Shown here: positions 1 to 64,000 of the stretch, in pieces
How positions within the stretch are numbered: position 1 is the stretch's first letter
How the letters are laid out: each line of letters starts with the position of its first letter
DNA from: Escherichia coli
GTDB taxonomy: Bacteria; Pseudomonadota; Gammaproteobacteria; Enterobacterales; Enterobacteriaceae
Assembly (NCBI RefSeq): GCF_041886205.1
Contig: NZ_CP169030.1
DNA: 64,000 nucleotides
Reading direction: 5' to 3' (one strand)
Notes under the pieces: generated by a model
Seen by the model: only the letters and a program-made list of their open reading frames with translations
The model's database searches: none
What the model was told of the DNA's origin: nothing
Made by a program: the position numbers and the translations under genes

Positions 1-978
1 GTGGATAAGTCGTCCGGTGAGCTGGTGACACTGACACCAAACAATAACAACACCGTACAACCTGTGGCGCTGATGCGTCTGGGCGTCTTTGTACCGACCC
101 TTAAGTCACTGAAGAACAGTAAAAAAAATACACTGTCACGCACCGATGCCACGGAAGAACTGACGCGTCTTTCCCTGGCCCGTGCAGAAGGATTTGATAA
201 GGTTGAGATCACCGGCCCCCGGCTGGATATGGATAACGATTTCAAGACCTGGGTGGGGATCATTCATTCCTTTGCCCGCCATAACGTGACTGGTGACAAA
301 GTTGAACTGCCTTTTGTCGAGTTTGCAAAACTGTGTGGTATACCCTCAAGCCAGTCATCACGCAGGCTGCGTGAGCGCATCAGCCCTTCCCTGAAACGCA
401 TTGCCGGTACCGTGATCTCCTTTTCCCGCACCGATGAGAAGCACACCCGGGAATACATCACCCATCTGGTACAGTCAGCCTACTACGATACTGAACGGGA
501 TATTGTTCAGTTACAGGCTGATCCCCGACTTTTTGAACTGTACCAGTTTGACAGAAAGGTCCTTCTTCAGCTTAAGGCGATTAATGCCCTGAAGCGACGG
601 GAGTCCGCCCAGGCACTTTACACCTTTATAGAGAGCCTGCCCCGGGATCCGGCACCGATATCGCTGGCGCGGCTGCGTGCCCGCCTCAATCTGAAGTCTC
701 CTGTATTTTCCCAGAACCAGACGGTCAGACGGGCAATGGAGCAGTTGCGAGAGATTGGATATCTTGATTACACGGAGATCCAGCGGGGGCGGACAAAATT
801 CTTCTGTATTCACTACCGGCGTCCCCGGTTAAAAGCGCCGAATGATGAGAGTAAGGAAAATCCGTTGCCACCTTCACCTGCGGAAAAAGTCAGTCCGGAG
901 ATGGCGGAGAAACTTGCCCTGCTTGAAAAACTGGGTATCACGCTGGATGACCTGGAAAAACTCTTCAAATCCCGCTGA
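1..978 (+). CDS. repA: RepFIB-type plasmid replication initiator RepA
   Basis: 325-aa ORF with GTG start exactly at the window edge; translation matches my recollection of IncFIB RepA ([17 protein letters not shown]...); followed by a repeat-rich non-coding region. Confidence 0.85.
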
Positions 979-989
979 ACATAAACTGT

Positions 990-1250
990 AATCAGTGAAG
1001 AGTGCTCCTTTACTGACTACAACTTATATTATCAGGTGCAGTGAGTGGTCTGCTCACTGCAGTTTATATTCAGTTTCCTGCAGTGCTGCCTGTGGCTGAG
1101 CTGCCATCTGCCTGTCCCTTACGTGAGTCACCCCGTAACCTGATGCTGAGGCATTGCTCCCTTCATAAAACATGGTTTACTCACTACAGCTTATCTACCT
1201 GCTCCAGCTTATGTTATGTCTGTTCTGCTGACCACTGCTTATATAAGGAA
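990..1250. repeat. repA-downstream repeat region (putative iterons); contains palindrome GCAGTGAG..CTCACTGC and reiterated CTTAT(A/G)T-containing motifs
   Basis: Read directly; exact iteron units not resolved by eye. Confidence 0.3.
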
Positions 1251-1256
1251 GTGCCG

Positions 1257-1997
1257 TTACTTCAGGGGAGGCAGTGTACGCAGGATCTCCGCAGCATCCC
1301 GCCCGTCACCTGTGAAAGGCACTGCCAGCGTGGCAGCCATATCCAGCGCAAACACTCTGGTATAAACCTCCATCGAACGTGGATCCCTGTGACCAGCCAG
1401 TGCCTGGATGACTTTCCGGGGCTGGCGGTGATAGAGCATGTGCATGATATAGCTGTGCCGGAAGGTATGTGGTGTGACCGGAATCGAAAAGTGCACCCCG
1501 TCAGCTTCGGCCCGCTTCACTGCCTGTTTCAGCCAGTTCCGCATCGTTTCATCCGTCACAGCCCATAACGGTGCACGGCGCCGGGGCCGGGTGGTGATCA
1601 TCCAGCTCTCCATCTGCCTGACATAGCTTATATCCGTCAGCGGGACCAGGCGGACTTCATCTTTTGGAGGGCGCCCGCGTCGCGCACGCACTTTTTCGGA
1701 CAGGATCCGCACAAACGGTCTTACACCATCCAGATCAAATGATTCCGGTGTCAGCATCCGGGCTTCGCCAATACGCATTCCGGTATTCCAGAGGGTGGCG
1801 AACAGCATATGGTGACGCTGATCCGGCATATAGAAAAGAAGGGCACTCACTTCCGGGGCCAGCAGGTAGGCCGGTGTGGCCCCCGTGGAAGTGGCCATTC
1901 TTCTCAGGGAGAGCGCTGTTGCAAAATCCACCCCCGGCGCAATGGGTAACAGGGAGACGCGTTCTGGTGAATTCTGCAGGGGAATGACATTGTTCAT
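1257..1997 (-). CDS. tyrosine site-specific recombinase (phage integrase family)
   Basis: 246 aa; C-terminal HTFRHSY...[15 protein letters not shown] fits the R-H-R-Y catalytic region of tyrosine recombinases. Confidence 0.8.
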
Positions 1998-2752
1998 GAG
2001 TTATTTTTCACGTAGCACACGCACTGTTTATGGATACAGGTATTCTGACCTGAACGCCCGGATCCTTCCACGACAATAAATCGCAGCGCGCGGATCCTTT
2101 TGTTTGCTTATCACGCATTATTGCGGGTAAAACCAAATACGTAAAGGTACGTTTTGCAGCAGGGATCCCGTATTAAGCCAGTCGTGGCGCGGGCTGAGGG
2201 CTGGTTTGCCGTTTTTGGGAGAATTGGGGTAATGCCAGGATGAATGGGATCAGAGAAAACAGAGAAAGGGAACAGAAAGGGAGAAGGTGCACCACGTGTA
2301 TTCTGGCCCGGGACGTCACCGCCCCCTGACAGTTTGACTTTACACAGGAAGGTTGCAGACTCAGCATAATGACTGATTTATATGCAATCCTGCCCATGAT
2401 TAATATAAATCATAATAATGATTATGCAGAAAATCACTTTCGATAAGATGTATATAATTACTACATTTCCATATAGCATTTTCCGCATAAAATAAGAAAA
2501 TATATGTAACTAAAATGTATCAAGTCTGAGATATGATATTATATTAGTGCCTTATTCATTGCCTGATATCCTCTTTCCGTAACCTGCATGTACATGAATC
2601 TTACTCATGATTGCCACTCTCTTATTTATCCTAAGTCCTGTCCCCTCTGAACTGGCGTTTCCTGCGCTCAACTGATATCAAAAGAGGGTTAGCAGGCCCT
2701 GACATCAAAGCACTGATGTTATTTAATGTCGGGAGTAATATTTTATTTAATA

Positions 2753-4252
2753 TCAGTTAGTGTCTCCGGTACCACTTCCCTGACACGTTATATCTTCAGA
2801 TTTCCCCGGAAACAGGAGGTGACGAACAACAGCCTCATCCACACATAAATTAGAGCCAGCTAGCGCCAGCGTATGCCCGTCACCGTTAATAGTCAGTAAC
2901 GGAGCTGAAAATTTATCTGCCATTTTACGGGCATTTATCCAGGGAGTTGTCGGATCATATTTGTGTGCCACAAACAGTAAACCGGATGGTAAAACAGTAT
3001 TCTTCAGGCGTGTCTGTTGCAGATCGCGATGAATTGGCCATAATTCACAAAATTCAGGTAAATCGGACTGTTCCCTCTCAAAATTAACGGCCGGAAATGC
3101 GTCAGCAAGAGCTTTTTTTCGCGATTTTCGTTGTTCCTGTGATAATTGTTCATCACTCTGATCAACACATAATATTACACCCAGAGCATCACTGACTTTT
3201 TCCGATGCTATGGAAGAATTAAGTGCAGTTTCAATTTCATTGCTGACAATACCCTGAGAGAACTGACGTACGGCCGTTGCAAGTGTTGGCCATGATGAGC
3301 GCCATAACAGAAGCTCTGTCGTTAATGATATGAGATCATCTGAAGATATACTTTCCCCCCTGCTGTCTGTTAAAGGAGAATTATGTAATTTTAATAAAAG
3401 CTGATGGAACTGATGTATTGCCTGATTCCTGTCTGAAGAAAGTGGACAACTTTTTGTCCTGGCACACCATGCAGCAAAACGATCAAACGTTTCCTGATAA
3501 CTGTGGGCCTGCCTGAGTTTCCATGAAAAATTATCATTTAAATCATCAATATCAACGACACCGTCAAAAACTATAGATCTGATACTGGATGGAAAGCGTT
3601 CGGCATATAAGGCTGCAATCTGTGTACCGTATGAATATGCTACAGCTGTCAGTTGTTTATCTCCCAGAGCTTGTCTGATGCGTTCAATATCATATACAGC
3701 CTCATGAGATCCAATATGGCGAATGACTTCAGCTCCTGTATTATGGATACAGGCATTAATTTTCTGTAAAATTAGTTGCTTTTCACTTACATTCACCAAT
3801 CTTTCTTGATTGGATTGCTGGCAGTTTATGGCAGGAAAGGACTGACCGACACCTCGTGGATCAAAACCGATAATATCCCATGATTCCCGAAGATTTGTGA
3901 CCGGCCAGTCAAAATTGATATAAGGATTAATTCCGGGTAATCCAGGTCCGCCACTTATTATAATAACACTCCCTTTACGTTTACTTTTTGCCGGCAACTT
4001 TGTCATCGCCAGTCTGACAAGTGGTATATTTTCATCTGACACATCCTCACCTGTGTCGGTATATTTTAGCGGTACAGATAGATATCCGCATAACAACTCA
4101 GGTGAAGAGCTTTCTTTACCAAACCAGTCACTGTATGGGCTGGTCATACAGGATTGCCACTCGATCTGTCTGGCAGACACAGTTCCGCAAAGAAAAACAG
4201 AAAAGATAAAGAATACTAAAGTCCTTCTTAAAGGCTTCATTATCACACGCAT
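2753..4252 (-). CDS. secreted alpha/beta-hydrolase-fold peptidase (S33 prolyl/tripeptidyl aminopeptidase-like)
   Basis: 499 aa; N-terminal signal peptide (MKPLRRTLVFFIFSVFLCGTVSA); GGPG oxyanion-like motif and AYSYGT nucleophile-elbow-like motif; start codon uncertain (M1 or M5). Confidence 0.55.
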   Translation of the reverse strand: MRVIMKPLRRTLVFFIFSVFLCGTVSARQIEWQSCMTSPYSDWFGKESSSPELLCGYLSVPLKYTDTGEDVSDENIPLVRLAMTKLPAKSKRKGSVIIISGGPGLPGINPYINFDWPVTNLRESWDIIGFDPRGVGQSFPAINCQQSNQERLVNVSEKQLILQKINACIHNTGAEVIRHIGSHEAVYDIERIRQALGDKQLTAVAYSYGTQIAALYAERFPSSIRSIVFDGVVDIDDLNDNFSWKLRQAHSYQETFDRFAAWCARTKSCPLSSDRNQAIHQFHQLLLKLHNSPLTDSRGESISSDDLISLTTELLLWRSSWPTLATAVRQFSQGIVSNEIETALNSSIASEKVSDALGVILCVDQSDEQLSQEQRKSRKKALADAFPAVNFEREQSDLPEFCELWPIHRDLQQTRLKNTVLPSGLLFVAHKYDPTTPWINARKMADKFSAPLLTINGDGHTLALAGSNLCVDEAVVRHLLFPGKSEDITCQGSGTGDTN

Positions 4253-4344
4253 TGCATCTCCTGCATTGGTAAATTATTACCCTGACCAACAGACAGAATC
4301 CCCGGCGGTATAATTCTCACCGGGGATGATGACAGTTAAAGTTG

Positions 4345-5292
4345 TTAAAACGTGTACTTCAGACCGGCCGTCGTAATGAAGTTGTAATTTTCAATTCCAG
4401 CCCCGTTATTATTATGCTCCGAAGTATTATCACTACGGTCGTAAAGAGATGTATCCCCTTTTTTATTTGTGAGACGACTCCATACACCCTCGATGTACAC
4501 TTTTGCCTCTGGGGTAATATAGTAACCGGCATTAACTGCAACAGAATAGTAATTCTGGTTTATTACTTTGCTTCGGAATGTAGTTTGTCTTACATAATGC
4601 TCATCATTATCAGATCCCCTGACCCACCCGCTGTATTTAAATGCACCACCAAACTCAAAATTATCGTAACGGTAGTTTCCTGTCAGACCGACATAAGGAA
4701 TTTTAAAATGTTGTTTATAACCAATCACTTTTATTTTATCAGGTAACGCTCCCGTTTCATTCCGGAAACCACCATTCTCACTATAAATATAAGTTCCTCC
4801 TGTAGCATTAAAACTGTAACGGCTTTCCTGATAACCTGCCATAATAGCAAGGCGATAATCAGATTCTTTTAAAAACCAGCCTTTAACGTTCAAATCAAAT
4901 TCGTTGGCATAATTAAGACGTGTATCAGGATGCCTGCTTTCATCTGTCCATGTTCCGGGAGTCCCGGAATCCATCCAGTCCTGATCAACCATATTCCCCC
5001 CCCGACTATTGAGAGTGGTCCAGCCAGCTGCACCAACAGATAACCATGGATTCAGCTCCCAGTTAACGGCGCCTTTAAGAATGGCGGCGTTACTGTATTT
5101 CCAGTCCAGTTGGCTGACTTTACGTCCACCTTCTTCAGGCTCATAAACCCGTTCTTTTGTTTTGCCACTCAGTGTACCTAAATTAATCTCTGTACTTATT
5201 TTCTCCGGGCCGAAGAAATCAGAAGCAGAAGCTTCCTGAGAACTGAATACCACAGGTGCTGCAAGCATAATTGCCAGAAGCTTAGTTTGCAT
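4345..5292 (-). CDS. ompT: omptin-family outer-membrane protease (plasmid OmpT-like)
   Basis: 315 aa; clearly homologous but not identical to E. coli OmpT by recall (shared DQDWMDS, TWTDESRHPDT and C-terminal GLKYTF). Confidence 0.85.
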   Translation of the reverse strand: MQTKLLAIMLAAPVVFSSQEASASDFFGPEKISTEINLGTLSGKTKERVYEPEEGGRKVSQLDWKYSNAAILKGAVNWELNPWLSVGAAGWTTLNSRGGNMVDQDWMDSGTPGTWTDESRHPDTRLNYANEFDLNVKGWFLKESDYRLAIMAGYQESRYSFNATGGTYIYSENGGFRNETGALPDKIKVIGYKQHFKIPYVGLTGNYRYDNFEFGGAFKYSGWVRGSDNDEHYVRQTTFRSKVINQNYYSVAVNAGYYITPEAKVYIEGVWSRLTNKKGDTSLYDRSDNTSEHNNNGAGIENYNFITTAGLKYTF

Positions 5293-5940
5293 AACAATGA
5301 CTCCCTTCTGTCACTTCTACATATGTATATGATTCTTTTGATGTACACCGGTAAGTCAATTATCAGTACTTAATTTGTTTAGCTTTTGTTTAACCTAATA
5401 GTTTGTTTTTGTGAGGTATATCAATATATCTAAATGATATGCGGTAATGGTGTGTATGTCATCTGAACATTCTTTATGGATAGTCTGTATAGACAGAACT
5501 TAATGTTAACATGGCTATTTGTTTATATAGATAGTCATTTTTATCTTAATACATCTGGCACATTATCTATTTGATATACTGATATGGTTCTGTAATGAGG
5601 TAAGAGTTTAGCTACTAAATGGAGGGCCTGACGCAACTACAGGATATGAGGTGAAAATATCGTCCTGATATGGCATAGTGAAATATTATAGTCGCTTTCT
5701 TAACTTATCCGGGCCTGGATAAAGTCCTCAGTTTTTTCTGATGGATTGTTGGATTTTTTAAGATTTTTTTATCTTTTTACTTCAAAAAAGATCTTGTAAT
5801 TATTGCAGTAAGTTGCATTGATAATGATTTTGCTATTGTATACAAAAAAACAGACCTCATAGCATAGCACTTTTAAATTTGTATATTACAATATACATAA
5901 AAGTCATGTCAATTATCACTTAAGGTTTGTTAAAAATCAT

Positions 5941-8900
5941 ATGAGCCATAAATTTTATTATGTTATCTCTTTCCTTCTCTCTCTGGCATCATCACCTTCG
6001 ATAGGTGATGAAATGAATTGCCAACGTTATTTTTGTTTTGTTAATGGCATTGTTGAAATAAGGACTGCTCCCGAAGAATATCAAAACAAGCCAGTTCTGG
6101 TTGGTTCACAAAGTGACGGGCTATTAATTATTGATAATCATGCGGATATTGAGGATGGTATATTTTCCACACTTCATATTGGTAATGGATATAATGGTGC
6201 TGTTGATGTTATTAATGGTGCTGCTTTACATATGGATAATCGTTCAGGAAGCGCACCTCTTATTGTAGGTGCATTCGGTAATGATATTGCAGGAAAACTT
6301 AATATTTCTGGCAGAAACAGTATAGTATCATATAGAGATACGCCCAGCAGTTCTGGACATAACGAATCTATTTATGTCGGTTTTGGGCTTGGTGCAACAG
6401 GATGGATTAATATTTTTAATGGTGGAGTATTTGAAGTTTTAAATAGTACTAATATATATGTAGGTTCAGATACTCCTGGTGGGGGAGATGGCAGTATCGT
6501 GATTGATGGCAGCAACAGCAAGATGACCGCAGATTTTTCTGAGGCATATGTCGGGCTTTATGGTAATGGTGATATTTCCTTAAAAAATGGAGGTCAGTTA
6601 TCTGCCAGTAACTTATATATAGGAGGTAATGGTAGAGCCATTGTTAATATAAGCGGTACTGATTCCAGATTAATTGCAAATATGATAACCATATCAGGAA
6701 GTTCTGGTGCGCCGGGCATTTACATAGCAGATCAAGGAATTCTTAATGTAGATAACTACATCAATATAACTACGGCAAATGACACAAAAGGGAAATTATT
6801 CATCAATAGCGACATGCCTGGAACTATTGAATCTAAAGGGATTCTTTTTGGTGTTGGGAAGGCAGAGTTGATTTTTAAACATAACTCTGACAATTATGCT
6901 TTTTCATCACCTTTAATTTCTAAAAACACAGGTAATGGTATAGTTAATGCAGAGAGTGGCGAGACGCATCTCACGGGAGATAATACCGATTATAGTGGTT
7001 TGTTGAATATTTTACCCACGGCAAGTATTGATATCAGTAGTCAAAAAAATATCGGCAAGTCAGTAATTGTTAATAATGGGGTGCTGCAAATAACCAGCCA
7101 GGATGACTGGACATTCAATAATAATATGACTGGTAACGGTTATCTTAATGTTCATACTGGTGGACATAATTTTGCTTTCCAGAATTCAACGAATACACAG
7201 GAATTTACAGGTACGCTGGCATTGTCTGATACACTCTTTGACTTGAGTGACGACAATACCACTGCACTAACTTCAGCACTAGTGCTTGCTGGGGTCGGGA
7301 GTGTGATAACTGCAGGTACTGGAACTCAGGTTATTAACGGATTTTCATTTGACGGTGGAGCCGTAAATTTCGGTGCCGTAACTCAGGGAGCTCAGCAAAC
7401 TGAATCCCAGATTCAGGTTACTGACAATCTGTATATCAATGGAAATGGTGCTGTACGGGTTTCAACACCCACAGATGTGAATGGTATTCCACAGGTCATT
7501 AATTCTTCACTTTCATTGCTGGAACAGGATGACAGTAATGCCACCATTAAACTTGTAGATGCAAGTTCCGCAGTTGTAAAGGGGAATGGTGGAAACCTTC
7601 AACTGCAGGATGCCTCCGGGCAAGTAATATCCTCAGGTAAGCAAAGGAATATAGTTCAACAGGGAAAAAATGTTGCTAAGGGGGTATACGATTATCGTCT
7701 GACATCAGGGCCCCATAATGATGGACTGTATATAGGTTATGCTCTGACTCAGCTTGATTTGCTAGCCTCTGGTGTTGATGCACTCGTGCTTGATGCTGCA
7801 GGTACAACTGGAAATGCAGCAGACATGAGTGCCCGTATCACAGGTGCCGGAGACCTGGCTTTCAACAGTCAGAAAGGAGAAACCGTTTCTCTGTCGAATC
7901 AGGATAATGATTACACAGGAGTTACAGCTATCCGCGGTGGTAATGTCCTCATGAACAGCAACAGTGTTCTGGGACAGACCAGCGAGATTCGTCTGGCTAC
8001 TGATACCCGGCTGGACATGAACGGTCATAGCCAGACTGTTGGTAAGCTTAATGGTGCTGCAGGTTCTGTACTGAACATCAATGGCGGGAATTTGACCCTG
8101 ACTGATGATGGCGTATCTGCCGGTACTCTGACTGGAGGTGGCTTCCTGAATATCAGCGGCGGCGTCCTCGATATTACAGGAGGCAACCACACTTTTGCTG
8201 TCAGCACCATAATAGCAAAAGATGCAACTGTCCGAATGAACGATGTTTCCGGACTGGGTACTGGTAACATCAGTAACGCTGGGACATTATCTCTTACTCA
8301 TGCCTCAGGCTTGCTAAGTAATAATCTGAGTGGTTCTGGTACAGTATCTTTGATCAATAGTGATACCCAGATTTCAGGAAATAACAGTAACTACTCAGGG
8401 CTGTTTGTAGTAGATACCAGCTCTCAGTTGACTGCCACTGGAGCGCAGAATCTTGGGATTGCTTCCGTGAGTAACCGTGGAATCTTGCAGCTGAACAACA
8501 CAACAGACTGGCAACTTATAAATAATGTTACTGGAACCGGTAATGTCCGTAAAACCGGTTCCGGTTCACTGACTGTCCGAAGCAATGCTGCCTGGAGCGG
8601 ACAGACAGATATTGATGACGGCTCTCTGATTCTTGGGCAATCTGATGCACCTGTCATGCTCGCCAGTAGCCTGGTCAATATTGCAAAGAACGGTAAACTT
8701 ACCGGATTTGGTGGCGTAGTAGGGAACGTAACCAATAGTGGAAGCCTTGACCTGCGATCGGCGGCTCCGGGAAATATTCTGACGATTGGAGGTAACTACA
8801 CCGGTAATAATGGCACGCTGCTCATTAACACAGTGCTGGATGATAGCTCTTCTGCAACCGACAAACTGGTAATTAAAGGCGATGCGTCCGGTAAGACCCG

Positions 8901-10128
8901 AGTGGCTGTTACGAATGTTGGTGGTTCAGGCGCTAATACGCTGAATAGTATTGAAGTTATTCATGTTGATGGTAATGCAGCTAACGCTGAATTTATTCAG
9001 GCCGGACGTATAGCGGCCGGCGCTTATGACTATACTCTTGGACGTGGGCCGGGAAGCAACTATGGAAACTGGTATCTGAGCAGTAGTAAAAATACTCCAG
9101 AACCAAGGCCTGATCCTGAACCTACTCCGGAAGGGCATGATAACAACCTGCGTCCGGAGGCTGGCACATACACCACAAACCTCGTTGCTGCGAACACCAT
9201 GTTTGTGACCCGCCTTCATGAACGTCTGGGGCAGACGCAATACGTCGATGCAATTACCGGAGAACCGAAAGCAACCAGTATGTGGATGCGCCATGAAGGA
9301 GGACATAACCGCTGGCGCGACGGTTCTGGTCAACTGAAAACTCAAAGTAATCGTTATGTGATTCAACTGGGTGGTGATATCGCACAATGGGATTGGGGTG
9401 GAACTAACCGCTGGCATCTGGGGGTTATGGCTGGTTACGGTAACAACCATAGCAGTACAGGTGCAGTACGCACCGGATACCATTCAAAAGGCAGCGTAAA
9501 TGGTTACAGTACCGGGCTGTATGCTACCTGGTATGCTGATGATGAGACTCATAACGGAGCTTATCTGGATACCTGGGCTCAGTACGGCTGGTTCGATAAC
9601 CATGTGAAAGGTGACGGACTGCCGGGTGAATCCTGGAAATCAAAAGGACTTACCGCCTCACTGGAAACAGGTTATGCCTGGAAAATCGGGGAATTCAGCA
9701 GCAACTATGGCAATCTGAACGAATGGTATGTTCAGCCTCAGGCCCAGCTTGTCTGGATGGGGGTTAAAGCTGATGAACTCTATGAAAGTAACGGTACTCT
9801 TATTGAAAGCACCGGAGACGGTAATGTCCATACCCGTCTGGGCGTGAAAACCTGGATTAAAAGGCTCAATAAAATGGATGATGGTAAATCACGTGAGTTC
9901 AGCCCATTTGTGGAGGTGAACTGGTTGCATAATACCCGTGATTTTGGGGTTCGTATGAACGGCGAACCGGTGTATCAGGATGGTACCCGTAATATCGGAG
10001 AGGTCAAAACTGGTGTGGAAGGTCAAATAAATCCCCATCTGAACCTGTGGGGGAATGTGAGAGTTCAAGTTGGTGATAAAGGGTATAACGACACCTCAGC
10101 CATGCTGGGTGTGAAGTATACATTCTGA
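5941..10128 (+). CDS. AIDA-type (type Va) autotransporter, 1395 aa
   Basis: Long Gly/Asn/Thr-rich beta-helix-like passenger; C-terminal region with autotransporter beta-barrel hallmarks ending in KYTF; AT-rich. Confidence 0.75.
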   Translation: MSHKFYYVISFLLSLASSPSIGDEMNCQRYFCFVNGIVEIRTAPEEYQNKPVLVGSQSDGLLIIDNHADIEDGIFSTLHIGNGYNGAVDVINGAALHMDNRSGSAPLIVGAFGNDIAGKLNISGRNSIVSYRDTPSSSGHNESIYVGFGLGATGWINIFNGGVFEVLNSTNIYVGSDTPGGGDGSIVIDGSNSKMTADFSEAYVGLYGNGDISLKNGGQLSASNLYIGGNGRAIVNISGTDSRLIANMITISGSSGAPGIYIADQGILNVDNYINITTANDTKGKLFINSDMPGTIESKGILFGVGKAELIFKHNSDNYAFSSPLISKNTGNGIVNAESGETHLTGDNTDYSGLLNILPTASIDISSQKNIGKSVIVNNGVLQITSQDDWTFNNNMTGNGYLNVHTGGHNFAFQNSTNTQEFTGTLALSDTLFDLSDDNTTALTSALVLAGVGSVITAGTGTQVINGFSFDGGAVNFGAVTQGAQQTESQIQVTDNLYINGNGAVRVSTPTDVNGIPQVINSSLSLLEQDDSNATIKLVDASSAVVKGNGGNLQLQDASGQVISSGKQRNIVQQGKNVAKGVYDYRLTSGPHNDGLYIGYALTQLDLLASGVDALVLDAAGTTGNAADMSARITGAGDLAFNSQKGETVSLSNQDNDYTGVTAIRGGNVLMNSNSVLGQTSEIRLATDTRLDMNGHSQTVGKLNGAAGSVLNINGGNLTLTDDGVSAGTLTGGGFLNISGGVLDITGGNHTFAVSTIIAKDATVRMNDVSGLGTGNISNAGTLSLTHASGLLSNNLSGSGTVSLINSDTQISGNNSNYSGLFVVDTSSQLTATGAQNLGIASVSNRGILQLNNTTDWQLINNVTGTGNVRKTGSGSLTVRSNAAWSGQTDIDDGSLILGQSDAPVMLASSLVNIAKNGKLTGFGGVVGNVTNSGSLDLRSAAPGNILTIGGNYTGNNGTLLINTVLDDSSSATDKLVIKGDASGKTRVAVTNVGGSGANTLNSIEVIHVDGNAANAEFIQAGRIAAGAYDYTLGRGPGSNYGNWYLSSSKNTPEPRPDPEPTPEGHDNNLRPEAGTYTTNLVAANTMFVTRLHERLGQTQYVDAITGEPKATSMWMRHEGGHNRWRDGSGQLKTQSNRYVIQLGGDIAQWDWGGTNRWHLGVMAGYGNNHSSTGAVRTGYHSKGSVNGYSTGLYATWYADDETHNGAYLDTWAQYGWFDNHVKGDGLPGESWKSKGLTASLETGYAWKIGEFSSNYGNLNEWYVQPQAQLVWMGVKADELYESNGTLIESTGDGNVHTRLGVKTWIKRLNKMDDGKSREFSPFVEVNWLHNTRDFGVRMNGEPVYQDGTRNIGEVKTGVEGQINPHLNLWGNVRVQVGDKGYNDTSAMLGVKYTF

Positions 10129-10761
10129 CTATGGTTTTCTGTAAATTCAAAATATACTTAGTTTATTTTGAGTCAAGTTTAATCATAAATTAAATGGCTG
10201 ATAATTTCATACTAATTACTGACAAAACAGAATTAAGAATAACAACAAGAAGTAAATACAAATAAAATAGCATAAATATAATTATTTTTATCCATTCATG
10301 TCATCTGTAATATACATAAAGATATTAATGTGTTTAATCTGAATCAGGTGCTCTCAGAATATCAATTTATTATATATGGTAACTATCTGTTCAGTAAATA
10401 ACATACTCATCTTTAAGTTGATGATGTAGTAAGAAACACCACTGCGCAACTTGTTCTGGCTATTATTGTTAACATTGTTTATGGATAGACATGCTTTGGT
10501 ATTTTGAATATAAAGAAAAATAAGCAATTTCACAAACAAATTCAGATAAGTAGTCATAGCAAAAGAGAGCCCCTCTTTGGGAGTTTGCACGAAAGTTAAC
10601 ATTTTTTTTGTCATAAAATACATAGCATTACGATGGCGCTTGATGATTTGTGCTCAAACTGAAAAGAATATTCTGATTTTTCGTGATGTTGAGGGTATTC
10701 TGTAAAAAAACGTTATCTATTTCCTCAGTTTTAATTTTGTTTTATTTTTACTTTATCTATT

Positions 10762-22216: not shown

Positions 22217-22819
22217 ATGTATTGTATAAATACTGATTGCACATATACAAAGATTGCAATAGAGCAGCTACTGCACGAAAAGTATTTTGATGACAGGCGT
22301 TATTGCCATAGTATTAAGATCTATGATTTAAGGTTTTTTAAAATAGAGGATGTTGCCTACAAATTAATACAGTTATTTAAGGAGAGAAGAAAAGAAAATA
22401 TAATATTTCTCTGTTCCGATAGGTTTATACACAGCAAAGAAAAACCAAGAAACATTTTTTTTCTGGATACAAAAGATAGCATACGCAACTGGAGTAGACA
22501 TTTAAAAAAACTTCGTTATTGTAATAGTAACTTGCTTATATGCTTTTTATTTTTATGTGGCCTCTACCATATATCTGTATTTACAGGAAAAAAACAGGTG
22601 ATTATTGCCTGTATAAAAAAAGGATTTTCTTTTGCTGAAATTGTGAATTTTCTTAACATTAATGCGAGAACATTAGTTAATTATCTTGGGGGGCTTACAA
22701 CTTATTTTATTCTTCCATATAGTGATTCTTTATATAAATATATTATAGATAATATTATAGCATCATCTACCGAAGAGTATCATATTCTTTTGACAAATCA
22801 AAGGAGATATTATGTTTAA
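22217..22819 (+). CDS. putative transcriptional regulator with LuxR/GerE-like C-terminal HTH
   Basis: 200 aa; weak HTH-like segment KGFSFAEIVNFLNINARTLVNYLGGL. Confidence 0.4.
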   Translation: MYCINTDCTYTKIAIEQLLHEKYFDDRRYCHSIKIYDLRFFKIEDVAYKLIQLFKERRKENIIFLCSDRFIHSKEKPRNIFFLDTKDSIRNWSRHLKKLRYCNSNLLICFLFLCGLYHISVFTGKKQVIIACIKKGFSFAEIVNFLNINARTLVNYLGGLTTYFILPYSDSLYKYIIDNIIASSTEEYHILLTNQRRYYV

Positions 22820-23225
22820 TAGGCGCGTCTTATTTCTGTCTGTTTTTTCCTGTGCTGTATTCATGTTATCAGGTTGTTCATCTAATAGATTTGCCTCCAG
22901 GGATGCAAATGCTACGTATGTTAATACGCAGCTAAAAATAATACCTCGATCCCAGGAGAAAATACAAGCTCAATCACAATGCTCAAGGAGCTTTTCGCTA
23001 CTGCAAAAATTAAACACGGATAAGTTTAGCATGTATAGAAATCAGTTCGATGAGATAAATGATGCATACTTTTTTTATAAAAGAAATGTTGATTTAATGA
23101 ATAAAGACTCTAAAGAGTTAATGGCAAGCGTTCTTGATTCTAAACTAGATATGGTATGTGTACGAGTTGATAACGCCTCATTTGTAGGTATTTATGGGAA
23201 AATGAAAAAAGTTATGGACTTATAA
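22812..23225 (+). CDS. lipoprotein (paralog A)
   Basis: 137 aa; lipobox LSGC; AGGAGA Shine-Dalgarno upstream; C-terminal LMNKDSKELMASVLDSKLDMVCVRVDNASF shared with paralog B. Confidence 0.5.
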   Translation: MFNRRVLFLSVFSCAVFMLSGCSSNRFASRDANATYVNTQLKIIPRSQEKIQAQSQCSRSFSLLQKLNTDKFSMYRNQFDEINDAYFFYKRNVDLMNKDSKELMASVLDSKLDMVCVRVDNASFVGIYGKMKKVMDL

Positions 23226-23399
23226 ACAGGAATGAGGGCTTACTGCCCTCATTATCAATTTATGTTATTTTGGATCGCATCACTGTGTTGGTTTTCTCTA
23301 ATTGTGTTATGGGGGACTGGATTTTATTCATTGCTCTTTTATATCATTTCTGTATTACTGATAATCATTTTATATACTTTATATTTTATTGGAGAGAAT

Positions 23400-23795
23400 A
23401 TGTTTTCTAAAGGAAAAATAAAGGAAAGTGATTCGACCACGACAATTATTTCAAAAAATACTTCGTTTGTTGGCGATATTAGTTCTGGTGAAAAAATAAT
23501 AATTCACGGAAAAATTAATGGTAATATAAATACTAACAATGGTGTGGTATTTATTGATAAAGGAGGAGTTGTTAATGGTAGGGTTTTATGTGAAAAAATG
23601 ATTTTAAATGGTGAATTGTATGGTGAATGCTGTTGCTCCACGTTAGATGTTTATGAAAATGGTTTTTTACAAGGAGAAGTTAGCTATCGATTTCTGGAGA
23701 TTCGCAATGGCGGATGTATTACAGGGATTGTAAACAAGGTGACTGACGAAGTGCAAAACAATGTATCTGAGTTAGTAAAAGCGAGAGAAAGTTAA
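23400..23795 (+). CDS. bactofilin (CcmA-like polymer-forming protein)
   Basis: Beta-helical repeat pattern ([30 protein letters not shown]...) typical of bactofilin domain; start chosen at ATG 23400 preceded by GGAGAG; longer ORF from 23232 would add a hydrophobic N-terminus. Confidence 0.55.
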
Positions 23796-23949
23796 AAATA
23801 TGAAATTCGAGAATGTTATCTTACTCCTTGTTCTTGTCATTATGTTTTATTTTGTAATAACAAATTTAATTGAAGCGAATGATTACTACAAAGAAATACA
23901 TGTATATTCCGATGTATACAAGTGATTACATTTAATGTAATGATTACGT

Positions 23950-24372
23950 GTGGATAATATGATGATTATATTTCGATATTTAATTATTATTATTTTAAGC
24001 GTATACATGACAGGGTGTACTAATAATAATTTAAAGAAAGAAGATATCCCCGAAGATATGTTCGCAATAATTTATGGTTCGGATAGCATAAAAAAATATG
24101 AACACGGACAGATGGAGCTTACAAAAAATATCAACAGTGGATGTATTGAAGCCTTGGTTTTTTTAAGTGAAGAGGACCCCGAGAAATATAGCGATTATAT
24201 AAATGATTATCATAAAATTGCAGAGGGGTATCGTTTTCTTGATGATAACAGAACATTCATGAATAAAGATTCAATTGAATTATTGGTAAGAGGGTTAAAT
24301 GTTAAAAAGGATGTCCTCTGCTCAAGAGTAAAGTTTGAAAGCTTTCAGCACCTTAAAAACAAATTCCAATAA
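23950..24372 (+). CDS. lipoprotein (paralog B)
   Basis: 140 aa; lipobox MTGC; C-terminal region paralogous to 22812-23225 product. Confidence 0.5.
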   Translation: MDNMMIIFRYLIIIILSVYMTGCTNNNLKKEDIPEDMFAIIYGSDSIKKYEHGQMELTKNINSGCIEALVFLSEEDPEKYSDYINDYHKIAEGYRFLDDNRTFMNKDSIELLVRGLNVKKDVLCSRVKFESFQHLKNKFQ

Positions 24373-24469
24373 TAGAAAAAACAAATGCCAAGGTAATGCA
24401 ATTCAGTTATTGCAGAAAATATACTTTATCTATCATCCTCACATTAGATGGGGATGATTAATATATTTC

Positions 24470-24698
24470 ATGAGACTCTTTATGAATACTATAAAAATAA
24501 AGCTAAACCTAATTGATTATGATTCAATTGTAAATATTGAACTTCCCTGTCTTCTATCTGAAATAGAGATAGAGTTATTATCTCAATTACTGAAGGGGTA
24601 TTCTGTAAATGAGATTTCCAAGCGAAGAAACAGAAGTATAAAAACAGTCTCGTGCCAAAAAATGAAATTATATAAAAAACTTAACGTAAAAAGCGATC
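24470..24698 (+). pseudogene. 5' part of a pdeL(yahA)-like gene: LuxR-type HTH domain, interrupted by IS629-like element
   Basis: LSEIEIELLSQLLKGYSVNEISKRRNRSIKTVSCQKMKLYKKLNVKSDL is a clear LuxR HTH; reading frame continues in frame into the EAL ORF once the IS and its 3-bp duplication are removed. Confidence 0.65.
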
Positions 24699-24740
24699 TG
24701 AACCGCCCCGGGTTTCCTGGAGAGTGTTTTATCTGTGAAC

Positions 24741-25631
24741 TCAGGCTGCCAGATCATCGTTTCCGATGGAAGCATAATAAGCTTTTTCTGCTTCTGCCGG
24801 AGGAGTATGGCCCAGCCTTTCCAGCAATCGTCGATTGTTATACCAGTCCACCCACGTGAGTGTGGCCAGTTCCACTTCTGCACGGTTTTTCCAGCTCTTA
24901 CGGTGTATTACCTCCGCTTTGTAAAGACCATTGATGCTCTCCGCCATCGCGTTGTCATACGAGTCGCCTGTACTTCCTGTTGATGCCAGTAATCCGGCTT
25001 CCTTAAGCCGCTGTGTGTAGGCCAGCGATACATACTGAGAACCTTTATCACTGTGATGGACCGTGCCGGACGGTCGACGGGCCCATAACGCCTGCTCCAG
25101 TGCATCCAGCACGAATGTCGTTTCCATGGACGATGAGACCCGCCACCCCACGATGTATCCGGCAAACACATCAATGATGAACGCCACATAGACGAAGCCC
25201 CGCCATGTGCTGACGTAAGTAAAATCAGCCACCCACAGCTGGTCAGGTCGTTCTGCCACGAACTGACGGTTTACGCGGTCGCCTGCGGCAACGGCTTTCC
25301 GGCTGATGGTCGTACGGACCTTTTTACCCCGGAGAACACCGGCAAGTCCCATAACCGCCATGAGACGTGCCACAGTGCATCTGGCCACTCTGATACCTTC
25401 CCGTAACAACTGACGCCAGACTTTACGCACACCGTATACCTTGTGATTTTCATCGTATACGCGCTGTATCTCTTTCTTCAGCCAGTCATCGCGCTGCGCA
25501 CGGGCACTGCGTTTATCCGGATGATGTCGCTGTTGCTGACAGTGGTAATACGTTGACGGGGCAATATGCAGTTCGCTGCATAGCGGTCCGACCCCGTACT
25601 GCTCACGCAGCTTATCCAGCAGTGGCATCAT
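24741..25631 (-). CDS. IS3-family transposase OrfB (IS629-like)
   Basis: 296 aa DDE transposase. Confidence 0.8.
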
Positions 25632-25954
25632 TTTTTCCAGAGGCGGTCGAACTCCGCCTTCGCAAAATAAGCGGAAGCCTGGCGAAGGATATCGTTACTG
25701 CGGCGCAGTTCACGATTTTCACGTTCCAGCTCTTTCAGACGCTGACGTTCAGCGGTGGTGAGCCCTCCATCACCGCCCCCGGTATCCCGCTCATGCTGGC
25801 GAACCCAGACACGCAGAGTCTCCGGCGTACAGCCAATCTTTGGAGCAATGGAACAAATTGTCGCCCATTGTGAGTCATATTCGCTCTGACTTTCCAGAAC
25901 CATACGGACTGCCCGTTGACGGACTTCGGGGGAAAAACGAGTATTTTTAGTCAT
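25628..25954 (-). CDS. IS3-family transposase OrfA (IS629-like)
   Basis: 108 aa HTH protein [19 protein letters not shown]... Confidence 0.8.
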
Positions 25955-26008
25955 CCTGTTTACCTCTTTCTCAGGAAGTTTAGTCTCCAGGATTCCCGGG
26001 GCGGTTCA

Positions 26009-26856
26009 ATCTGACTTTATGGCGAGATGTTTTTTTAAGATTTAAAGTCTACCTACAACCTAAAAATATCATCTGTGATAATTTTAATAGCTCTGTTTTA
26101 CCAGTTGTTTCATCTAAAGGGGAGAGTATGGCGCACTACAACATATATTACCAACCGATCTATAACGCAAAAAATGGAAATATTGCTGGATGTGATGTTA
26201 CTATTGCGTTAAAAAATTCAGATGGTAGTGCTTTTGCACTAGATTCTGACAGAATTAATTATAACCCCAATGATAACAAAGTATCTTATTTGTTTGGACA
26301 TATCAACAAACTATTCTCACCGATTAAAAATAATCTTCCACATGGTTTTTTTATTACGATAAACATTAATCCTGAAGATATTCTTACCTGTGATATCGAA
26401 AGGGAGTGTTTACATTTTATTAAAGTTTTCGGAACGGAACGGATAAGACTTGTCTTGCAGTTTTCAACTAAAGAAGAACTTTACATAATAAGAAGATACC
26501 AGTCTTCTTTAAGACGTATCAGAAATAATAATGTTTATTTATCGCTTAATGATTTCGGTATGGGATATGCTGAGCTTTCACACTTGCAAAACATACCTTT
26601 CTCCTATGTAAACCTACATAAAACAATGTTCCATGATATAGAAAGCAATAGTTTAACAGATATAATAGCAACTACAATTATTGATTTATCAAAACAACTG
26701 CATATAGATGTTATTGCTGATGGTATAGAAACGAAGAAACAGGCAGGTTATATGATTGAAAGAGGAGTTAAATATTTAAAAGGCATTGCATTATCATCAC
26801 CGCTACCTGCAGATGCATTTGTACGAAAATTGTTAGCTTCATTAAAACAAGTCTAA
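26009..26856 (+). pseudogene. 3' part of the pdeL-like gene: EAL domain (c-di-GMP phosphodiesterase); an internal ATG at 26128 could still give a stand-alone EAL protein
   Basis: YQPIY motif near start of EAL domain; no stop codons between IS end and 26128 in the same frame as the upstream HTH. Confidence 0.65.
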
Positions 26857-26897
26857 AAATCAGAACCACCCATATAGCGGGTGGTTCTGATTTTTTT
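26857..26897. terminator. Rho-independent terminator hairpin (CAGAACCACCC-loop-GGGTGGTTCTG followed by T7)
   Basis: Read directly after stop of EAL ORF. Confidence 0.6.
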
Positions 26898-27313
26898 AAT
26901 ATCACCTGGTAAATATTATACCATTTTCATTTGATATGAATTTTCTTAAAATTGATATCAGCGAAGATTATAATTTTCGAGTGCGCAAAACCTGTCTGAT
27001 TTGTTAAACAACAAAAAGATTAAGGGTTTATTGGTATGAAATAAGAAAAAAACCTCCTTTGAATTCAAAGGAGGAGAAAAATAAGGCTTACTTCAAGTCA
27101 CCCCCACTATCAATGGAAGTTTCTTATTTATACATGTTCTTAATGTTAAATATGATGTGTAAATTCCTAAATTTAAATCTATTGCCCATTTTGGGGTAAA
27201 TTTCTTTGCTCGAGTAGGCAGCCTGACGGCTGCGGCTTGTCATGGTCTGCCATTACCGTTATAAAAATAAACAATGTCATTGCCTTTCAGGTGGTTAACT
27301 TCCCCGCTATGTC

Positions 27314-27646
27314 GTGAAGCTTCACAACGATGACTTCTTTGACGAAGAAGACGTAGAAGTTCTGCGCTTTGATAGTTTTGACGATGCAGTTGAGTGCTGC
27401 GCAGACCTGGGTATTCCGTTCTTTCTGGATGCAGGAAACAAAAAGCTGGTCTTCTGGTTTGTTCGTGTCGATGACGAAGGGTATCCGGAAATAGCCCGCT
27501 GTACGGAACGAGAGTTTGCGACCATTCTTGCCGGTATCAGCGCCGGCGGTATGTACTGCCAGGAATGCGGCACTGTTCACTGGCCGGATGGAGTTACCCC
27601 GCCTTCTGATGCTTCCCCGTTTTGCAGACATCTTGCAGCAGGGTAA
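27314..27646 (+). CDS. hypothetical protein (110 aa) upstream of IS91-family transposase fragments
   Basis: ORF only; acidic N-terminus; function unknown. Confidence 0.3.
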   Translation: MKLHNDDFFDEEDVEVLRFDSFDDAVECCADLGIPFFLDAGNKKLVFWFVRVDDEGYPEIARCTEREFATILAGISAGGMYCQECGTVHWPDGVTPPSDASPFCRHLAAG

Positions 27647-28680
27647 CCGCTGGCTTAACTGGCTGGAGAAGCAGCCGGAAGGGGCAGTGCGTCTGGTGGT
27701 GATTGAGTCAGTGACAAAAATCACGGCGTGCGGGATCACGCTGATGGGGTACACGCAGTGGTGCTGTTCATCACCGGACTGTTGCCACACCAAAAAGGGC
27801 TGCTTCCGGTGTAAAAGCCGTTCCTGCCCACACTGCGGAGTGAAGGCTGGCGCACAGTGGATACAGTATCTGCTGAGTCTGGTCCCCGACTGCCCGTGGC
27901 AGCATATTGTGTTCACACTTCCGTGCCAGTACTGGTCCCTGGTGTTCCACAACCGGTGGTTACTGGCAGAGATGAGCCGTATCGCAGCCGACGTGATCGC
28001 CAGACAGATGTGGAGCCGGGGATATTCACGGTAATCCACACCTGGGGACGTGACCAGCAGTGGTATCCGCATATCCATTTATCGACAACAGCCGGAGGCG
28101 TGACGTCGGCTCTGACCTGGAAAAACCTTCATTTTTACGCCCGTAAGGTGATGAGCATGTGGCGTTACCGGATAACGCGGTTGCTGTCACGGAAATACCC
28201 GGACCTGGTGGTACCGGATGAGCTGGCAGCAGAAGGAAGCAGCAGACGGGAATGGAATCACTTCCTGGACAGTCATTACCGCCGTGGCTGGAATGTCAAC
28301 GTCTCCAGGGGGATGGATAACGCCACACATGTGGCGGTGTACTTTGGCTCTTACCTGAAAAAACCGCCGGTTCTGATGAGCCGTCTGGAGCATTATGCCG
28401 GTCGGGATGAAATTGGTCTGCGTTACAACAGTCACCGGACAAAACGGGAAGAATACTTGGTGATGAGTGGCGATGAATTCATGGAAAGGTTCTCCTGGCA
28501 TGTGGCGGATAAGGGGTTCCGGATGGTGAGTACTACGGGTTCCTGAGTCCGGTGAAGCGCCGGTTGCTGGAAGAGGTGGTGTACGTCATAACGGAGACGG
28601 TGAGAAAAACGGTGAAACAAATCAGGTGGAGAGGGATGTATCAACGATTACTGAAGGTTGACCCGCTGAAGTGTGTGCTG
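27516..28680 (+). pseudogene. IS91-family (HUH rolling-circle) transposase, frameshifted and truncated by IS21
   Basis: Cys-rich zinc-binding segment (CKSRSCPHCG) and HUH-like segment (HTWGRDQQWYPHIHL) split over at least three frames. Confidence 0.5.
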
Positions 28681-28740
28681 TGTCAACGCCACGATTTTTA
28701 ACCGTTATTTGCCATTTTCATGCCCGCTAAAATACTTTCG

Positions 28741-30710
<1,970 letters not shown>

Positions 30711-30821
30711 GTTGATGTCCTTTCTGGTGTGGGAACCTTAAGGAAACAACATGTTGGGTGGAGCGGACAATCCAAATGGTGAATTACCGTCTTATATCAC
30801 TGGCGCTAACAGATCTGTAAT

Positions 30822-33004
30822 ATGAAGATACTGAGGCAGCTGTGGAACCAGAAAGGGCTTGATGCGGCAGTTGAAGATGTACCTGAGGATCGATACGGTT
30901 TCGGTAATATCGCAGAAAATATATCCCGTTCCATCCTTACTCTTCCTCTGGAGGCTTCAAATGTTGTCGGAATAGAAGGTGCATGGGGATCGGGTAAAAC
31001 AAGCCTCCTTAATCTGATCCTGAGAAACCTTGCCCTGAAAAAAGATGCTCACACGCATGTGCTGCATATTTCTCCCTGGCTGAGTGGTGGCAGTCCGGTT
31101 GAAGCGCTCTTTCTTCCGGTTGCCACGGTTATCCAGCAGGAAATGGAAATACGCTATCCCCCGAAGGGCTTCAAAAAGCTCTGGCGTAAATATCTGTTGT
31201 CACCGGAAGCTCAAAAAGTGATTGAGTATGCTCAGGATACTTCATCGCGCGTCCTTCCACTGGTTCAATATATCGGACAGTTTTCCAGCATTATTAACTG
31301 GATAGCAGGCGGAATAAAGGTATTTTCAGACAGCCGTCTGGCTGTTGATCAGAAAACCACGACAAAGCTTCGGGCTGAAATTGCAGGACAACTGGTGAGT
31401 CTGGATCTGAAGTTCATTGTTGTCATGGATGATCTGGACCGACTGGAGCCATCCCAGGTGGCGGAAGTGTTCAGGCTTGTGCGTGCAGTAGCCGATCTGC
31501 CCCGCTTTACCCATATTCTCTGTTATGACAGGCAGATTATCACTCATGCCGTTGAACATGCGCTGAATATCGAAGATGGCAGCCGTTATCTCCAGAAAAT
31601 CATTCAGCTTAGTTTTAAATTACCCCGACCTGAAGCCTTTGATTTACGTAATGAATTTCGCCAGCGGGCTGAGGCTCTATATCAGCAAATTAATAATCAA
31701 CCGCCAGACTCTGGAATGGTAAGGGATCTCATCGCGGTGACTGATACCTATGGTGCCGCACTTTCGACGCCACGGGAAATCCATCAGGCCATTAATTCCC
31801 TGATTTGTGCCTGCTTCAGCTTATACGGGTGACAAACCCGGCTCTGTATGACTGGACAGAGCATTACCTGACAGAACGGTCCGTGATTGAAACCGGTCAG
31901 GGTATGCTTTCTGACGGAGAGAAAGCAGACTTCCGGGAGGGGCTTATCAGATGTATGAAGACGTTCAGGGCATCAAATGCAGACTCGTTTCTGACACTTG
32001 CAGACTGGATCCCAGGTATCAGTGGACATAATGATGAATATCTGAATCTTTTTGAGCCCGTCAGTGAGGATTTTCGTCATATCCAGACGACCGGTAAACG
32101 ACTCAGCAGCCTGACGCACTGGCGATATTATTTTGCCTTCTCCTCACCACAGAATGTTCTGCCACCTGAATTCTTCAGACAGCTTTTTGAACAGGCTGGC
32201 GTATCGGAAAAACAGCAGCAGCTTTCTGAATTGCTGCTCTCAAAAATCAACAGTGTGGGCAGTCTGTCCGGAACCTGGTTTGAACATATACTGAGCAGAC
32301 TGACTCCAGGCCTGATAAGAGAACGTAATTTCGAAGAGTGCGCAGGACTGGTTCATTTTTTCTTCGATCACACCGATGAGGTGAGCACTCGCTTCAGTAT
32401 CCGTAACCCATGGTTTTCCCTGCGTGAAATGGCCATTAATGAGGTTGTACGGCATCTGCTGAAGCATATGCAGGATATTGATGAGACCAGAACGATCACG
32501 CTTATGGAAAAACTGATCGTTACGGGTGCTTCGCCGTTCTGGATAGCCGATTTTATGCGGGATCTTATCTGGGAACATGGACTTGCTCAGAATGCAGTAC
32601 CTTCGCCTTCAGACGCTCTTTTCAGTCGCGATATTACGGAACGGTTGCGTGACAGGTTTGCGGAACGTATGAATCAACCAGAACTTCAGCAACAGCTTCT
32701 CCTGCGCAAGTCTCTTCTCGGGTATCTCTACGCCTGGAGAGACATGAGTTCAGGTGAAACCGTGAAGCAATGGGTCAGAGAAGTTACTACCACTGATGAA
32801 GGCCTTGTTAACCTGTTGATACGATTACAGACCAGTGTCTTCAGCTCCCACCGAGGGGCATATCGCCGGATTGCGCGTGACCAGGTCAGTCCGTTCTTTG
32901 ATGACTGGCCAGCAGTCGAAGAGAAGTTGAAGGTTATGCTGTCCGGCAACGAGCTGACTCCGGAGCAGGAAGCGCTCAAAACAGCGCTGGAAAATGACGA
33001 CTGA
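30822..33004 (+). pseudogene. KAP-family P-loop NTPase, split by a frameshift near 31805-31832 (about 730 aa if repaired)
   Basis: Walker A GAWGSGKTS, Walker B FIVVMDDLDR and PREIHQAINSL motif in ORF 30822-31832; continuation in the next frame at 31805-33004; IS21 ends 10 bp upstream of the ATG. Confidence 0.6.
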
Positions 33005-33013
33005 CCAAAAATT

Positions 33014-33036
33014 AAGGCCGCTTAGCGGCCTTTTTC
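33014..33036. terminator. bidirectional terminator hairpin between convergent genes (AAGGCCGC-TTA-GCGGCCTT then T-run)
   Basis: Read directly. Confidence 0.5.
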
Positions 33037-33053
33037 TTACTAAATGAAGGAGA

Positions 33054-33953
33054 TCAGGCGCTTAATGCTTTATCCTTGTCAAAAGGAACACCGGCATACG
33101 CAAGCTCACTCAGCAGTTTGCGTTTCCATCCACCATGCTCATCAAGCTCGGTATAGAGAACCCCGGCAAGATCTGAAGGGATTTCGATATCTCCCTTCCT
33201 GAGTACAAGTACTTTCCCGCGTCCAAGCTTCCCGGCGAAATATCCGAGCTCATACAGGACATTCTGGCGTGCGCGGAGACGTGTGCTTTCAGATGCCAGA
33301 GCACTGCCGCTATCGTCGGGCGTCATCAGCACGATGGCAAAACTGACATCCCCTGACTCTGCTTCAAATTTCTCGATAATCGTCCTGGAGCCGTCAGGAC
33401 GTTCTGAAAGAATGATTTCCTCAAGACCTATCCGGGATATAAAACGGGCAACAGACTGAAGGGCATCATTATCATGGCCATGAACAATAAAAATTTTTCG
33501 GGAAACCGGCCGAAACACTGCAGGCTCAGGATCGTGTTGGTTTTCCACATACAACTGGTAATCGCGCACGAACGGGGCAACTAATGACGACGTGAATTTT
33601 CGAATGGATTCAATAATGTTTCGATCATAGAAAAATGTATGACAGAAATTAAAGGAAAAATTGTTATCGTCTGCCATTTTCTCGATCAGCAGCAACTTCA
33701 GGCCCAAAATATCAGCGGGCTCATCAGGCCACTGTAGAACAGCGGAACCAGCCATGCTGGATTCAGTATCTTCACTCCTGGCCAGAAAGGTATCAAGTTC
33801 AACATTGCGGGTCAGATGTGCATTAACTGACTGCAGATTCTCTGAGTTCAAGAGCCGGGCCAATTGCTTAAGAGGTTGCTGATAGTTCTGAACGTCAGCG
33901 CGCTGAAGGTCGAATACGCAATTTTTAAGTGACTGAAAGATATCAATTGCCAT
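33054..33953 (-). CDS. protein with C-terminal TIR-like (COG4271-type) domain and unknown N-terminal domain
   Basis: 299 aa; C-terminal KIFIVHGHD ... AIVLMTPDD ... RARQNVLYELGYFAGKLGRGKVLVL matches recalled hallmarks of the TIR-like domain found in CBASS/Pycsar-type effectors. Confidence 0.5.
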   Translation of the reverse strand: MAIDIFQSLKNCVFDLQRADVQNYQQPLKQLARLLNSENLQSVNAHLTRNVELDTFLARSEDTESSMAGSAVLQWPDEPADILGLKLLLIEKMADDNNFSFNFCHTFFYDRNIIESIRKFTSSLVAPFVRDYQLYVENQHDPEPAVFRPVSRKIFIVHGHDNDALQSVARFISRIGLEEIILSERPDGSRTIIEKFEAESGDVSFAIVLMTPDDSGSALASESTRLRARQNVLYELGYFAGKLGRGKVLVLRKGDIEIPSDLAGVLYTELDEHGGWKRKLLSELAYAGVPFDKDKALSA

Positions 33954-34233
33954 CCTGCCCGCTCTCCTGTCTTTGTTGTTCTGCTCTGTCCAGAATCTGT
34001 TGGCGCAGATTTTCTTTCATGTGTTCGATTAATGGGCTGACCATCGGATTAGTGGCATAACCAGAAGCGCGTTCGTACACCATGGAATAGGCTTCCTGAA
34101 TCGCGTTCTCAATGCTGACAGGATCGTTAGCATCGAAGTGGACATCATAACTTCCGTTTAATGCCTCTGTTGCTCTCTCAACCTCTTTTAGCTGTTTCTG
34201 CATTTTGTCTAAACCTGTGATTTTGACGCTCAT
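33943..34233 (-). CDS. small hypothetical protein (96 aa), translationally coupled to the TIR-like gene
   Basis: Stop overlaps downstream start by 11 nt; helical, charged; no recognisable domain. Confidence 0.4.
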   Translation of the reverse strand: MSVKITGLDKMQKQLKEVERATEALNGSYDVHFDANDPVSIENAIQEAYSMVYERASGYATNPMVSPLIEHMKENLRQQILDRAEQQRQESGQDGN

Positions 34234-34380
34234 AACAACCTCCGGACTAAGTGAGATGTATCAACCTTTATAGATAGCACGTTGGAGATGTGGGGTAAGG
34301 GATATCACTCAAATTCCATGTAATTTCATTAAGATCAGACTTAACCTTTTTTCGGATCTCAGATAAAAAAGAAAGAAATA

Positions 34381-34511
34381 GAGATATGCTAAACATATGC
34401 CTGGCATCTACATATGCTACCGCTATACATATGCCACACATCTGCCTATACTAAACATATGCACACACCCGGTGCTTTGAATATTCCGGATATGTTTCAC
34501 ATATCCATATG
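34381..34511 (+). promoter_or_regulatory. array of five or more direct ACATATGC-type repeats upstream of vapB (putative operator)
   Basis: ACATATGC at 34392, 34409, 34426, 34454 plus variants AGATATGC (34381) and CCATATGC (34504); read directly. Confidence 0.4.
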
Positions 34512-34528
34512 CTCGGGAGAGAAAAAAC

Positions 34529-34759
34529 ATGAGAACCGTATCGATATTTAAAAATGGCAACAACCGCGCCATCCGTCTGCCTCGTGATCTGGATTTTGAG
34601 GGGGTGAGCGAGCTCGAGATCGTCCGGGAAGGGGACAGCATCATCCTGCGCCCCGTCCGGCCAACCTGGGGATCATTCCTAGAGTACGAAAAAGCCGATC
34701 CAGATTTTATGGCGGAGCGCGAGGATGTTGTCAGCGACGAAGGGCGATTTAACCTGTGA
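34529..34759 (+). CDS. vapB: VapB-type antitoxin (AbrB/SpoVT fold)
   Basis: 76 aa; overlaps vapC start by 4 nt; resembles VagC/VapB of enterobacterial plasmids by recall. Confidence 0.8.
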   Translation: MRTVSIFKNGNNRAIRLPRDLDFEGVSELEIVREGDSIILRPVRPTWGSFLEYEKADPDFMAEREDVVSDEGRFNL

Positions 34760-35172
34760 ACAAGACTTATATGCTTGATACCTGTATCTGCTCGTTCATC
34801 ATGCGTGAACAGCCAGAAGCCGTCCTGAAGCGTCTGGAGCAGGCGGTGCTACGCGGCCACCGTATAGTGGTCTCGGCCATCACCTACTCTGAAATGCGCT
34901 TCGGGGCTACCGGCCCAAAGGCCTCACCACGTCACGTCCAACTGGTCGATGAATTCTGCGCCCGCCTCGATGCCATCCTGCCCTGGGATCGCGCCGCAGT
35001 AGACGCCACCACGAAGATTAAAGTGGCACTGCGGCTGGCCGGGACGCCGATCGGCCCGAACGACACGGCGATTGCCGGGCACGCCATCGCCGCCGGGGCG
35101 ATACTGGTAACGAATAATACAAGAGAATTTGAGCGAGTGCCTGACCTGGTGCTGGAAGACTGGGTGAAGTAA
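34756..35172 (+). CDS. vapC: VapC PIN-domain toxin
   Basis: 138 aa; N-terminal MLDTCI with acidic Asp typical of PIN domains. Confidence 0.8.
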   Translation: MNKTYMLDTCICSFIMREQPEAVLKRLEQAVLRGHRIVVSAITYSEMRFGATGPKASPRHVQLVDEFCARLDAILPWDRAAVDATTKIKVALRLAGTPIGPNDTAIAGHAIAAGAILVTNNTREFERVPDLVLEDWVK

Positions 35173-35210
35173 GACACTCTTTTCAAAGTCAGGAGATAAG
35201 GGCACCAAGA

Positions 35211-35235
35211 AACAGCCCGTATACGGGCTGTTTTA
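35211..35235. terminator. terminator hairpin after vapC (CAGCCCGTATACGGGCTG then TTTT)
   Basis: Read directly. Confidence 0.55.
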
Positions 35236-35333
35236 ACAGATATCTACAGTAAGCGGTCCTAAACTGTAGGGTATCTTCGAAGATCAGACTATCAGGGAGC
35301 TAAAGCCTATCTTCCGGCGGCAAAAACAGTGGC

Positions 35334-37472
35334 TCAAGCGATACGGGCAACCGAGCTCTGGTTTGCTGCCGGTGGCAGGGCGATGAGCTTGTCACATTCC
35401 ATAATCACGTACTCCGGGATGAGATCGAATCTGGACGGATCTAGTTGACAGATGAACTCATTTTCAATGTGGTACGTTTCGTTAACGAATTTTCGTATTA
35501 CCGGATGGTCCTGATCCAGTTCCAGTAAACGGAATACCTGCAGTTTTTCATAGCCGTTACGACAGCGACGGTACAGGTTTTTTATTTCATCTGGGCTGCT
35601 GACGAGAGCCTGAAGTCGCGGGTAATCAAAACTGTCCACATACTCCCGGATATCCCGCAAGGCCTGCTGAATTTTCTCAGGAGCCATTTTGGGATAGCCC
35701 GAGCCCGCAGCGGCAGGCTCGCGATAATCCAGCGGGACGACGCGTCGATGGAATAGATTGGATAGAAGCTGATAAGCATCACCACGTTCGTCAACGATTT
35801 CAAAGTAGCGACGAAGATAGATGAGCTTAATGATCTCCTCACAGTCTGCTGACGCGGTGATGGATTTGCAGATCTGCATGAATGTCATGATATCGCCGTC
35901 GTTAACAGGTAATTCTTCTATGACTCCAGCAGACAGGCGCAGGCAGGAGGCGGTCACCTGATTACTGAACAACCTTCTGACTGACTTCAGCGTGTCAATC
36001 ACAGGCTCCACGTCATGCGTCAGCATAAGTACAGTCCGGTTCTTCAGGCATTCACCACTTGCACGTCTGAACAGCATTTCAAGAATGGCAAACTTCTTGT
36101 TTTTATCAAAAGAAGATATGGGATCATCAAGGATAATCAGTCCCGGGTTTTTTGACAGGCATTCATACATGAATAACACAATCGCAAAGGCGTTCCGTTC
36201 TCCATAGCTGAGATGCTGGCTACCGCCGCTGACGTACCCGTCAAAATCTATGTGTCGTAGCCTGAGTTTTCTCTGCTCTCCCTCGCCGGCTATATCCACC
36301 CTGTATTTATAGCCTGCATAAGTGAGGAAATTATTGATGTTTGTTTTGTGCTGTGCGATCAGCCGGATCATGCTGTCCCGGTGCCGGTTAATTTTTCCCT
36401 GCAGCGGTCCGGCAAGGTTTATCAGGTCCATAAGGGCCGCGTTCAGTCTGTCGGTGATCCCCTGCATGAGTTCGGATTGCAGATCAGGGAAGAACTGCAG
36501 GTCAATCAACCTGGCAGTGAGCACCTCCCGAACGTTCTGCTGTTCCTGCAGGCTGAAAACATTCAGGCCTCTCAGCGCAGTGAGTTTCTCTGTCAGCGTA
36601 TCGGTCTGGCGTTTCAACGCCACTAGGTACTCGATATGTTCGGCTTCCGGACCGTTCTGAAGCATAGTAATGGCCAGAAGGCGTTCTCTGGCGCTCTCCG
36701 TCAGGTAATTACCGAGGTTTTCCACCAGTCTGATGATAGCGGTCAGGTTTTTAATGGTGGATTTATCGTATTCCTCTCTGACTTGGCGAATTTGTGCTTC
36801 CTTTCCCGTGATATCACCGGTACAGAACGGACAGCAGCCATCCGAAAGGGGCGAAAACTCGAGTCCCTTTGTCTGCCAGTCAATCCATTCCACGCGGCGT
36901 TCACTGCGGATGTAGGGTTGATAGTTCTCAAGACCAGCCGGAATGTGGTGTATTTTATTTCCGCCTGACAGACCTCTCATGCCGGTTGAAGAACGTGAAA
37001 TCCCGGAACTGGTTGATCTGAAAGCATTACTGAGTTCCTGTAGATGGTCTATCAGAGAGTTCAGCTCAGTGTGATCCGTGAAAACAGCCCGGATCTTTTG
37101 CGTCATTTCTTCTATTTCACGCTCTCTTTCCGCATGGGCTTGATTGCGGATAAGAATATTAAAGCTATCACTGATGAGCTCGTCCGGTTGGAACGTAAAC
37201 TGACTGACGTACTCCTCGTTGAAGCACATCACGTCCCCAATCCCGTCAGCACCGATGACAATGGGCCCGGTGCTATCGGGGTTTTCTCCGCGCAGCCGGA
37301 AGGGTATCAGTGCCTGTAGTCCCTGAATGTCGTCCCGCGCCGCACAGCTTATGGCCCGTGACAGCGTACTTTTTCCAGTACCATTTGGCGCAAACTTAAT
37401 GTTCAGTTTATCGGCAGTGAGGGTGATATGTGCTCGTACGATGTTATTGCAGTGGCGTATTTCAATGTCCAT
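35334..37472 (-). CDS. RloC/Rad50-like ABC ATPase with CxxC motif in the inter-lobe insert and an uncharacterised C-terminal domain
   Basis: 712 aa; Walker A APNGTGKST near N-terminus; CCPFCTG about residue 213; signature-like LSYGERN, Walker B LIILDDPISSFD and H-loop LTHD about residues 415-480; roughly 230 aa beyond the ATPase. Confidence 0.55.
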   Translation of the reverse strand: MDIEIRHCNNIVRAHITLTADKLNIKFAPNGTGKSTLSRAISCAARDDIQGLQALIPFRLRGENPDSTGPIVIGADGIGDVMCFNEEYVSQFTFQPDELISDSFNILIRNQAHAEREREIEEMTQKIRAVFTDHTELNSLIDHLQELSNAFRSTSSGISRSSTGMRGLSGGNKIHHIPAGLENYQPYIRSERRVEWIDWQTKGLEFSPLSDGCCPFCTGDITGKEAQIRQVREEYDKSTIKNLTAIIRLVENLGNYLTESARERLLAITMLQNGPEAEHIEYLVALKRQTDTLTEKLTALRGLNVFSLQEQQNVREVLTARLIDLQFFPDLQSELMQGITDRLNAALMDLINLAGPLQGKINRHRDSMIRLIAQHKTNINNFLTYAGYKYRVDIAGEGEQRKLRLRHIDFDGYVSGGSQHLSYGERNAFAIVLFMYECLSKNPGLIILDDPISSFDKNKKFAILEMLFRRASGECLKNRTVLMLTHDVEPVIDTLKSVRRLFSNQVTASCLRLSAGVIEELPVNDGDIMTFMQICKSITASADCEEIIKLIYLRRYFEIVDERGDAYQLLSNLFHRRVVPLDYREPAAAGSGYPKMAPEKIQQALRDIREYVDSFDYPRLQALVSSPDEIKNLYRRCRNGYEKLQVFRLLELDQDHPVIRKFVNETYHIENEFICQLDPSRFDLIPEYVIMECDKLIALPPAANQSSVARIA

Positions 37473-37825
37473 TTATCTGTCCTTTGCCAGTTATTCCGGG
37501 GGGATTCATATCCTTCCGCAAAATGTGCCCGCATGCTGTGATGCAGATACATAATACATTTCGTTTATACCATTGCTTACACCTCTCCGAGGTGTTCATA
37601 TCAGAAACAAAGATTAGGTCGATCCGACTTAGCCGGAAACCGGATCTGCGCGGCAGAAAAGACGCAAATGATATGATAATTAAGAAATATACATAAAATC
37701 ATATCAGATATGATTTTAATCATTAAAAATGAAACAATATCTGATATTATCAGAAATCAAAAGCACACAAATCATACATGATATGATTTTTACCTGTCAG
37801 AACATTATCAGATGGAGCGTGCAGG

Positions 37826-38083
37826 ATGGATCAGGAAATGACGTTTTCACTCAGCTATGAACAACTGACCCGGTTTGCGGAACGACGCATCCGGGAATGC
37901 AATCTGGACAGCCAGGGCGCGATTTATCTCTGCGAGTCAGCCAAAGCCGGAGCCGTGCTGATCTTCTGGCATGAACTGGCCATAAATGGCTATGCCTCAA
38001 TGAATGCCATAAAGAGACAGGAGCTCATTGACGCCGACTTTCAGCGCCTCAGAAAGCTCATCTGGCCGGAGGATGACAGGTAA
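37826..38083 (+). CDS. hypothetical protein (85 aa)
   Basis: ORF; stop overlaps next start. Confidence 0.35.
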   Translation: MDQEMTFSLSYEQLTRFAERRIRECNLDSQGAIYLCESAKAGAVLIFWHELAINGYASMNAIKRQELIDADFQRLRKLIWPEDDR

Positions 38084-38673
38084 TGACCCAGAGCCGCCGA
38101 CCGTCGCCACTGCAGCGGAGAGTGCTGATTGTGCTGGCTGCCCTTGATGAAAAACGGCCAGGACCCGTGCTGACGCGGGACATAGAACGGGTGCTGGAGC
38201 GAAGCGGGGAAGCCCCGGTCTACGGGCCAAACCTGCGCGCCTCCTGCCGTCGTCTGGAGGATGCCGGCTGGCTGCGTACCCTGCGCGCTCCGAACCTGCA
38301 GCTGGCAGTGGAGCTGACGGACGCCGGCCGGGCCGTGGCACAGCCTCTGCTGCTGGCAGAACAGGACCGCCTCCGGGCAGAACAGCGTGCGGCAGAAGTC
38401 GTCGTACTGCCGCTGGTCCCGGCAGCAGGTCTGCACGCAGACGGCACTTCTGCCACTGATCTGGCGGTGGAGCTGAACGGCATAACGTATCAGGCCTGCC
38501 GTGGGGATTTTGTGGTGCGTCTCGACGGCAGCACCTGTCTGCAGTTATGGAATAAAGAAGGCAGAGTGGTACGCCGGGAGGGCGATCCGCTGGAAGTGGC
38601 GCAGTGGCTGCAGGCCTGTCATGATGCCGGAATAGAAGTTCGTGTACAGGTTAATGAAAGCGTCACTCCGTAA
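38083..38673 (+). CDS. hypothetical protein with N-terminal winged-helix-like segment (196 aa)
   Basis: ORF in GC-rich plasmid backbone; domain guess only. Confidence 0.35.
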   Translation: MTQSRRPSPLQRRVLIVLAALDEKRPGPVLTRDIERVLERSGEAPVYGPNLRASCRRLEDAGWLRTLRAPNLQLAVELTDAGRAVAQPLLLAEQDRLRAEQRAAEVVVLPLVPAAGLHADGTSATDLAVELNGITYQACRGDFVVRLDGSTCLQLWNKEGRVVRREGDPLEVAQWLQACHDAGIEVRVQVNESVTP

Positions 38674-38690
38674 AAACATGCCAGCACGGT

Positions 38691-39038
38691 TTACACGTCA
38701 TCCCATGATGGCAGCCGGTTAACTTTCCTGCGCCACCAGTGGAAAGAGGCCATGAGCAGTCCGAACAAAAAACCACCCGTGATACTTATAATAATGGCCT
38801 CACCTGCCACCATTCCTGACGGCCTCCAGTAGATAAACCACATTGCACATCCCCAGGAAATGCCCCATAAGCCCCCCGTCAGCACCGTGACCTGCCAGAA
38901 CGGCATAAAGGGTAATGGCGGAAGCCGGATACCCAGCCGCCAGAGAATACGCAGAAGAGGAGGGGCATAATTGCTCCGCCACATCTTTTTGCTGTCCATC
39001 AGGGCAATGGCCCGGGCTTTTTTCTGCTCAAAGGTCAC
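38691..39038 (-). CDS. hypothetical membrane protein (115 aa)
   Basis: Two hydrophobic helices; Trp/Arg-rich. Confidence 0.35.
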   Translation of the reverse strand: MTFEQKKARAIALMDSKKMWRSNYAPPLLRILWRLGIRLPPLPFMPFWQVTVLTGGLWGISWGCAMWFIYWRPSGMVAGEAIIISITGGFLFGLLMASFHWWRRKVNRLPSWDDV

Positions 39039-39166
39039 AGGAGCACCTCCGTTCCATGATGTAAACGTGACACAGCTTATTGTTATTGATTATTATTATC
39101 ATGCTGTGATTATGTTGTCATGCATCAGTACACTGACAAAAGTGCAAAAGAAAGGAAAACAGGCAG

Positions 39167-39502
39167 ATGAACAGAAAATATTATTTTAATAATATGTGGT
39201 GGGGATGGGTGACGGGGGGATATATGCTGTATATGTCATGGGATTATGATTTTAAATACAGATTACTGTTCTGGTGTATTTCTCTCTGCGGAATGGTTTT
39301 GTATCCGGTTGCAAAATGGTATATTGAAGATACAGCTCTGAAATTTACCCGGCCTGATTTCTGGAACAGCGGTTTTTTTGCTGATACACCTGGAAAAATG
39401 GGATTGCTTGCTGTTTATACGGGTACTGTTTTCATATTATCTCTTCCGTTAAGTATGATATATATTCTTTCTGTTATTATAAAAAGGCTGTCTGTAAGAT
39501 AG
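39167..39502 (+). CDS. iia: colicin Ia immunity protein
   Basis: 111-aa membrane protein matching my recollection of colicin Ia immunity (MNRKYYFNNMWWGWVTGGYMLYMSWDY...); convergent with colicin remnant. Confidence 0.8.
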   Translation: MNRKYYFNNMWWGWVTGGYMLYMSWDYDFKYRLLFWCISLCGMVLYPVAKWYIEDTALKFTRPDFWNSGFFADTPGKMGLLAVYTGTVFILSLPLSMIYILSVIIKRLSVR

Positions 39503-39523
39503 ACAGCCTGTCTTATATTTTAT

Positions 39524-39638
39524 TTAAATACCCCAGAACTTATTCGCTTTTTCCACAAGCGATTCATCAATCAGCGCACCGGTGACAGCCATCAGTAAAC
39601 CATACCCGATAATGCCTAAAGCGCTTCCGGTAAGAATA
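39524..39638 (-). pseudogene. cia: 3' remnant of colicin Ia structural gene (last 38 codons)
   Basis: Minus-strand translation ...ILTGSALGIIGYGLLMAVTGALIDESLVEKANKFWGI-stop matches the channel-domain C-terminus; abuts IS903-like inverted repeat. Confidence 0.7.
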
Positions 39639-40695
39639 GGCTTTGTTGAATAAATCAGATTTCGGGTAAGTCTCCCCCGTAGCGGGTTGTGTTTTCAGGC
39701 AATACGCACGCTTTCAGGCATACCTGCTTTCGTCATTTTGTTCAGCGCTCGTACCAGGGCCATAGCCTCTGCAACCTGACCATCGTAGTCACGCAGCGTC
39801 AGTGAACCCCCGAACAGCTGTTTTACCCGGTACATCGCCGTTTCCGCTATCGAGCGACGGTTGTAATCTGTTGTCCATTTCCACCGCGCATTACTCCCGG
39901 TCATTCGCTGATTAGCCACTGCACGGTTACGGTCTGCATATTCACCGGGCCAGTAACCCGCACCTTTTCGGGGAGGGATAAGCGCGCTGATTTTCTTACG
40001 CCGCAGTTCATCGTGACATAGCCGGGTATCGTAAGCGCCATCGGCGGCGGCTGACCTGATTTTCCGGTGGGTTTGCCGGATTAACCCGGGGAAGGCCTCT
40101 GAGTCCGTAACGTTGTTCAGCGACAGGTCAGCGCAGATGATTTCATGTGTTTTACTGTCAACGGCGAGATGCAGCTTACGCCAGATACGGCGGCGTTCCT
40201 GGCCATGCTTTTTGACTTTCCACTCGCCTTCACCGAAGACCTTCAGCCCGGTGGAATCAATTACCAGGTGTGCGATTTCACCCCGGGTGGGCGTTTTGAA
40301 ACTGACATTAACCGACTTTGCCCGCCTGCTGACACAGCTGTAATCCGGGCAGCGTAGCGGAACGTTCATCAGAGAAAAAATGGAATCAATAAAGCCCTGC
40401 GCAGCGCGCAGGGTCAGCCTGAATACGCGTTTAATGACCAGCACAGTCGTGATGGCAAGGTCAGAATAGCGCTGAGGTCTGCCTCGTGAAGAAGGTGTTG
40501 CTGACTCATACCAGGCCTGAATAGCTTCATCATCCAGCCAGAAAGTTATGGAGCCACGGTTGATGAGGGCTTTATTGTAGGTGGGCCAGTTGGTGATTTT
40601 GAACTTTTGCTTTGCCACGGAACGGTCTGCGTTGTCGGGAAGATACGTGATCTGATCCTTCAACTCAGCAAAAGTTCGATTTATTCAACAAAGCC
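39639..40695 (-). mobile_element. IS903-like element (IS5 family, 1057 bp)
   Basis: 18-bp terminal inverted repeats GGCTTTGTTGAATAAATC at 39639-39656 and 40678-40695 (reverse complement); 9-bp flanks differ (GTAAGAATA vs CGTAATTCA). Confidence 0.85.
39695..40663 (-). CDS. IS903-group transposase
   Basis: 322-aa DDE transposase. Confidence 0.85.
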   Translation of the reverse strand: MKDQITYLPDNADRSVAKQKFKITNWPTYNKALINRGSITFWLDDEAIQAWYESATPSSRGRPQRYSDLAITTVLVIKRVFRLTLRAAQGFIDSIFSLMNVPLRCPDYSCVSRRAKSVNVSFKTPTRGEIAHLVIDSTGLKVFGEGEWKVKKHGQERRRIWRKLHLAVDSKTHEIICADLSLNNVTDSEAFPGLIRQTHRKIRSAAADGAYDTRLCHDELRRKKISALIPPRKGAGYWPGEYADRNRAVANQRMTGSNARWKWTTDYNRRSIAETAMYRVKQLFGGSLTLRDYDGQVAEAMALVRALNKMTKAGMPESVRIA

Positions 40696-40810
40696 CGTAA
40701 TTCATTTTATCTCCTACAAGATTATTTAATGGAATGAAAAATATCTGGCCTGATAATAATGTTCCAGAATTAATATCTGCAGGCTATGTTAAGTTGTCCC
40801 CACACACAAT

Positions 40811-41086
40811 CTACCTGTTTTCTCGTGTGTGCCACAGGCGCAATACATAAATAGTCTGGCCATTAAGTTCGTAACGGATTTCGTACTCGCCAGCAAAAAT
40901 CCGTCTGACCTCCCTGGGTTCAAACTGAAACAACTGTTCTCCCATACGTGGATGAGTTAACAGAATGACCGGTGCCTGTGTCAGGGATTGCACCGTTCTG
41001 GCGGCCGCAGGTTTACTGGCCAGCACCAGAAAATCATATAACCGCGCCAAATCAGAAAGCGCCTTACTGGTCCACTTCAGTTCCAT
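40811..41086 (-). CDS. ParE/RelE-family toxin
   Basis: 91 aa; C-terminal YVLRLWHTRE typical of ParE/RelE fold. Confidence 0.7.
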   Translation of the reverse strand: MELKWTSKALSDLARLYDFLVLASKPAAARTVQSLTQAPVILLTHPRMGEQLFQFEPREVRRIFAGEYEIRYELNGQTIYVLRLWHTRENR

Positions 41087-41370
41087 CAGCGTGGCACCGG
41101 TAACGGATTGTCAGTACTGAGGCTGTCCGCCCAGGCCTGTACAGCCTGATGGTCGATAACCTGTCCGGATGTCACATCGTCCAGGGCTTCCAGCGTCAGG
41201 CGATTACGCTCCTCCTCCTGGGCAAGCCATGCAGAAAGCGCCTGTTTGATAACCCAGCCCCGGGAGCGTTCCAGCCTGGCGGCCATCTGGTCGACTTTAT
41301 CAGCCATAGGTAATGGCACATGCGCGGTAATGACTTTTGTTGCTTGTGCACTATTGTTTTTCATTTGCAT
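41086..41370 (-). CDS. ribbon-helix-helix antitoxin (ParD/CopG-like)
   Basis: 94 aa; overlaps toxin start by 1 nt. Confidence 0.65.
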   Translation of the reverse strand: MQMKNNSAQATKVITAHVPLPMADKVDQMAARLERSRGWVIKQALSAWLAQEEERNRLTLEALDDVTSGQVIDHQAVQAWADSLSTDNPLPVPR

Positions 41371-41466
41371 ATCCGATTAGTTGTTAATCATATTTAATCA
41401 TAGTGATTACATTCAGACCGAACAAGGCAAATAATGCGCATCTGCGCATGTAAGGCAGCATACGGA

Positions 41467-41520
41467 GGTTACATGTAACACAGGTGTAAAACCGCCAAAG
41501 CCCGGCGTAAGCCGGTACGG
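41467..41520. repeat. 54-bp GC-rich element with internal palindrome CCGGC..GCCGG, copy 1
   Basis: GGTTACATGT...GTAAAACCGCC(A/G)AAGCCCGGCGTAAGCCGGTACGG; second copy at 63652-63705. Confidence 0.6.
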
Positions 41521-41565
41521 TCGTCCGAATATCACCAGTCCCACTCCGGCCCTGCGAGGCCATGT

Positions 41566-41603
41566 GGGGGGAACCGCAGAATTCGGAAAAAATCGTACGC
41601 TAA
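41566..41603 (+). repeat. 38-bp terminal inverted repeat (mcp end) GGGGGAACCGCAGAATTCGGAAAAAATCGTACGCTAAG
   Basis: Read directly. Confidence 0.85.
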
Positions 41604-41755
41604 GCTAACGGTGTTCTCGTGACAGCTCTTTGACTAGGCTTTCTAAGGCCATTCTGATAGCCCTGACTTCCTGAAAAGCCATGGCTAAAATTTGTGCGGC
41701 TAAAAGGGATAACCGATGGTAAAGTAAGTTATCCCTGTCGAGATACTGAAAAGCG

Positions 41756-43333
41756 TTATCCTCGTTTTTCCCAAAACTGTTTTGCCAGTTCGCTCAGAGC
41801 GCTAGTTAACTGAGCGACAGATTTCGCACTTTGCAAATTATTCTGCCCGGTCTGTACATTGGTATCAGCAGCATCGCGTATATTGATAATACTGCGGTTT
41901 ATGTCTTCACTTACTGCTCCCTGCTGCTCGACCGCAGTCGCTATTTGCGCGTTCATGTCGGTAATTTCGTTAACGCGTTGGCCAATTCCATCAAGAGCTG
42001 TAGCTGCTTCCTCTGCGTGAGCTACACTCGTGTGCGCTTGCCGACTACTTTGCTCCATGACTGTAACAGCGGATTGCGCTCGCTCTTGTAGAGCGCTGAT
42101 CATGCTTTGAATATCCGTTGTCGATTGCTGTGTGCGAGCAGCAAGACTGCGAACCTCATCGGCGACAACAGCAAAACCACGCCCCTGCTCACCAGCACGC
42201 GCGGCCTCAATTGCTGCGTTGAGTGCCAACAAATTCGTTTGCTCGGCGATCCCTCGTATAACGTCAAGAACTTTTGATATCTCGTTACTTTGACCTTCAA
42301 GCTCATGAATAACCTGAGTGGCTTGCCTAATTTCACCTTCAAGGGCAGTGATTGACTGGCTTGTGTGGGCTACCAGACGCTGGCCAGATGCCGTCTCAGT
42401 GTCTGCTCTTCCGGCCGCATCTGCAGCATGCTGTGCATTGCTCGCAACCTCTTGAATGCTTGCCACCATTTGGTTTACTGCCGTTGCTATTTGATCTGTC
42501 TCTGCCTGCTGCTCAACTGTAAGTACATTGCTTGACTCAATATCCTTTAGTAGGCCTCGGGTGTGTTCGCTAAGCCGATTTGATGCATCACCTATGCGAC
42601 CTACTATGGCGCCTGTTTCAGCTTGCATCATTCGTAAAGCAAACTCTATTTGGCCAAACTCATCGGTGCGCCCAGTGTAGAGGGATTGACTTAATGGGTT
42701 ATTGGAAATATTCTTGGCTCTTTCAACCAGTCTTCCAAGAGGAGAGAGAATAGCCAAAACACTAACAGAGCTTAAGCTTCCTGACATTAAAGTGGCTAAC
42801 AATAAGCTGCTTATTGATGTATCAGTAAGCATGCCGGCAGCCATTGCGCTTGATATAATACTACCCCATATGAGCAAGAGTATTTTCACGGAAAAGCTAG
42901 CAGCCAATTTCGGCCTCGCGGCCTTCCCGCTTCTCAATTGAGCATATAATTTTTCCGCAGCCAAAACCTGCTCAGGTTCAGGCTTGGTCCTTACAGACTG
43001 GTATTCAACAATCGAACCATTCTTAGCTATTGGCGTTACATAAGCACTTACCCAATAGTGGTCGCCATTTTTACAGCGATTTTTTACTAGCCCCATCCAT
43101 GAGCGGCCAGATTTTAATGTACTCCACATATGCTCAAATGCAGCAGGCGGCATATCTGGGTGTCTTACGATGTTGTGAGGCTGGCCTAATAGTTCTTCCT
43201 CAGTGAAACCACTGATTTTAATGAAGTCAGGATTAACGTACGTGATATGGCTTTGAGGGGAGGTAGTCGAAAGAATATTGGCATCTTTTGGGAGTTCTAA
43301 GTTTCGACCCGTCACTGGTAAATTCTGGCGCAT
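41756..43333 (-). CDS. methyl-accepting chemotaxis protein with PAS domain (Tn1721 orfI-like)
   Basis: 525 aa; PAS-like N-terminus, transmembrane segments, MCP signalling domain. Confidence 0.8.
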
Positions 43334-43625
43334 AAGAACCTCAAGGGTTGGCTGTTTTATTTTATTGTTTTCGGCATTAAGCCCAATTTCTTGAGCGTTA
43401 CGATAAAGCTAGCATGGAAACGATAGGTGCAAGCAAGTTAAGGGTTGCATCGCGCATGTCAATCTAGGCTATACCCTAACTTGATGTCAGGCAGGGCCGC
43501 GCCGCTTCGTCAGAATAGAGTCTGCTTTCCCATTTTTTGACACATGCCCGCGAAGGTTATAGATTTCAGCCTGACAGAAATGGGCTTTGAGGCACAACGG
43601 AACAGAAAGTGCACTTAAGCCGCCT

Positions 43626-43650
43626 TGTCATTTTCAGAAGACGACTGCAC
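43626..43650 (+). repeat. Tn402 IRt (TGTCATTTTCAGAAGACGACTGCAC)
   Basis: Read directly. Confidence 0.85.
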
Positions 43651-43766
43651 CAGTTGATTGGGCGTAATGGCTGTTGTGCAGCCAGCTCCTGACAGTTCAA
43701 TATCAGAAGTGATCTGCACCAATCTCGACTATGCTCAATACTCGTGTGCACCAAAGCGAGGTGAGC

Positions 43767-45446
43767 ATGGCGACGGACACCCCACGGATTCCAGAACAAG
43801 GCGTGGCCACTCTGCCTGATGAGGCTTGGGAGCGTGCGCGCCGTCGTGCGGAGATCATCAGTCCGTTGGCGCAGTCGGAGACGGTCGGGCACGAAGCGGC
43901 CGATATGGCGGCTCAGGCGCTGGGCTTGTCTCGGCGCCAGGTATACGTTCTGATCCGGCGTGCCCGGCAAGGCAGCGGCCTCGTGACGGATCTGGTGCCC
44001 GGCCAGTCCGGTGGAGGTAAAGGTAAGGGGCGCTTGCCGGAACCGGTCGAGCGCGTCATCCACGAGCTACTGCAAAAGCGGTTCCTGACCAAGCAGAAGC
44101 GCAGCCTAGCGGCCTTTCACCGCGAAGTCACTCAGGTGTGCAAGGCTCAAAAACTGCGAGTGCCGGCGCGCAATACCGTGGCCTTACGGATCGCTAGCCT
44201 TGACCCGCGCAAGGTCATCCGCCGGCGGGAAGGCCAGGATGCCGCTCGTGACCTACAAGGTGTGGGCGGCGAGCCTCCTGCCGTGACCGCGCCGCTGGAG
44301 CAGGTGCAGATAGACCATACGGTCATCGACCTGATCGTGGTCGATGACCGCGACCGGCAACCTATTGGCCGCCCGTACCTGACCCTCGCCATCGACGTGT
44401 TCACCCGCTGCGTGCTCGGCATGGTCGTCACGCTGGAAGCGCCGTCTGCCGTTTCGGTTGGCCTGTGCCTCGTGCATGTCGCCTGCGACAAGCGCCCTTG
44501 GCTGGAAGGACTGAACGTGGAAATGGATTGGCAGATGAGCGGCAAGCCCTTGCTGCTCTACCTAGACAACGCGGCCGAGTTCAAGAGCGAGGCCCTGCGC
44601 CGGGGTTGCGAGCAGCATGGCATCCGGCTGGACTATCGCCCGCTGGGACAGCCGCACTATGGCGGCATCGTGGAACGGATCATCGGCACGGCGATGCAGA
44701 TGATTCACGACGAACTGCCGGGAACGACCTTCTCCAACCCTGACCAGCGCGGCGACTACGATTCCGAAAACAAGGCCGCCCTGACGCTGCGCGAGCTAGA
44801 GCGCTGGCTCACATTGGCGGTCGGCACCTACCACGGTTCGGTGCACAACGGCCTGCTCCAACCGCCGGCCGCGCGCTGGGCCGAGGCCGTGGCGCGTGTC
44901 GGCGTACCGGCCGTCGTCACACGCGCTACTTCGTTCCTGGTCGATTTTCTGCCGATCCTCCGGCGCACGCTGACCCGCACCGGCTTTGTCATCGACCACA
45001 TCCACTACTACGCCGATGCGCTCAAGCCGTGGATTGCGCGGCGTGAACGCTGGCCGTCCTTTCTGATCCGGCGCGATCCGCGCGACATCAGCCGTATCTG
45101 GGTCCTGGAACCGGAGGGACAGCATTACCTGGAAATTCCCTACCGTACCTTGTCGCATCCGGCTGTCACCCTCTGGGAACAACGGCAGGCGCTGGCGAAA
45201 CTGCGGCAGCAAGGGCGCGAACAGGTGGATGAGTCGGCGCTGTTCCGCATGATCGGCCAGATGCGTGAGATTGTGACCAGCGCGCAGAAGGCCACACGCA
45301 AGGCGCGGCGTGACGCGGATCGCCGCCAGCACCTCAAGACATCAGCTCGGCCGGACAAGCCCGTTCCGCCGGATACGGATATTGCCGACCCGCAGGCAGA
45401 CAACTTGCCACCCGCCAAACCGTTCGACCAGATTGAGGAGTGGTAG
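43767..45446 (+). CDS. tniA: TniA transposase (DDE)
   Basis: 559 aa starting MATDTPRIPEQG, as recalled for Tn402 TniA. Confidence 0.85.
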   Translation: MATDTPRIPEQGVATLPDEAWERARRRAEIISPLAQSETVGHEAADMAAQALGLSRRQVYVLIRRARQGSGLVTDLVPGQSGGGKGKGRLPEPVERVIHELLQKRFLTKQKRSLAAFHREVTQVCKAQKLRVPARNTVALRIASLDPRKVIRRREGQDAARDLQGVGGEPPAVTAPLEQVQIDHTVIDLIVVDDRDRQPIGRPYLTLAIDVFTRCVLGMVVTLEAPSAVSVGLCLVHVACDKRPWLEGLNVEMDWQMSGKPLLLYLDNAAEFKSEALRRGCEQHGIRLDYRPLGQPHYGGIVERIIGTAMQMIHDELPGTTFSNPDQRGDYDSENKAALTLRELERWLTLAVGTYHGSVHNGLLQPPAARWAEAVARVGVPAVVTRATSFLVDFLPILRRTLTRTGFVIDHIHYYADALKPWIARRERWPSFLIRRDPRDISRIWVLEPEGQHYLEIPYRTLSHPAVTLWEQRQALAKLRQQGREQVDESALFRMIGQMREIVTSAQKATRKARRDADRRQHLKTSARPDKPVPPDTDIADPQADNLPPAKPFDQIEEW

Positions 45447-46357
45447 CCGTGGACGAATATCCCATCATCGACCTGTCCCACCTGCTGCCGGCGGCCCAGG
45501 GCTTGGCCCGTCTTCCGGCGGACGAGCGCATCCAGCGCCTTCGCGCCGACCGCTGGATCGGCTATCCGCGCGCAGTCGAGGCGCTGAACCGGCTGGAAGC
45601 CCTTTATGCGTGGCCAAACAAGCAACGCATGCCCAACCTGCTGCTGGTTGGCCCGACCAACAATGGCAAGTCGATGATCGTCGAGAAGTTCCGCCGCACC
45701 CACCCGGCCAGCTCCGACGCCGACCAGGAGCACATCCCGGTGTTGGTCGTGCAGATGCCGTCCGAGCCGTCCGTGATCCGCTTCTACGTCGCGCTGCTCG
45801 CCGCGATGGGCGCGCCGCTGCGCCCACGCCCACGGTTGCCGGAAATGGAGCAACTGGCTCTGGCACTGCTGCGCAAGGTCGGCGTGCGCATGCTGGTGAT
45901 CGACGAGCTGCACAACGTGCTGGCCGGCAACAGCGTCAACCGCCGGGAATTCCTCAACCTGCTGCGCTTCCTCGGCAACGAACTGCGCATCCCGTTGGTT
46001 GGGGTAGGCACGCGCGACGCCTACCTAGCCATCCGCTCCGATGACCAGTTGGAAAATCGCTTCGAGCCGATGATGCTGCCGGTATGGGAGGCCAACGACG
46101 ATTGCTGCTCACTGCTGGCCAGCTTCGCCGCTTCGCTCCCGCTGCGCCGGCCTTCCCCAATTGCCACGCTGGACATGGCTCGCTACCTGCTCACACGCAG
46201 CGAGGGCACCATAGGGGAACTGGCGCACTTGCTGATGGCGGCGGCCATCGTCGCCGTGGAGAGCGGCGAGGAAGCGATCAACCATCGCACACTCAGCATG
46301 GCCGTTTACACCGGACCCAGCGAGCGGCGGCGGCAATTCGAGCGGGAACTGATGTGA
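45440..46357 (+). CDS. tniB: TniB ATP-binding protein
   Basis: Walker A GPTNNGKS; exact start codon uncertain. Confidence 0.8.
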   Translation: MVAVDEYPIIDLSHLLPAAQGLARLPADERIQRLRADRWIGYPRAVEALNRLEALYAWPNKQRMPNLLLVGPTNNGKSMIVEKFRRTHPASSDADQEHIPVLVVQMPSEPSVIRFYVALLAAMGAPLRPRPRLPEMEQLALALLRKVGVRMLVIDELHNVLAGNSVNRREFLNLLRFLGNELRIPLVGVGTRDAYLAIRSDDQLENRFEPMMLPVWEANDDCCSLLASFAASLPLRRPSPIATLDMARYLLTRSEGTIGELAHLLMAAAIVAVESGEEAINHRTLSMAVYTGPSERRRQFERELM

Positions 46358-47571
46358 AGCCTGCGCCGCGCTGGCCGCTGCATCCCGCCCCGAAAGAAGG
46401 CGAGGCGCTGTCCTCATGGCTCAACCGCGTGGCCCTTTGCTATCACATGGAGGAGCCCGACCTGCTGGAGCACGATCTTGGTCACGGCCAGGTCGATGAC
46501 CTGGACACCGCGCCACCACTCTCGCTGCTGGCGTTGCTTTCCCAGCGGAGCGGCATCGAGCTGGACCGGCTGCGCTGTATGAGTTTCGCCGGATGGGTGC
46601 CTTGGCTACTGGACAGCCTTGATGACCAGATTCCAGACGCCTTGGAAACCTATGCGTTTCAGCTCTCGGTGTTGCTGCCAAGACTCCGCCGTAAGACGCG
46701 ATCCATCACGAGCTGGCGTGCCTGGCTGCCCAGCCAGCCGATAAACCGCGCCTGTCCGCTCTGCCTGAGCGATCCGGAGAACCAAGCCGTACTGCTCGCG
46801 TGGAAGCTGCCCCTGATGCTGAGCTGCCCGCTGCATGGCTGCTGGCTGGAATCCTATTGGGGCGTGCCAGGGCGGTTTCTCGGCTGGGAGAACGCCGACG
46901 CCGAACCGCGCACCGCCAGCGACGCGATTGCGGCGATGGACCAGCGTACCTGGCAGGCACTGACAACCGGTCACGTGGAGCTGCCGCGCCGACGCATCCA
47001 CGCCGGATTGTGGTTTCGACTTCTTCGCACGCTGCTCGATGAGCTGAACACCCCGCTTTCCGCGTGCGGAACCTGCGCGGGGTATCCCCGCCAAGTCTGG
47101 GAAGGCTGCGGGCATCCGCTGCGTGCTGGGCAAAGTCTGTGGCGACCGTATGAAACCCTGAATCCGATAGTACGGTTACAGATGCTGGAGGCGGCGGCAA
47201 CGGCAATCAGCTTGATTGAGGTGAGGGACATCAGCCCGCCAGGCGAGCAGGCAAAGCTATTCTGGTCCGAGCCCCAAACCGGGTTCACCAGTGGCCTGCC
47301 GACGAAAGCGCCGAAGCCCGAGCCCATCAATCACTGGCAGCGTGCAGTCCAGGCCATCGACGAGGCCATCATTGAAGCGCGACACAACCCCGAGACGGCA
47401 CGCTCGCTGTTCGCGTTGGCTTCCTATGGTCGGCGCGATCCCGCTTCCTTGGAACGGTTGCGCGCCACCTTCGTGAAGGAAGGCATCCCGCCGGAATTTC
47501 TGTCACATTACCTGCCTGATGCACCCTTTGCATGTCTTAAACAAAATGACGGGTTAAGTGACAAATTTTGA
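46354..47571 (+). CDS. tniQ: TniQ
   Basis: 405 aa from GTG at 46354; ORF-track extension from 46084 judged spurious. Confidence 0.75.
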   Translation: MKPAPRWPLHPAPKEGEALSSWLNRVALCYHMEEPDLLEHDLGHGQVDDLDTAPPLSLLALLSQRSGIELDRLRCMSFAGWVPWLLDSLDDQIPDALETYAFQLSVLLPRLRRKTRSITSWRAWLPSQPINRACPLCLSDPENQAVLLAWKLPLMLSCPLHGCWLESYWGVPGRFLGWENADAEPRTASDAIAAMDQRTWQALTTGHVELPRRRIHAGLWFRLLRTLLDELNTPLSACGTCAGYPRQVWEGCGHPLRAGQSLWRPYETLNPIVRLQMLEAAATAISLIEVRDISPPGEQAKLFWSEPQTGFTSGLPTKAPKPEPINHWQRAVQAIDEAIIEARHNPETARSLFALASYGRRDPASLERLRATFVKEGIPPEFLSHYLPDAPFACLKQNDGLSDKF

Positions 47572-47617
47572 CGGATAGAGCTTTCCGGCTCACACTGTCA
47601 CATAATCGAACGTATAC

Positions 47618-48256
47618 GTGACGGGTGAAAAGGTGCTGATCGGCTACATGCGGGTATCGAAGGCGGACGGATCCCAGTCCACCAATTTGCAACGCGATGC
47701 GCTCATCGCCGCTGGTGTGAGCCTTGCGCACCTTTACGAGGATCTGGCCTCGGGCAGGCGCGATGATCGCCCAGGGTTGGCTGCTTGCCTGAAGGCGCTT
47801 CGTGAAGGGGACACGCTGATCGTGTGGAAGCTCGATCGGCTTGGCCGTGATCTGCGCCACCTGATCAACACCGTGCACGACCTAACTGCGCGTAGCGTGG
47901 GCCTGAAGGTCCTGACCGGTCACGGTGCGGCGGTCGACACGACGACTGCCGCCGGCAAGCTTGTGTTCGGTATTTTTGCCGCGCTGGCCGAGTTCGAGCG
48001 TGAGTTGATTTCCGAGCGAACAGTCGCTGGACTTATCTCGGCGCGCGCTCGCGGCAGGAAAGGGGGGCGCCCCTTCAAGATGACCGCCGCCAAGCTACGC
48101 CTGGCGATGGCCAGCATGGGGCAACCGGAAACCAAGGTGGGCGATCTCTGCGAAGAACTCGGGATTACCCGGCAGACGCTCTACCGGCACGTGTCGCCCA
48201 AGGGCGAACTGCGGCCAGACGGCGTAAAGCTGCTCTCCCTCGGTTCAGCCGCATAA
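47618..48256 (+). CDS. tniR: TniR (TniC) serine resolvase
   Basis: 212 aa; N-terminal LIGYMRVSKADGSQ serine-recombinase motif. Confidence 0.8.
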   Translation: MTGEKVLIGYMRVSKADGSQSTNLQRDALIAAGVSLAHLYEDLASGRRDDRPGLAACLKALREGDTLIVWKLDRLGRDLRHLINTVHDLTARSVGLKVLTGHGAAVDTTTAAGKLVFGIFAALAEFERELISERTVAGLISARARGRKGGRPFKMTAAKLRLAMASMGQPETKVGDLCEELGITRQTLYRHVSPKGELRPDGVKLLSLGSAA

Positions 48257-48460
48257 ATGGAGGCGACCTGGAACGGGGCGCTGTTCAGTGCGGCAACGAT
48301 CCGATTACCGGTGTCGACCCAGAGCAGCCGTAGAGCTTTTGGGAAAGCTGTCGTTCAACGTTTGACGTGAGGGGCCGCCGTAGCGGCGAAGCCGCGAAGG
48401 GAACCCGCAAGCGCAGCTTGTGGGCGGTCCCTCTCGACGGAATGGTTAGATGCGACCGTT

Positions 48461-48793
48461 TTAGTGAACACTTGCCTTAGATAGCAAGTTGAGCACAGCA
48501 ACGCCGCTGATAATGAAGCCGACACCAACAAATCCCCACATATCTAGTTTTTGACCATGCAAAACCCATGCAATCGCAGTGACCAAGACGATCCCGAGGC
48601 CCGACCAAACTGCGTAGGCGATTCCAACAGGAATCGATTTGAGTGTCAGCGACAGGAAATAAAAAGCAGCAGCGTATCCCGCTACGACGATAAAAGACGG
48701 TACTAACCTAGTAAAGCCCTCACTAGACTTGAGCGCAGAGGTTGCAATGACCTCAAAAATAATGGCCGTAGCCAGAAATAACCAATTTTTCAA
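48461..48793 (-). CDS. qac: SMR-family quaternary-ammonium efflux protein on a gene cassette (qacE-related, full length)
   Basis: 110 aa (TTG start) immediately downstream of attI1; intact SMR C-terminus ...[10 protein letters not shown] rather than the qacEdelta1 tail. Confidence 0.75.
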
Positions 48794-48895
48794 AATATTT
48801 CTCCATGGAGTTCCGCGAAGAAATTTTAGGTTCGATTTAAGAAAAAAAACAGTCTTGTTGCTGGCCGAAATTTGTGCGCACAGCAAAGCATCTAA

Positions 48896-48960
48896 CTTTG
48901 TTTTAGGGCGACTGCCCTGCTGCGTAACATCGTTGCTGCTCCATAACATCAAACATCGAC
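48896..48960 (-). promoter_or_regulatory. attI1 integron recombination site (copy 1, intact)
   Basis: GCCCTAAAACAAAG|TTA junction read on minus strand at 48893-48909. Confidence 0.65.
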
Positions 48961-49031
48961 CCACGGCGTAACGCGCTTGCTGCTTGGATGCCCGAGGCAT
49001 AGACTGTACAAAAAAACAGTCATAACAAGCC

Positions 49032-50045
49032 ATGAAAACCGCCACTGCGCCGTTACCACCGCTGCGTTCGGTCAAGGTTCTGGACCAGTTGCGTGAGCGC
49101 ATACGCTACTTGCATTACAGTTTACGAACCGAACAGGCTTATGTCCACTGGGTTCGTGCCTTCATCCGTTTCCACGGTGTGCGTCACCCGGCAACCTTGG
49201 GCAGCAGCGAAGTCGAGGCATTTCTGTCCTGGCTGGCGAACGAGCGCAAGGTTTCGGTCTCCACGCATCGTCAGGCATTGGCGGCCTTGCTGTTCTTCTA
49301 CGGCAAGGTGCTGTGCACGGATCTGCCCTGGCTTCAGGAGATCGGAAGACCTCGGCCGTCGCGGCGCTTGCCGGTGGTGCTGACCCCGGATGAAGTGGTT
49401 CGCATCCTCGGTTTTCTGGAAGGCGAGCATCGTTTGTTCGCCCAGCTTCTGTATGGAACGGGCATGCGGATCAGTGAGGGTTTGCAACTGCGGGTCAAGG
49501 ATCTGGATTTCGATCACGGCACGATCATCGTGCGGGAGGGCAAGGGCTCCAAGGATCGGGCCTTGATGTTACCCGAGAGCTTGGCACCCAGCCTGCGCGA
49601 GCAGCTGTCGCGTGCACGGGCATGGTGGCTGAAGGACCAGGCCGAGGGCCGCAGCGGCGTTGCGCTTCCCGACGCCCTTGAGCGGAAGTATCCGCGCGCC
49701 GGGCATTCCTGGCCGTGGTTCTGGGTTTTTGCGCAGCACACGCATTCGACCGATCCACGGAGCGGTGTCGTGCGTCGCCATCACATGTATGACCAGACCT
49801 TTCAGCGCGCCTTCAAACGTGCCGTAGAACAAGCAGGCATCACGAAGCCCGCCACACCGCACACCCTCCGCCACTCGTTCGCGACGGCCTTGCTCCGCAG
49901 CGGTTACGACATTCGAACCGTGCAGGATCTGCTCGGCCATTCCGACGTCTCTACGACGATGATTTACACGCATGTGCTGAAAGTTGGCGGTGCCGGAGTG
50001 CGCTCACCGCTTGATGCGCTGCCGCCCCTCACTAGTGAGAGGTAG
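49032..50045 (+). CDS. intI1: class 1 integron integrase IntI1 (copy 1)
   Basis: 337 aa; matches recalled IntI1 sequence. Confidence 0.95.
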
Positions 50046-50222
50046 GGCAGCGCAAGTCAATCCTGGCGGATTCACTACCCCTGCGCGAAGGCCATCGGTG
50101 CCGCATCGAACGGCCGGTTGCGGAAAGTCCTCCCTGCGTCCGCTGATGGCCGGCAGCAGCCCGTCGTTGCCTGATGGATCCAACCCCTCCGCTGCTATAG
50201 TGCAGTCGGCTTCTGACGTTCA

Positions 50223-50247
50223 GTGCAGCCGTCTTCTGAAAACGACA
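50223..50247 (+). repeat. Tn402 IRi (internal copy)
   Basis: GTGCAGCCGTCTTCTGAAAACGACA read directly. Confidence 0.85.
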
Positions 50248-50329
50248 TTTGAACCGGGAACCTTCCCTTTTTGGCTAGGCGTGAAACAATGGTCATTTTC
50301 CCTATACCCAAAATGACCAGGAGGCCCGC

Positions 50330-50407
50330 ATGAAAGTCGCACGCATCTACCTGCGCGTGAGCACGGAGGAACAAGACCTAAGCCGGCAGGATGCCATCGT
50401 GGAGAGC
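50330..50407 (+). pseudogene. 5' fragment of a serine resolvase gene (MKVARIYLRVSTEEQDLSRQDAIVES), truncated by the 88-bp repeat
   Basis: 26 codons with serine-recombinase N-terminal motif, then abrupt junction. Confidence 0.5.
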
Positions 50408-50495
50408 TTAAATAAGACCGTCCCGTAAATTTCAGCCGAATCCGACAAAAAGGCGTGAAGATTTCCTTTAAATAGAGAGACCGAAGGTCATCCTT
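50408..50495 (+). repeat. 88-bp direct repeat flanking the tet(M) segment, copy 1
   Basis: TTAAATAAGACCGTCCCGTAAATTTCAGCCGAATCCGACAAAAAGGCGTGAAGATTTCCTTTAAATAGAGAGACCGAAGGTCATCCTT; identical at 52999-53086. Confidence 0.85.
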
Positions 50496-50968
50496 TTCCT
50501 AAAAAAGGGGGGGGCCATGGTTCCAAGATGTAAAATCGAGGGCTAATTCAGGCTATACTTGAACTATCCTTAATGGAATCTTTAGCCAGCGGTATCAACG
50601 AAGCAAGAAACATCGAAGACTAATTAAAAGAATCCATACATAACGGAAAGAGCCGATAAAATGAGATTGTATTAATCTCATTTTATCGGCTCTGCGTCTT
50701 TGCGTCTGGCTCTGTAATCGCAGTTACTTTGAACTGCTTTATTTCAATTAAATTTTCTTGTCTGCATTTCGGACAATAGAGGGGGAATTTTTTTAATTCA
50801 GTATCTTCCCTTATCTTTAATCGTGTTTTATTTCCACATACAGGACACAATATCCACTTGTAGTTTATAATAACTATCTCCTCCTTTACACTTTAATTCA
50901 AATCTTTATTAAAAAATATTTCATCTTATTTAACAAGAAACCATATTTATATAACAACATAAAATACA

Positions 50969-52888
50969 CTAAGTTATTTTATTGAACATATATCGTACTT
51001 TATCTATCCGACTATTTGGACGACGGGGCTGGCAAACAGGTTCACCGGTAGTAACATGGTACCCTTTTAACTCTGTTAAACAAACACTACGTCCATTTGT
51101 AAAGAAAGTTAAATCACTACGATATTCTTGAATACACCGAGCAGGGATTTCTCCACTAAGAATGACCTCATTATTTTTCAATTGAGTGTCTACGATGTTC
51201 GCACAATATTTAGGAGCATCGTTGTATGCTCGTGAAAGATATTCCTGTGGCGCATAAATTTTAAAACTAAGATATGGCTCTAACAATTCTGTTCCAGCTT
51301 TTTTTAAGACTTGTTCCAATACAATAGGAGCAAGCATCCGAAAATCTGCTGGGGTACTAACAGGGCTATAGTATAAGCCATACTTAAAACAGATTTTACA
51401 GTCCGTCACATTCCAACCATACAATCCTTGTTCACAGCCATAGCGTATCCCTTCCATAACTGCATTTTGAAATGATTGATTTAAGTATCCAAGAGAAACC
51501 GAGCTCTCATACTGCATTCCACTTCCCAACGGAAGCGGTGATACAGATAAACCAATGGAAGCCCAGAAAGGATTTGGCGGCACTTCGATGTGAATGGTAT
51601 ATTCTGCATTTTTTAACGGTCTCTCCATATAAATGACTGTAGGCTCTTTTAGTTCTATCTCCACATGATACTTTTCTTGCAACAGTGCACTAATCACTTC
51701 CATTTGTACTTTCCCTAAGAAAGAAAGTATAATTTCATGTGTCGTAGAATCCACGTAATATCGTAGAAGCGGATCACTATCTGAGATTTCCAAAAGGGCA
51801 TCAAGCAACATTTCTCTCTGTTCAGGTTTACTCGGTTCAACAGTTGTTTGTAGTAGAGGGTGCGGATTTTCAATCTTTTTTCTCTGTGGCAATAGTTTTG
51901 TATCTCCAAGAACACTATTTAACTTCAAAAACTCATTTTGCAAAATAACAATTTCCCCGGAATAAGCCTTATCGATTTTACATAATTCACCATTTATTGA
52001 AGTATACATTTCTGTAATTTTTATTTTTTCCTTTTCCGATATTCTAACCGAATCTCGCAAATGCAGTACGCCACTATAAAGACGTATATATGCAAGACGT
52101 TGTCTTTTTTTTGTATATTCAATTTTGAAAACATTTCCGCAAAGTTCAGACTGACCTCGATGTGTTGATGAATAAAATTTATTCGTAATCACTTCTATAA
52201 GGTTATCAATCCCTATATTGTTTTTTGCACTTCCATGATAAAGAGGGAACAGAGAACAATTCTGAAATCTTATGCTTTCCTCTTGTTCGAGTTCCAATGC
52301 TTCTAATGATTTACCGGACATATATTTCTCTAAAAGGTCATCGTTTCCCTCTATTACCGTATCCCATTGTTCAGATTCGGTAAAGTTCGTCACACACATA
52401 TTAGGATACAGTTCTACCTTCTGTTTGATTACAATTTCGGCAGAAAGTTTCTCTTTAATATCCTGATAAACCGTTGATAAATCAATTCCATTTTGGTCAA
52501 TCTTATTGATAAAAAAGATTGTGGGAATCCCCATTTTCCTAAGTGCATGAAATAATATACGAGTTTGTGCTTGTACGCCATCTTTTGCAGAAATCAGTAG
52601 AATTGCCCCATCTAAAACTGATAATGAACGATATACTTCTGCTAAGAAATCCATATGTCCTGGCGTGTCTATGATGTTCACCTTCGTATTTTCCCACTGA
52701 AAAGAGGTTATTCCTGTCTGAATTGTAATTCCTCTCTGACGTTCTAAAAGCGTATTATCCGTCCTCGTTGTACCTTTGTCCACGCTTCCTAATTCTGTAA
52801 TCGCTCCACTGTTATATAATAAGCTTTCTGTTAAGGTAGTTTTTCCCGCATCAACATGAGCTAAAACTCCAATATTAATAATTTTCAT
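50969..52888 (-). CDS. tet(M): Tet(M) ribosomal-protection tetracycline resistance protein
   Basis: 639 aa from [39 protein letters not shown]...; translational GTPase fold; very close to recalled Tet(M). Confidence 0.95.
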
Positions 52889-52903
52889 GTGATTTTCCTC
52901 CAT

Positions 52904-52990
52904 TCAAAAGCCCAAAAGGGCATAAAAATCCCAGTGATAAATACTCTTATCACTGGGATTTTTATGCATAACCATAGGCATACAAAGCAT
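52904..52990 (-). CDS. tet(M) leader peptide (Tn916 orf12-like attenuation leader)
   Basis: 28 codons MLCMPMVMHKNPSDKSIYHWDFYALLGF directly upstream of tet(M). Confidence 0.7.
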   Translation of the reverse strand: MLCMPMVMHKNPSDKSIYHWDFYALLGF

Positions 52991-52998
52991 ACAGATAT

Positions 52999-53086
52999 TT
53001 AAATAAGACCGTCCCGTAAATTTCAGCCGAATCCGACAAAAAGGCGTGAAGATTTCCTTTAAATAGAGAGACCGAAGGTCATCCTT
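52999..53086 (+). repeat. 88-bp direct repeat flanking the tet(M) segment, copy 2
   Basis: Identical to 50408-50495. Confidence 0.85.
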
Positions 53087-53131
53087 GAAGAAGGAGTCCT
53101 CGGTGAGATTCAGAATGCCGAACACCGTCAC
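53087..53131 (-). pseudogene. sul1: sul1 5' fragment (codons 2-16: VTVFGILNLTEDSFF) fused to truncated attI1
   Basis: Minus-strand GTGACGGTGTTCGGCATTCTGAATCTCACCGAGGACTCCTTCTTC matches recalled sul1 start; joined at ...CAGCAGG|GTGACGG. Confidence 0.7.
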
Positions 53132-53247
53132 CCTGCTGCGTAACATCGTTGCTGCTCCATAACATCAAACATCGACCCACGGCGTAACGCGCTTGCTGCT
53201 TGGATGCCCGAGGCATAGACTGTACAAAAAAACAGTCATAACAAGCC

Positions 53248-54261
53248 ATGAAAACCGCCACTGCGCCGTTACCACCGCTGCGTTCGGTCAAGGTTCTGGA
53301 CCAGTTGCGTGAGCGCATACGCTACTTGCATTACAGCTTACGAACCGAACAGGCTTATGTCCACTGGGTTCGTGCCTTCATCCGTTTCCACGGTGTGCGT
53401 CACCCGGCAACCTTGGGCAGCAGCGAAGTCGAGGCATTTCTGTCCTGGCTGGCGAACGAGCGCAAGGTTTCGGTCTCCACGCATCGTCAGGCATTGGCGG
53501 CCTTGCTGTTCTTCTACGGCAAGGTGCTGTGCACGGATCTGCCCTGGCTTCAGGAGATCGGAAGACCTCGGCCGTCGCGGCGCTTGCCGGTGGTGCTGAC
53601 CCCGGATGAAGTGGTTCGCATCCTCGGTTTTCTGGAAGGCGAGCATCGTTTGTTCGCCCAGCTTCTGTATGGAACGGGCATGCGGATCAGTGAGGGTTTG
53701 CAACTGCGGGTCAAGGATCTGGATTTCGATCACGGCACGATCATCGTGCGGGAGGGCAAGGGCTCCAAGGATCGGGCCTTGATGTTACCCGAGAGCTTGG
53801 CACCCAGCCTGCGCGAGCAGCTGTCGCGTGCACGGGCATGGTGGCTGAAGGACCAGGCCGAGGGCCGCAGCGGCGTTGCGCTTCCCGACGCCCTTGAGCG
53901 GAAGTATCCGCGCGCCGGGCATTCCTGGCCGTGGTTCTGGGTTTTTGCGCAGCACACGCATTCGACCGATCCACGGAGCGGTGTCGTGCGTCGCCATCAC
54001 ATGTATGACCAGACCTTTCAGCGCGCCTTCAAACGTGCCGTAGAACAAGCAGGCATCACGAAGCCCGCCACACCGCACACCCTCCGCCACTCGTTCGCGA
54101 CGGCCTTGCTCCGCAGCGGTTACGACATTCGAACCGTGCAGGATCTGCTCGGCCATTCCGACGTCTCTACGACGATGATTTACACGCATGTGCTGAAAGT
54201 TGGCGGTGCCGGAGTGCGCTCACCGCTTGATGCGCTGCCGCCCCTCACTAGTGAGAGGTAG
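53248..54261 (+). CDS. intI1: class 1 integron integrase IntI1 (copy 2)
   Basis: Identical 337-aa translation to copy 1; at least one silent nucleotide difference (49121 T vs 53337 C). Confidence 0.95.
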
Positions 54262-54438
54262 GGCAGCGCAAGTCAATCCTGGCGGATTCACTACCCCTGC
54301 GCGAAGGCCATCGGTGCCGCATCGAACGGCCGGTTGCGGAAAGTCCTCCCTGCGTCCGCTGATGGCCGGCAGCAGCCCGTCGTTGCCTGATGGATCCAAC
54401 CCCTCCGCTGCTATAGTGCAGTCGGCTTCTGACGTTCA

Positions 54439-54463
54439 GTGCAGCCGTCTTCTGAAAACGACA
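54439..54463 (+). repeat. Tn402 IRi (outer copy) followed by target duplication CGCCT
   Basis: Read directly. Confidence 0.85.
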
Positions 54464-54485
54464 CGCCTTCAACCAAGGAGACATC

Positions 54486-55046
54486 GTGCAGGGGCACCGC
54501 ATCGGCTACGTCCGGGTCAGCAGCTTTGACCAGAACCCGGAACGCCAGCTGGAACAAACCCAGGTGAGCAAGGTGTTCACCGACAAGGCATCGGGCAAGG
54601 ACACCCAGCGCCCCCAGCTCGAAGCGCTGCTGAGCTTCGTCCGCGAAGGCGATACAGTGGTGGTGCACAGCATGGATCGGCTGGCCCGCAACCTCGATGA
54701 CCTGCGTCGCTTGGTACAGAAGCTGACTCAGCGCGGCGTGCGCATCGAGTTCCTGAAGGAGGGCCTGGTGTTCACTGGCGAGGACTCGCCGATGGCCAAC
54801 CTGATGCTGTCGGTGATGGGGGCCTTCGCTGAGTTCGAGCGCGCCCTGATCCGCGAGCGGCAGCGTGAGGGCATCGCCTTGGCCAAGCAGCGTGGCGCGT
54901 ACCGGGGCCGCAAGAAAGCCCTGTCCGATGAGCAGGCTGCTACCCTGCGGCAGCGAGCGACGGCCGGCGAGCCCAAGGCGCAGCTTGCCCGCGAGTTCAA
55001 CATCAGCCGGGAAACCCTCTACCAGTACCTCCGCACGGACGACTGA
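54486..55046 (+). CDS. tnpR: Tn3-family serine resolvase TnpR
   Basis: 186 aa MQGHRIGYVRVSSFDQNPERQ...; IRi lies only 22 bp upstream, i.e. within the expected res region. Confidence 0.9.
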   Translation: MQGHRIGYVRVSSFDQNPERQLEQTQVSKVFTDKASGKDTQRPQLEALLSFVREGDTVVVHSMDRLARNLDDLRRLVQKLTQRGVRIEFLKEGLVFTGEDSPMANLMLSVMGAFAEFERALIRERQREGIALAKQRGAYRGRKKALSDEQAATLRQRATAGEPKAQLAREFNISRETLYQYLRTDD

Positions 55047-55049
55047 CAC

Positions 55050-58016
55050 ATGCCGCGTCGCTTGATCCTCTCGGCCACGGAGCGGGACACCCTGCTTGCG
55101 CTGCCGGAAAGCCAGGATGACCTGATCCGCTACTACACCTTCAACGACTCCGACCTGTCGCTGATCCGCCAGCGACGCGGCGACGCCAACCGCCTCGGCT
55201 TCGCCGTGCAGCTCTGCCTGCTGCGCTACCCCGGTTACGCGCTGGGAACCGACAGCGAGCTGCCCGAGCCGGTCATCCTGTGGGTGGCGAAGCAAGTCCA
55301 GGCCGAGCCGGCGAGCTGGGCAAAGTACGGCGAGCGCGACGTGACCCGTCGCGAGCATGCCCAGGAACTGCGCACCTACCTGCAACTGGCCCCGTTCGGC
55401 CTGTCCGACTTCCGCGCCCTGGTGCGCGAGCTAACCGAGCTGGCCCAGCAGACCGACAAAGGCTTGCTGCTGGCCGGTCAGGCCCTGGAGAGCCTACGGC
55501 AGAAACGACGCATCCTGCCGGCGCTGAGCGTGATTGACCGGGCCTGCTCGGAAGCCATTGCGCGAGCCAATCGGCGGGTCTACCGCGCCCTGGTCGAACC
55601 ACTCACGGACTCGCATCGGGCCAAGCTGGACGAGCTGTTGAAGCTCAAGGCCGGCAGCAGCATCACCTGGTTGACCTGGCTGCGCCAGGCACCGCTGAAA
55701 CCCAACTCTCGGCACATGCTGGAACACATCGAGCGGCTGAAGACATTTCAGTTGGTGGACTTGCCCGAAGGCCTGGGCCGGCACATCCACCAGAACCGCC
55801 TGCTCAAGCTGGCCCGCGAGGGTGGGCAGATGACGCCCAAAGACCTCGGTAAGTTCGAGCCGCAGCGCCGCTACGCGACCCTGGCCGCCGTGGTGCTGGA
55901 GAGCACCGCGACCGTGATCGATGAGCTGGTCGATCTGCATGACCGCATCCTGGTCAAGCTGTTCAGCGGCGCGAAGCACAAGCATCAGCAGCAGTTCCAG
56001 AAGCAGGGCAAGGCGATCAACGACAAGGTGCGCCTGTACTCCAGGATCGGCCAGGCGCTGCTGGAAGCGAAGGAAAGCGGCAGCGACCCCTATGCCGCCA
56101 TCGAGGCGGTGATTCCCTGGGACGAGTTCACCGAGAGCGTCAGCGAGGCCGAGCTGCTGGCCCGGCCGGAAGGCTTCGACCACCTGCACCTGGTCGGCGA
56201 GAACTTCGCCACCCTGCGCCGTTACACGCCGGCCTTGCTGGAGGTGCTGGAACTGCGCGCCGCGCCGGCCGCGCAAGGCGTGCTGGCAGCCGTGCAGACC
56301 CTGCGTGAGATGAACGCCGACAACCTGCGCAAGGTGCCGGCCGATGCACCCACGGCCTTCATCAAGCCGCGCTGGAAGCCGCTGGTGATCACCCCGGAAG
56401 GCCTCGACCGGAAATTCTACGAAATCTGCGCCCTGTCCGAGCTGAAGAACGCCCTGCGCTCCGGCGACATCTGGGTCAAGGGCTCGCGGCAGTTCCGCGA
56501 CTTCGACGACTACCTGCTGCCGGCCGAGAAGTTCGCCGCACTCAAGCGCGAGCAGGCCCTGCCCCTGGCGATCAACCCGAACAGCGACCAGTACCTGGAA
56601 GAGCGTTTGCAGCTGCTGGACGAGCAGTTGGCCACCGTCACCCGCCTGGCCAAGGACAACGAGCTGCCCGATGCCATCCTCACCGAGTCAGGGCTGAAAA
56701 TCACCCCGCTGGATGCGGCGGTGCCGGATCGGGCGCAGGCGCTGATCGACCAAACCAGCCAGTTACTGCCGCGCATCAAGATCACCGAACTGCTGATGGA
56801 CGTGGACGACTGGACGGGCTTCAGCCGCCACTTCACCCACTTGAAGGACGGGGCCGAGGCCAAAGACAGGACGTTGCTGCTGTCCGCAATCCTCGGTGAT
56901 GCGATCAACCTCGGGCTGACCAAGATGGCCGAGTCGAGCCCCGGCCTGACCTACGCCAAGCTGTCCTGGCTGCAAGCCTGGCACATCCGCGACGAAACCT
57001 ATTCGGCGGCCTTGGCCGAGCTGGTCAACCACCAGTATCGCCACGCCTTTGCCGCCCACTGGGGCGACGGCACGACCTCATCCTCCGATGGCCAGCGCTT
57101 CCGCGCGGGTGGCCGGGGCGAGAGCACCGGGCACGTCAACCCGAAGTACGGTAGCGAGCCGGGACGGCTGTTCTATACCCATATCTCCGACCAGTACGCG
57201 CCGTTCAGCACCCGCGTGGTGAATGTCGGCGTCCGCGATTCCACCTATGTGCTCGACGGCCTGCTGTACCACGAGTCCGACCTGCGGATCGAGGAGCACT
57301 ACACCGACACGGCCGGCTTCACCGATCACGTCTTTGCCCTGATGCACCTGCTAGGCTTCCGCTTCGCGCCGCGCATCCGCGACCTCGGCGAAACCAAGCT
57401 GTACGTGCCGCAGGGCGTGCAAGCCTACCCGACGTTGCGCCCGCTGATCGGCGGCACCCTGAACATCAAGCACGTGCGTGCCCACTGGGACGACATCCTG
57501 CGCCTGGCCAGCTCGATCAAGCAGGGCACCGTCACCGCCTCGCTGATGCTGCGCAAGCTCGGCAGCTACCCGCGCCAGAACGGACTGGCCGTGGCCCTGC
57601 GCGAGCTGGGCCGGATCGAGCGCACGCTGTTCATCCTGGACTGGCTGCAAAGTGTTGAACTGCGCCGCCGCGTGCATGCCGGCCTGAACAAAGGTGAGGC
57701 GCGCAACTCGCTGGCCAGGGCGGTGTTCTTCAACCGCCTTGGGGAAATCAGGGATCGGAGCTTCGAGCAGCAGCGCTACCGGGCCAGCGGCCTCAACCTG
57801 GTGACGGCGGCTATCGTGCTGTGGAACACGGTGTACCTGGAACGCGCCACCCAGGGGTTGGTCGAGGCCGGCAAGCCGGTGGACGGCGAGCTGCTGCAAT
57901 TCCTGTCGCCGCTGGGCTGGGAGCACATCAACCTAACCGGCGATTACGTCTGGCGGCAGAGCCGCAGACTGGAAGACGGGAAGTTTCGGCCCTTACGGAT
58001 GCCCGGAAAACCTTAG
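55050..58016 (+). CDS. tnpA: Tn3-family transposase TnpA
   Basis: 988 aa; reads toward the terminal inverted repeat. Confidence 0.9.
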
Positions 58017-58049
58017 CGTACGATTTTTTCCGAATTCTGCGGGCTCCCC
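58012..58049 (-). repeat. 38-bp terminal inverted repeat (tnpA end) GGGGAGCCCGCAGAATTCGGAAAAAATCGTACGCTAAG
   Basis: Read directly as reverse complement; overlaps tnpA stop. Confidence 0.85.
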
Positions 58050-58567
58050 TTGTTTGTACGATTCGATATCGATACTGCGTAATGGCCGGTACTTCCCTGT
58101 ACCCAGCTTAAGATTATTACGCCAGACATCATCCCCATTAAGATTGATATGCTCCCAGCCCAACGGCGAAAGGTGAGTGCAGTTGGTCATTAATCGGGAG
58201 CTTTTTTCGTTTCAGGGACTCAATGGCTCTTTCTATGTATACCGTGTTCCATAATTTTTCACTCCGTTGAAAACGGAGTACGTGGCAATCGTATCAGTGA
58301 TACAGTTGAGGCAATTGACACGAATACCCTTTCCGGTATTGATGGCATCAGTTGAAGAGCATGTTATTCTCTTGAGCTATTTGTGCCACACAGGCGCGGG
58401 GGGCGTTTTTTACCACGGGGACTTCGGGCATAAAAACAAGGGGCCGCAAACACGGCCCTTAATTCAGATCTAACCGGGTACGCTATCTGTTGCCCTGGAA
58501 AATTGATCTGACAACTCAGTAAAGATCAATACGGTTCTGACGAGCAGCTTACCTGCCTGTTTGCGTT

Positions 58568-59863
58568 TCAGAGCTTATTCTCTGCTGTCTGATAGCCACG
58601 GCTGAGACGAACAAACAGCATTGCCGTTGCGGCGAGTCCGCATAGCGCCGCGCACATGAGCCACCACCCCGGAGAACTCTTATCGCCGGTCAACTGGACC
58701 AATGCGGTGGAGATAGCAGGCGTCAGGCCGCCGAAAATCGCAGTCGCAAGACTAAAGGCCAGCGAAAAACCCACGGTTCGGACATAAACCGGCATCACTT
58801 CGGTCAGGGCCGCCACCATCGCACCGTTATACATGCCAAAAAAGAACGAGAACCAGAGCAGCACCAACGTCATGCGGGTGAAGTCAGGGGCAGCGGTAAG
58901 CCAGTTCATCACCGGCCAGGTGGTGACGAGGGCGAGCAAGGTGATGCCCATCAGCACCGGGCGTCGCCCGATCCGATCAGAGATAGCGCCGCCAATCGGC
59001 AGCCAGATGAAGTTAGAAATCCCTACCAGCATGGTGACAACCAGGCTGTCACGTGCGCTCAGGTTCAACACCGTTCTCCCGTAAGTGGGGGTATAGACAG
59101 TAATAAAATAAAAGGTCGTGGTCGTCATCGCTACCAGCAGGGTACCCGCGGTGATGATGCGCCAGTTTTTAGCAATGGTGGTAAAAATTTCCCGGGTGTC
59201 CGGACGGTGTTTACGTTGTAAAAAGGCTTCAGTTTCCTGTAGCGAACGTCGAAGAACAAAAATCAGCGGAATAATCATGCAGCCAATGAAGAACGGGATT
59301 CGCCAACCCCATTCGGAGATTTCATCGTGTCCCAGCGTGACATTCAGACCGTAGCCGATCAGCGCGGCGACGACAATCGCCACCTGCTGGCTGGCCGATT
59401 GCCAACTGGTGTAAAAGCCTTTATTGCCTGGTGTAGCGATCTCAGAAAGATAAACAGAGACGCCGCCCAGTTCGACGCCAGCAGAAAATCCCTGTAGCAG
59501 ACGCCCCACCAGGACCAGCACGGGAGCCAGCAGGCCGATAGTCTGATAACCCGGCACGAGGGCGATGAGCAGCGTGCCGCAGCCCATAATCGCCAGGGTG
59601 ACCATCAGCCCTTTCCGTCGGCCGATTCTGTCGATATATGCGCCCAACACCACGGCCCCGATAGGGCGCATTAAAAATCCGGAGCCAAAAACGGCAAAAG
59701 TAAGCATTAATGCGGCAAACTCACTTTCGGCAGGAAAAAACGTCTTTGCGATATAAGTGGCGTAAAAACCAAACAGGAAAAAATCGAACTGTTCGAGAAA
59801 ATTACCGCTGGTCACACGCAGTATTGCGCCGAACGTGCCAGCGCGCGATGGTTGTTGAGTCAT
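58568..59863 (-). CDS. tcuC: MFS transporter, tricarballylate/citrate-type (TcuC-like)
   Basis: 431 aa, 12-TM MFS; located downstream of tcuA/tcuB. Confidence 0.65.
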
Positions 59864-59917
59864 TGAAGTTGCTCCACTGTCTTATCAGAATTATGTATAG
59901 AGGTAAGAGTTTGCGGG

Positions 59918-61057
59918 TTAGTCGCCTGAGACCCCCGCCTGTTTTCCACGTCGCTTCTCAATCGCCCATTTGAGTAAAGACGCGCAGCGGTAAAATCCGT
60001 GGGCAAATTTTCCGTATGGAATGGTCAAAAAAAGCGCCATGACCACGCCAAGATGGATGGCAAGCAGGATCCCCATCCATGAGGTGTCTCTTCCCGCCAG
60101 CAAACCTATACCGGTCAGGCTGGTCAGGAGCAGCAGTAAAATAAAACCGCGATCCATCGGTTTCTGTCGCGCGTCGCCATGCAGTGGCGAGCGCTTAAGG
60201 TTTAACCACAGCAGGCCTGCCGGGCCGACAATTAAACCGATTCCTCCGAGCGTGCCAAGCATGACCGGCACGCTGAAGAACGGGTAGGGGGCTTCCCAAC
60301 CGGCGAAGTAGTGGTAACCCGTCGCCACCACGGTCGCGGCGAAACAGAGCATAAAGCCGTAGAAGGTGAAATGGTGGAAACGACGACGCATCAATGTGAA
60401 AGCATCGTCCGCCTCGTTGCAGCCTTTGCCATGACCGCCGTCGAGGTATTTCAGCGTCAGCGCGTTGTGCGACGCTTCGGCAATTTCCGCCGGACGCGGC
60501 CCGACGTGAGAGATCTCGCGCCAGAAGCGGATCACCCCTGCCATTAGTAAACCGATCGCCAGCATGAAAACCGATCCAAACATCCATGCCAGCAGGTTGT
60601 GCGGGAAGATTTGGTAGAAATCACCGGCCAGCGGCGGATGGAGTAGCGATCCCTTCATCCCCATCGCGAGGAGTAAAAAGAGGATCAGACTAAAGACCAG
60701 TGCCAGCGTCACGGTGACGCCAGCCTGGCGATACAGCGCCCCGAAGGCCGCCGGTTGCGCGTAGTGTTGATACGTTTCCAGACGCACTTCCGCCATTGCT
60801 TTCGGCACGTTAATCGCAAACTCATGGGGTGGAGCATACTGGCAGGCGTGCAGGCAGGCGCCGCAGTTATGGCACAGGTTTGCCAGATAGTTAATGTCGG
60901 CTTTGCCAAATTCCAGTCGCTGAGTCATCGCCGGGAACACGGCGCAAAACCCTTCGCAATAGCGACAGGCATTACACACCTGCATCACCCGCTCGACTTC
61001 AGCTTCTGGCTCGGTGAGAATTTTGGCCTCGATGATCAGTTTTTCAAGCTGCTTCAT
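59918..61057 (-). CDS. tcuB: TcuB-like Fe-S membrane protein
   Basis: 379 aa from ATG at 61055-61057 (MKQLEKLI...); two Cys clusters [11 protein letters not shown] and [11 protein letters not shown]; overlaps tcuA stop. Confidence 0.7.
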
Positions 61058-62447
61058 GATGCGCCTCCTTACGTGCTGCCTGCGCGGCTTCTTTACCTGC
61101 GATGCGACCAAACGTGGTGCCGATGGACATGCCGACACCGGCGGTATAGCCCTTGCCCAGTACGTTGCCAGCCATCATCTCACCGGCAACGAACAGGTTA
61201 CGGCTGGGGGTGCCTGCGAAGTGAACCGCAGCGTGTTCATTCACTTTCAGTCCCAGGTAGGTAAAGGTGATCCCCGGTCGCAGGGCATAACCGTAGTAAG
61301 GGGGCGTATTAATAGGCCGCGCCCAGTGCGTTTTCGGTGGCGTCAGGCCCTGAGTCGCGCAGTTATCCAGCTTCGTGTGATCAAACTGACCCGGCTGACA
61401 GGCCTGATTGTAGTGCTCCACGGTATGGGTAAAGCGTTCGGGATCCAGCCCCAACTGGCGGGCCAGTTCACTCAGCGTATTGGCCTGTGCGCCGGGGAAA
61501 ACCGGCGGCATAAAGTGACCGATCGCTTTGCTGTCGATAATGGAGTAGCCAATCTGCCCCGGCTGTTGGGCAACCAGACGCCCCCAGATGGCATAGCGTT
61601 TCGGCCAGAAATCTTCGCCTTCATCGTAAAAGCGCTCCGCGTCCCGGTTGACTACCACACCCAGTGAGACGCAATCCACGCGGGTACAAATGCCGCCGTC
61701 GTACAACGGAGCCCGGGCATCAATCGCCACACAGTGGGACTGAGACGGATCGCCGATAATGTCAGCACCGGCATCGATCATAAACTTGAGCAAGACGCCC
61801 TGATTAAAGCGGGTGCCGCGAATGAGGAAGTTATCGGCTGGCCATTCGCCACGAGCGTTCTCTCCCCAGGCGTCGCGCAGCCATTCGCGGTTGGATTCAA
61901 ATCCACCGGCGGCGAGTACGCAGGCTTTCGCCTCAATGCGCTCGTGGCCTGCCAGGGCTGCGATGAATTCGCCGTTGTGCAATTCAAGTGCCTGTACCGG
62001 CGTGTTGTAGCGAATCTGTACCCCCAGCTTTTCTGCGCTGCGGTAATAGGCGTTCACGAGGGCTTTACCGCCGCCCATGAAGAAGGCATTGGTACGCGCC
62101 ACGTGCAGCGCGCCAGAGAGCGGAGGCTGAAAATTAACGCCGTGATGACGCATCCAGTCGCGACACTGGGAAGAGGTCCGGATCACCAGTCGCGCCAACG
62201 CTTCATTGGTATTGCCTTCGGTGACACGCCAGAGATCCTGCCAGAACTCCTCTTCGGGATAACTCTCGACCAGCACATCCTGTGGCGCATCGTGCATACA
62301 GCGTAAATTGCGCGTGTGTTGGGAATTCCCGCCGCGCCATTCCCGGGGCGCAGCCTCTAACAGCAGCACGGAAGCTCCTGCCTCACGGGCGGTTAAGGCG
62401 GCACATAACGCGGCATTACCACCGCCAATCACCAGTACATCAACCAT
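61044..62447 (-). CDS. tcuA: TcuA-like FAD-dependent tricarballylate dehydrogenase
   Basis: 467 aa; N-terminal [14 protein letters not shown] dinucleotide-binding motif. Confidence 0.7.
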
Positions 62448-62543
62448 CGTCTACTCCATTACCATTTAACTATTTGTTAAATTTGTAATTGAAATGTATA
62501 CGTATGATTGTATGGGCGCTATAACGAATAGCTAAAGATGGGT

Positions 62544-63470
62544 TTAGGGAGCGTAAAGGGTTGCGCCCGGCCAATGACCGGTTTCAACGAGTTCACGCAT
62601 GACTTTTGTGAGTATTACGCGGACTGCAAGACCGGCAGGGGTGAGTTCATCGTCCGACAGACTGACCAGAAAATTGGGGCGGCTGAGGACAGGATTATGG
62701 ACGCCGATCACTCTTAGCGCTTCCCTCTCAAGATGCGAAATGGCTGCACCGGGTTGCAGCGTGGCGCCGAGTCCGCTGCTAACGGCGCGCATCAGTAACG
62801 TCAGGCCGTCAATTTCCGTGGCAATATCGACCTTCAGTCCGTGTTCCTGACAGATGGCTTCCAGTCTGCCACGCAGGCCGTGTCCCTGGCTTGGCATGAT
62901 CAGGGGAATATTCGCCAGTTGAGCAGGCGTTATGGTGTCATCCGGAATATCCGCCAGCAGCTCGTGTGTGCCAATCAGAAACAGGCGCTCCTCAAGAACC
63001 GGTCTGGCGTTCCAGCGCAGGATTTTCTCTTTTTGAAACACGACCGCCAGATCAATCTGGCGCGTGTTGATCATCCGTTCCAGATTACCCGACAGGCTTT
63101 CCACCACATGCAGGCGAACGTCGGCGTAATGTTCCCGCATGGCATGAATAAACGGTATTCCCAGGATGGAGGCGGTGCTGGGGGCCATGCCGACGCTGAC
63201 GTGTCCAGAGAGACGCGCCTCGCGAGAGGCCAAGATCGCATCATCGGCGTGGCGTAGCGCCAATTGTGCCTGCGAGTAAAAAGCCAGACCGGCGTTAGTG
63301 GGCGTGACGCCGCGCGAGGTTCGTTGCAACAGACGAATGGAGAGTTCATTCTCCAGCCTCGTCATCTGTTGACTAAGTGCTGAGACACCGATACCGAGAT
63401 CAAGCGCCGCAATGCCCATACTACCGGTTTCCACAATACGAACAAAATAACGTAGCTGGCGAAGTTCCAT
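62544..63470 (-). CDS. tcuR: LysR-family transcriptional regulator (TcuR-like)
   Basis: 308 aa; N-terminal LysR HTH MELRQLRYFVRIVETGS. Confidence 0.7.
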   Translation of the reverse strand: MELRQLRYFVRIVETGSMGIAALDLGIGVSALSQQMTRLENELSIRLLQRTSRGVTPTNAGLAFYSQAQLALRHADDAILASREARLSGHVSVGMAPSTASILGIPFIHAMREHYADVRLHVVESLSGNLERMINTRQIDLAVVFQKEKILRWNARPVLEERLFLIGTHELLADIPDDTITPAQLANIPLIMPSQGHGLRGRLEAICQEHGLKVDIATEIDGLTLLMRAVSSGLGATLQPGAAISHLEREALRVIGVHNPVLSRPNFLVSLSDDELTPAGLAVRVILTKVMRELVETGHWPGATLYAP

Positions 63471-63651
63471 TGCGATTCTCCGGAGAAGGCTGGGATATTT
63501 ACATTAAATCAACATGCTGTCAGAAGAAAGCACTAAGTAGAGAATGGCGCGCATAACAAAACAACCGACAGGTTGACTTTTCAGAATAGGGGCAGTTTGG
63601 TGATCGTCACCAGTATATGCAGCGTCAGCTGCATGGAAGGCGGCACGCTGT

Positions 63652-63705
63652 GGTTACATGTGATACCGGAGTAAAACCGCCGAAGCCCGGCGTAAGCCGG
63701 TACGG
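63652..63705. repeat. 54-bp GC-rich palindromic element, copy 2
   Basis: About 85 percent identical to 41467-41520. Confidence 0.6.
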
Positions 63706-64000
63706 ATTGACAGATTTCACCTTACCCATCCCTTGCCCTGCCAGACCATACCTGCTTTCAGCCATGACAGAGCTTTTGTGCGCGGTCGGAGTGGTCCCGA
63801 CGAGGGTTTACCCGAAGTCGGGGCGTATCTCCGCGTTAGCGGGCCATCAGGGCCGCTTACGAGCGTGTACTCAATACTTCCAGCGAGAAGACTGACAGCG
63901 ATGAAGATGTAGTTACAACATTCATAATTAAAAGCGACTCTGTTCCGGCCCTTTGGGCCGGGGCGGGGCCGCTTTTCAGTTATGAGGGTGGGGCTTTGTG

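Follow-up and report, generated by a model that had tools for sequence, protein, structure and literature searches.

The locus and its genes

The window, a stretch of 64,000 nucleotides from Escherichia coli (contig NZ_CP169030.1), carries on its minus strand a complete coding sequence with an ATG start, 712 codons and a stop, the product of which is annotated in RefSeq as 'AAA family ATPase' (WP_000350638.1). A first-pass annotation made from the letters alone had called this open reading frame, leaving its strand unstated; the frame is real, and the motifs quoted for it (APNGTGKST, CCPFCTG, LSYGERN, LIILDDPISSFD and LTHD) could all be located and their coordinates verified (Table 1). With 100% identity the product belongs to a cluster of 1587 protein sequences (P0001), and 3642 database proteins match the product at E ≤ 0.001, which places the reading frame far beyond chance.

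Table 1. Features of the ATPase gene and its upstream region (window positions).
Feature	Position	Strand	Basis
Whole coding sequence	35334..37472	-	PADLOC PDC-S06 (PDLC04889)/Pfam AAA_13-type ATPase
ABC head, N-terminal lobe (aa 1-105)	37158..37472	-	Pfam AAA_13 aa 21-137
Walker A APNGTGKST (aa 28-36)	37365-37391	-	K34 invariant, 104/104
Helical insert (aa 106-388)	36309..37157	-	AlphaFold2 model and weak HMM matches
CPFC (aa 214-217, within CCPFCTG), candidate zinc-hook cysteine pair	36822..36833	-	Conservation, RloC likeness
ABC head, C-terminal lobe (aa 389-487)	36012..36308	-	Pfam AAA_13 aa 418-489
Signature-like LSYGERN (aa 421-427)	36192-36212	-	S422 invariant in 104 sequences
Walker B/D-loop LIILDDPISSFD (aa 445-456)	36105-36140	-	D449, D450, D456 invariant in 104 sequences
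H-loop LTHD (aa 484-487)	36012-36023	-	H486 invariant in 104 sequences
C-terminal domain (aa 488-712), family-specific, proposed effector	35337..36011	-	
RRYFE (aa 554-558), Arg-X3-Glu on helix	35799..35813	-	R554, R555, E558 conservation; helix 546-560
KFVNETYHIEN (aa 661-671)	35460..35492	-	K661, E665, H668, E670, N671 conservation
Intergenic region, ATPase gene to divergent 85-aa/196-aa operon	37473..37825	.	Likely promoter(s), ATCATATCAGATATGAT-type palindromes

The gene lies in a plasmid-borne defence island that also encodes a TIR protein (33054-33953, a match to PADLOC PDC-S35), a KAP-type NTPase (30822-33004) and VapBC, the first two being the TIR-like and KAP neighbours that had been reported earlier; the KAP-type NTPase is a PifA homologue and is split by a frameshift here. 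The ATPase gene and vapBC are transcribed towards each other, the next operon points away, and the homologues of the ATPase gene share no conserved neighbour, in agreement with the earlier suggestion that it could be a stand-alone unit. The intergenic region upstream contains several copies of ATCATATCAGATATGAT-type palindromes, with inverted repeats at 37694-37718, 37737-37757 and 37769-37790, and a promoter-like site at 37800-37771 (-), sites of this kind being no commoner than in shuffled sequence. The region likely holds the promoter(s).

The ATPase head and the helical insert

The protein had been proposed to have a split ABC ATPase head, and this is borne out by the profile and structural comparisons. 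Pfam AAA_13 (PF13166) matches only the two head lobes, with E values of 1.5e-4 for the N-terminal and 6e-9 for the C-terminal lobe. AlphaFold2 gave a full-length model with a pLDDT of 90.8 and a pTM of 0.79, in which the head is SMC/Rad50/SbcC/Wadjet-like; Foldseek related it to the heads of SMC, Rad50, RecN, SbcC and PARIS AriA (8ux9) with E values of 1e-7 to 1e-4, and the PADLOC LmuB HMM also matches the ATPase weakly (E = 6e-14). The protein is predicted to be a competent ATPase, since none of K34, S422, D449, D450, D456 and H486 varies among 104 homologues, with identities down to 28%.

In the model, two arm helices (aa 111-150 and 334-386) flank a helical apical region of about 180 residues, and the insert region is weakly matched by LmuB and by other PDC-S06 HMMs. 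The insert had been described as long, helical and reminiscent of the zinc hook of RloC and Rad50; its helicity, its conserved CxxC and the RloC-like context of the motif hold, but it is not a long coiled coil of the Rad50 type, having in the AlphaFold model a lesser length and a more globular shape than such a coil. C214 is found in all 104 divergent homologues and P215 and C217 in 103 each, so that the CxxC, which matches the Walker A lysine in conservation, is not incidental. Upstream of it are W196 (100/104), W199 (101/104) and G203 (94/104), and the context W199-QTK-G203...C214-P-F-C217 resembles the 'WVxxG...CxFC' hook region of RloC orthologues (PMC2610378 supplement). The hook region is common to other PDC-S06 HMMs, and the CPxC has the same form as the CPLC of the SbcC encoded beside some homologues. 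CPFC is on this evidence a candidate zinc-hook cysteine pair.

The C-terminal domain

The first-pass annotation had recognised no nuclease motif in the C-terminal region, and neither did we: no PD-(D/E)xK, HNH, GIY-YIG or Toprim motif was recognised, and no fold match was found. The domain was compared with profiles from Pfam (as a single sequence and as 62 members), NCBIfam, PADLOC and PDB, and matched only its own PADLOC model; when isolated, it gave no match to PrrC models even at E ≤ 10. It resembles no known fold, and no catalytic fold could be recognised in it. A representative-library search for the domain in other architectures returned only proteins of about 700 residues with the same architecture and short presumed fragments.

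The domain is conserved. R554 is invariant (104/104) and R555 and E558 are nearly so (96/104 and 98/104); a second group comprises K661 (102/104), E665 (97/104), H668 (104/104), E670 (97/104) and N671 (102/104), and the domain also carries K643 and R648. Polar and charged residues of the domain, invariant or near-invariant, sit on i/i+4 faces of helices. PDC-S06 consists of 13 HMMs, and PDLC04889 alone covers the C-terminal domain, the others aligning only to the head and hook. Because only one of the 13 HMMs matches, and because conserved polar and charged residues line helix faces, the domain looks swappable and of a catalytic type; it is probably the toxic effector of the ATPase. The domain is acidic, with a median net charge of -8 and a pI of about 5.2; such acidity is unusual among nucleic-acid enzymes.

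Family membership and distribution

The product is a direct member of PADLOC PDC-S06, a single-gene candidate phage-defence family: its sequence matches PDLC04889 with E = 8.5e-286, aa 1-698 aligning to positions 1-688 of the 693 in the profile. The family is already known as a phage-defence candidate, listed in PADLOC and in surveys; in the literature searched PDC-S06 was named in surveys and predictions only, with no experimental test or mechanism found, and a search for WP_000350638 found no paper. A tblastn search of 50,697 phage records gave no match at E ≤ 1e-10, and IMG/VR yielded just four full-length relatives, each at a contig end, although PHROG phrog_2801 does match.

The same DNA is present in 541 of 5426 complete E. 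coli genomes (∼10%), nearly always on a plasmid, and the E. coli copies are single-gene units on IncF-type plasmids. The gene was found on 908 of 72,556 PLSDB plasmids, mainly conjugative ones of Enterobacteriaceae, and the carrier plasmids often have virulence or resistance genes too. In Enterobacteriaceae it is almost wholly plasmid-borne, whereas the homologues elsewhere are chromosomal and lie in R-M/BREX operons and defence islands. Homologues at 38-63% identity span most bacterial phyla, and the identity of ∼55% between E. coli and Chlorobium, cyanobacteria or Planctomycetes is unusually high conservation. Assignment to a housekeeping SMC/RecN-type protein, the outcome that the first-pass annotation had set against its own reading, is rejected: the best NCBIfam matches to SMC/RecN/RecF/Rad50-SbcC models scored 20-32 bits against cutoffs of 172-725, and the plasmid and defence-island context and the short insert also speak against it. 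Unlike housekeeping Rad50/SbcC/SMC genes, the ATPase gene has a patchy distribution on mobile elements.

Clustering of the neighbours over 84 loci revealed no universal partner gene, and the gene is stand-alone in most loci. Genes for R-M (type I, IIG or III), BREX or Dcm/Vsr occur in the flanks of at least 25 of the 84 other independent loci (raw count) and of 13 of the 23 loci with ≥50% identity (raw count). The gene is often embedded in such an operon, in the order hsdM-hsdS-DUF2188-ATPase-AlbA2/Fic/RhuM-hsdR, with a 4-nt overlap with the type III res gene, or behind brxL at a spacing of -32 to +10 nt; other loci adjoin Hachiman or PDC-S73 genes. In four loci (L018, L020, L024 and L063) an sbcD-sbcC pair lies downstream with an overlap of 4-28 nt, and in L088 sbcDC is within 3 kb of the homologue. 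A TIR_2 neighbour in Serratia shows no detectable relation to the TIR protein in the window.

Comparison with RloC, PrrC and SMC-like systems

PrrC and RloC are fusions of an ABC ATPase to a C-terminal anticodon nuclease and are linked to R-M (PMC2610378, PMC3458546, PMC3710099). RloC, a wobble-nucleotide-excising anticodon nuclease found, for example, in Geobacillus kaustophilus, shares with our protein a single polypeptide of about 700-800 residues, membership in AAA_13, an ABC head interrupted by a helical insert in which a CxxC follows a W..G motif (here CPFC, a putative zinc hook), a 'DD' Walker B, an SSxD D-loop and an H-loop, and a C-terminal domain that starts directly past the H-loop. 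The ABC motif set of RloC (Walker A, signature, Walker B/D-loop and H-loop) is fully present and invariant in the 104 homologues. In GkaRloC the hook mutant C291G is constitutively toxic. Both genes are frequently stand-alone and occasionally linked to type I/III R-M and SbcCD-like genes, although embedding in R-M/BREX loci is commoner here (about 30% of loci, raw count) than reported for rloC, where 8 of 72 orthologues are linked to R-M and most genes are not. The E. coli plasmid protein is absent from the 2008 list of those 72 orthologues. A search with an approximate G. kaustophilus RloC fragment, rebuilt from an OCR'd supplement, gave no match, and a lenient tblastn search of plasmids gave no usable RloC.

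The C-terminal domain has no detectable similarity to the corresponding part of AAA_13, since model positions 572-713 are unmatched. The C-proximal catalytic triad of RloC is Arg-X3-Glu-X36-52-His (PMC2610378). R554-X3-E558 is present, 105 residues past Walker B (compared with 120 in GkaRloC, D572 to R692), but no conserved His follows at 36-52 residues; H575 lies at X16 (+16), where 80 of the 104 homologues have His, and the invariant H668 at X109. The best reading of these sequences is that the effector domain differs from, or is much diverged from, that of RloC and PrrC.

The likeness to PrrC, a tRNA-Lys anticodon nuclease embedded in the type Ic R-M system EcoprrI, lies in the N-terminal ABC-type NTPase domain followed by what we propose to be a C-terminal effector, in the Arg-X3-Glu and in the placement of several homologues, like prrC, between hsdS and hsdR of type I R-M operons. 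PrrC (396 aa), however, has no coiled-coil/CxxC insert, and the PADLOC PrrC HMM (PDLC02360) aligns to aa 421-473 alone, the ABC signature region (E = 3.5e-4), and not to the rest of the profile with its anticodon-nuclease domain. Unlike PrrC, with its obligatory linkage to a type I R-M locus, the copy studied here has no linked R-M system: neither the window nor the reference plasmid has R-M genes flanking it. Some distant homologues lie inside hsd operons.

The head fold is shared with Rad50/SbcC/SMC and with Lamassu LmuB and PARIS AriA. In contrast to Rad50/SbcC, Lamassu and PARIS, the protein has its own C-terminal domain, lacks a long coiled coil and at most loci has no dedicated nuclease partner (Mre11/SbcD, LmuA or AriB). 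The recently described tRNA-cleaving system DARNA was considered and set aside, as its HEPN catalytic residue is H122 and it is not described as having an ABC head; pEK499_p136 and APECO1_4465 from the 2013 HEPN survey belong to other families.

Proposed function and alternatives

A role of the ATPase gene in defence is likely. As the best explanation we tentatively propose, at slightly less than even confidence, a self-contained phage-defence (abortive-infection) protein in the style of RloC and PrrC, belonging to the AAA_13/PDC-S06 group. The protein would dimerise through its ATPase heads, and possibly also through a zinc shared at CPxC, with the head and hook acting as sensor and switch and the C-terminal domain kept inactive. 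As with PrrC and RloC, the protein could respond to the state of a DNA-modification defence system, to foreign DNA or to DNA ends; NTP binding or hydrolysis would then free the C-terminal domain. This domain would most likely be a nuclease that needs no metal, our leading guess being an RNase or tRNase, and its activity would halt translation and so abort the infection. RNase chemistry is something that we only infer. On the IncF-type plasmid of the window the gene would work alone, without linked R-M, like most rloC genes. The failure of the triad spacing, with H668 at X109, and the acidity of the C-terminal domain count against this explanation.

The same head and hook could instead recognise foreign plasmid or phage DNA or its ends, the C-terminal domain being a novel DNase or recruiting a nuclease such as SbcCD, so that the target would be the invading DNA and not host RNA. 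The SMC/Rad50/SbcC/Wadjet-like head suits such a DNA-directed role, as do the overlapping or nearby sbcD-sbcC genes in the five loci noted above and the reports that some RloC orthologues are flanked by SbcCD or metallophosphoesterases and that GkaRloC is activated by linear DNA. Only a handful of cassettes, all close relatives, show the SbcCD linkage, however, while it is absent from most loci and from this plasmid, and with neither a recognised DNase motif nor a fold match in an acidic C-terminal domain we consider the idea unlikely. That acidic surface would suit the binding of DNA-binding proteins, and the domain might be a non-catalytic sensor or adaptor that docks on R-M/BREX components or on a phage protein, the ATPase then regulating or guarding those systems, or sequestering a phage factor, without a toxic enzyme of its own. 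PrrC physically binds EcoprrI (PMC2610378), the gene is closely built into a number of DNA-modification systems unrelated to one another and no catalytic fold is recognisable, all of which fit an adaptor. Yet most loci, and about 900 plasmids, have the gene by itself, a single fixed surface is hard to square with type I, IIG and III R-M, BREX or no partner at all, and the invariant Arg and His with near-invariant Glu, Lys and Asn, grouped in short motifs, are more suggestive of an active site; we regard an adaptor as quite improbable.

The AAA_13 family includes, according to Pfam, some proteins of conjugative transfer. A plasmid-housekeeping ATPase for partition, conjugation or maintenance would accord with this, with the mostly conjugative plasmids that carry the gene in Enterobacteriaceae and with the adjoining vapBC addiction module, but it is very improbable given that the homologues outside this family are chromosomal, in R-M/BREX operons or defence islands of many phyla, that the neighbours include no conserved tra, par or rep partner and that the family stands in the PADLOC candidate list.

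If the abortive-infection protein that we favour is an active toxin, it would make a widespread plasmid-borne contribution to phage resistance, a point that matters for the treatment of ExPEC and Salmonella with phages. The concept of a suicidal second line behind R-M, drawn from PrrC and RloC, would then reach to BREX, type IIG and type III systems as well, and a further effector domain, one without a known structural relative, would be gained. A stronger form of this explanation, which we find doubtful, would make the domain a previously unrecognised, non-HEPN effector of new fold, the family a distinct RloC-like 'guard' class that backs R-M/BREX across phyla, and the gene an active stand-alone abortive-infection toxin on IncF-type plasmids in about one-tenth of sequenced E. 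coli. The conserved residues K34, C214/C217, R554, E558 and H668 form a short list of mutants with which these proposals can be tested.

Architecture and family assignment

The 712-aa reading frame proposed in the first-pass annotation is present, as are all of the motifs quoted for it; their coordinates were confirmed by translation and the strand, which had not been given, is minus. PADLOC already lists the family as the computational candidate PDC-S06, whose model PDLC04889 matches residues 1-698 (E = 8.5e-286). Another E. coli member of PDC-S06 (WP_032269946.1) is mentioned as a probable true positive in a 2025 language-model preprint, and no experimental validation or mechanism for the family was found in the literature searched. 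RefSeq names the product 'AAA family ATPase' (WP_000350638.1), the PHROGs match is phrog_2801, with no annotated function, and the sole Pfam match is AAA_13, on both lobes of the ABC head (residues 21-137 and 418-489).

Coordinates of the features discussed (window positions in nucleotides unless marked aa)
Feature	Position	Strand	Basis or remark
ATPase ORF, 712 codons, ATG start	35334-37472	minus	ORF call and translation
Walker A APNGTGKST	aa 28-36		translation
CCPFCTG	aa 213-219		translation
Signature-like LSYGERN	aa 421-427		translation
LIILDDPISSFD (Walker B/D-loop)	aa 445-456		translation
LTHD	aa 484-487		translation
Codon of C8	37449-37451	minus (gene)	first strand of ATPase head
Codon of C693	35394-35396	minus (gene)	last helix of C-terminal domain
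PifA homologue, two ORFs	30822-33004	plus	PADLOC PifA, E = 2e-138 and 7e-136 (two halves)
TIR protein, 299 aa	33054-33953	minus	PADLOC candidate family PDC-S35, E = 2e-65
TIR gene and 96-aa ORF	33054-34233	minus
vapC, end	35172
ATCATATCAGATATGAT-like palindromes (spacer 37590-37815)	37694-37718, 37737-37757, 37769-37790		perfect 12-nt arms in the first
85-aa/196-aa gene pair, start	37826
Gene for 196-aa product	38083-38673

The full-length AlphaFold2 model, for which 104 homologues were used as input, is confident (pLDDT 90.8, pTM 0.79), and Foldseek matched its head to those of SMC, Rad50, RecN, SbcC, JetC and AriA with E values of 1e-7 to 1e-4. Together with AAA_13 on both lobes, these matches bear out the proposed split ABC ATPase head. 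The NTPase is intact: K34, S422, D449, D450, D456 and H486 are invariant in the 104 homologues, which have identities down to 28%. A housekeeping protein of the SMC or RecN type, the alternative that had been held out, is not what was found, as the NCBIfam search gave nothing close to any cutoff and the SMC, RecN and RecF equivalogs are excluded by scores nowhere near theirs.

In the model the insert (residues ∼106-388) consists of arm helices 111-150 and 334-386, which by analogy with SMC-type topology would pair antiparallel, and ∼180 residues of shorter helices between them. The proposed resemblance to a zinc hook is supported by a conserved CPxC in this helical insert, with the reservation that the insert is no long coiled coil of the Rad50 type. 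Within CPFC, C214 is found in 104 of the 104 homologues and P215 and C217 in 103 each, and W196, W199 and G203, just N-terminal to these cysteines, are nearly invariant. The motif has the same CPxC form as the Rad50/SbcC hook (the SbcC encoded beside some of the homologues carries CPLC), its context W..G-x(∼10)-CxFC recalls the hook region of the RloC orthologues printed in the supplement of PMC2610378, and two other PDC-S06 HMMs also align to this region.

The C-terminal domain

Modelled alone from 62 sequences, the C-terminal domain (residues 488-712) is again confident (pLDDT 91.4, pTM 0.87) and comprises about nine helices after a small β-hairpin element. The first-pass annotation had recognized no nuclease motif in the last ∼230 residues, and our searches agree: Pfam gave no match for the query and none consistent across the 62 members, NCBIfam gave none at E ≤ 10, a PDB sequence-profile search gave none and the structural matches in AFDB50 were the family's own members only. 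When 1.84 billion representative proteins were searched exhaustively with phmmer, 430 clusters were recovered; among the matches listed, the domain either lies C-terminally in a ∼700-aa protein or belongs to short sequences taken as fragments. Of the 13 PDC-S06 HMMs a single one extends over the domain, so that within the wider AAA_13/PDC-S06 group the C-terminus behaves like a swappable module. This family-restricted domain is conserved and has active-site-like residues: R554 and H668 are invariant in the 104 sequences, R555, E558, S571, K643, R648, K661, E665, E670, N671 and Q676 each occur in 96 or more of them (at least 92%), and several of the conserved residues lie on i/i+4 helix faces of the AlphaFold2 model.

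Plasmid neighbourhood

A database cluster of 1587 member sequences matches the protein at 100% identity. Among 5426 complete E. coli genomes, 541 contain the DNA at a coverage of 80% or more, and 1551 of the 1579 matching places are on plasmids. The gene is also found on 908 PLSDB plasmids, for the most part conjugative plasmids of Escherichia, Salmonella, Klebsiella and Citrobacter.

Both in the window and on the near-identical reference plasmid NZ_CP083264 the gene is convergent with vapBC and divergent from the 85-aa/196-aa pair, and therefore forms a single-gene transcription unit. The 353-bp spacer upstream holds several ATCATATCAGATATGAT-like palindromes, which look like operator sites, and one promoter-like site; such sites are no more frequent there than in shuffled sequence. 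The 196-aa product is possibly, by eye, a winged-helix DNA-binding protein and could be a regulator.

The TIR-like pair noted earlier comprises a PDC-S35 TIR protein and a 96-aa ORF that overlaps the start of its gene and is without any match. The KAP NTPase gene noted earlier encodes a homologue of PifA, the T7-exclusion protein of the F plasmid. Compared with the intact 741-aa gene on NZ_CP083264, the copy in the window has lost 43 bp near 31806, at a deletion with a 15-nt repeat flanking it, which splits the gene into two ORFs; here it is probably a pseudogene. With the TIR protein and the PifA homologue nearby, the ATPase gene sits in a plasmid defence island. This IncF backbone region is a composite island whose content differs on NZ_CP083264; ∼5 kb past the ATPase gene, that plasmid (L001 in our comparison, 19957-21944) encodes an 'AAA family ATPase' next to a 'retron system putative HNH endonuclease', a pair that we read as Septu/PtuAB-like, and the same region has a further AAA ATPase of 518 aa.

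Homologous loci

Full-length homologues with 38-63% identity are found in Proteobacteria, Bacteroidota, Chlorobi, Planctomycetes, Verrucomicrobia, Nitrospira, Spirochaetes, Firmicutes, Actinobacteria, Omnitrophota and candidate-phyla-radiation (CPR) lineages. ORFs were called in 84 non-redundant loci and the neighbours were clustered; no universal partner gene emerged, and neither vapBC nor the TIR, PifA or 85-aa/196-aa genes recur beside the homologues, in keeping with the stand-alone unit suggested at first pass. A TIR_2 gene adjoining a Serratia homologue (L004/L005) has no detectable kinship to the TIR protein of the window.

Type I, type III, BREX or Dcm/Vsr genes were seen at 24 of the 84 loci (raw count from a seed search), and the raw count of R-M/BREX linkage is 13 of 23 for loci with at least 50% identity. 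With PADLOC scans a divergent HsdR (L020) joined the list, a type IIG enzyme (L052) and an HsdS (L025) were confirmed, and Hachiman (L071) and PDC-S73 (L014) genes were identified as neighbours. The ATPase gene is frequently within the R-M/BREX operon, for example in the type I arrangement hsdM-(Bro-N)-hsdS-DUF2188-ATPase-(AlbA_2/Fic/RhuM)-hsdR-YgjP, overlapping a type III res gene by 4 nt, or directly 3' of brxL (gap of -32 to +10 nt). Such embedding with several unrelated DNA-modification systems is hard to explain by chance.

At L018, L020, L024 and L063 an sbcD-sbcC-like pair lies 3' of the ATPase gene, overlapping its stop codon by 4-28 nt, and at three of these four loci the ATPase-SbcD-SbcC trio extends a BREX pglX-pglZ-brxL operon; SbcCD or metallophosphoesterase neighbours were tabulated for some RloC genes in 2008 (PMC2610378). 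Small ORFs also recur upstream: a DUF2188 protein of 77-93 aa, 3-16 nt 5' of the ATPase gene, at L008, L016, L017, L022, L027 and L060 (all type I R-M-embedded), cluster 29 (∼104 aa; L071 and L079) and cluster 59 (∼95 aa; L026 and L033). None of these small genes is on the E. coli plasmid; they may encode partners restricted to particular clades or be antitoxin-like.

Relation to RloC and possible mechanism

Of the systems described so far RloC comes closest, sharing the head, the hook, the general architecture and the genomic habits. The C-terminal domain, on the sequence and fold searches above, is different or has diverged past recognition. The E. coli plasmid protein is absent among the 72 RloC orthologues listed in 2008. 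The position inside the operon that many of the ATPase homologues take is the one known for prrC, and their settings match those described for 'RloC-like ABC-HEPN' genes in a 2013 HEPN survey, namely within R-M operons alongside RhuM or Fic/DOC genes, and occasionally within Pgl/BREX operons (PMC3710099).

A defence role for the protein is likely, and a built-in catalytic effector is the somewhat favoured reading of its architecture. By analogy with PrrC and RloC (PMC2610378, PMC3458546), the head and hook would serve as a sensor or switch that keeps the C-terminal effector silent until a signal, acting through NTP binding or hydrolysis, sets it free, leading to abortive infection; breakdown of the linked DNA-modification system is one possible signal, and foreign DNA or DNA ends are another. 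An RNase or tRNase is our leading guess for the effector because the Arg/Glu/His/Lys set is typical of metal-independent RNases and R554-X3-E558 lies 105 residues past Walker B, compared with 120 in RloC of Geobacillus kaustophilus (D572 to R692). This assignment is nevertheless a doubtful one, since the His lies at X109, outside the X36-52 spacing of the RloC/PrrC-type triad, the domain lacks an Rx4-6H motif and gave no match to a HEPN fold, the PrrC HMM does not extend into it and it is acidic (median net charge -8). Two further cysteines of the protein are conserved, C8 in 99 and C693 in 97 of the 104 homologues.

What the first reader, a model, noticed from the sequence alone, without database searches (positions are those of the whole stretch)
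39167..40695. Orphan colicin Ia immunity gene: the colicin gene is reduced to its last 38 codons by an IS903-like element
The immunity gene is intact, but the convergent colicin Ia gene ends at the IS903 inverted repeat, and the 9-bp flanks of the IS differ, implying an IS-associated deletion. The host would retain immunity without producing colicin.
Basis: partly seen in the sequence, partly recalled or inferred. Interest (0 to 1): 0.5.

Follow-up and report, generated by a model that had tools for sequence, protein, structure and literature searches.

The report
Orphan colicin Ia immunity gene beside IS903B
An intact colicin Ia immunity gene sits next to the last 37 codons of its toxin gene, the rest having been removed by deletions made by an IS903B insertion sequence; the reading is correct, but the arrangement is common and already annotated in public plasmid records.

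Summary
The immunity gene iia (39167-39502, +) is intact. The convergent colicin gene cia survives only as codons 590-626 plus its stop (39524-39638, -). It abuts a complete 1057-bp IS903B (39639-40695) whose 9-bp flanks differ, so there is no target duplication.

The deletion interpretation is supported by comparison:
- Both flanks map collinearly onto one I-complex-type backbone: DUF6404, imm, colicin, yagA, yafB, small ORF, RelE, RHH. About 4.6-4.8 kb is missing.
- Related IncF plasmids keep the identical left junction but have four nested right junctions (+315, +130, +60 and 0 nt; the window is 0). One lineage also has a 151-bp deletion on the left. This is the signature of IS903 adjacent deletions extending from a fixed IS end.
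- No other colicin Ia/Ib-like sequence is present in the 64-kb window.
- The Iia protein is identical to the one encoded beside a full-length cia in pGE3.

The finding is ordinary. About 1000 PLSDB plasmids carry iia, but only about 380 carry the Ia pore-domain coding region. The exact remnant is annotated as a pseudogene in 10 RefSeq E. coli genomes. Orphan bacteriocin immunity genes with shared truncations were described in 2025.

Immunity without production is inferred, not tested. Novelty: already known. Interest: low.

The parts
39067..39096 (+). Sigma-70-like promoter candidate for iia (GTGACA-18-TATTAT), 71 nt upstream of the ATG
   Evidence: Consensus scan, 10 of 12 matches. This is a candidate only: the scan found 4 sites against 2.0 expected in shuffles.
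39167..39502 (+). iia, the colicin Ia immunity gene; intact, 111 aa
   Evidence: ORF. Identical to WP_001080730.1 in AP024116.1, and to the copy next to full-length cia in pGE3. Pfam PF03526, Colicin E1 (microcin) immunity protein, E = 4.5e-7. The exact sequence is recorded on at least 1000 contigs.
39485..39509 (.). Bidirectional intrinsic-terminator hairpin shared by the convergent iia and cia; it overlaps the iia stop codon
   Evidence: Terminator-like site found on both strands. RNA fold -18 kcal/mol, z = -5.3, 0 of 200 shuffles fold as well.
39524..39638 (-). cia remnant: one base of codon 589, codons 590-626 and the stop. It holds the end of helix H8, all of H9 and H10 of the channel domain. 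It has no promoter and no usable start codon.
   Evidence: Translation. Alignment to the 626-aa colicin Ia of pGE3. Helix limits from PMC2585860. PGAP annotates the same 117 nt as 'colicin-like pore-forming protein, incomplete, missing N-terminus'. No minus-strand ORF of at least 30 aa ends there.
39639..40695 (-). IS903B (IS5 family, IS903 group), 1057 bp and complete, with 18-bp perfect terminal inverted repeats at 39639-39656 and 40678-40695
   Evidence: It is 100% identical to the IS in AP024116.1 and CP077380.1, and differs by 1 nt from those in pMB3176_2 and NZ_CP069460.1.
39695..40618 (-). IS903B transposase gene (307 aa from the GTG; the 322-aa ORF from TTG at 40663 is the PGAP call)
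   Evidence: PGAP product WP_000654812.1.
40696..40709 (-). Stub of a small hypothetical ORF: ATG AAT TAC G..., 3 codons plus 1 nt. The ORF is 47 aa in the sister plasmids and 93 aa in pO83_CORR. This is the present right-hand deletion endpoint.
   Evidence: intact copy at L004 5454..5735. (WP_016230925.1). Junction read.
40811..41370 (-). RelE/ParE toxin (40811..41086) and ribbon-helix-helix antitoxin (41086..41370). They are intact, lie just beyond the deletion, and are part of the same ancestral backbone.
   Evidence: Collinear with L013 9460-10328 at 96.7% identity.

Best explanation
The locus is a colicin Ia module that has lost its toxin gene. The ancestral order was DUF6404, iia, cia, yagA, yafB (ProQ/FinO), a small ORF, RelE and RHH. 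This block is an I-complex-type plasmid segment that is also found in IncFIA/FIC plasmids.

An IS903B copy became associated with the 3' end of cia at codon 589/590, inside helix H8 of the pore domain. Intramolecular, replicative transposition from the IS end facing the body of cia then removed adjacent DNA in steps:
1. A first deletion of about 4.25 kb took cia codons 1-589, the cia promoter, yagA and most of yafB.
2. Further deletions took up to 315 bp more. In the window the endpoint lies 10 nt inside the small ORF next to relE.

Each such event keeps the IS and leaves no target duplication, which explains the unequal flanks.

iia keeps its own upstream promoter-like region and the bidirectional terminator, and its protein is unchanged. 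The plasmid should therefore make its host immune to colicin Ia from competitors without making colicin.

Shown: the anatomy, the collinearity with the ancestral backbone, the nested endpoints, and the identity of Iia. Inferred: the transposition mechanism as opposed to IS-IS recombination, which L005-type junction was the primary insertion, expression of iia, and the immune phenotype.
For: Anatomy.

Collinearity: window 37631-39133 matches L013 2681-4182, and window 40696-41563 matches L013 9460-10328, in the same order and orientation. L013 is the IncI-gamma/K1 plasmid CP090862.1. In L013, colicin, yagA and yafB lie between the two matches. The IncFIA plasmid CP043740.1 has the same gene order.

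Nested endpoints, all with an identical left junction:
- +315 nt: NZ_CP103720.1, CP054450.1, NZ_OQ747075.1, L016, L019 and L021.
- +130 nt: L020.
- +60 nt: CP077380.1 and NZ_OR689867.1.
- 0 nt: the window, AP024116.1, CP063715.1, L015 and L017.
Each shorter flank is an exact suffix of the +315 sequence.

A deletion on the other side of the IS is seen in NZ_CP069460.1.

IS903B is active in this lineage. L020 carries a second copy inserted into the first, with a proper 9-bp duplication, GTTTTCAGG.

The literature states that IS903 generates adjacent deletions and cointegrates (PMC12670165; PMC11708052).

Iia is identical to the protein encoded beside the full 626-aa cia in pGE3.

iia has a promoter-like site and a strong terminator.

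tblastn with colicin Ia and Ib finds only the remnant in the window.
Against: - No plasmid in PLSDB preserves the simple-insertion intermediate. Neither IS903B in cia flanked by GTAAGAATA nor IS903B in yafB flanked by ACTCTGAAG was found. The first step, and which junction is primary, are therefore inferred.
- Sequence alone cannot separate intramolecular transposition from recombination between two IS903B copies.
- SNP patterns are mixed. The window's right flank is 100% identical to the +315 type, while its left flank plus IS is 100% identical to the +60 type. The order of steps is therefore not resolved.
- Expression of iia and the phenotype were not tested.
- Only 64 kb of the replicon was visible, and no complete E. 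coli record contains this exact mosaic.
Confidence: 0.85

Rival explanations
1. The deletions arose by RecA-dependent homologous recombination between the cia-proximal IS903B and further IS903B copies inserted in direct orientation to its right. Each recombination would excise the interval. Intramolecular transposition would play no part.
For: Some related plasmids carry more than one IS903B: 2 places in CP063715.1 and CP054450.1. L020 shows a fresh IS903B insertion in the same neighbourhood. The end product, one IS without a target duplication, is the same under both mechanisms.
Against: This route needs four separate same-orientation insertions within about 320 bp, or 4.6 kb counting the first step. 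Each would then have to be followed by recombination. No plasmid with two flanking copies was seen among the 8 PLSDB records or the RefSeq genomes carrying the junction that were inspected. Adjacent deletion is a documented property of IS903.
Confidence: 0.12
2. The junction is a chimera. Two different plasmids, each with an IS903B, recombined through the IS or resolved from a cointegrate. On this view the DNA to the right of the IS never lay near cia, and nothing was deleted in situ.
For: The window is clearly mosaic. Homology with the AP024116.1/CP063715.1 type starts only at about 37621, and a resistance island of about 16.5 kb is inserted at 41568.
Against: Both flanks are neighbours in the same order and orientation on single plasmids of two incompatibility groups. 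The +315 relatives still carry the 3' end of yafB, the gene that lies beyond yagA next to the colicin gene in those plasmids.
Confidence: 0.03
3. iia is not maintained for function. It is simply the part of a decaying colicin module that the deletions have not yet reached, and it may be silent or useless to the host.
For: One lineage has lost the cia remnant, the terminator and the last four codons of iia: NZ_CP069460.1 and two further RefSeq plasmids. Single-residue variants occur in relatives: R107M, A72T and D28E. Expression was not measured.
Against: iia is full length in every plasmid examined. Even the lineage with the left-hand deletion keeps a 111-aa ORF, completed by the IS end. About 62% of iia-bearing PLSDB plasmids lack the Ia pore-domain region. 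Published analysis argues that orphan immunity genes with shared truncations are maintained (PMC12546727).
Confidence: 0.15

Closest known systems
Colicin Ia operon of ColIa-type plasmids (cia with convergent iia), for example in pGE3 NZ_CP012377.1
   Same: The Iia protein is identical. The upstream DUF6404 gene is the same, as are the convergent layout, the shared terminator and the last 37 codons of cia.
   Different: Codons 1-589 of cia and its promoter are absent and are replaced by IS903B.
Orphan bacteriocin immunity genes on E. coli plasmids (Nat Commun 2025, PMC12546727)
   Same: An immunity gene without a cognate toxin, beside a heavily truncated toxin gene whose truncation is shared by several distinct plasmids from different places (here).
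   Different: Nothing essential. The present case adds an explicit IS903B deletion series as the route to toxin loss.
IS903 adjacent deletions (replicative intramolecular transposition; IS5 family, IS903 group)
   Same: One IS end stays fixed and the other flank is variable. There is no 9-bp duplication, and the endpoints are progressively nested. The property is cited.
   Different: The events are inferred here from natural plasmids. They were not observed in an experiment, and the recA-dependent alternative is not excluded.
IncI1/B/O plasmids with ISEcp1-blaCTX-M-14-IS903B inserted in cia (for example NZ_CP069481.1)
   Same: They have iia, an IS903B in the same orientation, and a disrupted cia.
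   Different: The insertion point is about 1.4 kb further into cia. The IS differs at 10 positions. It forms part of a CTX-M-14 transposition unit, and the 5' part of cia is still present. This is an independent event.
The commoner orphan-iia lineage in which homology ends at window position 39543 (for example NZ_CP122449.1, NZ_MW633522.1)
   Same: An intact iia with the colicin gene gone.
   Different: Only about 6 codons of cia remain, and the junction is not at an IS903B end. This is a separate loss event.

Membership tests
Colicin Ia immunity protein (Iia) | Sequence identity to the immunity protein encoded convergently beside a full-length colicin Ia gene | tested here: met
   111 of 111 residues identical to the iia product of pGE3, which lies next to a 626-aa cia. 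Named 'colicin 1A immunity protein', WP_001080730.1.
Colicin Ia immunity protein (Iia) | Membership of the pore-forming-colicin immunity fold or family | tested here: met
   Pfam PF03526, E = 4.5e-7, over residues 44-79 only. No NCBIfam HMM exists for it.
Colicin Ia immunity protein (Iia) | Confers specific protection against colicin Ia | not testable with these tools
   Needs a colicin Ia spot or killing assay.
Colicin Ia (cia) as a functional toxin gene | Complete translocation, receptor-binding and 10-helix channel domains (626 aa) with an SOS-regulated promoter | tested here: not met
   Only residues 590-626 remain. The break lies in helix H8. tblastn finds no other copy in the window.
IS903 group, IS5 family | An element of about 1057 bp with 18-bp perfect terminal inverted repeats GGCTTTGTTGAATAAATC | tested here: met
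IS903 group, IS5 family | A single intact DDE transposase of about 307 aa | tested here: met
   Pfam DDE_Tnp_1_5 and DDE_Tnp_1. NCBIfam NF033579 at 357.6 bits against a cutoff of 140.
IS903 group, IS5 family | A 9-bp target-site duplication at a simple insertion | tested here: not met
   The flanks are GTAAGAATA and CGTAATTCA. This is expected after an adjacent deletion. A sister copy in L020 does carry a 9-bp duplication.
IS-mediated adjacent deletion | Both flanks derive from one contiguous ancestral segment, in the same orientation, with the interval missing | tested here: met
   Collinear mapping onto L013, and onto L008 for the left part.
IS-mediated adjacent deletion | One IS end fixed, with variable nested endpoints starting exactly at the other IS terminus | tested here: met
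   Endpoints at +315, +130, +60 and 0 nt with an identical left junction.
IS-mediated adjacent deletion | Dependence on the transposase rather than on host recombination | not testable with these tools
   Needs a genetic test with recA-deficient and transposase-deficient backgrounds.

The most novel reading that the evidence does not exclude
The public plasmid record preserves a natural stepwise series of IS903B adjacent deletions on both sides of one IS copy. There are four right-hand endpoints and one left-hand endpoint.

The left-hand deletion stops at a point where the IS inverted repeat (GGC TTT GTT GAA TAA) supplies four residues, GFVE, and a stop codon. Iia therefore stays 111 aa long.

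If Iia with this IS-encoded C-terminus still protects, the series would map by natural experiment the boundary that selection for immunity sets on IS erosion. It would also give direct evidence that immunity-only plasmids are selected rather than merely decaying.
Probability: 0.3. Interest if true: 0.3.

Novelty: already known. Interest (0 to 1): 0.15.

Why it matters
The locus is a clean, fully traceable example of how a colicin plasmid turns into an immune non-producer. One insertion sequence removes the toxin gene in steps while the immunity gene stays untouched. This is relevant to models of producer, resistant and sensitive strain dynamics, and to reading 'colicin' annotations on resistance and virulence plasmids. 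It does not reveal a new kind of element or mechanism. The remnant is already annotated as a pseudogene by PGAP. Orphan iia is the commoner state among sequenced iia-bearing plasmids.

Tried and rejected
- Intermediate with IS903B in cia: I searched PLSDB with a chimeric 150-nt query for a simple insertion flanked by GTAAGAATA. No record spans the junction.
- Intermediate with IS903B in yafB: the same test, flanked by ACTCTGAAG. No record spans the junction. Which L005-type junction is the primary insertion therefore stays open.
- Source replicon: no complete E. coli genome holds 80% or more of window 33000-45000. No PLSDB record holds 80% or more of window 27500-52000. The rest of the replicon could not be checked for another colicin gene.
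- False lead from tool joining: hits H243-H246 and H120 looked like further IS903B variants. They were joined pieces involving an unrelated IS903-type copy elsewhere.
- CTX-M-14-bearing IncI1/B/O plasmids as the source of this IS: rejected. The insertion site differs and the IS has 10 nucleotide differences.
- Fusion ORF from the IS into the cia remnant: none. No minus-strand ORF of at least 30 aa ends at 39524.
- NCBIfam has no model for Iia, for the RelE-like toxin or for the DUF6404 protein.

Full report
**What is there**

The interval 39167-40695 holds three things.

1. An intact 111-aa ORF on the + strand, 39167-39502. Its product is identical to WP_001080730.1, annotated 'colicin 1A immunity protein'. 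It is also identical to the immunity protein encoded beside a full-length 626-aa colicin Ia gene in plasmid pGE3. Pfam places it in the pore-forming colicin immunity family PF03526. The exact sequence is recorded on at least 1000 contigs.
2. On the minus strand, 39638-39524, the peptide ILTGSALGIIGYGLLMAVTGALIDESLVEKANKFWGI followed by a stop. This is colicin Ia residues 590-626. The break falls inside helix H8 (residues 580-594) of the channel domain (PMC2585860).
3. A 1057-bp element at 39639-40695. Its 18-bp terminal inverted repeats are perfect and occur nowhere else in the window. Its DDE transposase is intact, and PGAP names it IS903B.

The 9 bp on either side are GTAAGAATA and CGTAATTCA, so there is no target duplication. 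'38 codons' is 37 whole codons plus the stop.

iia keeps a promoter-like site at 39067-39096. It also keeps a strong bidirectional terminator at 39485-39509 (-18 kcal/mol, z = -5.3).

**What lies to the right**

Immediately after the IS comes a stub, ATG AAT TAC G on the minus strand. It is the start of a small hypothetical ORF that is 93 aa in pO83_CORR and 47 aa in closer relatives. Next come an intact RelE/ParE toxin and a ribbon-helix-helix antitoxin. From 41568 there is a resistance island of about 16.5 kb that the closest backbone relatives lack.

**Was there a deletion?**

Both flanks map collinearly onto single plasmids. In the IncI-gamma/K1 plasmid CP090862.1 (L013) the order, in window orientation, is: hyp, hyp, DUF6404, imm, colicin (626 aa, Ib type), yagA, ProQ/FinO (yafB), small ORF, RelE, RHH, repA. 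Window 37631-39133 aligns to L013 2681-4182, and window 40696-41563 aligns to L013 9460-10328. The IncFIA plasmid CP043740.1 shows the same order as far as yafB and yafA. About 4.6-4.8 kb is therefore missing. That interval held cia codons 1-589 and its promoter, yagA, yafB and most of the small ORF. This rules out a chimeric junction between unrelated replicons.

**How the deletion arose**

Sister plasmids are decisive here. The cia|IS903B left junction is identical in 7 PLSDB plasmids; an eighth (NZ_CP069460.1) has the same IS but a shifted left junction, described below. The identical junction is also in 10 of 5426 complete RefSeq E. coli genomes. The right junction, however, comes in four nested forms:

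| Extra sequence kept beyond the window's endpoint | Plasmids |
|---|---|
| +315 nt (3' end of yafB, start of yafA, part of the small ORF) | pMB3176_2, pSCU-488-1, NZ_OQ747075.1, L016, L019, L021 |
| +130 nt | pSW070919 (L020) |
| +60 nt | CP077380.1, NZ_OR689867.1 |
| 0 nt | window, AP024116.1, CP063715.1, pUTAK-14-3 (L015), BN01 p3 (L017) |

Each shorter flank is an exact suffix of the +315 sequence.

A further lineage, NZ_CP069460.1 plus two RefSeq plasmids, keeps the +315 right junction. Its left junction has moved 151 bp leftwards. That removed the cia remnant, the terminator and the last four codons of iia.

L020 also carries a second IS903B inserted into the first, with a proper 9-bp duplication. 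The element is therefore active in this lineage.

A fixed IS with variable, nested endpoints starting exactly at its terminus, and no duplication, is the expected product of adjacent deletion by intramolecular transposition. This is a documented property of IS903 (PMC12670165; PMC11708052). I cannot exclude recombination between two direct IS903B copies. That route would need several same-orientation insertions in a very short interval, and no two-copy intermediate was seen.

The simple-insertion intermediate is not in PLSDB for either candidate site. The first step, and which of the +315-type junctions was the original insertion, are therefore inferred. SNP patterns are mixed and do not order the steps.

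**Function**

tblastn with colicin Ia and Ib finds nothing in the window but the remnant. No ORF of at least 30 aa reads from the IS into the remnant. The plasmid segment therefore cannot make colicin Ia. It retains an unaltered immunity gene with its own candidate signals. Immunity without production is the most likely phenotype, but it is inferred and not shown. Only 64 kb of the replicon is visible, and no complete record contains this exact mosaic.

**How ordinary is it?**

- iia is present at 80% coverage or more in 1001 PLSDB records.
- The Ia-specific 676 nt at the 3' end of cia is present at 80% coverage or more in only 377 records. Roughly six in ten iia-bearing plasmids are therefore orphan.
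- A different and commoner truncation ends at window position 39543.
- IncI1/B/O plasmids with ISEcp1-blaCTX-M-14-IS903B in cia are yet another independent disruption.
- PGAP already annotates this very remnant as an incomplete 'colicin-like pore-forming protein'.
- A 2025 survey reported hundreds of plasmids with orphan immunity genes, including heavily truncated toxin genes whose truncation is shared among distinct plasmids (PMC12546727).

**Verdict**

The comparative work adds the ancestral map and the nested deletion series. The finding is a known kind of thing in a known place, so its interest is low.

Noticed in passing
L009 (NZ_CP069460.1) 3460-3520; equivalent to window 39488-39638 being deleted: In this relative the left end of IS903B has eaten 151 bp leftwards. 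The IS inverted repeat (GGC TTT GTT GAA TAA) now supplies the last four residues (GFVE) and the stop codon of Iia, which stays 111 aa. Two further RefSeq plasmids share this junction.
   Followed up: partly
L020 (NZ_JBRNHK010000002.1) 2781-3846: A complete second IS903B is inserted inside the first, at IS position 61, with a 9-bp duplication GTTTTCAGG. The same plasmid has a unique +130-nt right junction.
   Followed up: yes
L018 (NZ_OZ547260.1) 2776-5441: In this relative the IS903B copy at the cia junction is itself interrupted by an IS21 (istAB) insertion.
   Followed up: no
window 41568-58049: A resistance island of about 16.5 kb that is absent from the closest backbone relatives (pMB3176_2, pUTAK-14-3). 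It holds a Tn1721-type PAS/MCP gene, Tn402-like tniA/B/Q plus a resolvase, two intI1 copies, qacG2, tet(M), a TnAs1 transposase and tet(A).
   Followed up: partly
L013 (CP090862.1) 9233-9441: An insert of about 207 bp with Tn3-family-like terminal repeats (GGGGTTTGAGGGCC... and ...CAGCCCCC) sits inside the small ORF next to relE. It looks like a miniature Tn3-derived element and is absent from the IncF relatives.
   Followed up: no
window 4345-16071: An omptin-family outer-membrane protease gene (4345-5292, -) lies beside two large autotransporter genes: 5941-10128, with an AIDA-I-type barrel, and 10762-16071.
   Followed up: partly
window 28741-37472: An IS21 (istA and istB, 28741-30710) lies next to split P-loop NTPase ORFs (30822-33004). 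Beyond them are a TIR-domain protein gene (33054-33953) and a 712-aa AAA ATPase gene (35334-37472). These are possible defence-type genes on the plasmid backbone.
   Followed up: no
L004 (pO83_CORR, NC_017659.1) 5841-6080: This plasmid has another toxin-less immunity arrangement. The colicin B gene is reduced to its C-terminal codons (...GAIGAFIDDKFVDELNHKIIK*) next to an intact cbi, and the remnant is fused to a truncated RelE gene.
   Followed up: no
window about 37600-37630: Homology with the plasmids that share the IS903B junction begins abruptly here. To the left, the window follows a different IncF backbone type (pO83_CORR-like). This is probably a recombination breakpoint.
   Followed up: no

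Follow-up and report, generated by a model that had tools for sequence, protein, structure and literature searches.

The described systems that come closest to the element analysed here are the leading-strand start sites of plasmids R1 and R100, the ssi of the IncI1 plasmid ColIb-P9, the oric of phage G4 and the Frpo/ssi signals of the F leading region. In R1 the leading strand reportedly starts at a G site that depends on primase, some 380–400 bp downstream of oriR, and in NR1 it is said to start near the 3′ end of repA4. Plasmid G sites are said to share conserved blocks and not to resemble G4, and an ssi reportedly lies close to the replication origin of ColIb-P9. The gene order of R100 provides the frame for these statements. 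The repA gene (43813–44670 in R100) is followed by a perfect DnaA box at 44846 and then by oriR, and the ORF annotated as 'repA4' (45033–45419) holds two inverted Ter sites, at 45073–45095 and 45207–45230. A transposon screen showed the repA4 region downstream of ori, with its ter sites, to be necessary for pEC958 maintenance (PMC4398462). The identification of ssi sequences in R100 (Nomura 1991) is cited in PMC7690428, and a paper on miniR1 lists an 'ssiA' beside oriR1, the origin of which is not stated there.

Two copies of an ori-distal replicon element

The window, i.e. the whole stretch of 64,000 nucleotides of Escherichia coli DNA that was analysed, belongs to an IncFIA/IncFIC conjugative plasmid and is near-identical to NZ_AP024116.1 and CP063715.1. 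The original prediction described a GC-rich palindromic element of 54 bp at two distant sites, with about 85% identity between the copies. The element is indeed present at 41467–41520 (copy 1) and 63652–63705 (copy 2), with a somewhat higher identity of 91% (49/54 nt) between the copies. A 35-nt core with one R position has exactly two matches in the window, against an expectation of zero from 100 shuffles. The similarity between the copies is longer than was noted: ungapped extension gives 98 nt at 78% identity (41446–41543 versus 63631–63728), and a profile and a covariance model delimit full elements of 131–134 nt in direct orientation. In the transposon-free relative CP077380.1 the duplicated unit measures 259 bp, with 83% identity. 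The predicted inverted repeat CCGGC..GCCGG is found in both copies, and their predicted surroundings were likewise recovered. Copy 1 is separated by 10 bp from a 38-bp inverted repeat of the Tn1721 type, and copy 2 lies ∼140 bp upstream of the start of tcuR (62544–63470, minus strand), between this gene and an IncFII-family repA which, judged from sibling plasmids, is situated ∼470–720 bp past the window end. The features of the two copies and of their surroundings are as follows.

63609–63742, + strand: copy 2, complete structured element on the ori-distal side of the resident IncFII/FIC-type replicon, putative G site; 105 bits with the full covariance model
63617–63634, + strand: hairpin III of copy 2, ATGCAGC-GTCA-GCTGCAT; compensatory changes in all 7 pairs across the family
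63639–63681, + strand: stem II of copy 2, GGCGG (63639–63643) pairing with CCGCC (63677–63681); 95% of the cells paired, 5 pairs with double changes
63687–63700, + strand: hairpin I of copy 2, CCGGC-GTAA-GCCGG; 149/150 cells Watson-Crick in the profile alignment
63738–63740, + strand: near-invariant CTG of copy 2 at the 3′ edge of the structured domain, from the family alignment; candidate start trinucleotide for primase
63776–63870, no strand assigned: highly conserved block of ∼95 nt between Ter and copy 2; most columns at least 90% conserved in ∼26 replicons
63909–63931, − strand: Tus-binding Ter site of the resident replicon, between oriR and copy 2; its reverse complement ATTATGAATGTTGTAACTACATC matches the Ter core
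40811–41370, − strand: RelE/ParE toxin (40811–41086) and RHH antitoxin (41086–41370), the cargo module of copy 1; from the ORFs and the annotation of the identical region in relatives
41426–41556, + strand: copy 1, complete orphan element with neither oriR nor repA beside it, attached to RHH-RelE; 75 bits with the full covariance model
41434–41449, + strand: hairpin III of copy 1, ATGCGC-ATCT-GCGCAT, from the sequence; the stem differs from that of copy 2 and the pairing is kept
41502–41515, + strand: hairpin I of copy 1, CCGGC-GTAA-GCCGG, from the sequence
41552–41554, + strand: conserved CTG of copy 1, from the sequence, 12 nt before the transposon end
41567–41604, + strand: 38-bp inverted repeat of the Tn1721/Tn1722-like unit, from a repeat search, with its partner at 58012–58049; not part of the element

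Elsewhere in the window, Rfam matches were obtained to the ALIL pseudoknot (an IS3-type frameshift signal) and to the attI/aminoglycoside-leader (25557–25673; 48871–48942). Two segments of 300 nt (48915–49214 and 53131–53430) are 100% identical, which fits the duplicated intI1 flanking tet(M) in the sibling plasmid, and a large ORF-like region at 11865–13280 contains four tandem repeats of 372 nt.

Comparison with R100 provides a family for the element, to which the original prediction could assign none. The window sequence 63603–64000 is 93.7% identical over 398 nt to the R100 region downstream of ori, and copy 1 is 76% identical to R100 over 130 nt; with the covariance model R100 itself scores 106 bits. 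The R100 element occupies 45394–45527, and its conserved CTG (45396–45398) precedes the repA4 stop by 21 nt and follows the estimated oriR boundary at a distance of ∼364 bp. The element is thus found ∼360–490 bp beyond oriR, past a Ter site, and the Ter site in the window is homologous to that at 45207–45230 in R100 and is conserved across the family. Taken together, the 94% identity to R100 and the position of the Ter core show the element to be the outermost part of the IncFII/IncI basic replicon. A GC-rich hairpin block (63941–63975; ccggccctttgggccgg ggcggggccgcttttcag), just on the origin side of Ter, is conserved across the family as well.

A count across genomes, proposed along with the original prediction, places the element in 3907 of 5426 complete E. 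coli genomes (72%), with a median of one copy per genome having any. Almost all places are plasmid-borne, 6485 versus 49 chromosomal ones. Identity with REP, ERIC or BIME sequences, for which many dispersed chromosomal copies would be expected, was rejected on this distribution (6485 of 6534 places on plasmids), in line with the original prediction. In the E. coli records the element is usually unannotated, or called 'hypothetical protein' or 'RepA4'. A distant BLAST search with the copy 1 region matches more than 5000 plasmid records, many of them at ∼1575–1985 in records starting at repA. When RepA was searched in one genome per species, 32 FII-type loci were obtained, and in at least 26 of these the element is present 750–1050 bp 3′ of repA. 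The host genera include Klebsiella, Citrobacter, Enterobacter, Pantoea, Erwinia, Yersinia (pestis), Hafnia, Serratia, Izhakiella, Mixta, Buttiauxella and others. A fixed position, ∼400 bp past oriR, distal to Ter and in repA orientation, holds for copy 2 and at least 26 other replicons; for copy 1, the oriR side of which is gone, it holds only historically. In Enterobacter genomosp. O, two tandem copies (4609–4741 and 4769–4881) are found downstream of one repA.

According to the conservation profile, the element is part of a conserved non-coding tract of ∼370 nt, in which the GC hairpin block, Ter, the ∼95-nt block and the element follow each other, and conservation stops right after hairpin III, where the cargo starts. 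The ∼95-nt block is more conserved than the element itself, from E. coli to replicons of Pantoea, Yersinia and Hafnia, and contains no conserved ORF. No reading frame over the tract is conserved across the family, which places the constraint on the DNA or its single strand, and not on a RepA4 protein. A coding role as the C-terminus of RepA4 was rejected for the same reason; moreover, most of the element lies past the stop of the R100 ORF.

Secondary structure and covariation

On the + strand of the window the element is organized, from 5′ to 3′, as hairpin III, stem II, hairpin I, a conserved block and the CTG. The three helices are well supported by compensatory changes. In a MAFFT alignment that was not fitted to the structure, 84.7% of the cells pair, as compared to 34–49% when the partners are slid, and 15 of 26 pairs have changed on both sides, versus 5.7 ± 1.7 in shuffled alignments, none of which (0/500) reaches 15. 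In the model-fitted alignment 87.4% of the cells are paired and 21 pairs show double changes. Independent folds of most members as single-stranded DNA recover the same hairpins. Folding of single sequences is mildly better than that of shuffles (z −1.4 to −1.7, which is not significant alone). A fourth helix, helix 0 (H0), is weak, with 70–72% of the cells paired.

Compensatory variants of hairpin I in the family include CCCGC/GCGGG and GCGGC/GCCGC. Stem II encloses a variable A/T-rich loop of ∼35 nt that contains CATATG or CATGTG, and one of its double changes yields GGTGCC/GGCACC. Hairpin III compensates even between the two window copies, with ATGCGC/GCGCAT in copy 1 and ATGCAGC/GCTGCAT in copy 2. 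Only one near-invariant CTG flanks the structure. It is located 3′ of the helices on the + strand of the window and is shared by 28 of the 29 aligned members; on the repA-sense strand it reads CAG. At position 41457, copy 1 differs from close relatives (pCFS3246-1) by an A in place of G, so that one stem II pair is broken on the + strand, which is consistent with relaxed constraint on an orphan copy.

An invariant hairpin CGCCG/CGGCG, proposed by RNAalifold from the raw MAFFT alignment, was rejected as the main structure because it is broken where hairpin I covaries, as seen in Citrobacter braakii and in an oriT-proximal copy of R100; stem II, on the other hand, shows true double changes. The asymmetry between G:T and A:C mismatches in the helices, as an indicator of the functional strand, offers too few informative cells and is affected by register problems.

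Mosaic origin of the two copies

The arrangement of the two copies can be read from the gene orders of relatives. The plasmid pTA115 is arranged as repA, ori, element, RHH, RelE. The transposon-free plasmid CP077380.1 shows the order RelE, RHH, copy 1, ∼900 bp, tcuCBAR, copy 2, Ter, ori, repA. In other plasmids, copy-1-type flanks extend another ∼135 nt in the direction of Ter, up to a common breakpoint. These two orders and the shared break show that copy 1 is the orphan flank of a different FII-type replicon, kept together with its RHH-RelE cargo upon loss of the oriR/repA side, and that copy 2 is that of the resident replicon. The tcu operon, and later the Tn1721-like element, came to lie between the copies. 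The tricarballylate operon tcuRABC (58568–63470 in the window) is bracketed by the direct copies, which in CP077380.1 are ∼5.8 kb apart.

The Tn1721-like unit spans 41567–58049 and is flanked by ATGTG and TTGTT, without a matching 5-bp target duplication. In addition, ∼213 bp that are present in relatives (6269–6481 in L001; also in L041) are missing beside it. The missing target duplication and the missing sequence point to either an adjacent deletion or a recombination between two insertions. The transposon event deleted the ancestral counterpart of block 63776–63870 from the copy 1 unit; in L041 this block is 96%-like between both units. The presence of the Tn1721-like element at 10 bp from copy 1 is a coincidence, and the link to a transposon end that the original prediction had drawn is incidental, since relatives carry both copies without the transposon.

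The pTA115 sequence is itself a mosaic: from the core toward the origin it is R100-like (94% identity), from the core toward the cargo it is copy-1-like (95% identity), and from these identities it follows that the conserved core served as a crossover point. Of the explanations offered by the original prediction, a recombination hotspot has some support from the crossover inside the core, as a by-product of conservation, and a relic of a rearrangement is borne out: homeologous flanks of two different FII-type replicons are joined in one mosaic plasmid. A simple segmental duplication, which had been named as a refuting outcome, is ruled out by the divergence of the copies (78–83% identical, i.e. 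a difference of ∼20%) and by the pTA115 mosaic. The duplication is real but ordinary and reflects plasmid mosaicism. Orphan copies betray past replicon fusions, and diverged plasmids can cross over within the conserved core. The outer limit of the IncFII/IncI basic replicon is set exactly by the element, and it is there that cargo such as toxin-antitoxin modules, the tcu operon and resistance transposons attaches.

A putative priming site and its described counterparts

The element is likely to correspond to the primase-dependent G site, or leading-strand start, of R1/R100, with copy 2 serving the resident replicon and copy 1 as its homeologous orphan. This assignment is based on position, on architecture and on the reported distance of the leading-strand start from oriR; priming by primase, the start site and the acting strand are inferred. 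The window + strand would be the template strand of copy 2. In the proposed mechanism, RepA and DnaA would open oriR and the helicase would unwind the downstream DNA, after which the + strand of the element would fold. DnaG primase would recognise this fold and begin a primer at the CTG, and the primer would be extended away from oriR as the leading strand. In this way copy 2 would accomplish priming for the resident FII/FIC replicon.

Several features of the element agree with a signal of the G4 type. A conserved single-strand structure is located 5′ of the candidate start, and a 5′-CTG-3′ is found at the 3′ side of this structure on the presumed template, where it may serve as the actual start. 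The reported distance of 380–400 bp and the reported location near the 3′ end of repA4 agree with positions 45396–45433 of R100. A second candidate start is the TACTG of R100, which abuts hairpin I and is the closest look-alike of the G4 start. Both window copies have TACGG at this place and the sequence varies across the family, so TACTG cannot be essential for an evidently functional replicon, and the exact start is uncertain. By our own reading of the Ter polarity, the blocking face of the Ter site that separates the element from oriR is turned to forks arriving from oriR, which is hard to reconcile with a simple passage of the helicase; in R100 the second Ter, which is inverted, lies nearer to oriR.

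A conserved part of the replicon that acts in cis without being a primase site, for example a PriA-type primosome site, a termination or stability function or a platform for host proteins, with the ∼95-nt block as the true G site, is an unlikely alternative to priming at the element. The arrangement of stem-loops followed by CTG on the presumed leading-strand template matches the logic of G4, and in R100 the distance of ∼364–400 bp from oriR agrees with the reported 380–400 bp. Furthermore, the ∼95-nt block is situated 3′ of the CTG on this template and would therefore not be copied into the primer. Such a cis function would nevertheless accommodate the higher conservation of block 63776–63870, which might be a second priming or primosome signal, and also the variability of the CTG adjacent to the hairpin, the failure of the covariance model of the element to detect G4 oric, and the association of the repA4 region with ter sites and stability (PMC4398462). 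It is very improbable that the element acts as RNA, whether as a small RNA, as a structure that stabilises a transcript or as a terminator shielding the origin from downstream cargo genes. Covariation cannot separate single-stranded DNA from RNA, and terminator-like hairpins with T runs are found on the repA-sense strand, at 63692–63678 in copy 2 and 41449–41434 in copy 1. However, the two window copies use different hairpins as 'terminators', and T runs are missing in most members while the stems are kept. No promoter-like site is found at copy 2, and Rfam yields no family at gathering thresholds and only chance-level hits (E-values of 2.7 and 4.8) at permissive ones. The small RNA suggested by the original prediction is thus not supported, as neither a promoter nor a terminator is conserved across the family. 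An intrinsic terminator was rejected on the same grounds, the T run being restricted to R100-type members and absent from most of the family.

That the element is associated with a transposon or is a generic dispersed repeat, i.e. an IS or Tn end, a target hotspot or a REP-like sequence, is hardly credible. The end of copy 1 is only 10 bp from the Tn1721-type inverted repeat, and several plasmids have insertions and cargo junctions clustered next to the element. On the other hand, this inverted repeat and the element are separate sequences, CP077380.1 has both copies but no transposon, and in thousands of plasmids without a nearby transposon the element is found at the same place in the replicon. 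Its fixed distance from repA in unrelated hosts and its near-absence from chromosomes argue in the same direction. Membership of a known IS end or terminator family, the other outcome named as refuting the original prediction, does not apply either, since the transposon repeat is distinct and the T runs are not conserved.

A scan of R100 and the complete sibling plasmid CP063715.1 reveals a third, diverged paralogue, 620–750 nt from the oriT nick motif and between the SLT and DUF932/945 genes. It is located outside the window, at 4813–4946 in R100 (68 bits) and at 10190–10323 in CP063715.1 (57 bits). The nick motif identifies the window + strand as the transferred strand, which puts all copies on the transferred strand in the priming-competent orientation. 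It is conceivable, if rather doubtful, that all copies could serve host primase as entry points for synthesis of the complementary strand in the recipient, in addition to Frpo, which depends on RNA polymerase, and that orphan copies are retained for that role rather than as debris. How and when this synthesis starts in the recipient has been described as unclear (PMC9849209).

As a putative G site the element is of a known kind, a long-known functional region of IncFII/IncI replicons that is ignored by annotation pipelines, and its novelty is low. Its identification removes a false lead, in that the motif does not represent a new repeat family and is unrelated to transposons, and shows it to be a standard part of the commonest replicon family of enterobacterial resistance plasmids. 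As the element is blank or misnamed in thousands of records, the family-wide covariation alignment could seed an annotation model. What remains of interest is the agreement in strand of the orphan and oriT-proximal copies, together with the ultra-conserved neighbouring block.

Among the described counterparts, the Frpo/ssi signals of the F leading region are also structured single-strand signals on the transferred strand (PMC7690428). Frpo comprises ∼328 nt, forms −35 and −10 boxes for RNA polymerase and is found upstream of leading-region genes, whereas the element comprises ∼130 nt, shows no promoter-like site at copy 2 and is located at the vegetative origin. Phage G4 oric, the prototype of a primase-only signal, likewise has stem-loops 5′ of a CTG on the template, with the primer copied back through them; in the G4 annotation the primer occupies 3970–3997 and the origin is at 3998. 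R100 shares the combination of a hairpin and TACTG with G4. The plasmid element, however, is longer, and its conserved CTG is ∼40 nt away from hairpin I, as compared to 3 nt in G4. Homology to G4 oric was rejected, and only the analogy was kept, as a BLAST search of the region against 50,697 phage records (E up to 10) and a covariance-model search of the G4 genome gave no match.

ColIb-P9 carries the same element after repZ and before the yacAB toxin-antitoxin pair, at 2205–2338 (99 bits). This layout, of replicon, element and RelE-type toxin-antitoxin module, matches the context of copy 1, although the initiator and the incompatibility group are different. The published ssi of ColIb-P9 may be the counterpart of the element at 2205–2338. 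From the G site region of R1/R100 the window copies differ by TACGG in place of the TACTG of R100, and copy 1 by the lack of an adjacent origin. The DNA is homologous and takes up the same map position past oriR and Ter, and in both cases the region is non-coding and rich in hairpins, with a CTG on the presumed leading-strand template.

Follow-up and report, generated by a model that had tools for sequence, protein, structure and literature searches.

Tn1721 and Tn1722 are Tn3-family transposons, their transposase being called 'TnAs1 family' by PGAP, and the element studied here has in common with them the 38-bp terminal repeats and the genes orfI/mcp, tnpR and tnpA. Its cargo resembles the class 1 integron-transposons of the Tn402/Tn5053 family ('res hunters'), sharing the 25-bp IRi and IRt ends, the tniA-tniB-tniQ-tniR genes and intI1/attI1, as well as a qac cassette, a 5-bp duplication (CGCCT) and a position just upstream of a resolvase gene. 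Besides these similarities, there are differences: unlike Tn1721/Tn1722, the element has a Tn402-like integron of 10.8 kb, with tet(M), inserted upstream of tnpR; this copy also lacks the 5-bp duplication and the tet(A) module; and unlike Tn402, the intI1-IRi end of its integron is duplicated (1,333 bp) around a Gram-positive-type tet(M) segment.

As described by He et al. 2016 (PMC5142620), Tn3-family transposons can be accompanied by adjacent deletions (171 bp and 1,259 bp), each removing one target duplication, which were explained by an intramolecular cis pathway. In Tn1331-delta::IS26 of pAAC154-type plasmids (PMC5142620), a short deletion extends exactly from the transposon end and one 5-bp duplication is lost, as in the present locus; that study had intermediate plasmids, whereas none was found here.

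The window, meaning the whole 64-kb stretch of DNA analysed, belongs to an F-type plasmid of Escherichia coli, and its element is of an ordinary, well-known resistance transposon type, composed of a Tn1722/Tn1721 backbone, an integron and tet(M). The finding is itself ordinary, the probable route of deletion being a documented one.

The element, its ends and its cargo

The element spans 41567-58049 (16,483 bp) and is bounded by 38-bp Tn1721-type terminal inverted repeats. Its features, with the two immediate flanks, are as follows:

41562-41566, left 5-bp flank, ATGTG
41567-41604, plus strand, IRL, left 38-bp terminal inverted repeat of Tn1721/Tn1722
41756-43333, minus strand, orfI/mcp of Tn1722, PAS-domain methyl-accepting chemotaxis protein gene
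43626-54463, plus strand, Tn402-like class 1 integron/transposon, 10,838 bp, inserted 22 bp upstream of tnpR
43767-48256, plus strand, tni module: tniA 43767-45446, tniB 45449-46357, tniQ 46354-47571, tniR (serine recombinase) 47633-48256
48464-48793, minus strand, qacG2 gene cassette (NCBIfam NF000278, 232 bits, cutoff 220)
48871-48942, minus strand, attI1 region of the first integron copy (Rfam RF02912, 72.1 bits)
48915-50247, plus strand, 1,333-bp direct repeat, copy 1: partial attI1, intI1 49032-50045, IRi 50223-50247
50248-53130, minus strand, tet(M) segment: tet(M) 50969-52888, a leader peptide and a small KTR-domain ORF
53131-54463, plus strand, 1,333-bp repeat, copy 2: truncated attI1, intI1 53248-54261, IRi 54439-54463
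54486-55046, plus strand, tnpR, Tn1722 serine resolvase, 186 aa
55050-58016, plus strand, tnpA, Tn3-family transposase, 988 aa (NCBIfam NF033527, 1289 bits, cutoff 500)
58012-58049, minus strand, IRR, right 38-bp terminal inverted repeat
58050-58054, right 5-bp flank, TTGTT

Both inverted repeats announced by the first-pass annotation are present, with arms of 38 nt at 41567-41604 and 58012-58049 that are 92% complementary (35/38), and they are the only two Tn1721-type repeats in the 64-kb window in a search allowing up to 13 mismatches. The right arm shows 0 mismatches to the IRR of Tn1721; the left arm differs at 3 positions. Both arms have the same sequence as the ends of copies that bear target duplications. 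A run of six consecutive G (41566-41571) leaves the left boundary ambiguous by one or two bases; since all three duplication-bearing copies compared have the common start GGGGGAACC, IRL begins at 41567, and the earlier start at 41566 was one base early. Consequently, the left flank previously read as CATGT is ATGTG; the right flank TTGTT was correct and the mismatch between the flanks is real, the 5-bp target duplication (ATGTG versus TTGTT) being absent from this copy.

With the integron subtracted, the backbone measures 5,640 bp and, aligned over its full length (5,640/5,640), differs at 1 position from the Tn1722 portion of the canonical Tn1721 in NZ_CP045999.1; at 99.98% identity, a chance resemblance is no issue. 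The description 'Tn1722-like' thus holds for the backbone and understates a 16.5-kb composite that includes a Tn402-like integron and tet(M); no specific name for such a Tn1721::Tn402-tet(M) element was found in the literature. The tnpR product gave serine-recombinase matches under the equivalog cutoffs of NCBIfam and is named 'recombinase family protein' by PGAP.

Regarding the integron, its borders are the 25-bp IRt (43626-43650) and IRi (54439-54463), flanked by its own 5-bp duplication CGCCT at 43621-43625 and 54464-54468, and its insertion 22 bp upstream of tnpR may disturb res. It possesses the components of a class 1 integron, namely intI1 (IntI1: NCBIfam NF011946, 799 bits), attI1 and at least one cassette; the attI1 region was the only Rfam match over 36000-64000, none being obtained for the repA4 repeats described below. 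The tniB and tniQ products had no NCBIfam match at 1e-10 and take their names from identical DNA that is annotated. Tet(M) scored 1515 bits against a cutoff of 1420 (NCBIfam NF012155), and its segment contains a pair of perfect 88-bp direct repeats (50408-50495 and 52999-53086).

Neighbouring DNA and the empty site

The plasmid DNA on both sides of the element contains the following:

40811-41370, minus strand, RelE/ParE-family toxin (40811-41086) and ribbon-helix-helix antitoxin (41086-41370), a pair like yacB/yacA of F-type plasmids
41446-41563, truncated remnant of a repA4 region (copy 1), the distal ~120 nt being absent here
58050-58255, minus strand, frameshifted tnpA 3'-end remnant of a different Tn3-family transposon, from tblastn, the empty-site sequences and a PGAP pseudogene
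58472-58556, IS66-family (ISCro1-like) end fragment
58568-63470, minus strand, tcu locus: tcuC 58568-59863, tcuB 59918-61057, tcuA 61044-62447, tcuR 62544-63470
63631-63870, intact repA4-region paralogue (copy 2), adjoining the resident IncFII/FIC-type ori and repA

The toxin and antitoxin ORFs of the left flank had no NCBIfam match and take their names from annotated DNA of 99.99% identity in NZ_AP024116.1. A 54-bp repeat had been noted beside the left end, recurring beyond tcuR; the repeat is real and larger than that. It is a truncated repA4 paralogue, where 41446-41563 matches 63631-63749 over ~120 nt at 78%, a match that extends to 240 nt at 82% in plasmids without the transposon. A partial RepA4 pseudogene is annotated by PGAP at the place of copy 1 in NZ_OZ547260.1.

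On the right, the proximity to tcuC also stands, with its stop codon at 58568, 518 bp from the end of the element; the DNA that abuts the transposon is the Tn3-family remnant and not the tcu locus itself. By tblastn, this remnant matches the C-terminus of Tn1722 TnpA in two segments, one of 32 aa at 72% and one of 25 aa at 48%. A search of the window for another terminal repeat of the decayed transposon, which could have bracketed tcu, found none. TcuC, TcuB and TcuA score over the curated NCBIfam cutoffs, tcuR is named from the PGAP annotation of identical DNA, and the literature yielded nothing specific on plasmid-borne tcu.

The first-pass annotation had proposed a comparison with related replicons lacking the transposon, and five such plasmids (CP088670.1, NZ_CP103720.1, NZ_CP109930.1, CP077380.1 and NZ_CP026930.2) possess the empty site, in the order GAGGCCATGTG (ending in CCATGTG), then 212 bp, then TTGTTTGTACG. 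Many further records showed the pattern of 51% coverage that an empty site should give. The 212 bp are made up of the latter half of the repA4 remnant and a complete 38-bp terminal repeat of the decayed Tn3-family transposon, which lies with 4 bp directly to the left of the remnant retained here, both being deleted in the window. As this complete Tn3-type repeat is contiguous with its own tnpA remnant, the empty site represents the ancestral state. Relative to it, the window is missing 212 bp and the gap starts exactly at one transposon terminus. Thus, as read from these alignments, the window combines an insertion with a 212-bp deletion of plasmid DNA ending exactly at the transposon end, and the target duplication is missing because the adjoining DNA was lost.

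The first-pass annotation had considered recombination between copies, an adjacent deletion or an inversion, and it is the adjacent deletion that this comparison supports. Inversion or relocation of the 212 bp is not supported, as they are absent elsewhere in the window and in the whole of the sister plasmid JML285_P2, save for the repA4 paralogue (89.6%). Likewise, a second Tn1721 end was found neither in the window, at up to 13 mismatches, nor in the remainder of JML285_P2, so that a second copy with reciprocal flanks, which had also been proposed for a search, is present in neither. Meanwhile, pC4101, the best backbone relative of window 14000-38500, carries different cargo at the place of the transposon and is uninformative for this question. 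The window itself is a mosaic, and recombination is frequent in F plasmids.

Origin of the unlike flanks

The history that we consider likely, on balance, is a Tn1721-family insertion, an intramolecular (cis) deletion of 212 bp, and then the loss of the tet(A) module from a full Tn1721 ancestor. A replicative Tn1721-family transposon, whose Tn1722 core (orfI/mcp, a presumed res, tnpR, tnpA) would already have borne the Tn402-like integron with qacG2 and tet(M), would have landed between the repA4 remnant and the decayed Tn3-family remnant, upstream of the tcu operon. A normal insertion would first have made a 5-bp duplication; the transposase would then have used a nearby target on the same strand for a replicative transposition within the molecule, by the cis pathway, excising the intervening DNA and one original duplication copy as a circle, later lost. 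The transposon would remain between one old and one new flank, after either an original insertion at ATGTG with the right end then attacking TTGTT, or one at TTGTT with the left end then attacking ATGTG. The locus has what such a cis product should have: a deletion running exactly from the terminus, one duplication copy lost and a single transposon copy left.

An intermediate would be a copy at either site with its duplication intact, having IRR followed by ATGTGGCCTGTC or GGCTGTTGTT followed by IRL, the two parental junction sequences being CTGCGGGCTCCCC joined to ATGTGGCCTGTCAGCG and CACGCTAAGGCTGTTGTT joined to GGGGGAACCGCAG. The search covered 72,556 plasmids, 20,395 E. coli records, metagenome contigs and species-representative genomes. 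When PLSDB and all complete E. coli genomes were searched with a chimeric junction query, no place rose above the 51% coverage of the empty site, and a validated degenerate exact pattern for both possible junctions had 0 matches among the metagenome contigs and likewise 0 among the species-representative genomes. As no intermediate occurred in these collections, the mechanism of deletion is deduced from its product. Two partial matches of the chimeric query, NZ_CP157112.1 and NZ_CP080140.1, were rejected, having unrelated Tn1721 ends elsewhere in the repA4 region.

The same product would arise if two copies in the same orientation, one at ATGTG and one at TTGTT, in sister plasmids or a dimer, underwent homologous or TnpR/res recombination, giving hybrid flanks and removing the 212 bp. 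This we regard as unlikely, though worth keeping in view: Tn1721 repeatedly hits the yacA-repA4-ori region, as seen in NZ_CP045999.1 (a canonical Tn1721 with the duplication AACAA, ~140 bp to the left and in the same orientation) and in the nearby ends of NZ_CP157112.1 and NZ_CP080140.1, which makes a two-copy history somewhat less far-fetched; F plasmids also recombine frequently and the window is a mosaic. Against it, the element would have had to insert twice within 212 bp and then recombine, compared to one insertion and one transposase event, and an intact-duplication occupant of either site was absent from every collection searched. Moreover, the transposition immunity of the Tn3 family disfavours two copies per molecule.

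It is improbable that a normal insertion was followed by a loss of the 212 bp independent of the transposase, through illegitimate recombination or slippage during replication. Plasmid junk DNA often undergoes small deletions and this region consists of non-coding remnants; however, whichever side is considered, the deletion stops precisely at the last base of an intact 38-bp terminal repeat, as a joint made by the transposase should, and this would otherwise be a coincidence. Moreover, the longest direct repeat visible at the two breakpoints is the ambiguous G(G) of the left junction. Finally, a simple insertion with duplication, misread owing to the G run that blurs the left boundary by one or two bases, is practically untenable, as no register (CATGT, ATGTG or TGTGG) matches TTGTT and the empty site has 212 bp between the junctions, which already refutes it.

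The deletion end point lies 4 bp inside the inner edge of the foreign Tn3-family repeat, which is identical to that of Tn1721 at 26/38 positions, and in F plasmids the yacA-repA4-ori region has Tn1721 ends at no fewer than four different positions. That this region, or heterologous Tn3-type ends, may attract the Tn1721 transposase, creating a local hotspot that erodes transposon remnants beside plasmid replicons, is an idea we hold to be very doubtful.

The tet(A) module and the element in other plasmids

The same 16,483-bp element (3-5 mismatches) is present with perfect 5-bp duplications in pN55972-1 (TTTTA) and pFSIS12032448 (ACGAA), from which it follows that its ends are functional and its boundaries fixed, and that the window copy is an exception owing to its own history and not to the element. 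Both junctions of the window recur in JML285_P2 and pVPS18EC0802-1, but with the full Tn1721 form, in which a tet(A) module of 5,488 bp lies between 1,790-bp direct repeats that are 100% identical, as in Tn1721. The window equals these two plasmids minus exactly one repeat unit, and the parts distinguishing Tn1721 proper (tetR-tet(A)-pecM, the repeated tnpA 3' end and a third 38-bp repeat) are absent from it. No PLSDB record or complete E. coli genome showed the Tn1722 form adjoining the tcu flank. As the module sits between perfect 1,790-bp repeats, the Tn1722 form is most simply a secondary loss, and the window's form is probably secondary to the full Tn1721 form; the 5,488-bp module would have been removed by homologous recombination between the repeats.

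For this second step, the order could be reversed, the 16,483-bp Tn1722 form being original and JML285_P2 and pVPS18EC0802-1 having gained tet(A) through a tet circle or gene conversion from a canonical Tn1721. We judge this unlikely, though worth keeping in view: the 16,483-bp form is mobile as one unit in other plasmids, where it has duplications, and recombination across the 1,790-bp repeat is reversible, so that integration of a tet circle would yield the structure of JML285_P2. However, loss takes one molecule and no second element, and two of the three known members of the lineage carry the module.

The practical value of these observations is limited; they add a further step to the history of one lineage of resistance plasmids, in which a Tn1721 derivative (tet(M), qacG2 and, in relatives, tet(A)) resides beside the replicon and tcu operon of bovine- and human-associated F plasmids. 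For annotation, the absent duplication is here the sign of 212 bp lost from the flank, and does not mark the element as dead or chimeric. The tet(A) module would come and go via the 1,790-bp repeats, and the 16.5-kb unit continues to move into other plasmids of E. coli and Salmonella, making duplications there.

Ends and make-up of the element

The transposon is bounded by two 38-bp inverted repeats, both already noted in the first-pass annotation; they occupy 41567-41604 and 58012-58049, are the only such pair in the window and match at 35 of 38 positions. The right arm is identical to the Tn1721 IRR sequence, whereas three positions deviate in the left arm. As the left repeat starts with GGGGGAACC in three other copies of the transposon, all having target duplications, the left boundary is located at 41567 and not at 41566, as initially placed. 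The left 5-bp flank is ATGTG (41562-41566) instead of the CATGT first read, and the right flank, TTGTT, was correctly identified; the two are indeed unlike, as no register gives a match. Regarding its surroundings, tcuC lies on the right with its end 518 bp from the element, consistent with the earlier estimate of about 500 bp.

The element has 16,483 bp and the following components:

41756-43333, minus strand: PAS/methyl-accepting chemotaxis gene, in the outer part
between the chemotaxis gene and tnpR: Tn402-like class 1 integron-transposon of 10,838 bp
43626-43650 and 54439-54463: IRt and IRi, the 25-bp repeats bounding the Tn402-like element
54486-55046: tnpR, in the outer part
55050-58016: Tn3-family transposase gene (988 aa; NF033527 at 1289 bits)

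Without the integron and one copy of its duplication, the backbone comprises 5,640 bp and is one base off the Tn1722 portion of the canonical Tn1721 in NZ_CP045999.1, so the term "Tn1722-like" used at first is right for the backbone, but it omits two thirds of the element. The Tn402-like element has a 5-bp duplication of its own, CGCCT, on both sides (43621-43625 and 54464-54468), and contains tniA, tniB, tniQ, tniR, a qacG2 cassette, attI1 (Rfam RF02912) and intI1. Its insertion lies 22 bp upstream of the tnpR start codon, probably inside the Tn1722 res region, as expected for a "res hunter".

The attI1'-intI1-IRi end is present as two 1,333-bp direct repeats (48915-50247 and 53131-54463) with 1 mismatch between them, enclosing a 2.9-kb tet(M) segment (50248-53130; Tet(M) NF012155, 1515 bits). 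This layout (48915-54463) looks like a circle with tet(M) and an integron end, integrated by homologous recombination. Enterococcus plasmids give matches that are probably due to the tet(M) part, which suggests a Gram-positive source for this segment. In addition, the whole attI1 is kept only in the first integron copy, and the tet(M) segment has perfect 88-bp direct repeats of its own (50408-50495 and 52999-53086).

The empty site and the missing 212 bp

Each flank (58050 onward; up to 41566) was matched separately in many F-type plasmids, and the empty site was read directly in five of them (CP088670.1, NZ_CP103720.1, NZ_CP109930.1, CP077380.1 and NZ_CP026930.2). All five have 212 bp joining the flanks, absent from the window, in the order ...GAGGCCATGTG, 212 bp, TTGTTTGTACGATTCG..., and tcuCBA is found immediately to the right in three of them, as in the window. 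The 212 bp are composed of the second half of a repA4-region remnant, a spacer of about 50 bp and a complete 38-bp Tn3-type terminal repeat, GGGGTCCGCCTGGAAAAAGGAAAATATCCCACGCTAAG (26/38 identical to that of Tn1721), then 4 more bp. This repeat runs straight into a frameshifted tnpA 3' end, and the right flank of the element in the window (58050-58255, minus strand) is a remnant of the same frameshifted tnpA, as seen by tblastn. RefSeq pseudogenes at the same place in NZ_OZ547260.1 are a partial RepA4 and a partial Tn3-family transposase.

Since an intact repeat is joined to its own gene remnant in the unoccupied version, the unoccupied site is the ancestral state and the window shows an insertion plus a 212-bp deletion. 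Thus, the observation of a transposon without a matching target duplication is confirmed, together with the adjacent deletion that had been offered as one of its causes.

The decayed Tn3-family transposon, formed by GGGGTCCGCCTGGAAAAAGGAAAATATCCCACGCTAAG and about 205 bp of the tnpA 3' end (the 212 bp being 2789-3000 in the compared plasmid L005), is widespread beside the repA4 remnant in E. coli and Klebsiella IncF plasmids, and its nearest relatives are 76-83% identical.

Routes to the deletion

The deletion stops precisely where an intact terminal repeat has its outermost base, the hallmark of intramolecular replicative transposition along the "cis" route. In this process, both transposon ends would attack a nearby target within the same molecule, the DNA between transposon and target would leave as a circle with one copy of the original duplication, and the transposon would stay behind between one old and one new flank. 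Either ATGTG would be the original site, the right end having moved to TTGTT, or TTGTT would be the original site, the left end having moved to ATGTG; the product is identical in either case, so that the two histories are indistinguishable. As described by He et al. 2016 (PMC5142620), a Tn3-family element deleted 171 bp and 1,259 bp of neighbouring DNA by the same cis route, each deletion taking one duplication copy.

The structure would look no different if two copies had inserted 212 bp from each other and then recombined, but this scenario is less economical than cis transposition. It gains some plausibility from the repeated landing of Tn1721 in this plasmid region: NZ_CP045999.1 has a canonical Tn1721, oriented the same way and flanked by the duplication AACAA, about 140 bp to the left of this site, and two other plasmids have Tn1721 ends close by. 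A chimeric query for the parental junctions, run on 72,556 plasmids and on 20,395 records of E. coli, gave nothing above the coverage expected of the empty site, and a degenerate exact pattern for both junctions, validated before use, had 0 matches in metagenome contigs and 0 in species-representative genomes.

The inversion also proposed at first is not supported, as the 212 bp recur neither in the window nor in the whole of the sister plasmid JML285_P2, the one exception being the repA4 paralogue at 63755-63869 (89.6%), and JML285_P2 has no Tn1721 end outside the locus. A further 38-bp repeat of Tn1721 type is likewise absent from the 64-kb window with up to 13 mismatches allowed, so the anticipated second copy with reciprocal flanks was found in neither. 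The 212 bp at the empty site rule out a simple insertion whose duplication was misread.

Tn1721 ends occur at differing positions of the yacA-repA4-ori region of F plasmids (20060-31187 in NZ_CP045999.1; 1691 and 1561-1580 in the compared plasmids L009 and L010), which may be favoured as a target or just permissive. Every component and step is well-described mobile-element biology.

Related plasmids and the host replicon

JML285_P2 (NZ_AP024116.1) and pVPS18EC0802-1 (CP063715.1) are 99.99% identical to the window over 37631-64000, with both junctions in common. The left junction is shared only with JML285_P2 among 5,426 complete E. coli genomes, and with pVPS18EC0802-1 in PLSDB. After the first right-hand repeat, both plasmids have an extra 5,488 bp with tetR(A), tet(A), an EamA/pecM gene, a truncated tnpA and a third 38-bp repeat, which gives them the full Tn1721 form. 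Direct repeats of 1,790 bp with 100% identity enclose the tet(A) module, and removing exactly one repeat unit gives the window. In the simplest reading, the module would have been lost through homologous recombination, giving the Tn1722 form; the reverse, gain of an excised tet circle by the Tn1722 form, is mechanistically possible. These 1,790-bp repeats are also the basis of the classical recA-dependent tet amplification in Tn1721. The exact Tn1722 form beside tcu is in no record of PLSDB or the complete E. coli genomes.

The 16,483-bp element is mobile, being also present with 3-5 mismatches in E. coli pN55972-1, with TTTTA at both ends, and in Salmonella Typhimurium pFSIS12032448, with ACGAA at both ends. 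Given these perfect 5-bp duplications, the missing duplication reflects the history of this copy and not the element itself.

The "54-bp repeat" reported to recur beyond tcuR is real but longer: 41446-41563 matches 63631-63749 over about 120 nt at 78%, and the homology covers 240 nt at 82% in the empty-site plasmids. It is the repA4 region, located downstream of the origin in IncFII-type replicons. The second copy (63631-63870) adjoins the resident ori and repA; the first, which adjoins a yacB/yacA-like toxin-antitoxin pair and has been cut by the decayed Tn3-family transposon, is what is left of a second IncFII-type replicon, indicating an old plasmid fusion or recombination. The transposon, the Tn3 remnant and the tcu operon all lie between these two paralogues, which are 78-82% identical. 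As the order yacBA, repA4 remnant, Tn3 remnant, IS66 fragment, tcuCBAR, repA4, ori, repA is also found without Tn1721, it is older than the transposon and not caused by it. The tcu locus is untouched, and TcuC, TcuB and TcuA are intact, with scores above curated cutoffs.

Positions 1-37630 have no counterpart in JML285_P2 and best match bovine F plasmids such as pC4101, whose content includes an autotransporter, an EAL-domain protein and several IS; thus, the host replicon is a mosaic, its breakpoint lying near 37631. An 85-bp IS66-family (ISCro1-like) end fragment (58472-58556) occupies part of the gap between the Tn3 remnant and tcuC and is 81% similar to 19663-19747 in inverted orientation.

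Follow-up and report, generated by a model that had tools for sequence, protein, structure and literature searches.

Transposons of the Tn5053/Tn402 family are known as res hunters: they leave a 5-bp target duplication and insert so that their IRi (or IRo) end adjoins the resolvase gene of the target (PMC7765201). Their insertions in Tn21/Tn501-family carriers, such as In4 in Tn1696, the integrons in Tn1403 and Tn1013, and Tn5053 in the res of Tn1721 (PMC7765201), share with the locus described here the 5-bp duplication, the IRi/IRo end by the resolvase gene and the Tn3-family res target. Class 1 integrons in Tn1721 have also been reported before. Within the window, a 64,000-nucleotide stretch of Escherichia coli DNA (contig NZ_CP169030.1), a Tn402-type integron-transposon with a disinfectant-resistance cassette is nested in a Tn1722 transposon beside its resolution site. 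Tn402 (Tn5090) of R751 has the same architecture and the same 25-bp IRt and IRi; whereas Tn402 resides in R751, the present element lies beside the res of Tn1722 and additionally contains a 4216-bp block, probably acquired later, with tet(M) and a second intI1.

The tni end of the element is formed by IRt (TGTCATTTTCAGAAGACGACTGCAC; 43626–43650, plus strand), which is the same as that of Tn402, and the opposite end by an outer IRi (54439–54463, minus strand). Direct reading and a pattern search located both repeats, which are complementary at 23 of 25 positions and have CGCCT directly outside them, at 43621–43625 on the left and 54464–54468 on the right. The pattern search also returned an inner IRi (50223–50247, minus strand), flanked by TTTGA and not by CGCCT; both IRi copies are correctly oriented, and shuffled sequence yielded no comparable matches to IRt or IRi.

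All four tni genes, each on the plus strand, are full length and free of internal stops: tniA (43767–45446; DDE transposase, 559 aa, the same RefSeq protein as in R751), tniB (45449–46357; NTP-binding protein, 302 aa), tniQ (46354–47571; 405 aa) and tniR/tniC (47633–48256; serine resolvase, 207 aa, with its own res just upstream). Their products are 100% identical in amino acid sequence to those of Tn402 (R751), and the only nucleotide difference across the 4735 nt of the tni half is a synonymous change in tniQ at 46884. A first-pass annotation of this DNA had described the tni module as complete, and the check for inactivating changes turned up none. Identity to the transposition-proficient Tn402 suggests that this module, too, is active.

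The sole cassette is a full-length qacG2 (48359–48895, minus strand), which ends in G/TTAGAT at attI1 and in G/TTGAAC at its own attC, and whose gene (48461–48793, minus strand) reaches 236 bits with the QacG2 model (cut-off 220). The same annotation had proposed a full-length qac gene in place of the qacEdelta1-sul1 3'-conserved segment; both parts hold, the gene now being refined to qacG2, with a sul1 remnant of about 45 bp found elsewhere in the element. The locus falls outside the clinical sul1-type class 1 integrons, as it has no qacEdelta1, only those ~45 bp of sul1 and a complete tni module. Upstream of the cassette are an intact attI1 (48871–48942, minus strand; Rfam RF02912, 72.1 bits, above the gathering score of 56) and intI1 copy 1 (49032–50045, plus strand; 337 aa), which contains the cassette promoter PcH1 on its minus strand (49119–49147). 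This first integron copy is thus a functional platform by its parts: intI1, intact attI1, PcH1, and a cassette with canonical boundaries and attC. Compared with Tn402, its attI1-intI1-IRi arm has a single mismatch in 1354 nt; IntI1 has H39 (Pc -35 TGGACA), as opposed to N39 in Tn402 (TTGACA), and the dfrB3-orfD-qacE array of Tn402 is replaced, exactly at the cassette boundaries, by qacG2.

The 10.8 kb between the duplications consist of this 6.6-kb Tn402(qacG2) plus the 4216-bp block, such that the initial picture of one integron between the duplications holds for the tni and qac part, but not as a single simple element, there being a tet(M) block and a second intI1-IRi. The block comprises, in order, IRi, an IncP parA-res scar, an ISCR-like unit, a Tn916 tet(M) fragment, a truncated unit, a sul1 remnant, a truncated attI1 and intI1. 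Plasmid matches identify 50248–50407 (plus strand) as part of an IncP-type par res region with the 5' end of the resolvase gene parA: positions 50248–50362 are 100% identical in about 200 matching plasmid records sampled, and 50356–50407 match the stretch that leads directly up to, and runs into, the annotated start of parA in the IncP plasmid pYKBO007. This fragment appears to be the scar of an earlier res-hunter insertion at another place. The Tn916-derived fragment (50561–52998) holds, all on the minus strand, an orf6-like KTR gene (50683–50850), tet(M) (50969–52888) and the leader peptide (52904–52990) with its attenuator hairpin (52920–52967); this 2.4-kb orf6-tet(M)-leader fragment is all of Tn916 in the window, from which the int/xis and conjugation modules are absent. 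The GC content of 49121–53130, which includes the fragment, is 0.44, as against ~0.62 for the tni module. The sul1 remnant (53087–53130, minus strand) matches sul1 right after its ATG and is fused to the second attI1 region (53131–53247, minus strand), which is cut at 53131 with loss of the recombination crossover point and reaches 28.6 bits with the Rfam attI model, below the gathering score, leaving integron copy 2 without an intact attI1. The second intI1 (53248–54261, plus strand) carries PcW on the minus strand (53335–53363), facing tet(M).

The two integron arms form a 1333-bp repeat (48915–50247 and 53131–54463) with one difference, T at 49121 and C at 53337, and the intI1-IRi copies thus differ only at the known Pc -10 polymorphism. 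Copy 1 shares PcH1 with those relatives without tet(M) that were checked (pSH111_166, pSEEH1578_01), and copy 2 shares PcW with the integron on the left side of the pEGYMCR_IncHI2 tet(M) block. Moreover, pSH111_166 (NC_019121.1 / JN983043) and NZ_MW390542.1 have Tn402(qacG2), its site and its CGCCT flanks as in the window, base for base except for an extra T in a T-run, and lack exactly the 4216-bp block; in the paper describing pSH111_166, the region was called merely a "partial class 1 integron" (PMC3519518).

We consider it very probable that a Tn402-family res hunter inserted into Tn1721/Tn1722 by means of its Tni proteins, and that the tet(M) block was gained later by recombination. The incoming element would have been Tn402 except for two SNPs and the cassette array (a single qacG2, with PcH1), and the unit that made the duplication was most likely the 6.6-kb version still seen in pSH111_166. 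The duplication, the intact genes, and the mosaic with its relatives can be read directly; by what is known of the family, TniA, TniB and TniQ would have acted through a replicative pathway aimed at a res site with its cognate resolvase bound, and resolution of the cointegrate would have left the 5-bp CGCCT duplication. Homologous recombination in intI1 is the probable route of entry of the 4216-bp block: an exchange within the 1.1–1.3 kb of intI1-IRi homology would have introduced it from a PcW integron lineage, creating the two IRi ends.

This order of events is our reconstruction, since exactly the pSH111_166 form, PcH1 included, would also result if the 10.8-kb form underwent loop-out recombination between its two copies of intI1. 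Conceivably, then, the whole 10.8-kb structure, with tet(M) and the inner IRi, moved into Tn1722 as one, and forms with a single intI1 are later loop-outs: the duplication sits at IRt and the outer IRi, both IRi are suitably oriented, and recombination to the right of the SNP in the 1333-bp repeats would produce the exact pSH111_166 sequence. We nevertheless judge this improbable. Among deposited plasmids, no 10.8-kb form with its own duplication was found at another site, whereas the tet(M)-free lineage of the IRi-tnpR junction is broader and includes a 2012 record. In other plasmids the tet(M) block has unrelated integrons or genes as its neighbours, as expected of a module spread by recombination, and transposition as one unit requires an earlier assembly elsewhere that left no trace.

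We rebuilt the empty Tn1721 site by joining window positions 43226–43625 to 54469–54868, retaining one copy of CGCCT, and recovered it in a single piece at 100% identity (800/800 bp) in many Tn1721-bearing plasmids, e.g., NC_006143.1. Because these uninterrupted sites contain CGCCT once, the two copies in the window are a true target duplication. Both junctions fall exactly on the last base of the 25-bp repeats; 11 PLSDB plasmids share the IRt junction, and at least 20 share the junction of IRi with tnpR, some of these forms having different cassettes. The orientation also follows the res-hunter rule (PMC7765201), with IRi next to tnpR, 22 bp from its GTG start (54486), and the insertion near res. 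The first-pass annotation had noted the CGCCT flanks and the 22-bp distance and had read them as a res-hunter insertion with its duplication preserved, and the check set beforehand, that CGCCT be the duplication of one target copy, bore this reading out. A coincidental match, with the integron arriving by homologous or IS-mediated recombination, was tested against the empty site and went unsupported: a 5-bp match arises by chance about once in 1000 and other recombination is evident in the region, but the single CGCCT at this exact place in the target, the precision of the junctions, the orientation, and the separate Tn402-like insertion that left another 5-bp duplication in this res region together make it highly improbable. 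Least credible is an assembly artefact of the 1.3-kb repeat as the source of the duplicated intI1-IRi and tet(M) block: repeats this long may mislead short-read assemblers, but at least six complete plasmids of E. coli and Salmonella, each assembled independently, share the identical structure, and its unique junctions (inner IRi/parA fragment and sul1 remnant/truncated attI1) are also found in other settings.

The carrier is bounded by 38-bp terminal repeats of Tn1722 type (TnAs1/Tn1721 family) at 41567–41604 (plus strand) and 58012–58049 (minus strand), which pair with three mismatches and lack a 5-bp duplication (flanks ATGTG and TTGTT). Directly next to the right repeat lies the remnant of a further tnpA of the Tn3 family. 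Besides these repeats and an inferred three-subsite res, the features of Tn1722/Tn1721 include tnpA (55050–58016, plus strand; 988 aa, Tn3 family, 1289 bits), tnpR (54486–55046, plus strand; a 186-aa resolvase, the same RefSeq protein as in uninterrupted copies) and the mcp gene orfI of Tn1721 (41756–43333, minus strand), encoding a PAS-domain methyl-accepting chemotaxis protein. The tetR-tet(A) module and third repeat of Tn1721 proper are not in the window: there are only two repeats, tcuCBA follows the right one, and CP063715.1, which has the tet module, shows an otherwise identical Tn1722-end/tcu junction, so the carrier is the Tn1722 form.

The limits of the res subsites were set by conservation and a resI hybrid, rather than by footprinting. 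The putative resI, the crossover site (43457–43484; dyad TGTCAATCTAGGCTATACCCTAACTTGA), is a block conserved across diverged relatives, and in a Tn21/Tn1721 hybrid identity to Tn1721 begins at the centre of this dyad. Conservation likewise places resII at 43508–43542 (CGTCAGAATAGAGTC...TTTTTTGACA), where it holds the -35 element of a predicted tnpR promoter (TTGACA-N17-TAGATT, 43537–43565), and an alignment places resIII at 43553–43576 (AAGGTTATAGATTTCAGCCTGACA). With resI–resIII mapped at 43457–43576, the insertion therefore lies in a Tn1721-specific spacer, 44 bp past the putative resIII and with 17 bp left to the tnpR start. It is beside res rather than within it, and it misses the interval from resI to resII that most res-hunter insertions occupy. 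The initial placement of IRi where res is expected was accordingly right as to proximity, but not as to a position inside res. Although tnpR keeps its ribosome-binding site, it is severed from its predicted promoter: with IRi toward tnpR, res and this promoter now lie 10.8 kb from tnpR-tnpA, whose expression presumably depends on read-through from intI1.

Also within the block, tet(M) sits between two direct copies of a 153-bp unit, the second one partial. The complete copy (50408–50560, plus strand) is followed at its right edge by the cargo, and the second (52999–53086, plus strand) retains only the left 88 bp. The unit has sharp edges on both sides and is 100% conserved among contigs binned to Bacteroidota and Oligoflexia and plasmids of E. 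coli and Salmonella. Genes of resistance type (tet(X), tet(Y), and aadA-, mph-, lnu-, CPT- and ABC-F-like genes) are repeatedly found sandwiched by it, and in environmental contigs it adjoins resistance genes other than tet(M). No Y2 HUH transposase gene with a downstream oriIS is present in the window, which has only the unit and its 88-bp partial copy; a related transposase adjoins the unit only in three MAG contigs and is ~38% identical to that of ISCR1 and 37% to that of ISCR2. The unit probably represents the oriIS end of an as yet unnamed rolling-circle element of ISCR-like type. We offer only tentatively the combined proposal that this element brought the tet(M) fragment into class 1 integrons and, separately, that a res hunter landing beyond resIII may spare the carrier's res and place tnpR-tnpA under outward transcription from the integron.

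The known res-hunter insertions in Tn21/Tn501-family carriers fall inside resI or resII or between the two, at distances from tnpR of 172 and 103 bp in two natural examples, as compared with 22 bp in the window; of those described, Tn5058v2, "near resIII" of Tn1013#, is the nearest parallel (PMC7765201). The blaIMP-8/aacA4 Tn402-like integron of pT5282-Ct2 (NZ_MF344574.1) has the same carrier, the same orientation, a complete tni module and its own 5-bp duplication; however, that duplication is CCGCT, corresponding to window positions 43502–43506, between resI and resII and 119 bp farther away from tnpR, and the tni module is ~97% identical to that of the window and accompanied by other cassettes, marking an independent event. 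In ISCR1 complex class 1 integrons and ISCR oriIS sandwiches, of which ISCR28, with a resistance gene between two oriIS copies, is an example (PMC12772301), the arrangement resembles that of the window, where the cargo likewise starts at an oriIS-like end and is followed by a second, partial unit and then by the sul1 remnant, but the window contains no ISCR transposase gene. Tn916-derived leader-tet(M) fragments also occur on Enterobacterales plasmids in Tn6539, Tn6709, Tn6942 and Tn7124 (PMC6340991, PMC11539080); these are IS26-bounded composites with delta-orf13, whereas the fragment in the window has no IS26 and is enclosed first by the 153-bp unit and then by two intI1-IRi copies. Overall, the arrangement is a textbook one that has been sequenced before and not a new kind of element, the identical 11.3 kb being present in at least four deposited plasmids.

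Boundary reading and a repeat search agreed on the two ends proposed in the first-pass annotation, placing IRt at 43626-43650 and the outer IRi at 54439-54463; CGCCT lies directly outside each, as had been claimed (43621-43625 and 54464-54468), and the end of IRi is indeed 22 bp from the tnpR GTG at 54486. A third, identical IRi is internal (50223-50247). That the two CGCCT copies are duplicates of one target copy was borne out by rebuilding the empty site: when window positions 43226-43625 were joined to 54469-54868, with a single CGCCT kept, the resulting 800 bp were found uninterrupted, in one piece and at 100% identity (800/800 bp), in many plasmids (e.g., pFBAOT6, NC_006143.1). The observation is thus confirmed, and its interpretation as a Tn402-type integron-transposon, Tn402(qacG2), nested in a Tn1722-like carrier is supported with refinements.

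The element's tni module is complete, as first read: TniA (559 aa), TniB (302 aa), TniQ (405 aa) and TniR (207 aa) are 100% identical to the Tn402 proteins of R751, with RefSeq protein accessions common to R751 and pSH111_166. At the nucleotide level, 43626-48360 differs from Tn402 at a single, synonymous position (46884), and 48894-50247 differs only at 49146, giving IntI1 H39 where Tn402 has N39. Apart from these two SNPs, the element departs from Tn402 only in its cassette array, in which dfrB3-orfD-qacE is replaced, exactly at the G|TTRRRY boundaries, by one qacG2 cassette (48359-48895; gene 48461-48793). This is the full-length qac cassette noted earlier, scoring 236 bits against a cut-off of 220, and the attI1 of the adjoining integron copy (copy 1, intI1 49032-50045) is above the Rfam gathering threshold.

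The carrier is bounded by 38-bp terminal repeats (41567-41604 and 58012-58049) and contains, besides tnpR, an mcp gene (41756-43333, minus strand) and a Tn3-family tnpA encoding 988 aa. It has the Tn1722 form, with the right repeat followed by tcuCBA and a LysR-type gene, whereas CP063715.1 has the Tn1721 tet module and otherwise the same junction between the Tn1722 end and tcu. There is no 5-bp duplication around the 38-bp repeats (ATGTG at 41562-41566 versus TTGTT at 58050-58054), and the right one directly adjoins the 3'-end relic of another Tn3-family tnpA (58078-58173; inverted, about 70% identical), which together argue that the carrier did not reach the backbone by simple transposition. 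The operon to its right (58568-63470) is a plasmid-borne tricarballylate utilisation operon of tcuC, tcuB, tcuA and a LysR-type regulator. Two direct copies of a 98-nt repeat (78% identity) enclose both transposon and tcu operon, one (41446-41543) just outside the left terminal repeat and the other (63631-63728) some 5.6 kb past the right one. Elsewhere in the window, an Rfam ALIL pseudoknot (25557-25673, minus strand; 120 bits) marks an IS3-family insertion sequence frameshift signal.

The location in the res region needed refinement. Res subsites were inferred from conservation by aligning the rebuilt site with diverged relatives, namely L005 (Tn1403-like), L006 (Tn501-like), L007, L008 (Tn1696-like) and L009 (a Tn21/Tn1721 hybrid), giving conserved blocks at 43457-43484 (resI), 43508-43542 (resII) and 43553-43576 (resIII). 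The identity of the hybrid to Tn1721 starts at the centre of the resI dyad, as expected for a resolvase crossover. Beyond these blocks, Tn1721 and the Tn1403-like relative have a non-conserved spacer, about 45-55 bp long, that leads up to the tnpR ribosome-binding site and is absent in the other three relatives. CGCCT is at the end of this spacer; in the empty site it is 44 bp beyond inferred resIII, with 17 bp left to the GTG. By contrast, the natural integrons of the Tn1403-like and Tn1696-like relatives lie in the resI-resII region, at distances of 172 and 103 bp from tnpR, and in pT5282-Ct2 (NZ_MF344574.1; L010, 2608-10156) a Tn402-like blaIMP-8/aacA4 element, flanked by the duplication CCGCT, occupies the spacer between resI and resII in the same Tn1721-type transposon. 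From the position of CGCCT and these comparisons, the insertion, read at first as lying in the res region, is beside res and not inside it; insertion near resIII is an uncommon but described outcome (PMC7765201). The IMP-8 plasmids, considered as sharers of the window site, were rejected, as theirs is an independent insertion 119 bp away, which indicates that the Tn1721 res region has received at least two natural insertions.

Upstream of tnpR, the sole promoter-like site (TTGACA-N17-TAGATT, 43537-43565) overlaps resII and resIII, so that the insertion, while sparing res, would sever tnpR-tnpA from both res and this predicted promoter. Copy 2 of intI1 (53248-54261), the outer IRi, tnpR and tnpA are co-directional, and between intI1 copy 2 and tnpR a stringent scan found no consensus promoter and there was no excess of terminators; transcription of tnpR-tnpA by read-through is plausible.

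Between the CGCCT duplications, the window holds a 10.8-kb form, in which Tn402(qacG2) is joined by a 4216-bp block containing tet(M) and the second intI1. A 1333-bp direct repeat of attI1'-intI1-IRi (48915-50247 and 53131-54463) has a sole mismatch, 49121 T versus 53337 C, which is a polymorphism in the -10 element of Pc: copy 1, upstream of qacG2, is PcH1 (TGGACA-N17-TAAACT) and copy 2 is PcW (TAAGCT). This single SNP records recombination between two integron lineages. Because the attI1 of copy 2 (Rfam, 28.6 bits) is truncated at 53131, it lacks the recombination crossover point; its PcW, aimed through the truncated attI1 at tet(M), could add to tet(M) transcription. Directly abutting the inner IRi is a 160-bp piece of an IncP-type par res/parA 5' end (50248-50407), followed by a full copy of a 153-bp ISCR-like unit (50408-50560). 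Next come a Tn916 fragment of low GC (50561-52998), which carries an orf6-like gene and tet(M) with its leader/attenuator, a second copy of the 153-bp unit cut to its first 88 bp (52999-53086), and some 45 bp of the sul1 5' end (53087-53131) fused to the truncated attI1. With IRi beside parA, as the rule for res-hunters predicts (PMC7765201), the IncP scar marks a previous res-hunter event, separate from this one, that had an IncP plasmid as its target. About 200 plasmids have the initial 115 bp of the scar beside IRi. In both the window and pEGYMCR_IncHI2 (L003, 7960-8010), the sul1 remnant begins at one and the same nucleotide, immediately after the ATG, although in pEGYMCR_IncHI2 it is fused not to attI1 but to the first 19 bp of IS26, beside delta-mef(B); two independent sul1 deletions stopping at one base seem unlikely.

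The full 11.3 kb with flanks is 100% identical in NZ_AP024116.1, CP063715.1, CP043759.1 and CP123685.1, and pSH111_166 (IncC, deposited in 2012) and NZ_MW390542.1 have the same element, site and flanks minus exactly 4216 bp, with the PcH1 allele. Of the PLSDB plasmids, 11 have the IRt junction and at least 20 have the IRi-CGCCT-tnpR junction, including Salmonella Heidelberg IncI plasmids with an aadA1 cassette; the tet(M) block is present in 18 PLSDB plasmids and in 6 of 5426 complete E. coli genomes, elsewhere adjoining other integrons (pEGYMCR_IncHI2) or other genes (pDAM_4). In the simplest history, which takes two events, Tn402(qacG2) would first have transposed into Tn1721/Tn1722, and the block would then have entered by homologous recombination within intI1-IRi, either through crossovers at the counterparts of 49122-50247 and 53338-54463 or through a single exchange with a circular molecule of 4216 bp. 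The reverse order, with the 10.8-kb unit transposing first and the single-copy forms arising as later loop-outs, is less parsimonious; such a loop-out would recreate the pSH111_166 sequence, so the Pc SNP alone does not decide the order, but the relatives included no copy of the 10.8-kb form flanked by a new duplication. The IncC plasmid pUTAK-2-2 (L018, 1-4200) has the same Tn402/tet(M) structure; to its left, Tn1721 resI is the point at which a mer module has been attached, and to its right, past the outer IRi, lies aph(3')-Ia/IS26. This shows that the lineage has been reshuffled at res, in the manner of a resolvase, and by IS26.

Genome and metagenome scans linked the 153-bp unit to the IS91/ISCR elements. 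It occurs at 100% identity in environmental MAG and metagenome contigs (L012-L016, L017 and L023-L028). A 40-nt core of the repeat led to MAG contigs whose assignments are Saprospiraceae, Flavobacterium and Oligoflexia, and these have the complete 153-bp unit at 100% identity, with differing flanks on both sides. In three contigs the unit is 44 bp downstream of a 462-aa transposase with Pfam Y2_Tnp and Zn_Tnp_IS91 domains (NCBIfam ISCR clade Ia, 301 bits, under the cut-off; 38% identical to ISCR1 and 37% to ISCR2). The right end of the unit (GGGCTAATTCAGGCTATAC) can be aligned with the oriIS of both ISCR1 and ISCR2, where the spacing from the transposase stop codon is similar. Cargo starts at the right edge of the unit, and contigs with it encode, at or near it, Tet(X) (870 bits, over the cut-off), Tet(Y), an AadA-family enzyme, Mph(E/G)-like, Lnu(H)-like and CPT-like proteins, and MFS transporters. 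In several contigs, as in the window, cargo lies between two direct copies of the unit, the window having remnants only and no transposase for it. The 88-bp repeat was also considered as an IS end, MITE or structured RNA, but Rfam gave nothing meaningful and folding was no better than that of shuffles (z = 0.87). Among PLSDB elements, ISCR28 or another named ISCR was rejected as the source, the best plasmid-borne relatives of the 462-aa MAG transposase being below 40% identity. On these sequence comparisons, the unit is a lead to the route by which a tet(M) fragment of Gram-positive origin may have entered integron contexts in Enterobacterales.

Class 1 integrons in Tn1721 have already been reported, and the kind of element, its mechanism and even its exact sequence are already public. 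The finding is confirmatory in value. The window offers a clean case from nature of a fully functional-looking Tn402, rather than the crippled clinical form, caught at a res target with its duplication intact and lying inside a second transposon that is itself on a conjugative plasmid, so that qacG2 and tet(M) have mobility at three stacked levels. A Tn402 retained in this way could complement defective clinical integrons by providing Tni functions in trans. The most novel feature that remains is the ISCR-like unit around tet(M), with a two-copy sandwich of cargo like that described for ISCR28 (PMC12772301). Literature searches covering tet(M) with Tn402/Tn1721 and the plasmid accessions turned up no account of the tet(M) block, and the published E. 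coli tet(M) contexts Tn6539 and Tn7124 have different structures, bounded by IS26.

Follow-up and report, generated by a model that had tools for sequence, protein, structure and literature searches.

Organization of the duplicated integron segment

The window, that is, the whole 64,000-nucleotide stretch of Escherichia coli plasmid DNA analyzed, contains a resident Tn402-like class 1 integron/transposon inserted in the res/tnpR/tnpA region of a Tn1721-type transposon. On its left side, an exact IRt match (43626–43650, + strand) is followed by the transposition module tniA-tniB-tniQ-tniR (43767–48256, +; coordinates converted from the annotation of the identical AP024116 stretch) and by qacG2 (48464–48793, −; AP024116 annotation), the sole gene cassette of the resident integron. 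On its right side, the annotated Tn1721-type sequence (54464–58016, +) comprises the res region, tnpR (54486–55046), and tnpA (55050–58016). Reading of the sequence revealed the 5-bp motif CGCCT to the left of IRt (43621–43625), recurring at 54464–54468, so that the element shows the features of the Tn402 family: IRt at 43626, IRi at 54439–54463, tniABQR, and CGCCT at either side.

Within this element, two direct repeats of 1333 bp (48915–50247 and 53131–54463, both +) differ by a single mismatch, T at 49121 versus C at 53337. Since the first repeat base (48915/53131) may be the G of sul1 codon 2, a length of 1332 bp from 48916 is equally valid. Copy 1 consists of part of attI1, intI1 (49032–50045), and IRi (50223–50247), and copy 2 of a truncated attI1, intI1 (53248–54261), and IRi (54439–54463). 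The mismatch is silent because the two IntI1 ORFs encode the same full-length protein of 337 aa. The sequence-only reading had described two near-identical attI1-intI1-IRi copies in direct orientation with a silent substitution, and this description was borne out with exactly one mismatch; it had overlooked that the mismatch coincides with the known −10 polymorphism of Pc. A predicted Pc lies within intI1 in both copies, in the PcH1 form (TGGACA-17 nt-TAAACT; 49119–49147, −) in copy 1 and in the PcW form (TGGACA-17 nt-TAAGCT; 53335–53363, −) in copy 2.

The complete attI1 of copy 1 (48871–48942, −; core site 48890–48896) matched the Rfam attI model (RF02912) with 72 bits versus 29 bits for copy 2. 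In the latter, the final 19 nt are missing and with them the GTTAGAT core site; a GTTRRRY crossover site is thus present in copy 1 and absent from copy 2. As had been read from the sequence, the truncated attI1 is joined to codons 2–16 of sul1 (53087–53131, −; base 53131 common to attI1). This stub, assigned from plasmid matches, reads VTVFGILNLTEDSFF on the − strand, and 53087–53130 matched sul1 at 100% in thousands of plasmids. Beside IRi of copy 1 lies an IncP-1-like par region (50248–50407, +) that terminates in the 26-codon stub noted earlier as a resolvase (50330–50407), of which 25 of 26 residues are the same as the N-terminus of ParA of the IncP-1 plasmid pAKD16.

Between the two copies, an exact 88-bp direct repeat (50408–50495 and 52999–53086) brackets a ~2.44-kb Tn916-family fragment (50561–52998, −). 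The fragment comprises the last 63 nt of orf9 (50561–50623, +), orf6 (50683–50850, −), tet(M) (50969–52903, −), its leader peptide (52904–52990, −), and the attenuator; tet(M) and its leader thus lie between the 88-bp repeats on the − strand, as reported, together with orf6. It is a contiguous internal piece of 2438–2439 bp that shares 98.9% identity with a Tn916-like element of pKUB3007-3; int/xis, the conjugation module, and the element ends are absent from the fragment.

The fragment ends 8 nt upstream of the leader ATG, and the native tet(M) transcription start is ~170 nt upstream of this ATG (bioRxiv 10.1101/2021.03.24.436905). The native promoter is therefore lost, and the gene lies, in the manner of a cassette, downstream of Pc. 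The PcW of copy 2 is directed at tet(M) and is located ~430 nt upstream of its start codon. An Rfam search across the region returned attI and a weak match to the tet(M)-leader sRNA and nothing else, and a scan of 52800–53450, too strict to flag Pc itself, detected no consensus promoter. Judging from this arrangement, tet(M) is most likely transcribed from the copy-2 Pc by readthrough of the sul1 stub and 88-nt remnant, with the attenuator still in control.

The 153-bp unit and its donor element

The 88-bp repeat corresponds to the start of a discrete unit of 153 bp, which is complete at 50408–50560 (+) and truncated to unit positions 1–88 at 52999–53086 (+). The unit was found with 100% identity and sharp ends (corresponding to 50408 and 50560) in MAG/metagenome contigs and in an Acinetobacter plasmid, and it also adjoins tet(X). 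In 13 loci, an element of 1790 bp, identical in each, had the unit as its 3′ end and encoded a 462-aa Y2-HUH transposase (WP_374000028.1). On near-identical proteins, the Pfam domains Zn_Tnp_IS91 (PF14319) and Y2_Tnp (PF04986) were detected. The transposase scored 116 bits on the NCBIfam IS91 model (cut-off 125) and 302 bits, as a partial match, on ISCR clade Ia; it is 38% identical to the ISCR1 and ISCR2 transposases over its full length and carries the VHFH and RYIxR motifs. The unit terminus ...GGCTATACTT falls 197 bp past the transposase stop codon and aligns with the ISCR2 end ...TTCCTATACG; within it, GGCTATAC aligns with the CCTATAC of the ISCR2 oriIS end, giving a CTATAC-type motif 3′ of the transposase gene, as is characteristic of oriIS. 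From these sequence features, we regard the element, termed ISCRx here, as an undescribed member of the IS91/ISCR family of rolling-circle elements, with the 153-bp unit as its predicted oriIS end. A literature search with subscription journals outside its coverage, and in which the name tet(M) was not searchable as such, retrieved no description of ISCRx or of the present structure. The possibility raised earlier that the repeat might be the terminus of a known IS, trivially explaining the structure, was half right: it is an IS end, but neither is the element a described one nor does it explain the structure trivially.

Intact ISCRx was found only in Bdellovibrio (including Bdellovibrio bacteriovorus) and in wastewater assemblies, and 350 indexed blocks of the public-assembly collection contain its exact transposase. 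Neither an IS91-family ORF nor ISCR1 was found in the window region. PLSDB plasmids yielded no ISCRx transposase, and the units they carry are therefore fossils. The genes around ISCRx are of the aadA, aph, lnu, dfr, sul, OXA, and tet(X) types. In the Bdellovibrio and wastewater loci, ISCRx leads arrays of the form ISCR-cargo-unit-cargo-unit bearing resistance genes. A solo unit was located 1.3–2.1 kb downstream of five of the 10 intact copies and upstream of none. Unit–flank junctions found after an intact ISCRx recurred, unchanged, after a solo unit at a different locus, and some contigs both begin and end within the unit. Such indirect evidence is consistent with rolling-circle transposition of ISCRx, with nicking at oriIS and circular intermediates. 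The standard IS91 model places cargo on the terIS side. Since the arrays are periodic and every cargo has units on both sides, the direction of capture is not readable from the module order.

The left boundary of the remnant was at position 1, or no more than 6 nt off, in ~14 different contexts, and the family's best conserved non-coding block, identified by comparison among relatives, spans this boundary. A variant in pDAM_4 that starts from unit position 3 was rejected as a transposase-made junction, as a Tn3-family inverted repeat abuts the unit there. We also dropped a structured RNA or attC-like hairpin in the unit (DNA and RNA folds were unstable, with z-scores of +1.1 and +1.8), and the unit was absent from the viral contigs scanned.

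These observations raise the possibility, which we put forward tentatively, that the 153-bp sequence is a working module boundary of an unrecognized gene-capture system. An ISCR-type HUH transposase would act at two related sites 153 bp apart, immediately after GCCTAATTTCGGTC and after GGCTAATTCAGGCTATACTT, stacking unit-plus-cargo modules downstream of its own gene in a manner resembling integrons but by a rolling-circle route. This system would reside in predatory Bdellovibrionota and other wastewater bacteria and would already have exported tet(M) to integrons of Enterobacteriaceae and tet(X) to Acinetobacter; in such a reading, tet(M) would originally be of Gram-positive and tet(X) of Bacteroidota origin.

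A different account of the unit, also possible but doubtful, takes it as a non-autonomous, MITE-like mini-element that inserts itself and then mobilizes DNA to its left by IS91-type one-ended rolling-circle transposition from oriIS, such that junctions of cargo with unit position 1 would be primary insertions and junctions of unit position 153 with cargo would be circle closures. This direction agrees with the IS91 paradigm, and the junction of tet(X)-rteC with the unit is kept in two loci, one of which has different DNA on the unit's right side; for the pABF9692 solo unit, examined as a potential simple insertion in rteC, the right flank is not rteC-like, and truncation of the second rteC copy comes too early for it to act as a reference. 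GTTC is the target and termination tetranucleotide of IS91, and the first four bases beyond the unit in the window are its complement, GAAC; however, the other right flanks compared had no conserved tetranucleotide. Moreover, no solo unit interrupted otherwise contiguous DNA among the flanks examined, and solo units occurred downstream of intact copies only.

Origin and movement of the tet(M) segment

The target duplication CGCCT pairs IRt (43626) solely with IRi copy 2 (end 54463), whereas the extra IRi (50223–50247) has a different flank, IncP-1-type parA. Of the two, IRi copy 1 together with its IncP-1-like parA flank is therefore foreign, and its arrival via homologous recombination inside the 5′-conserved segment (5′-CS) is well supported by this sequence arrangement. 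Because the copies carry different Pc variants and IRi flanks and CGCCT pairs IRt only with IRi copy 2, two different integron 5′ ends recombined. The sequence-only reading had proposed recombination between two integrons plus capture of a Gram-positive unit: the joining of two 5′ ends and the contiguous Tn916-family fragment stood, and it had missed the ISCR origin of the repeat, the Pc polymorphism, the true moving segment, and the promoter loss.

Near-identical copies of 1.3 kb are a classic source of misassembly, and a single intI1 copy could have been wrongly doubled in repeat resolution. However, the 8-kb stretch 48000–56000 was 100% identical in four independent complete plasmids, five novel junctions were all identical across the seven plasmid loci examined, and both repeat copies were present in 18 PLSDB plasmids of E. 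coli and Salmonella; the duplication is therefore no assembly artefact. The independently sequenced complete plasmids sharing the junctions span four replicon types (IncF, IncHI2, IncC, and an IncX-related context), several countries, and both E. coli and Salmonella, and the two copies differ in Pc allele and both flanks, so that an artefact is practically refuted.

A module-free counterpart with identical flanks was found in pESBL3301-IncX1, with one intI1 and PcW. The cassette arrays to the left of copy 1 vary (qacG2 plus tni; aadA12-lnu(F); dfrA1-aadA1-qacL; aadB-aadA2-cmlA6-aadA15; truncated intI1/blaTEM), the right flank of IRi copy 2 took three different forms among the plasmid loci compared, and the Pc alleles have been reassorted between copies: five loci have T in copy 2, and C is confined there to the window type. 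The segment that moved corresponds to the 4216-bp repeat period, namely, the invariant IRi-parA flank-unit-tet(M)-unit′-sul1 stub-truncated attI1 plus one 5′-CS; the earlier suggestion that 50408–53086 is a mobile or excision unit was not borne out.

We consider it probable that the structure is a two-stage mosaic, in which ISCRx captured a tet(M) module that then entered integrons by 5′-CS recombination. In the first stage, which we infer took place in an environmental host possessing the transposase, ISCRx would have come beside a Tn916-type element. The transposase would have acted at two sites, the oriIS terminus (after ...GGCTATACTT) and the conserved GGTC/TTAAAT 153 bp further in, to yield a 2591-bp module consisting of the 153-bp unit and 2438 bp of Tn916; cleavage by the ISCRx transposase would be expected between GGTC and TTAAAT and after CTATACTT. 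A copy slightly over unit length (unit, cargo, and unit positions 1–88) would have been joined to sul1 codon 16 of a class 1 integron residing on an IncP-1-like plasmid, within its par/res region. Another event, this time at unit position 1, would have linked parA codon 26 to the unit, and a deletion would have fused attI1 with sul1 codon 2. The product would be equivalent to a 4216-bp circle of 5′-CS, IRi, parA flank, unit, tet(M), unit′, sul1 stub, and truncated attI1. Our searches for the ancestor did not turn up ISCRx beside an intact Tn916, a 2591-bp or 4216-bp circle in free form, or a plasmid with parA continuing past the unit. The joins of unit position 88 with sul1 and of sul1 with attI1 have 0–1 nt of homology, as in ordinary illegitimate joins, and have no tie to the transposase. 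Two neighbouring integrons with the DNA between them deleted would be an alternative start.

In the second stage, which is well supported, the segment enters class 1 integrons of any kind through homologous recombination in the 1.3-kb 5′-CS, leaving intI1 duplicated. In the window, it entered the Tn402-like qacG2 integron inserted in Tn1721 by a crossover within the first 206 bp, as a result of which copy 1 has PcH1 and copy 2 retains the resident PcW. Further spread proceeds by recombination and with the host transposons and plasmids.

An origin in situ is an unlikely, though not negligible, alternative. It assumes two directly oriented class 1 integrons on one ancestral plasmid with the tet(M) segment inserted between them, adjacent deletions having removed two stretches, one spanning parA codon 27 to sul1 codon 17 and the other running from the start of sul1 up to attI1, so that the structure formed without a circular intermediate or recombination into the 5′-CS. 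The unit–sul1 and sul1–attI1 joins do resemble plain deletions, and the Pc alleles and IRi flanks differ between the 5′-CS copies as in separate integrons. However, the IRt target duplication pairs with IRi copy 2, a module-free counterpart is known, and the invariant segment occurs with at least four cassette arrays, three IRi-2 flanks, and swapped Pc alleles. Since the varied arrays and flanks and the swapped Pc require later 5′-CS recombination, such an origin may fit the first assembly, not the arrival here. Capture of tet(M) by IntI1 as a gene cassette, or its delivery by an IS26-type translocatable unit, is highly improbable. The gene lies downstream of attI1 and Pc in cassette orientation, and tet(M) units bounded by IS26 are frequent in E. 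coli, the known tet(M) transposons Tn6539, Tn7124, and Tn6942 being built so; yet neither GTTRRRY nor RYYYAAC occurred within 15 nt of any novel junction, no attC was present, and the crossover point of attI1 copy 2 is lost. Likewise, the IS26 terminal inverted repeat is absent from the whole 64-kb window, and the known E. coli units hold truncated orf13-leader-tet(M), not this orf9-to-leader fragment.

Relation to known systems and significance

Complex class 1 integrons of the In6/In7 type consist of a 5′-CS, cassettes, a 3′-CS, ISCR1, a resistance gene, and a second 3′-CS. The present structure is a variation on this theme: a rolling-circle ISCR element delivers a resistance gene that is not a cassette to a class 1 integron, duplicated conserved segments enclose the insert, and spread to other integrons is explained by a circular form recombining with such a segment. 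In contrast to ISCR1 complex integrons, the duplicated segment is the 5′-CS (attI1-intI1-IRi) rather than the 3′-CS, the ISCRx transposase is only ~38% identical to that of ISCR1 and just the 153-bp end is left, and the cargo is a Gram-positive Tn916 fragment downstream of Pc; the region contains no ISCR1 (orf513) and only 45 nt of sul1. As in the ISCR2 modules (ISCR2-tet(X4)/floR/sul2), resistance genes are bracketed by complete or truncated oriIS ends with a CTATAC-type terminus, and tet(X) is an associated gene. Truncation points of ISCR2 remnants typically vary, whereas the ISCRx remnant keeps one left boundary, at the family's best conserved non-coding motif. ISCRx resembles IS91 in having a Zn-binding Y2 HUH transposase, no cut-and-paste terminal inverted repeats, and no visible target duplication, but it lacks a conserved GTTC/CTTG target at oriIS, has a predicted second specific site 153 bp inside its end, and has cargo modules stacked downstream of the transposase gene.

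Like Tn6539, Tn7124, and Tn6942, the segment carries tet(M) and its leader, of Tn916-like origin, on conjugative plasmids of livestock-associated Enterobacteriaceae; unlike them, it holds a fragment from the orf9 end to the leader, lacks truncated orf13 and IS26, and is flanked by repeats that are 5′-CS copies. By analogy only, ISCRx modules recall integron cassette arrays in sharing one short boundary and in their varying order beside a recombinase gene, but the boundary is an ISCR end, the enzyme is an HUH transposase and not a tyrosine recombinase, and attI, attC, and core sites are absent.

Together, these results account for the presence of tet(M), a ribosomal protection gene of Gram-positive conjugative transposons, on class 1 integrons of livestock-associated E. 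coli and Salmonella. Once on an integron, tet(M) could be transferred by simple homologous recombination to any class 1 integron and would probably be expressed from Pc. The vehicle identified is an undescribed ISCR element that is abundant in public assemblies; it suggests that wastewater predators, Bdellovibrio among them, act as a site of resistance-gene mixing, and its 153-bp sequence provides a marker for tracking this route.

Two integron ends around tet(M)

The attI1–intI1–IRi segment (5'-CS) was present twice in direct orientation, as copy 1 (48915–50247) and copy 2 (53131–54463) of 1333 bp each. Sequence comparison revealed a single mismatch between the copies (T at 49121 versus C at 53337), and both intI1 ORFs encode the identical 337-aa IntI1. 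To the right of its IRi, copy 1 was flanked by 160 bp closing with a 26-codon resolvase stub (50330–50407), which is followed by the first of two exactly matching 88-bp repeats (50408–50495 and 52999–53086); tet(M), its leader peptide and orf6 lie on the minus strand between the repeats. The second repeat adjoins a 45-nt minus-strand piece of sul1 (codons 2–16; 53087–53131), and attI1 of copy 2 is without its last 19 nt, crossover site included. On re-reading the repeats, stubs and tet(M) in the sequence, we found the structural description in the sequence-only reading to be right to within one ambiguous base. The concern raised there that the duplication might be an assembly artefact was answered by identical junctions in independent plasmids. 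The 8 kb around the tet(M) block were 100% identical in four complete plasmids, 18 PLSDB plasmids of E. coli and Salmonella had both copies of the 88-bp repeat (sources: cattle, pigs, veal, pork and humans; IncF, IncHI2 and IncC among the replicons), and the five novel junctions were all identical across the seven plasmid loci examined. An artefact is thus ruled out and the duplication is real. The diagnostic parA–repeat–orf9 stretch was detected in 6 of 5426 complete E. coli genomes.

The mismatch between the two copies falls in the -10 box of Pc, the cassette promoter, which reads TGGACA–17 nt–TAAACT (PcH1) in copy 1 and TGGACA–17 nt–TAAGCT (PcW) in copy 2. Since CGCCT to the left of IRt (43621–43625) is repeated directly after IRi of copy 2 (54464–54468), the resident element is a complete Tn402-like integron, comprising IRt, tniABQR, a qacG2 cassette, intI1 and IRi and inserted in the res region of Tn1721. 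The same resident element, carrying PcW and without the tet(M) block, occurs in pESBL3301-IncX1. Next to IRi of copy 1 comes instead an IncP-1-like par region, and 25 of 26 residues of the resolvase stub match ParA of pAKD16. Tn402-family 'res hunters' classically target par/res regions of the IncP type. In the IncP-1 plasmid pAKD16 itself (L030:900–1025), a Tn402-type inverted repeat lies upstream of parA at the same position as IRi of copy 1 and is an independent 'res-hunter' insertion at that site.

Similarity of the window to AP024116 stops at 58050. Directly after the Tn1721-type tnpA, four ORFs (58568–63470) occupy the place of tetR(A)–tet(A) in AP024116; their translations read as a tricarballylate-utilisation-like set (MFS transporter, TcuB-like, TcuA-like and LysR regulator). 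The backbone (1–37630) also differs from AP024116 outside the resistance region and resembles the bovine E. coli plasmids CP127254 and CP074368, in which an autotransporter gene and several IS elements are present.

The Tn916 fragment (50561–52998; 2438 bp) aligned without gaps and with 98.9% identity to the Tn916-like element of E. faecalis pKUB3007-3, in an alignment one base longer than the fragment that takes in the first base of the repeat. One end of the fragment holds the final 63 nt of orf9, and the other lies 8 nt upstream of the ATG of the leader peptide. Because tet(M) transcription starts ~170 nt upstream of this ATG (bioRxiv 10.1101/2021.03.24.436905), the fragment lacks the native promoter and the greater part of the 5' leader; the Rfam leader-sRNA model scored 36 bits against a threshold of 123, and the attenuator hairpin is kept. 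tet(M) reads away from copy 2, the Pc of which lies ~430 nt upstream in the correct orientation. This orientation, the placement of Pc and the lost native promoter thus favour Pc-driven expression, and tet(M) would most likely be expressed from the Pc of copy 2.

The 153-bp unit and its parent element

A discrete 153-bp unit (50408–50560) begins with the 88 bp of the repeat. Outside the tet(M) plasmids, the unit was 99–100% identical wherever found, with similarity edges at 50408 and 50560 in every case; it occurred in an Acinetobacter baumannii plasmid, where it adjoins tet(X)–estT–truncated rteC, MAG contigs labelled Flavobacterium, Saprospiraceae and Oligoflexia, and other metagenome contigs. 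In 13 loci, the unit made up the final 153 bp of a 1790-bp element, identical in all of them and here called ISCRx. The 462-aa protein that it encodes has both domains of IS91-family transposases, the zinc-binding one and Y2-HUH. Along its full length, this transposase is 38% identical to those of ISCR1 and ISCR2, with the VHFH and RYIxR motifs retained, and the unit terminus GGCTATACTT could be aligned to the ISCR2 oriIS end. The possibility, entertained from sequence inspection, that the repeat belongs to a known IS terminus therefore holds in part: it is the oriIS end of an IS91/ISCR-type element, but one that is undescribed. The exact protein (WP_374000028.1) is labelled just 'transposase' in a complete Bdellovibrio bacteriovorus genome, and its relatives were found in Bacteriovorax, Halobacteriovorax and Oligoflexia. 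Since its closest PLSDB match is <60% identical, PLSDB holds no intact ISCRx. In the public assembly collection, 350 blocks are indexed with this exact transposase.

A solo unit lay 1.3–2.1 kb downstream of the intact element in five of ten loci and upstream of it in none of the ten. Four junctions between the unit and its right flank were seen in two settings, behind the intact element at one locus and behind a solo unit at a different one, and one contig carried, in order, ISCR, MFS-CPT, unit, APH-rep, unit and flank. Genes resembling aadA, aph/mph, lnu, MFS efflux, dfr, GNAT, sul, OXA and tet(X) make up the cargo. The periodicity of the arrays makes 'unit+right cargo' and 'left cargo+unit' parsings equivalent, so that either capture direction fits; no empty-site/filled-site pair was found for the unit. 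In array loci L031–L040 (e.g. L034:2797–6801), the identical 1790-bp element heads a series of cargo, unit, cargo and unit with aadA-, aph-, lnu-, dfr-, MFS-, GNAT- and sul-like genes, the module order varying between assemblies; L033 is B. bacteriovorus CP168968.1 (1961817–1969205).

Solo units had their left boundary at position 1 in 12 different contexts; in two further contexts it was at positions 2 and 6. Among relatives 70–87% identical in protein, the best conserved non-coding block, GCCTAATT(T/C)(C/T)GGTCTTA..TAAG, spans this boundary, and a related terminal motif, (G)CTAATTnnnn(C)CTAT(A/C)C, was present. We read these features as two specific candidate transposase sites, GGTC/TTAAAT and CTATACTT/. 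The related motifs GCCTAATTTCGGTC/TTAAAT and GGCTAATTCAGGCTATACTT/ lie 153 bp apart (L007:2598–2625 and 2749–2768; relatives L013, L015 and L017), the former inside a small palindrome, TCTTAnnTAAGA, conserved in relatives; the two motifs may be recognition sites of the transposase.

In both A. baumannii pABF9692 (L002:4606–7152) and a Flavobacterium MAG contig (L004), the unit comes straight after tet(X)–truncated rteC, and the rteC position of the junction is shared; in pABF9692, estT lies between tet(X) and rteC. Locus L003 has an intact ISCRx upstream of the same fabF–tet(X) block. ISCRx therefore appears to have mobilised tet(X) too.

Assembly and spread of the block

The arrangement unit(1–153)–Tn916 fragment–unit(1–88) equals 1.03 copies of a 2591-bp period, the product that would be expected from rolling-circle copying of a circle of unit plus cargo. 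We infer that the block was assembled in this manner before it reached Enterobacteriaceae. The join of parA codon 26 to unit position 1 is of the same type as other transposase-type junctions; those of unit position 88 to sul1 codon 16 and of sul1 codon 2 to attI1, with 0–1 nt of homology, have the appearance of ordinary deletions. Less probably, the first assembly may have started from two neighbouring integrons that lost the DNA between them. With rolling-circle copying, the same 4216-bp circle would be obtainable from either direction. In pDAM_4 (E. coli, seawater, Lebanon; L026:5891–8000), a Tn3-family transposon end replaces the parA flank and copy 1, its inverted repeat adjoining unit position 3; we rejected the reading of this junction as transposase-made, the inverted repeat marking a secondary insertion. 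That transposon, present in native form in locus L027, has as its passenger a ribosomal-protection-like ABC-F gene, below the family cut-off.

Across the plasmid loci examined, IRi(1)–parA flank–repeat–tet(M)–truncated repeat–sul1 stub–truncated attI1 was invariant. The cassette array to the left of copy 1 varied by locus (qacG2; aadA12–lnu(F); dfrA1–aadA1–qacL; aadB–aadA2–cmlA6–aadA15), a truncated intI1 adjoining blaTEM being a further form, and three different sequence forms occurred to the right of IRi of copy 2. The Pc alleles were also shuffled: PcH1 was found in copy 2 of five loci, and PcH1 in copy 1 with PcW in copy 2 in the window type only. In the IncHI2 plasmids L021 (10577–11080) and L022, ATGGAGGTGG... 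rather than Tn1721-type res/tnpR directly follows IRi of copy 2; in L021 this stretch is ~500 bp long and Tn1721-type sequence then resumes, and in L022 the transposase after it is annotated as TnAs3-type.

A 4216-bp unit of one 5'-CS plus the invariant segment would loop out of an integron and, through homologous recombination in the 1.3-kb 5'-CS, re-enter other class 1 integrons. An invariant segment, varying surroundings and shuffled Pc alleles are together the pattern expected of such loop-out and re-entry. Since the module-free relative has PcW, we infer that the window crossover occurred within the 206 bp from 48915 to 49121. The proposal from sequence inspection that two integrons recombined and a Gram-positive unit was captured was right in outline, but it missed the ISCR element.

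Relation to complex class 1 integrons

No paper found in our literature search described the tet(M)–integron structure; it is already present in public plasmids, yet undescribed there. Tn6539, Tn7124 and Tn6942, the published tet(M) transposons of E. coli, are IS26-based and carry another Tn916 fragment; no IS26 end was found in the window. The structure varies the theme of complex class 1 integrons: a gene that is not a cassette was imported by an ISCR-type element, and entry by recombination has left a conserved segment in duplicate. Known complex integrons duplicate the 3'-CS; here, in contrast, the 5'-CS is duplicated, an undescribed ISCR of Bdellovibrionota/wastewater origin is involved, the cargo comes from Gram-positive bacteria, and the gene is predicted to be placed under Pc. 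The ISCR arrays are a more novel lead than the tet(M) structure.
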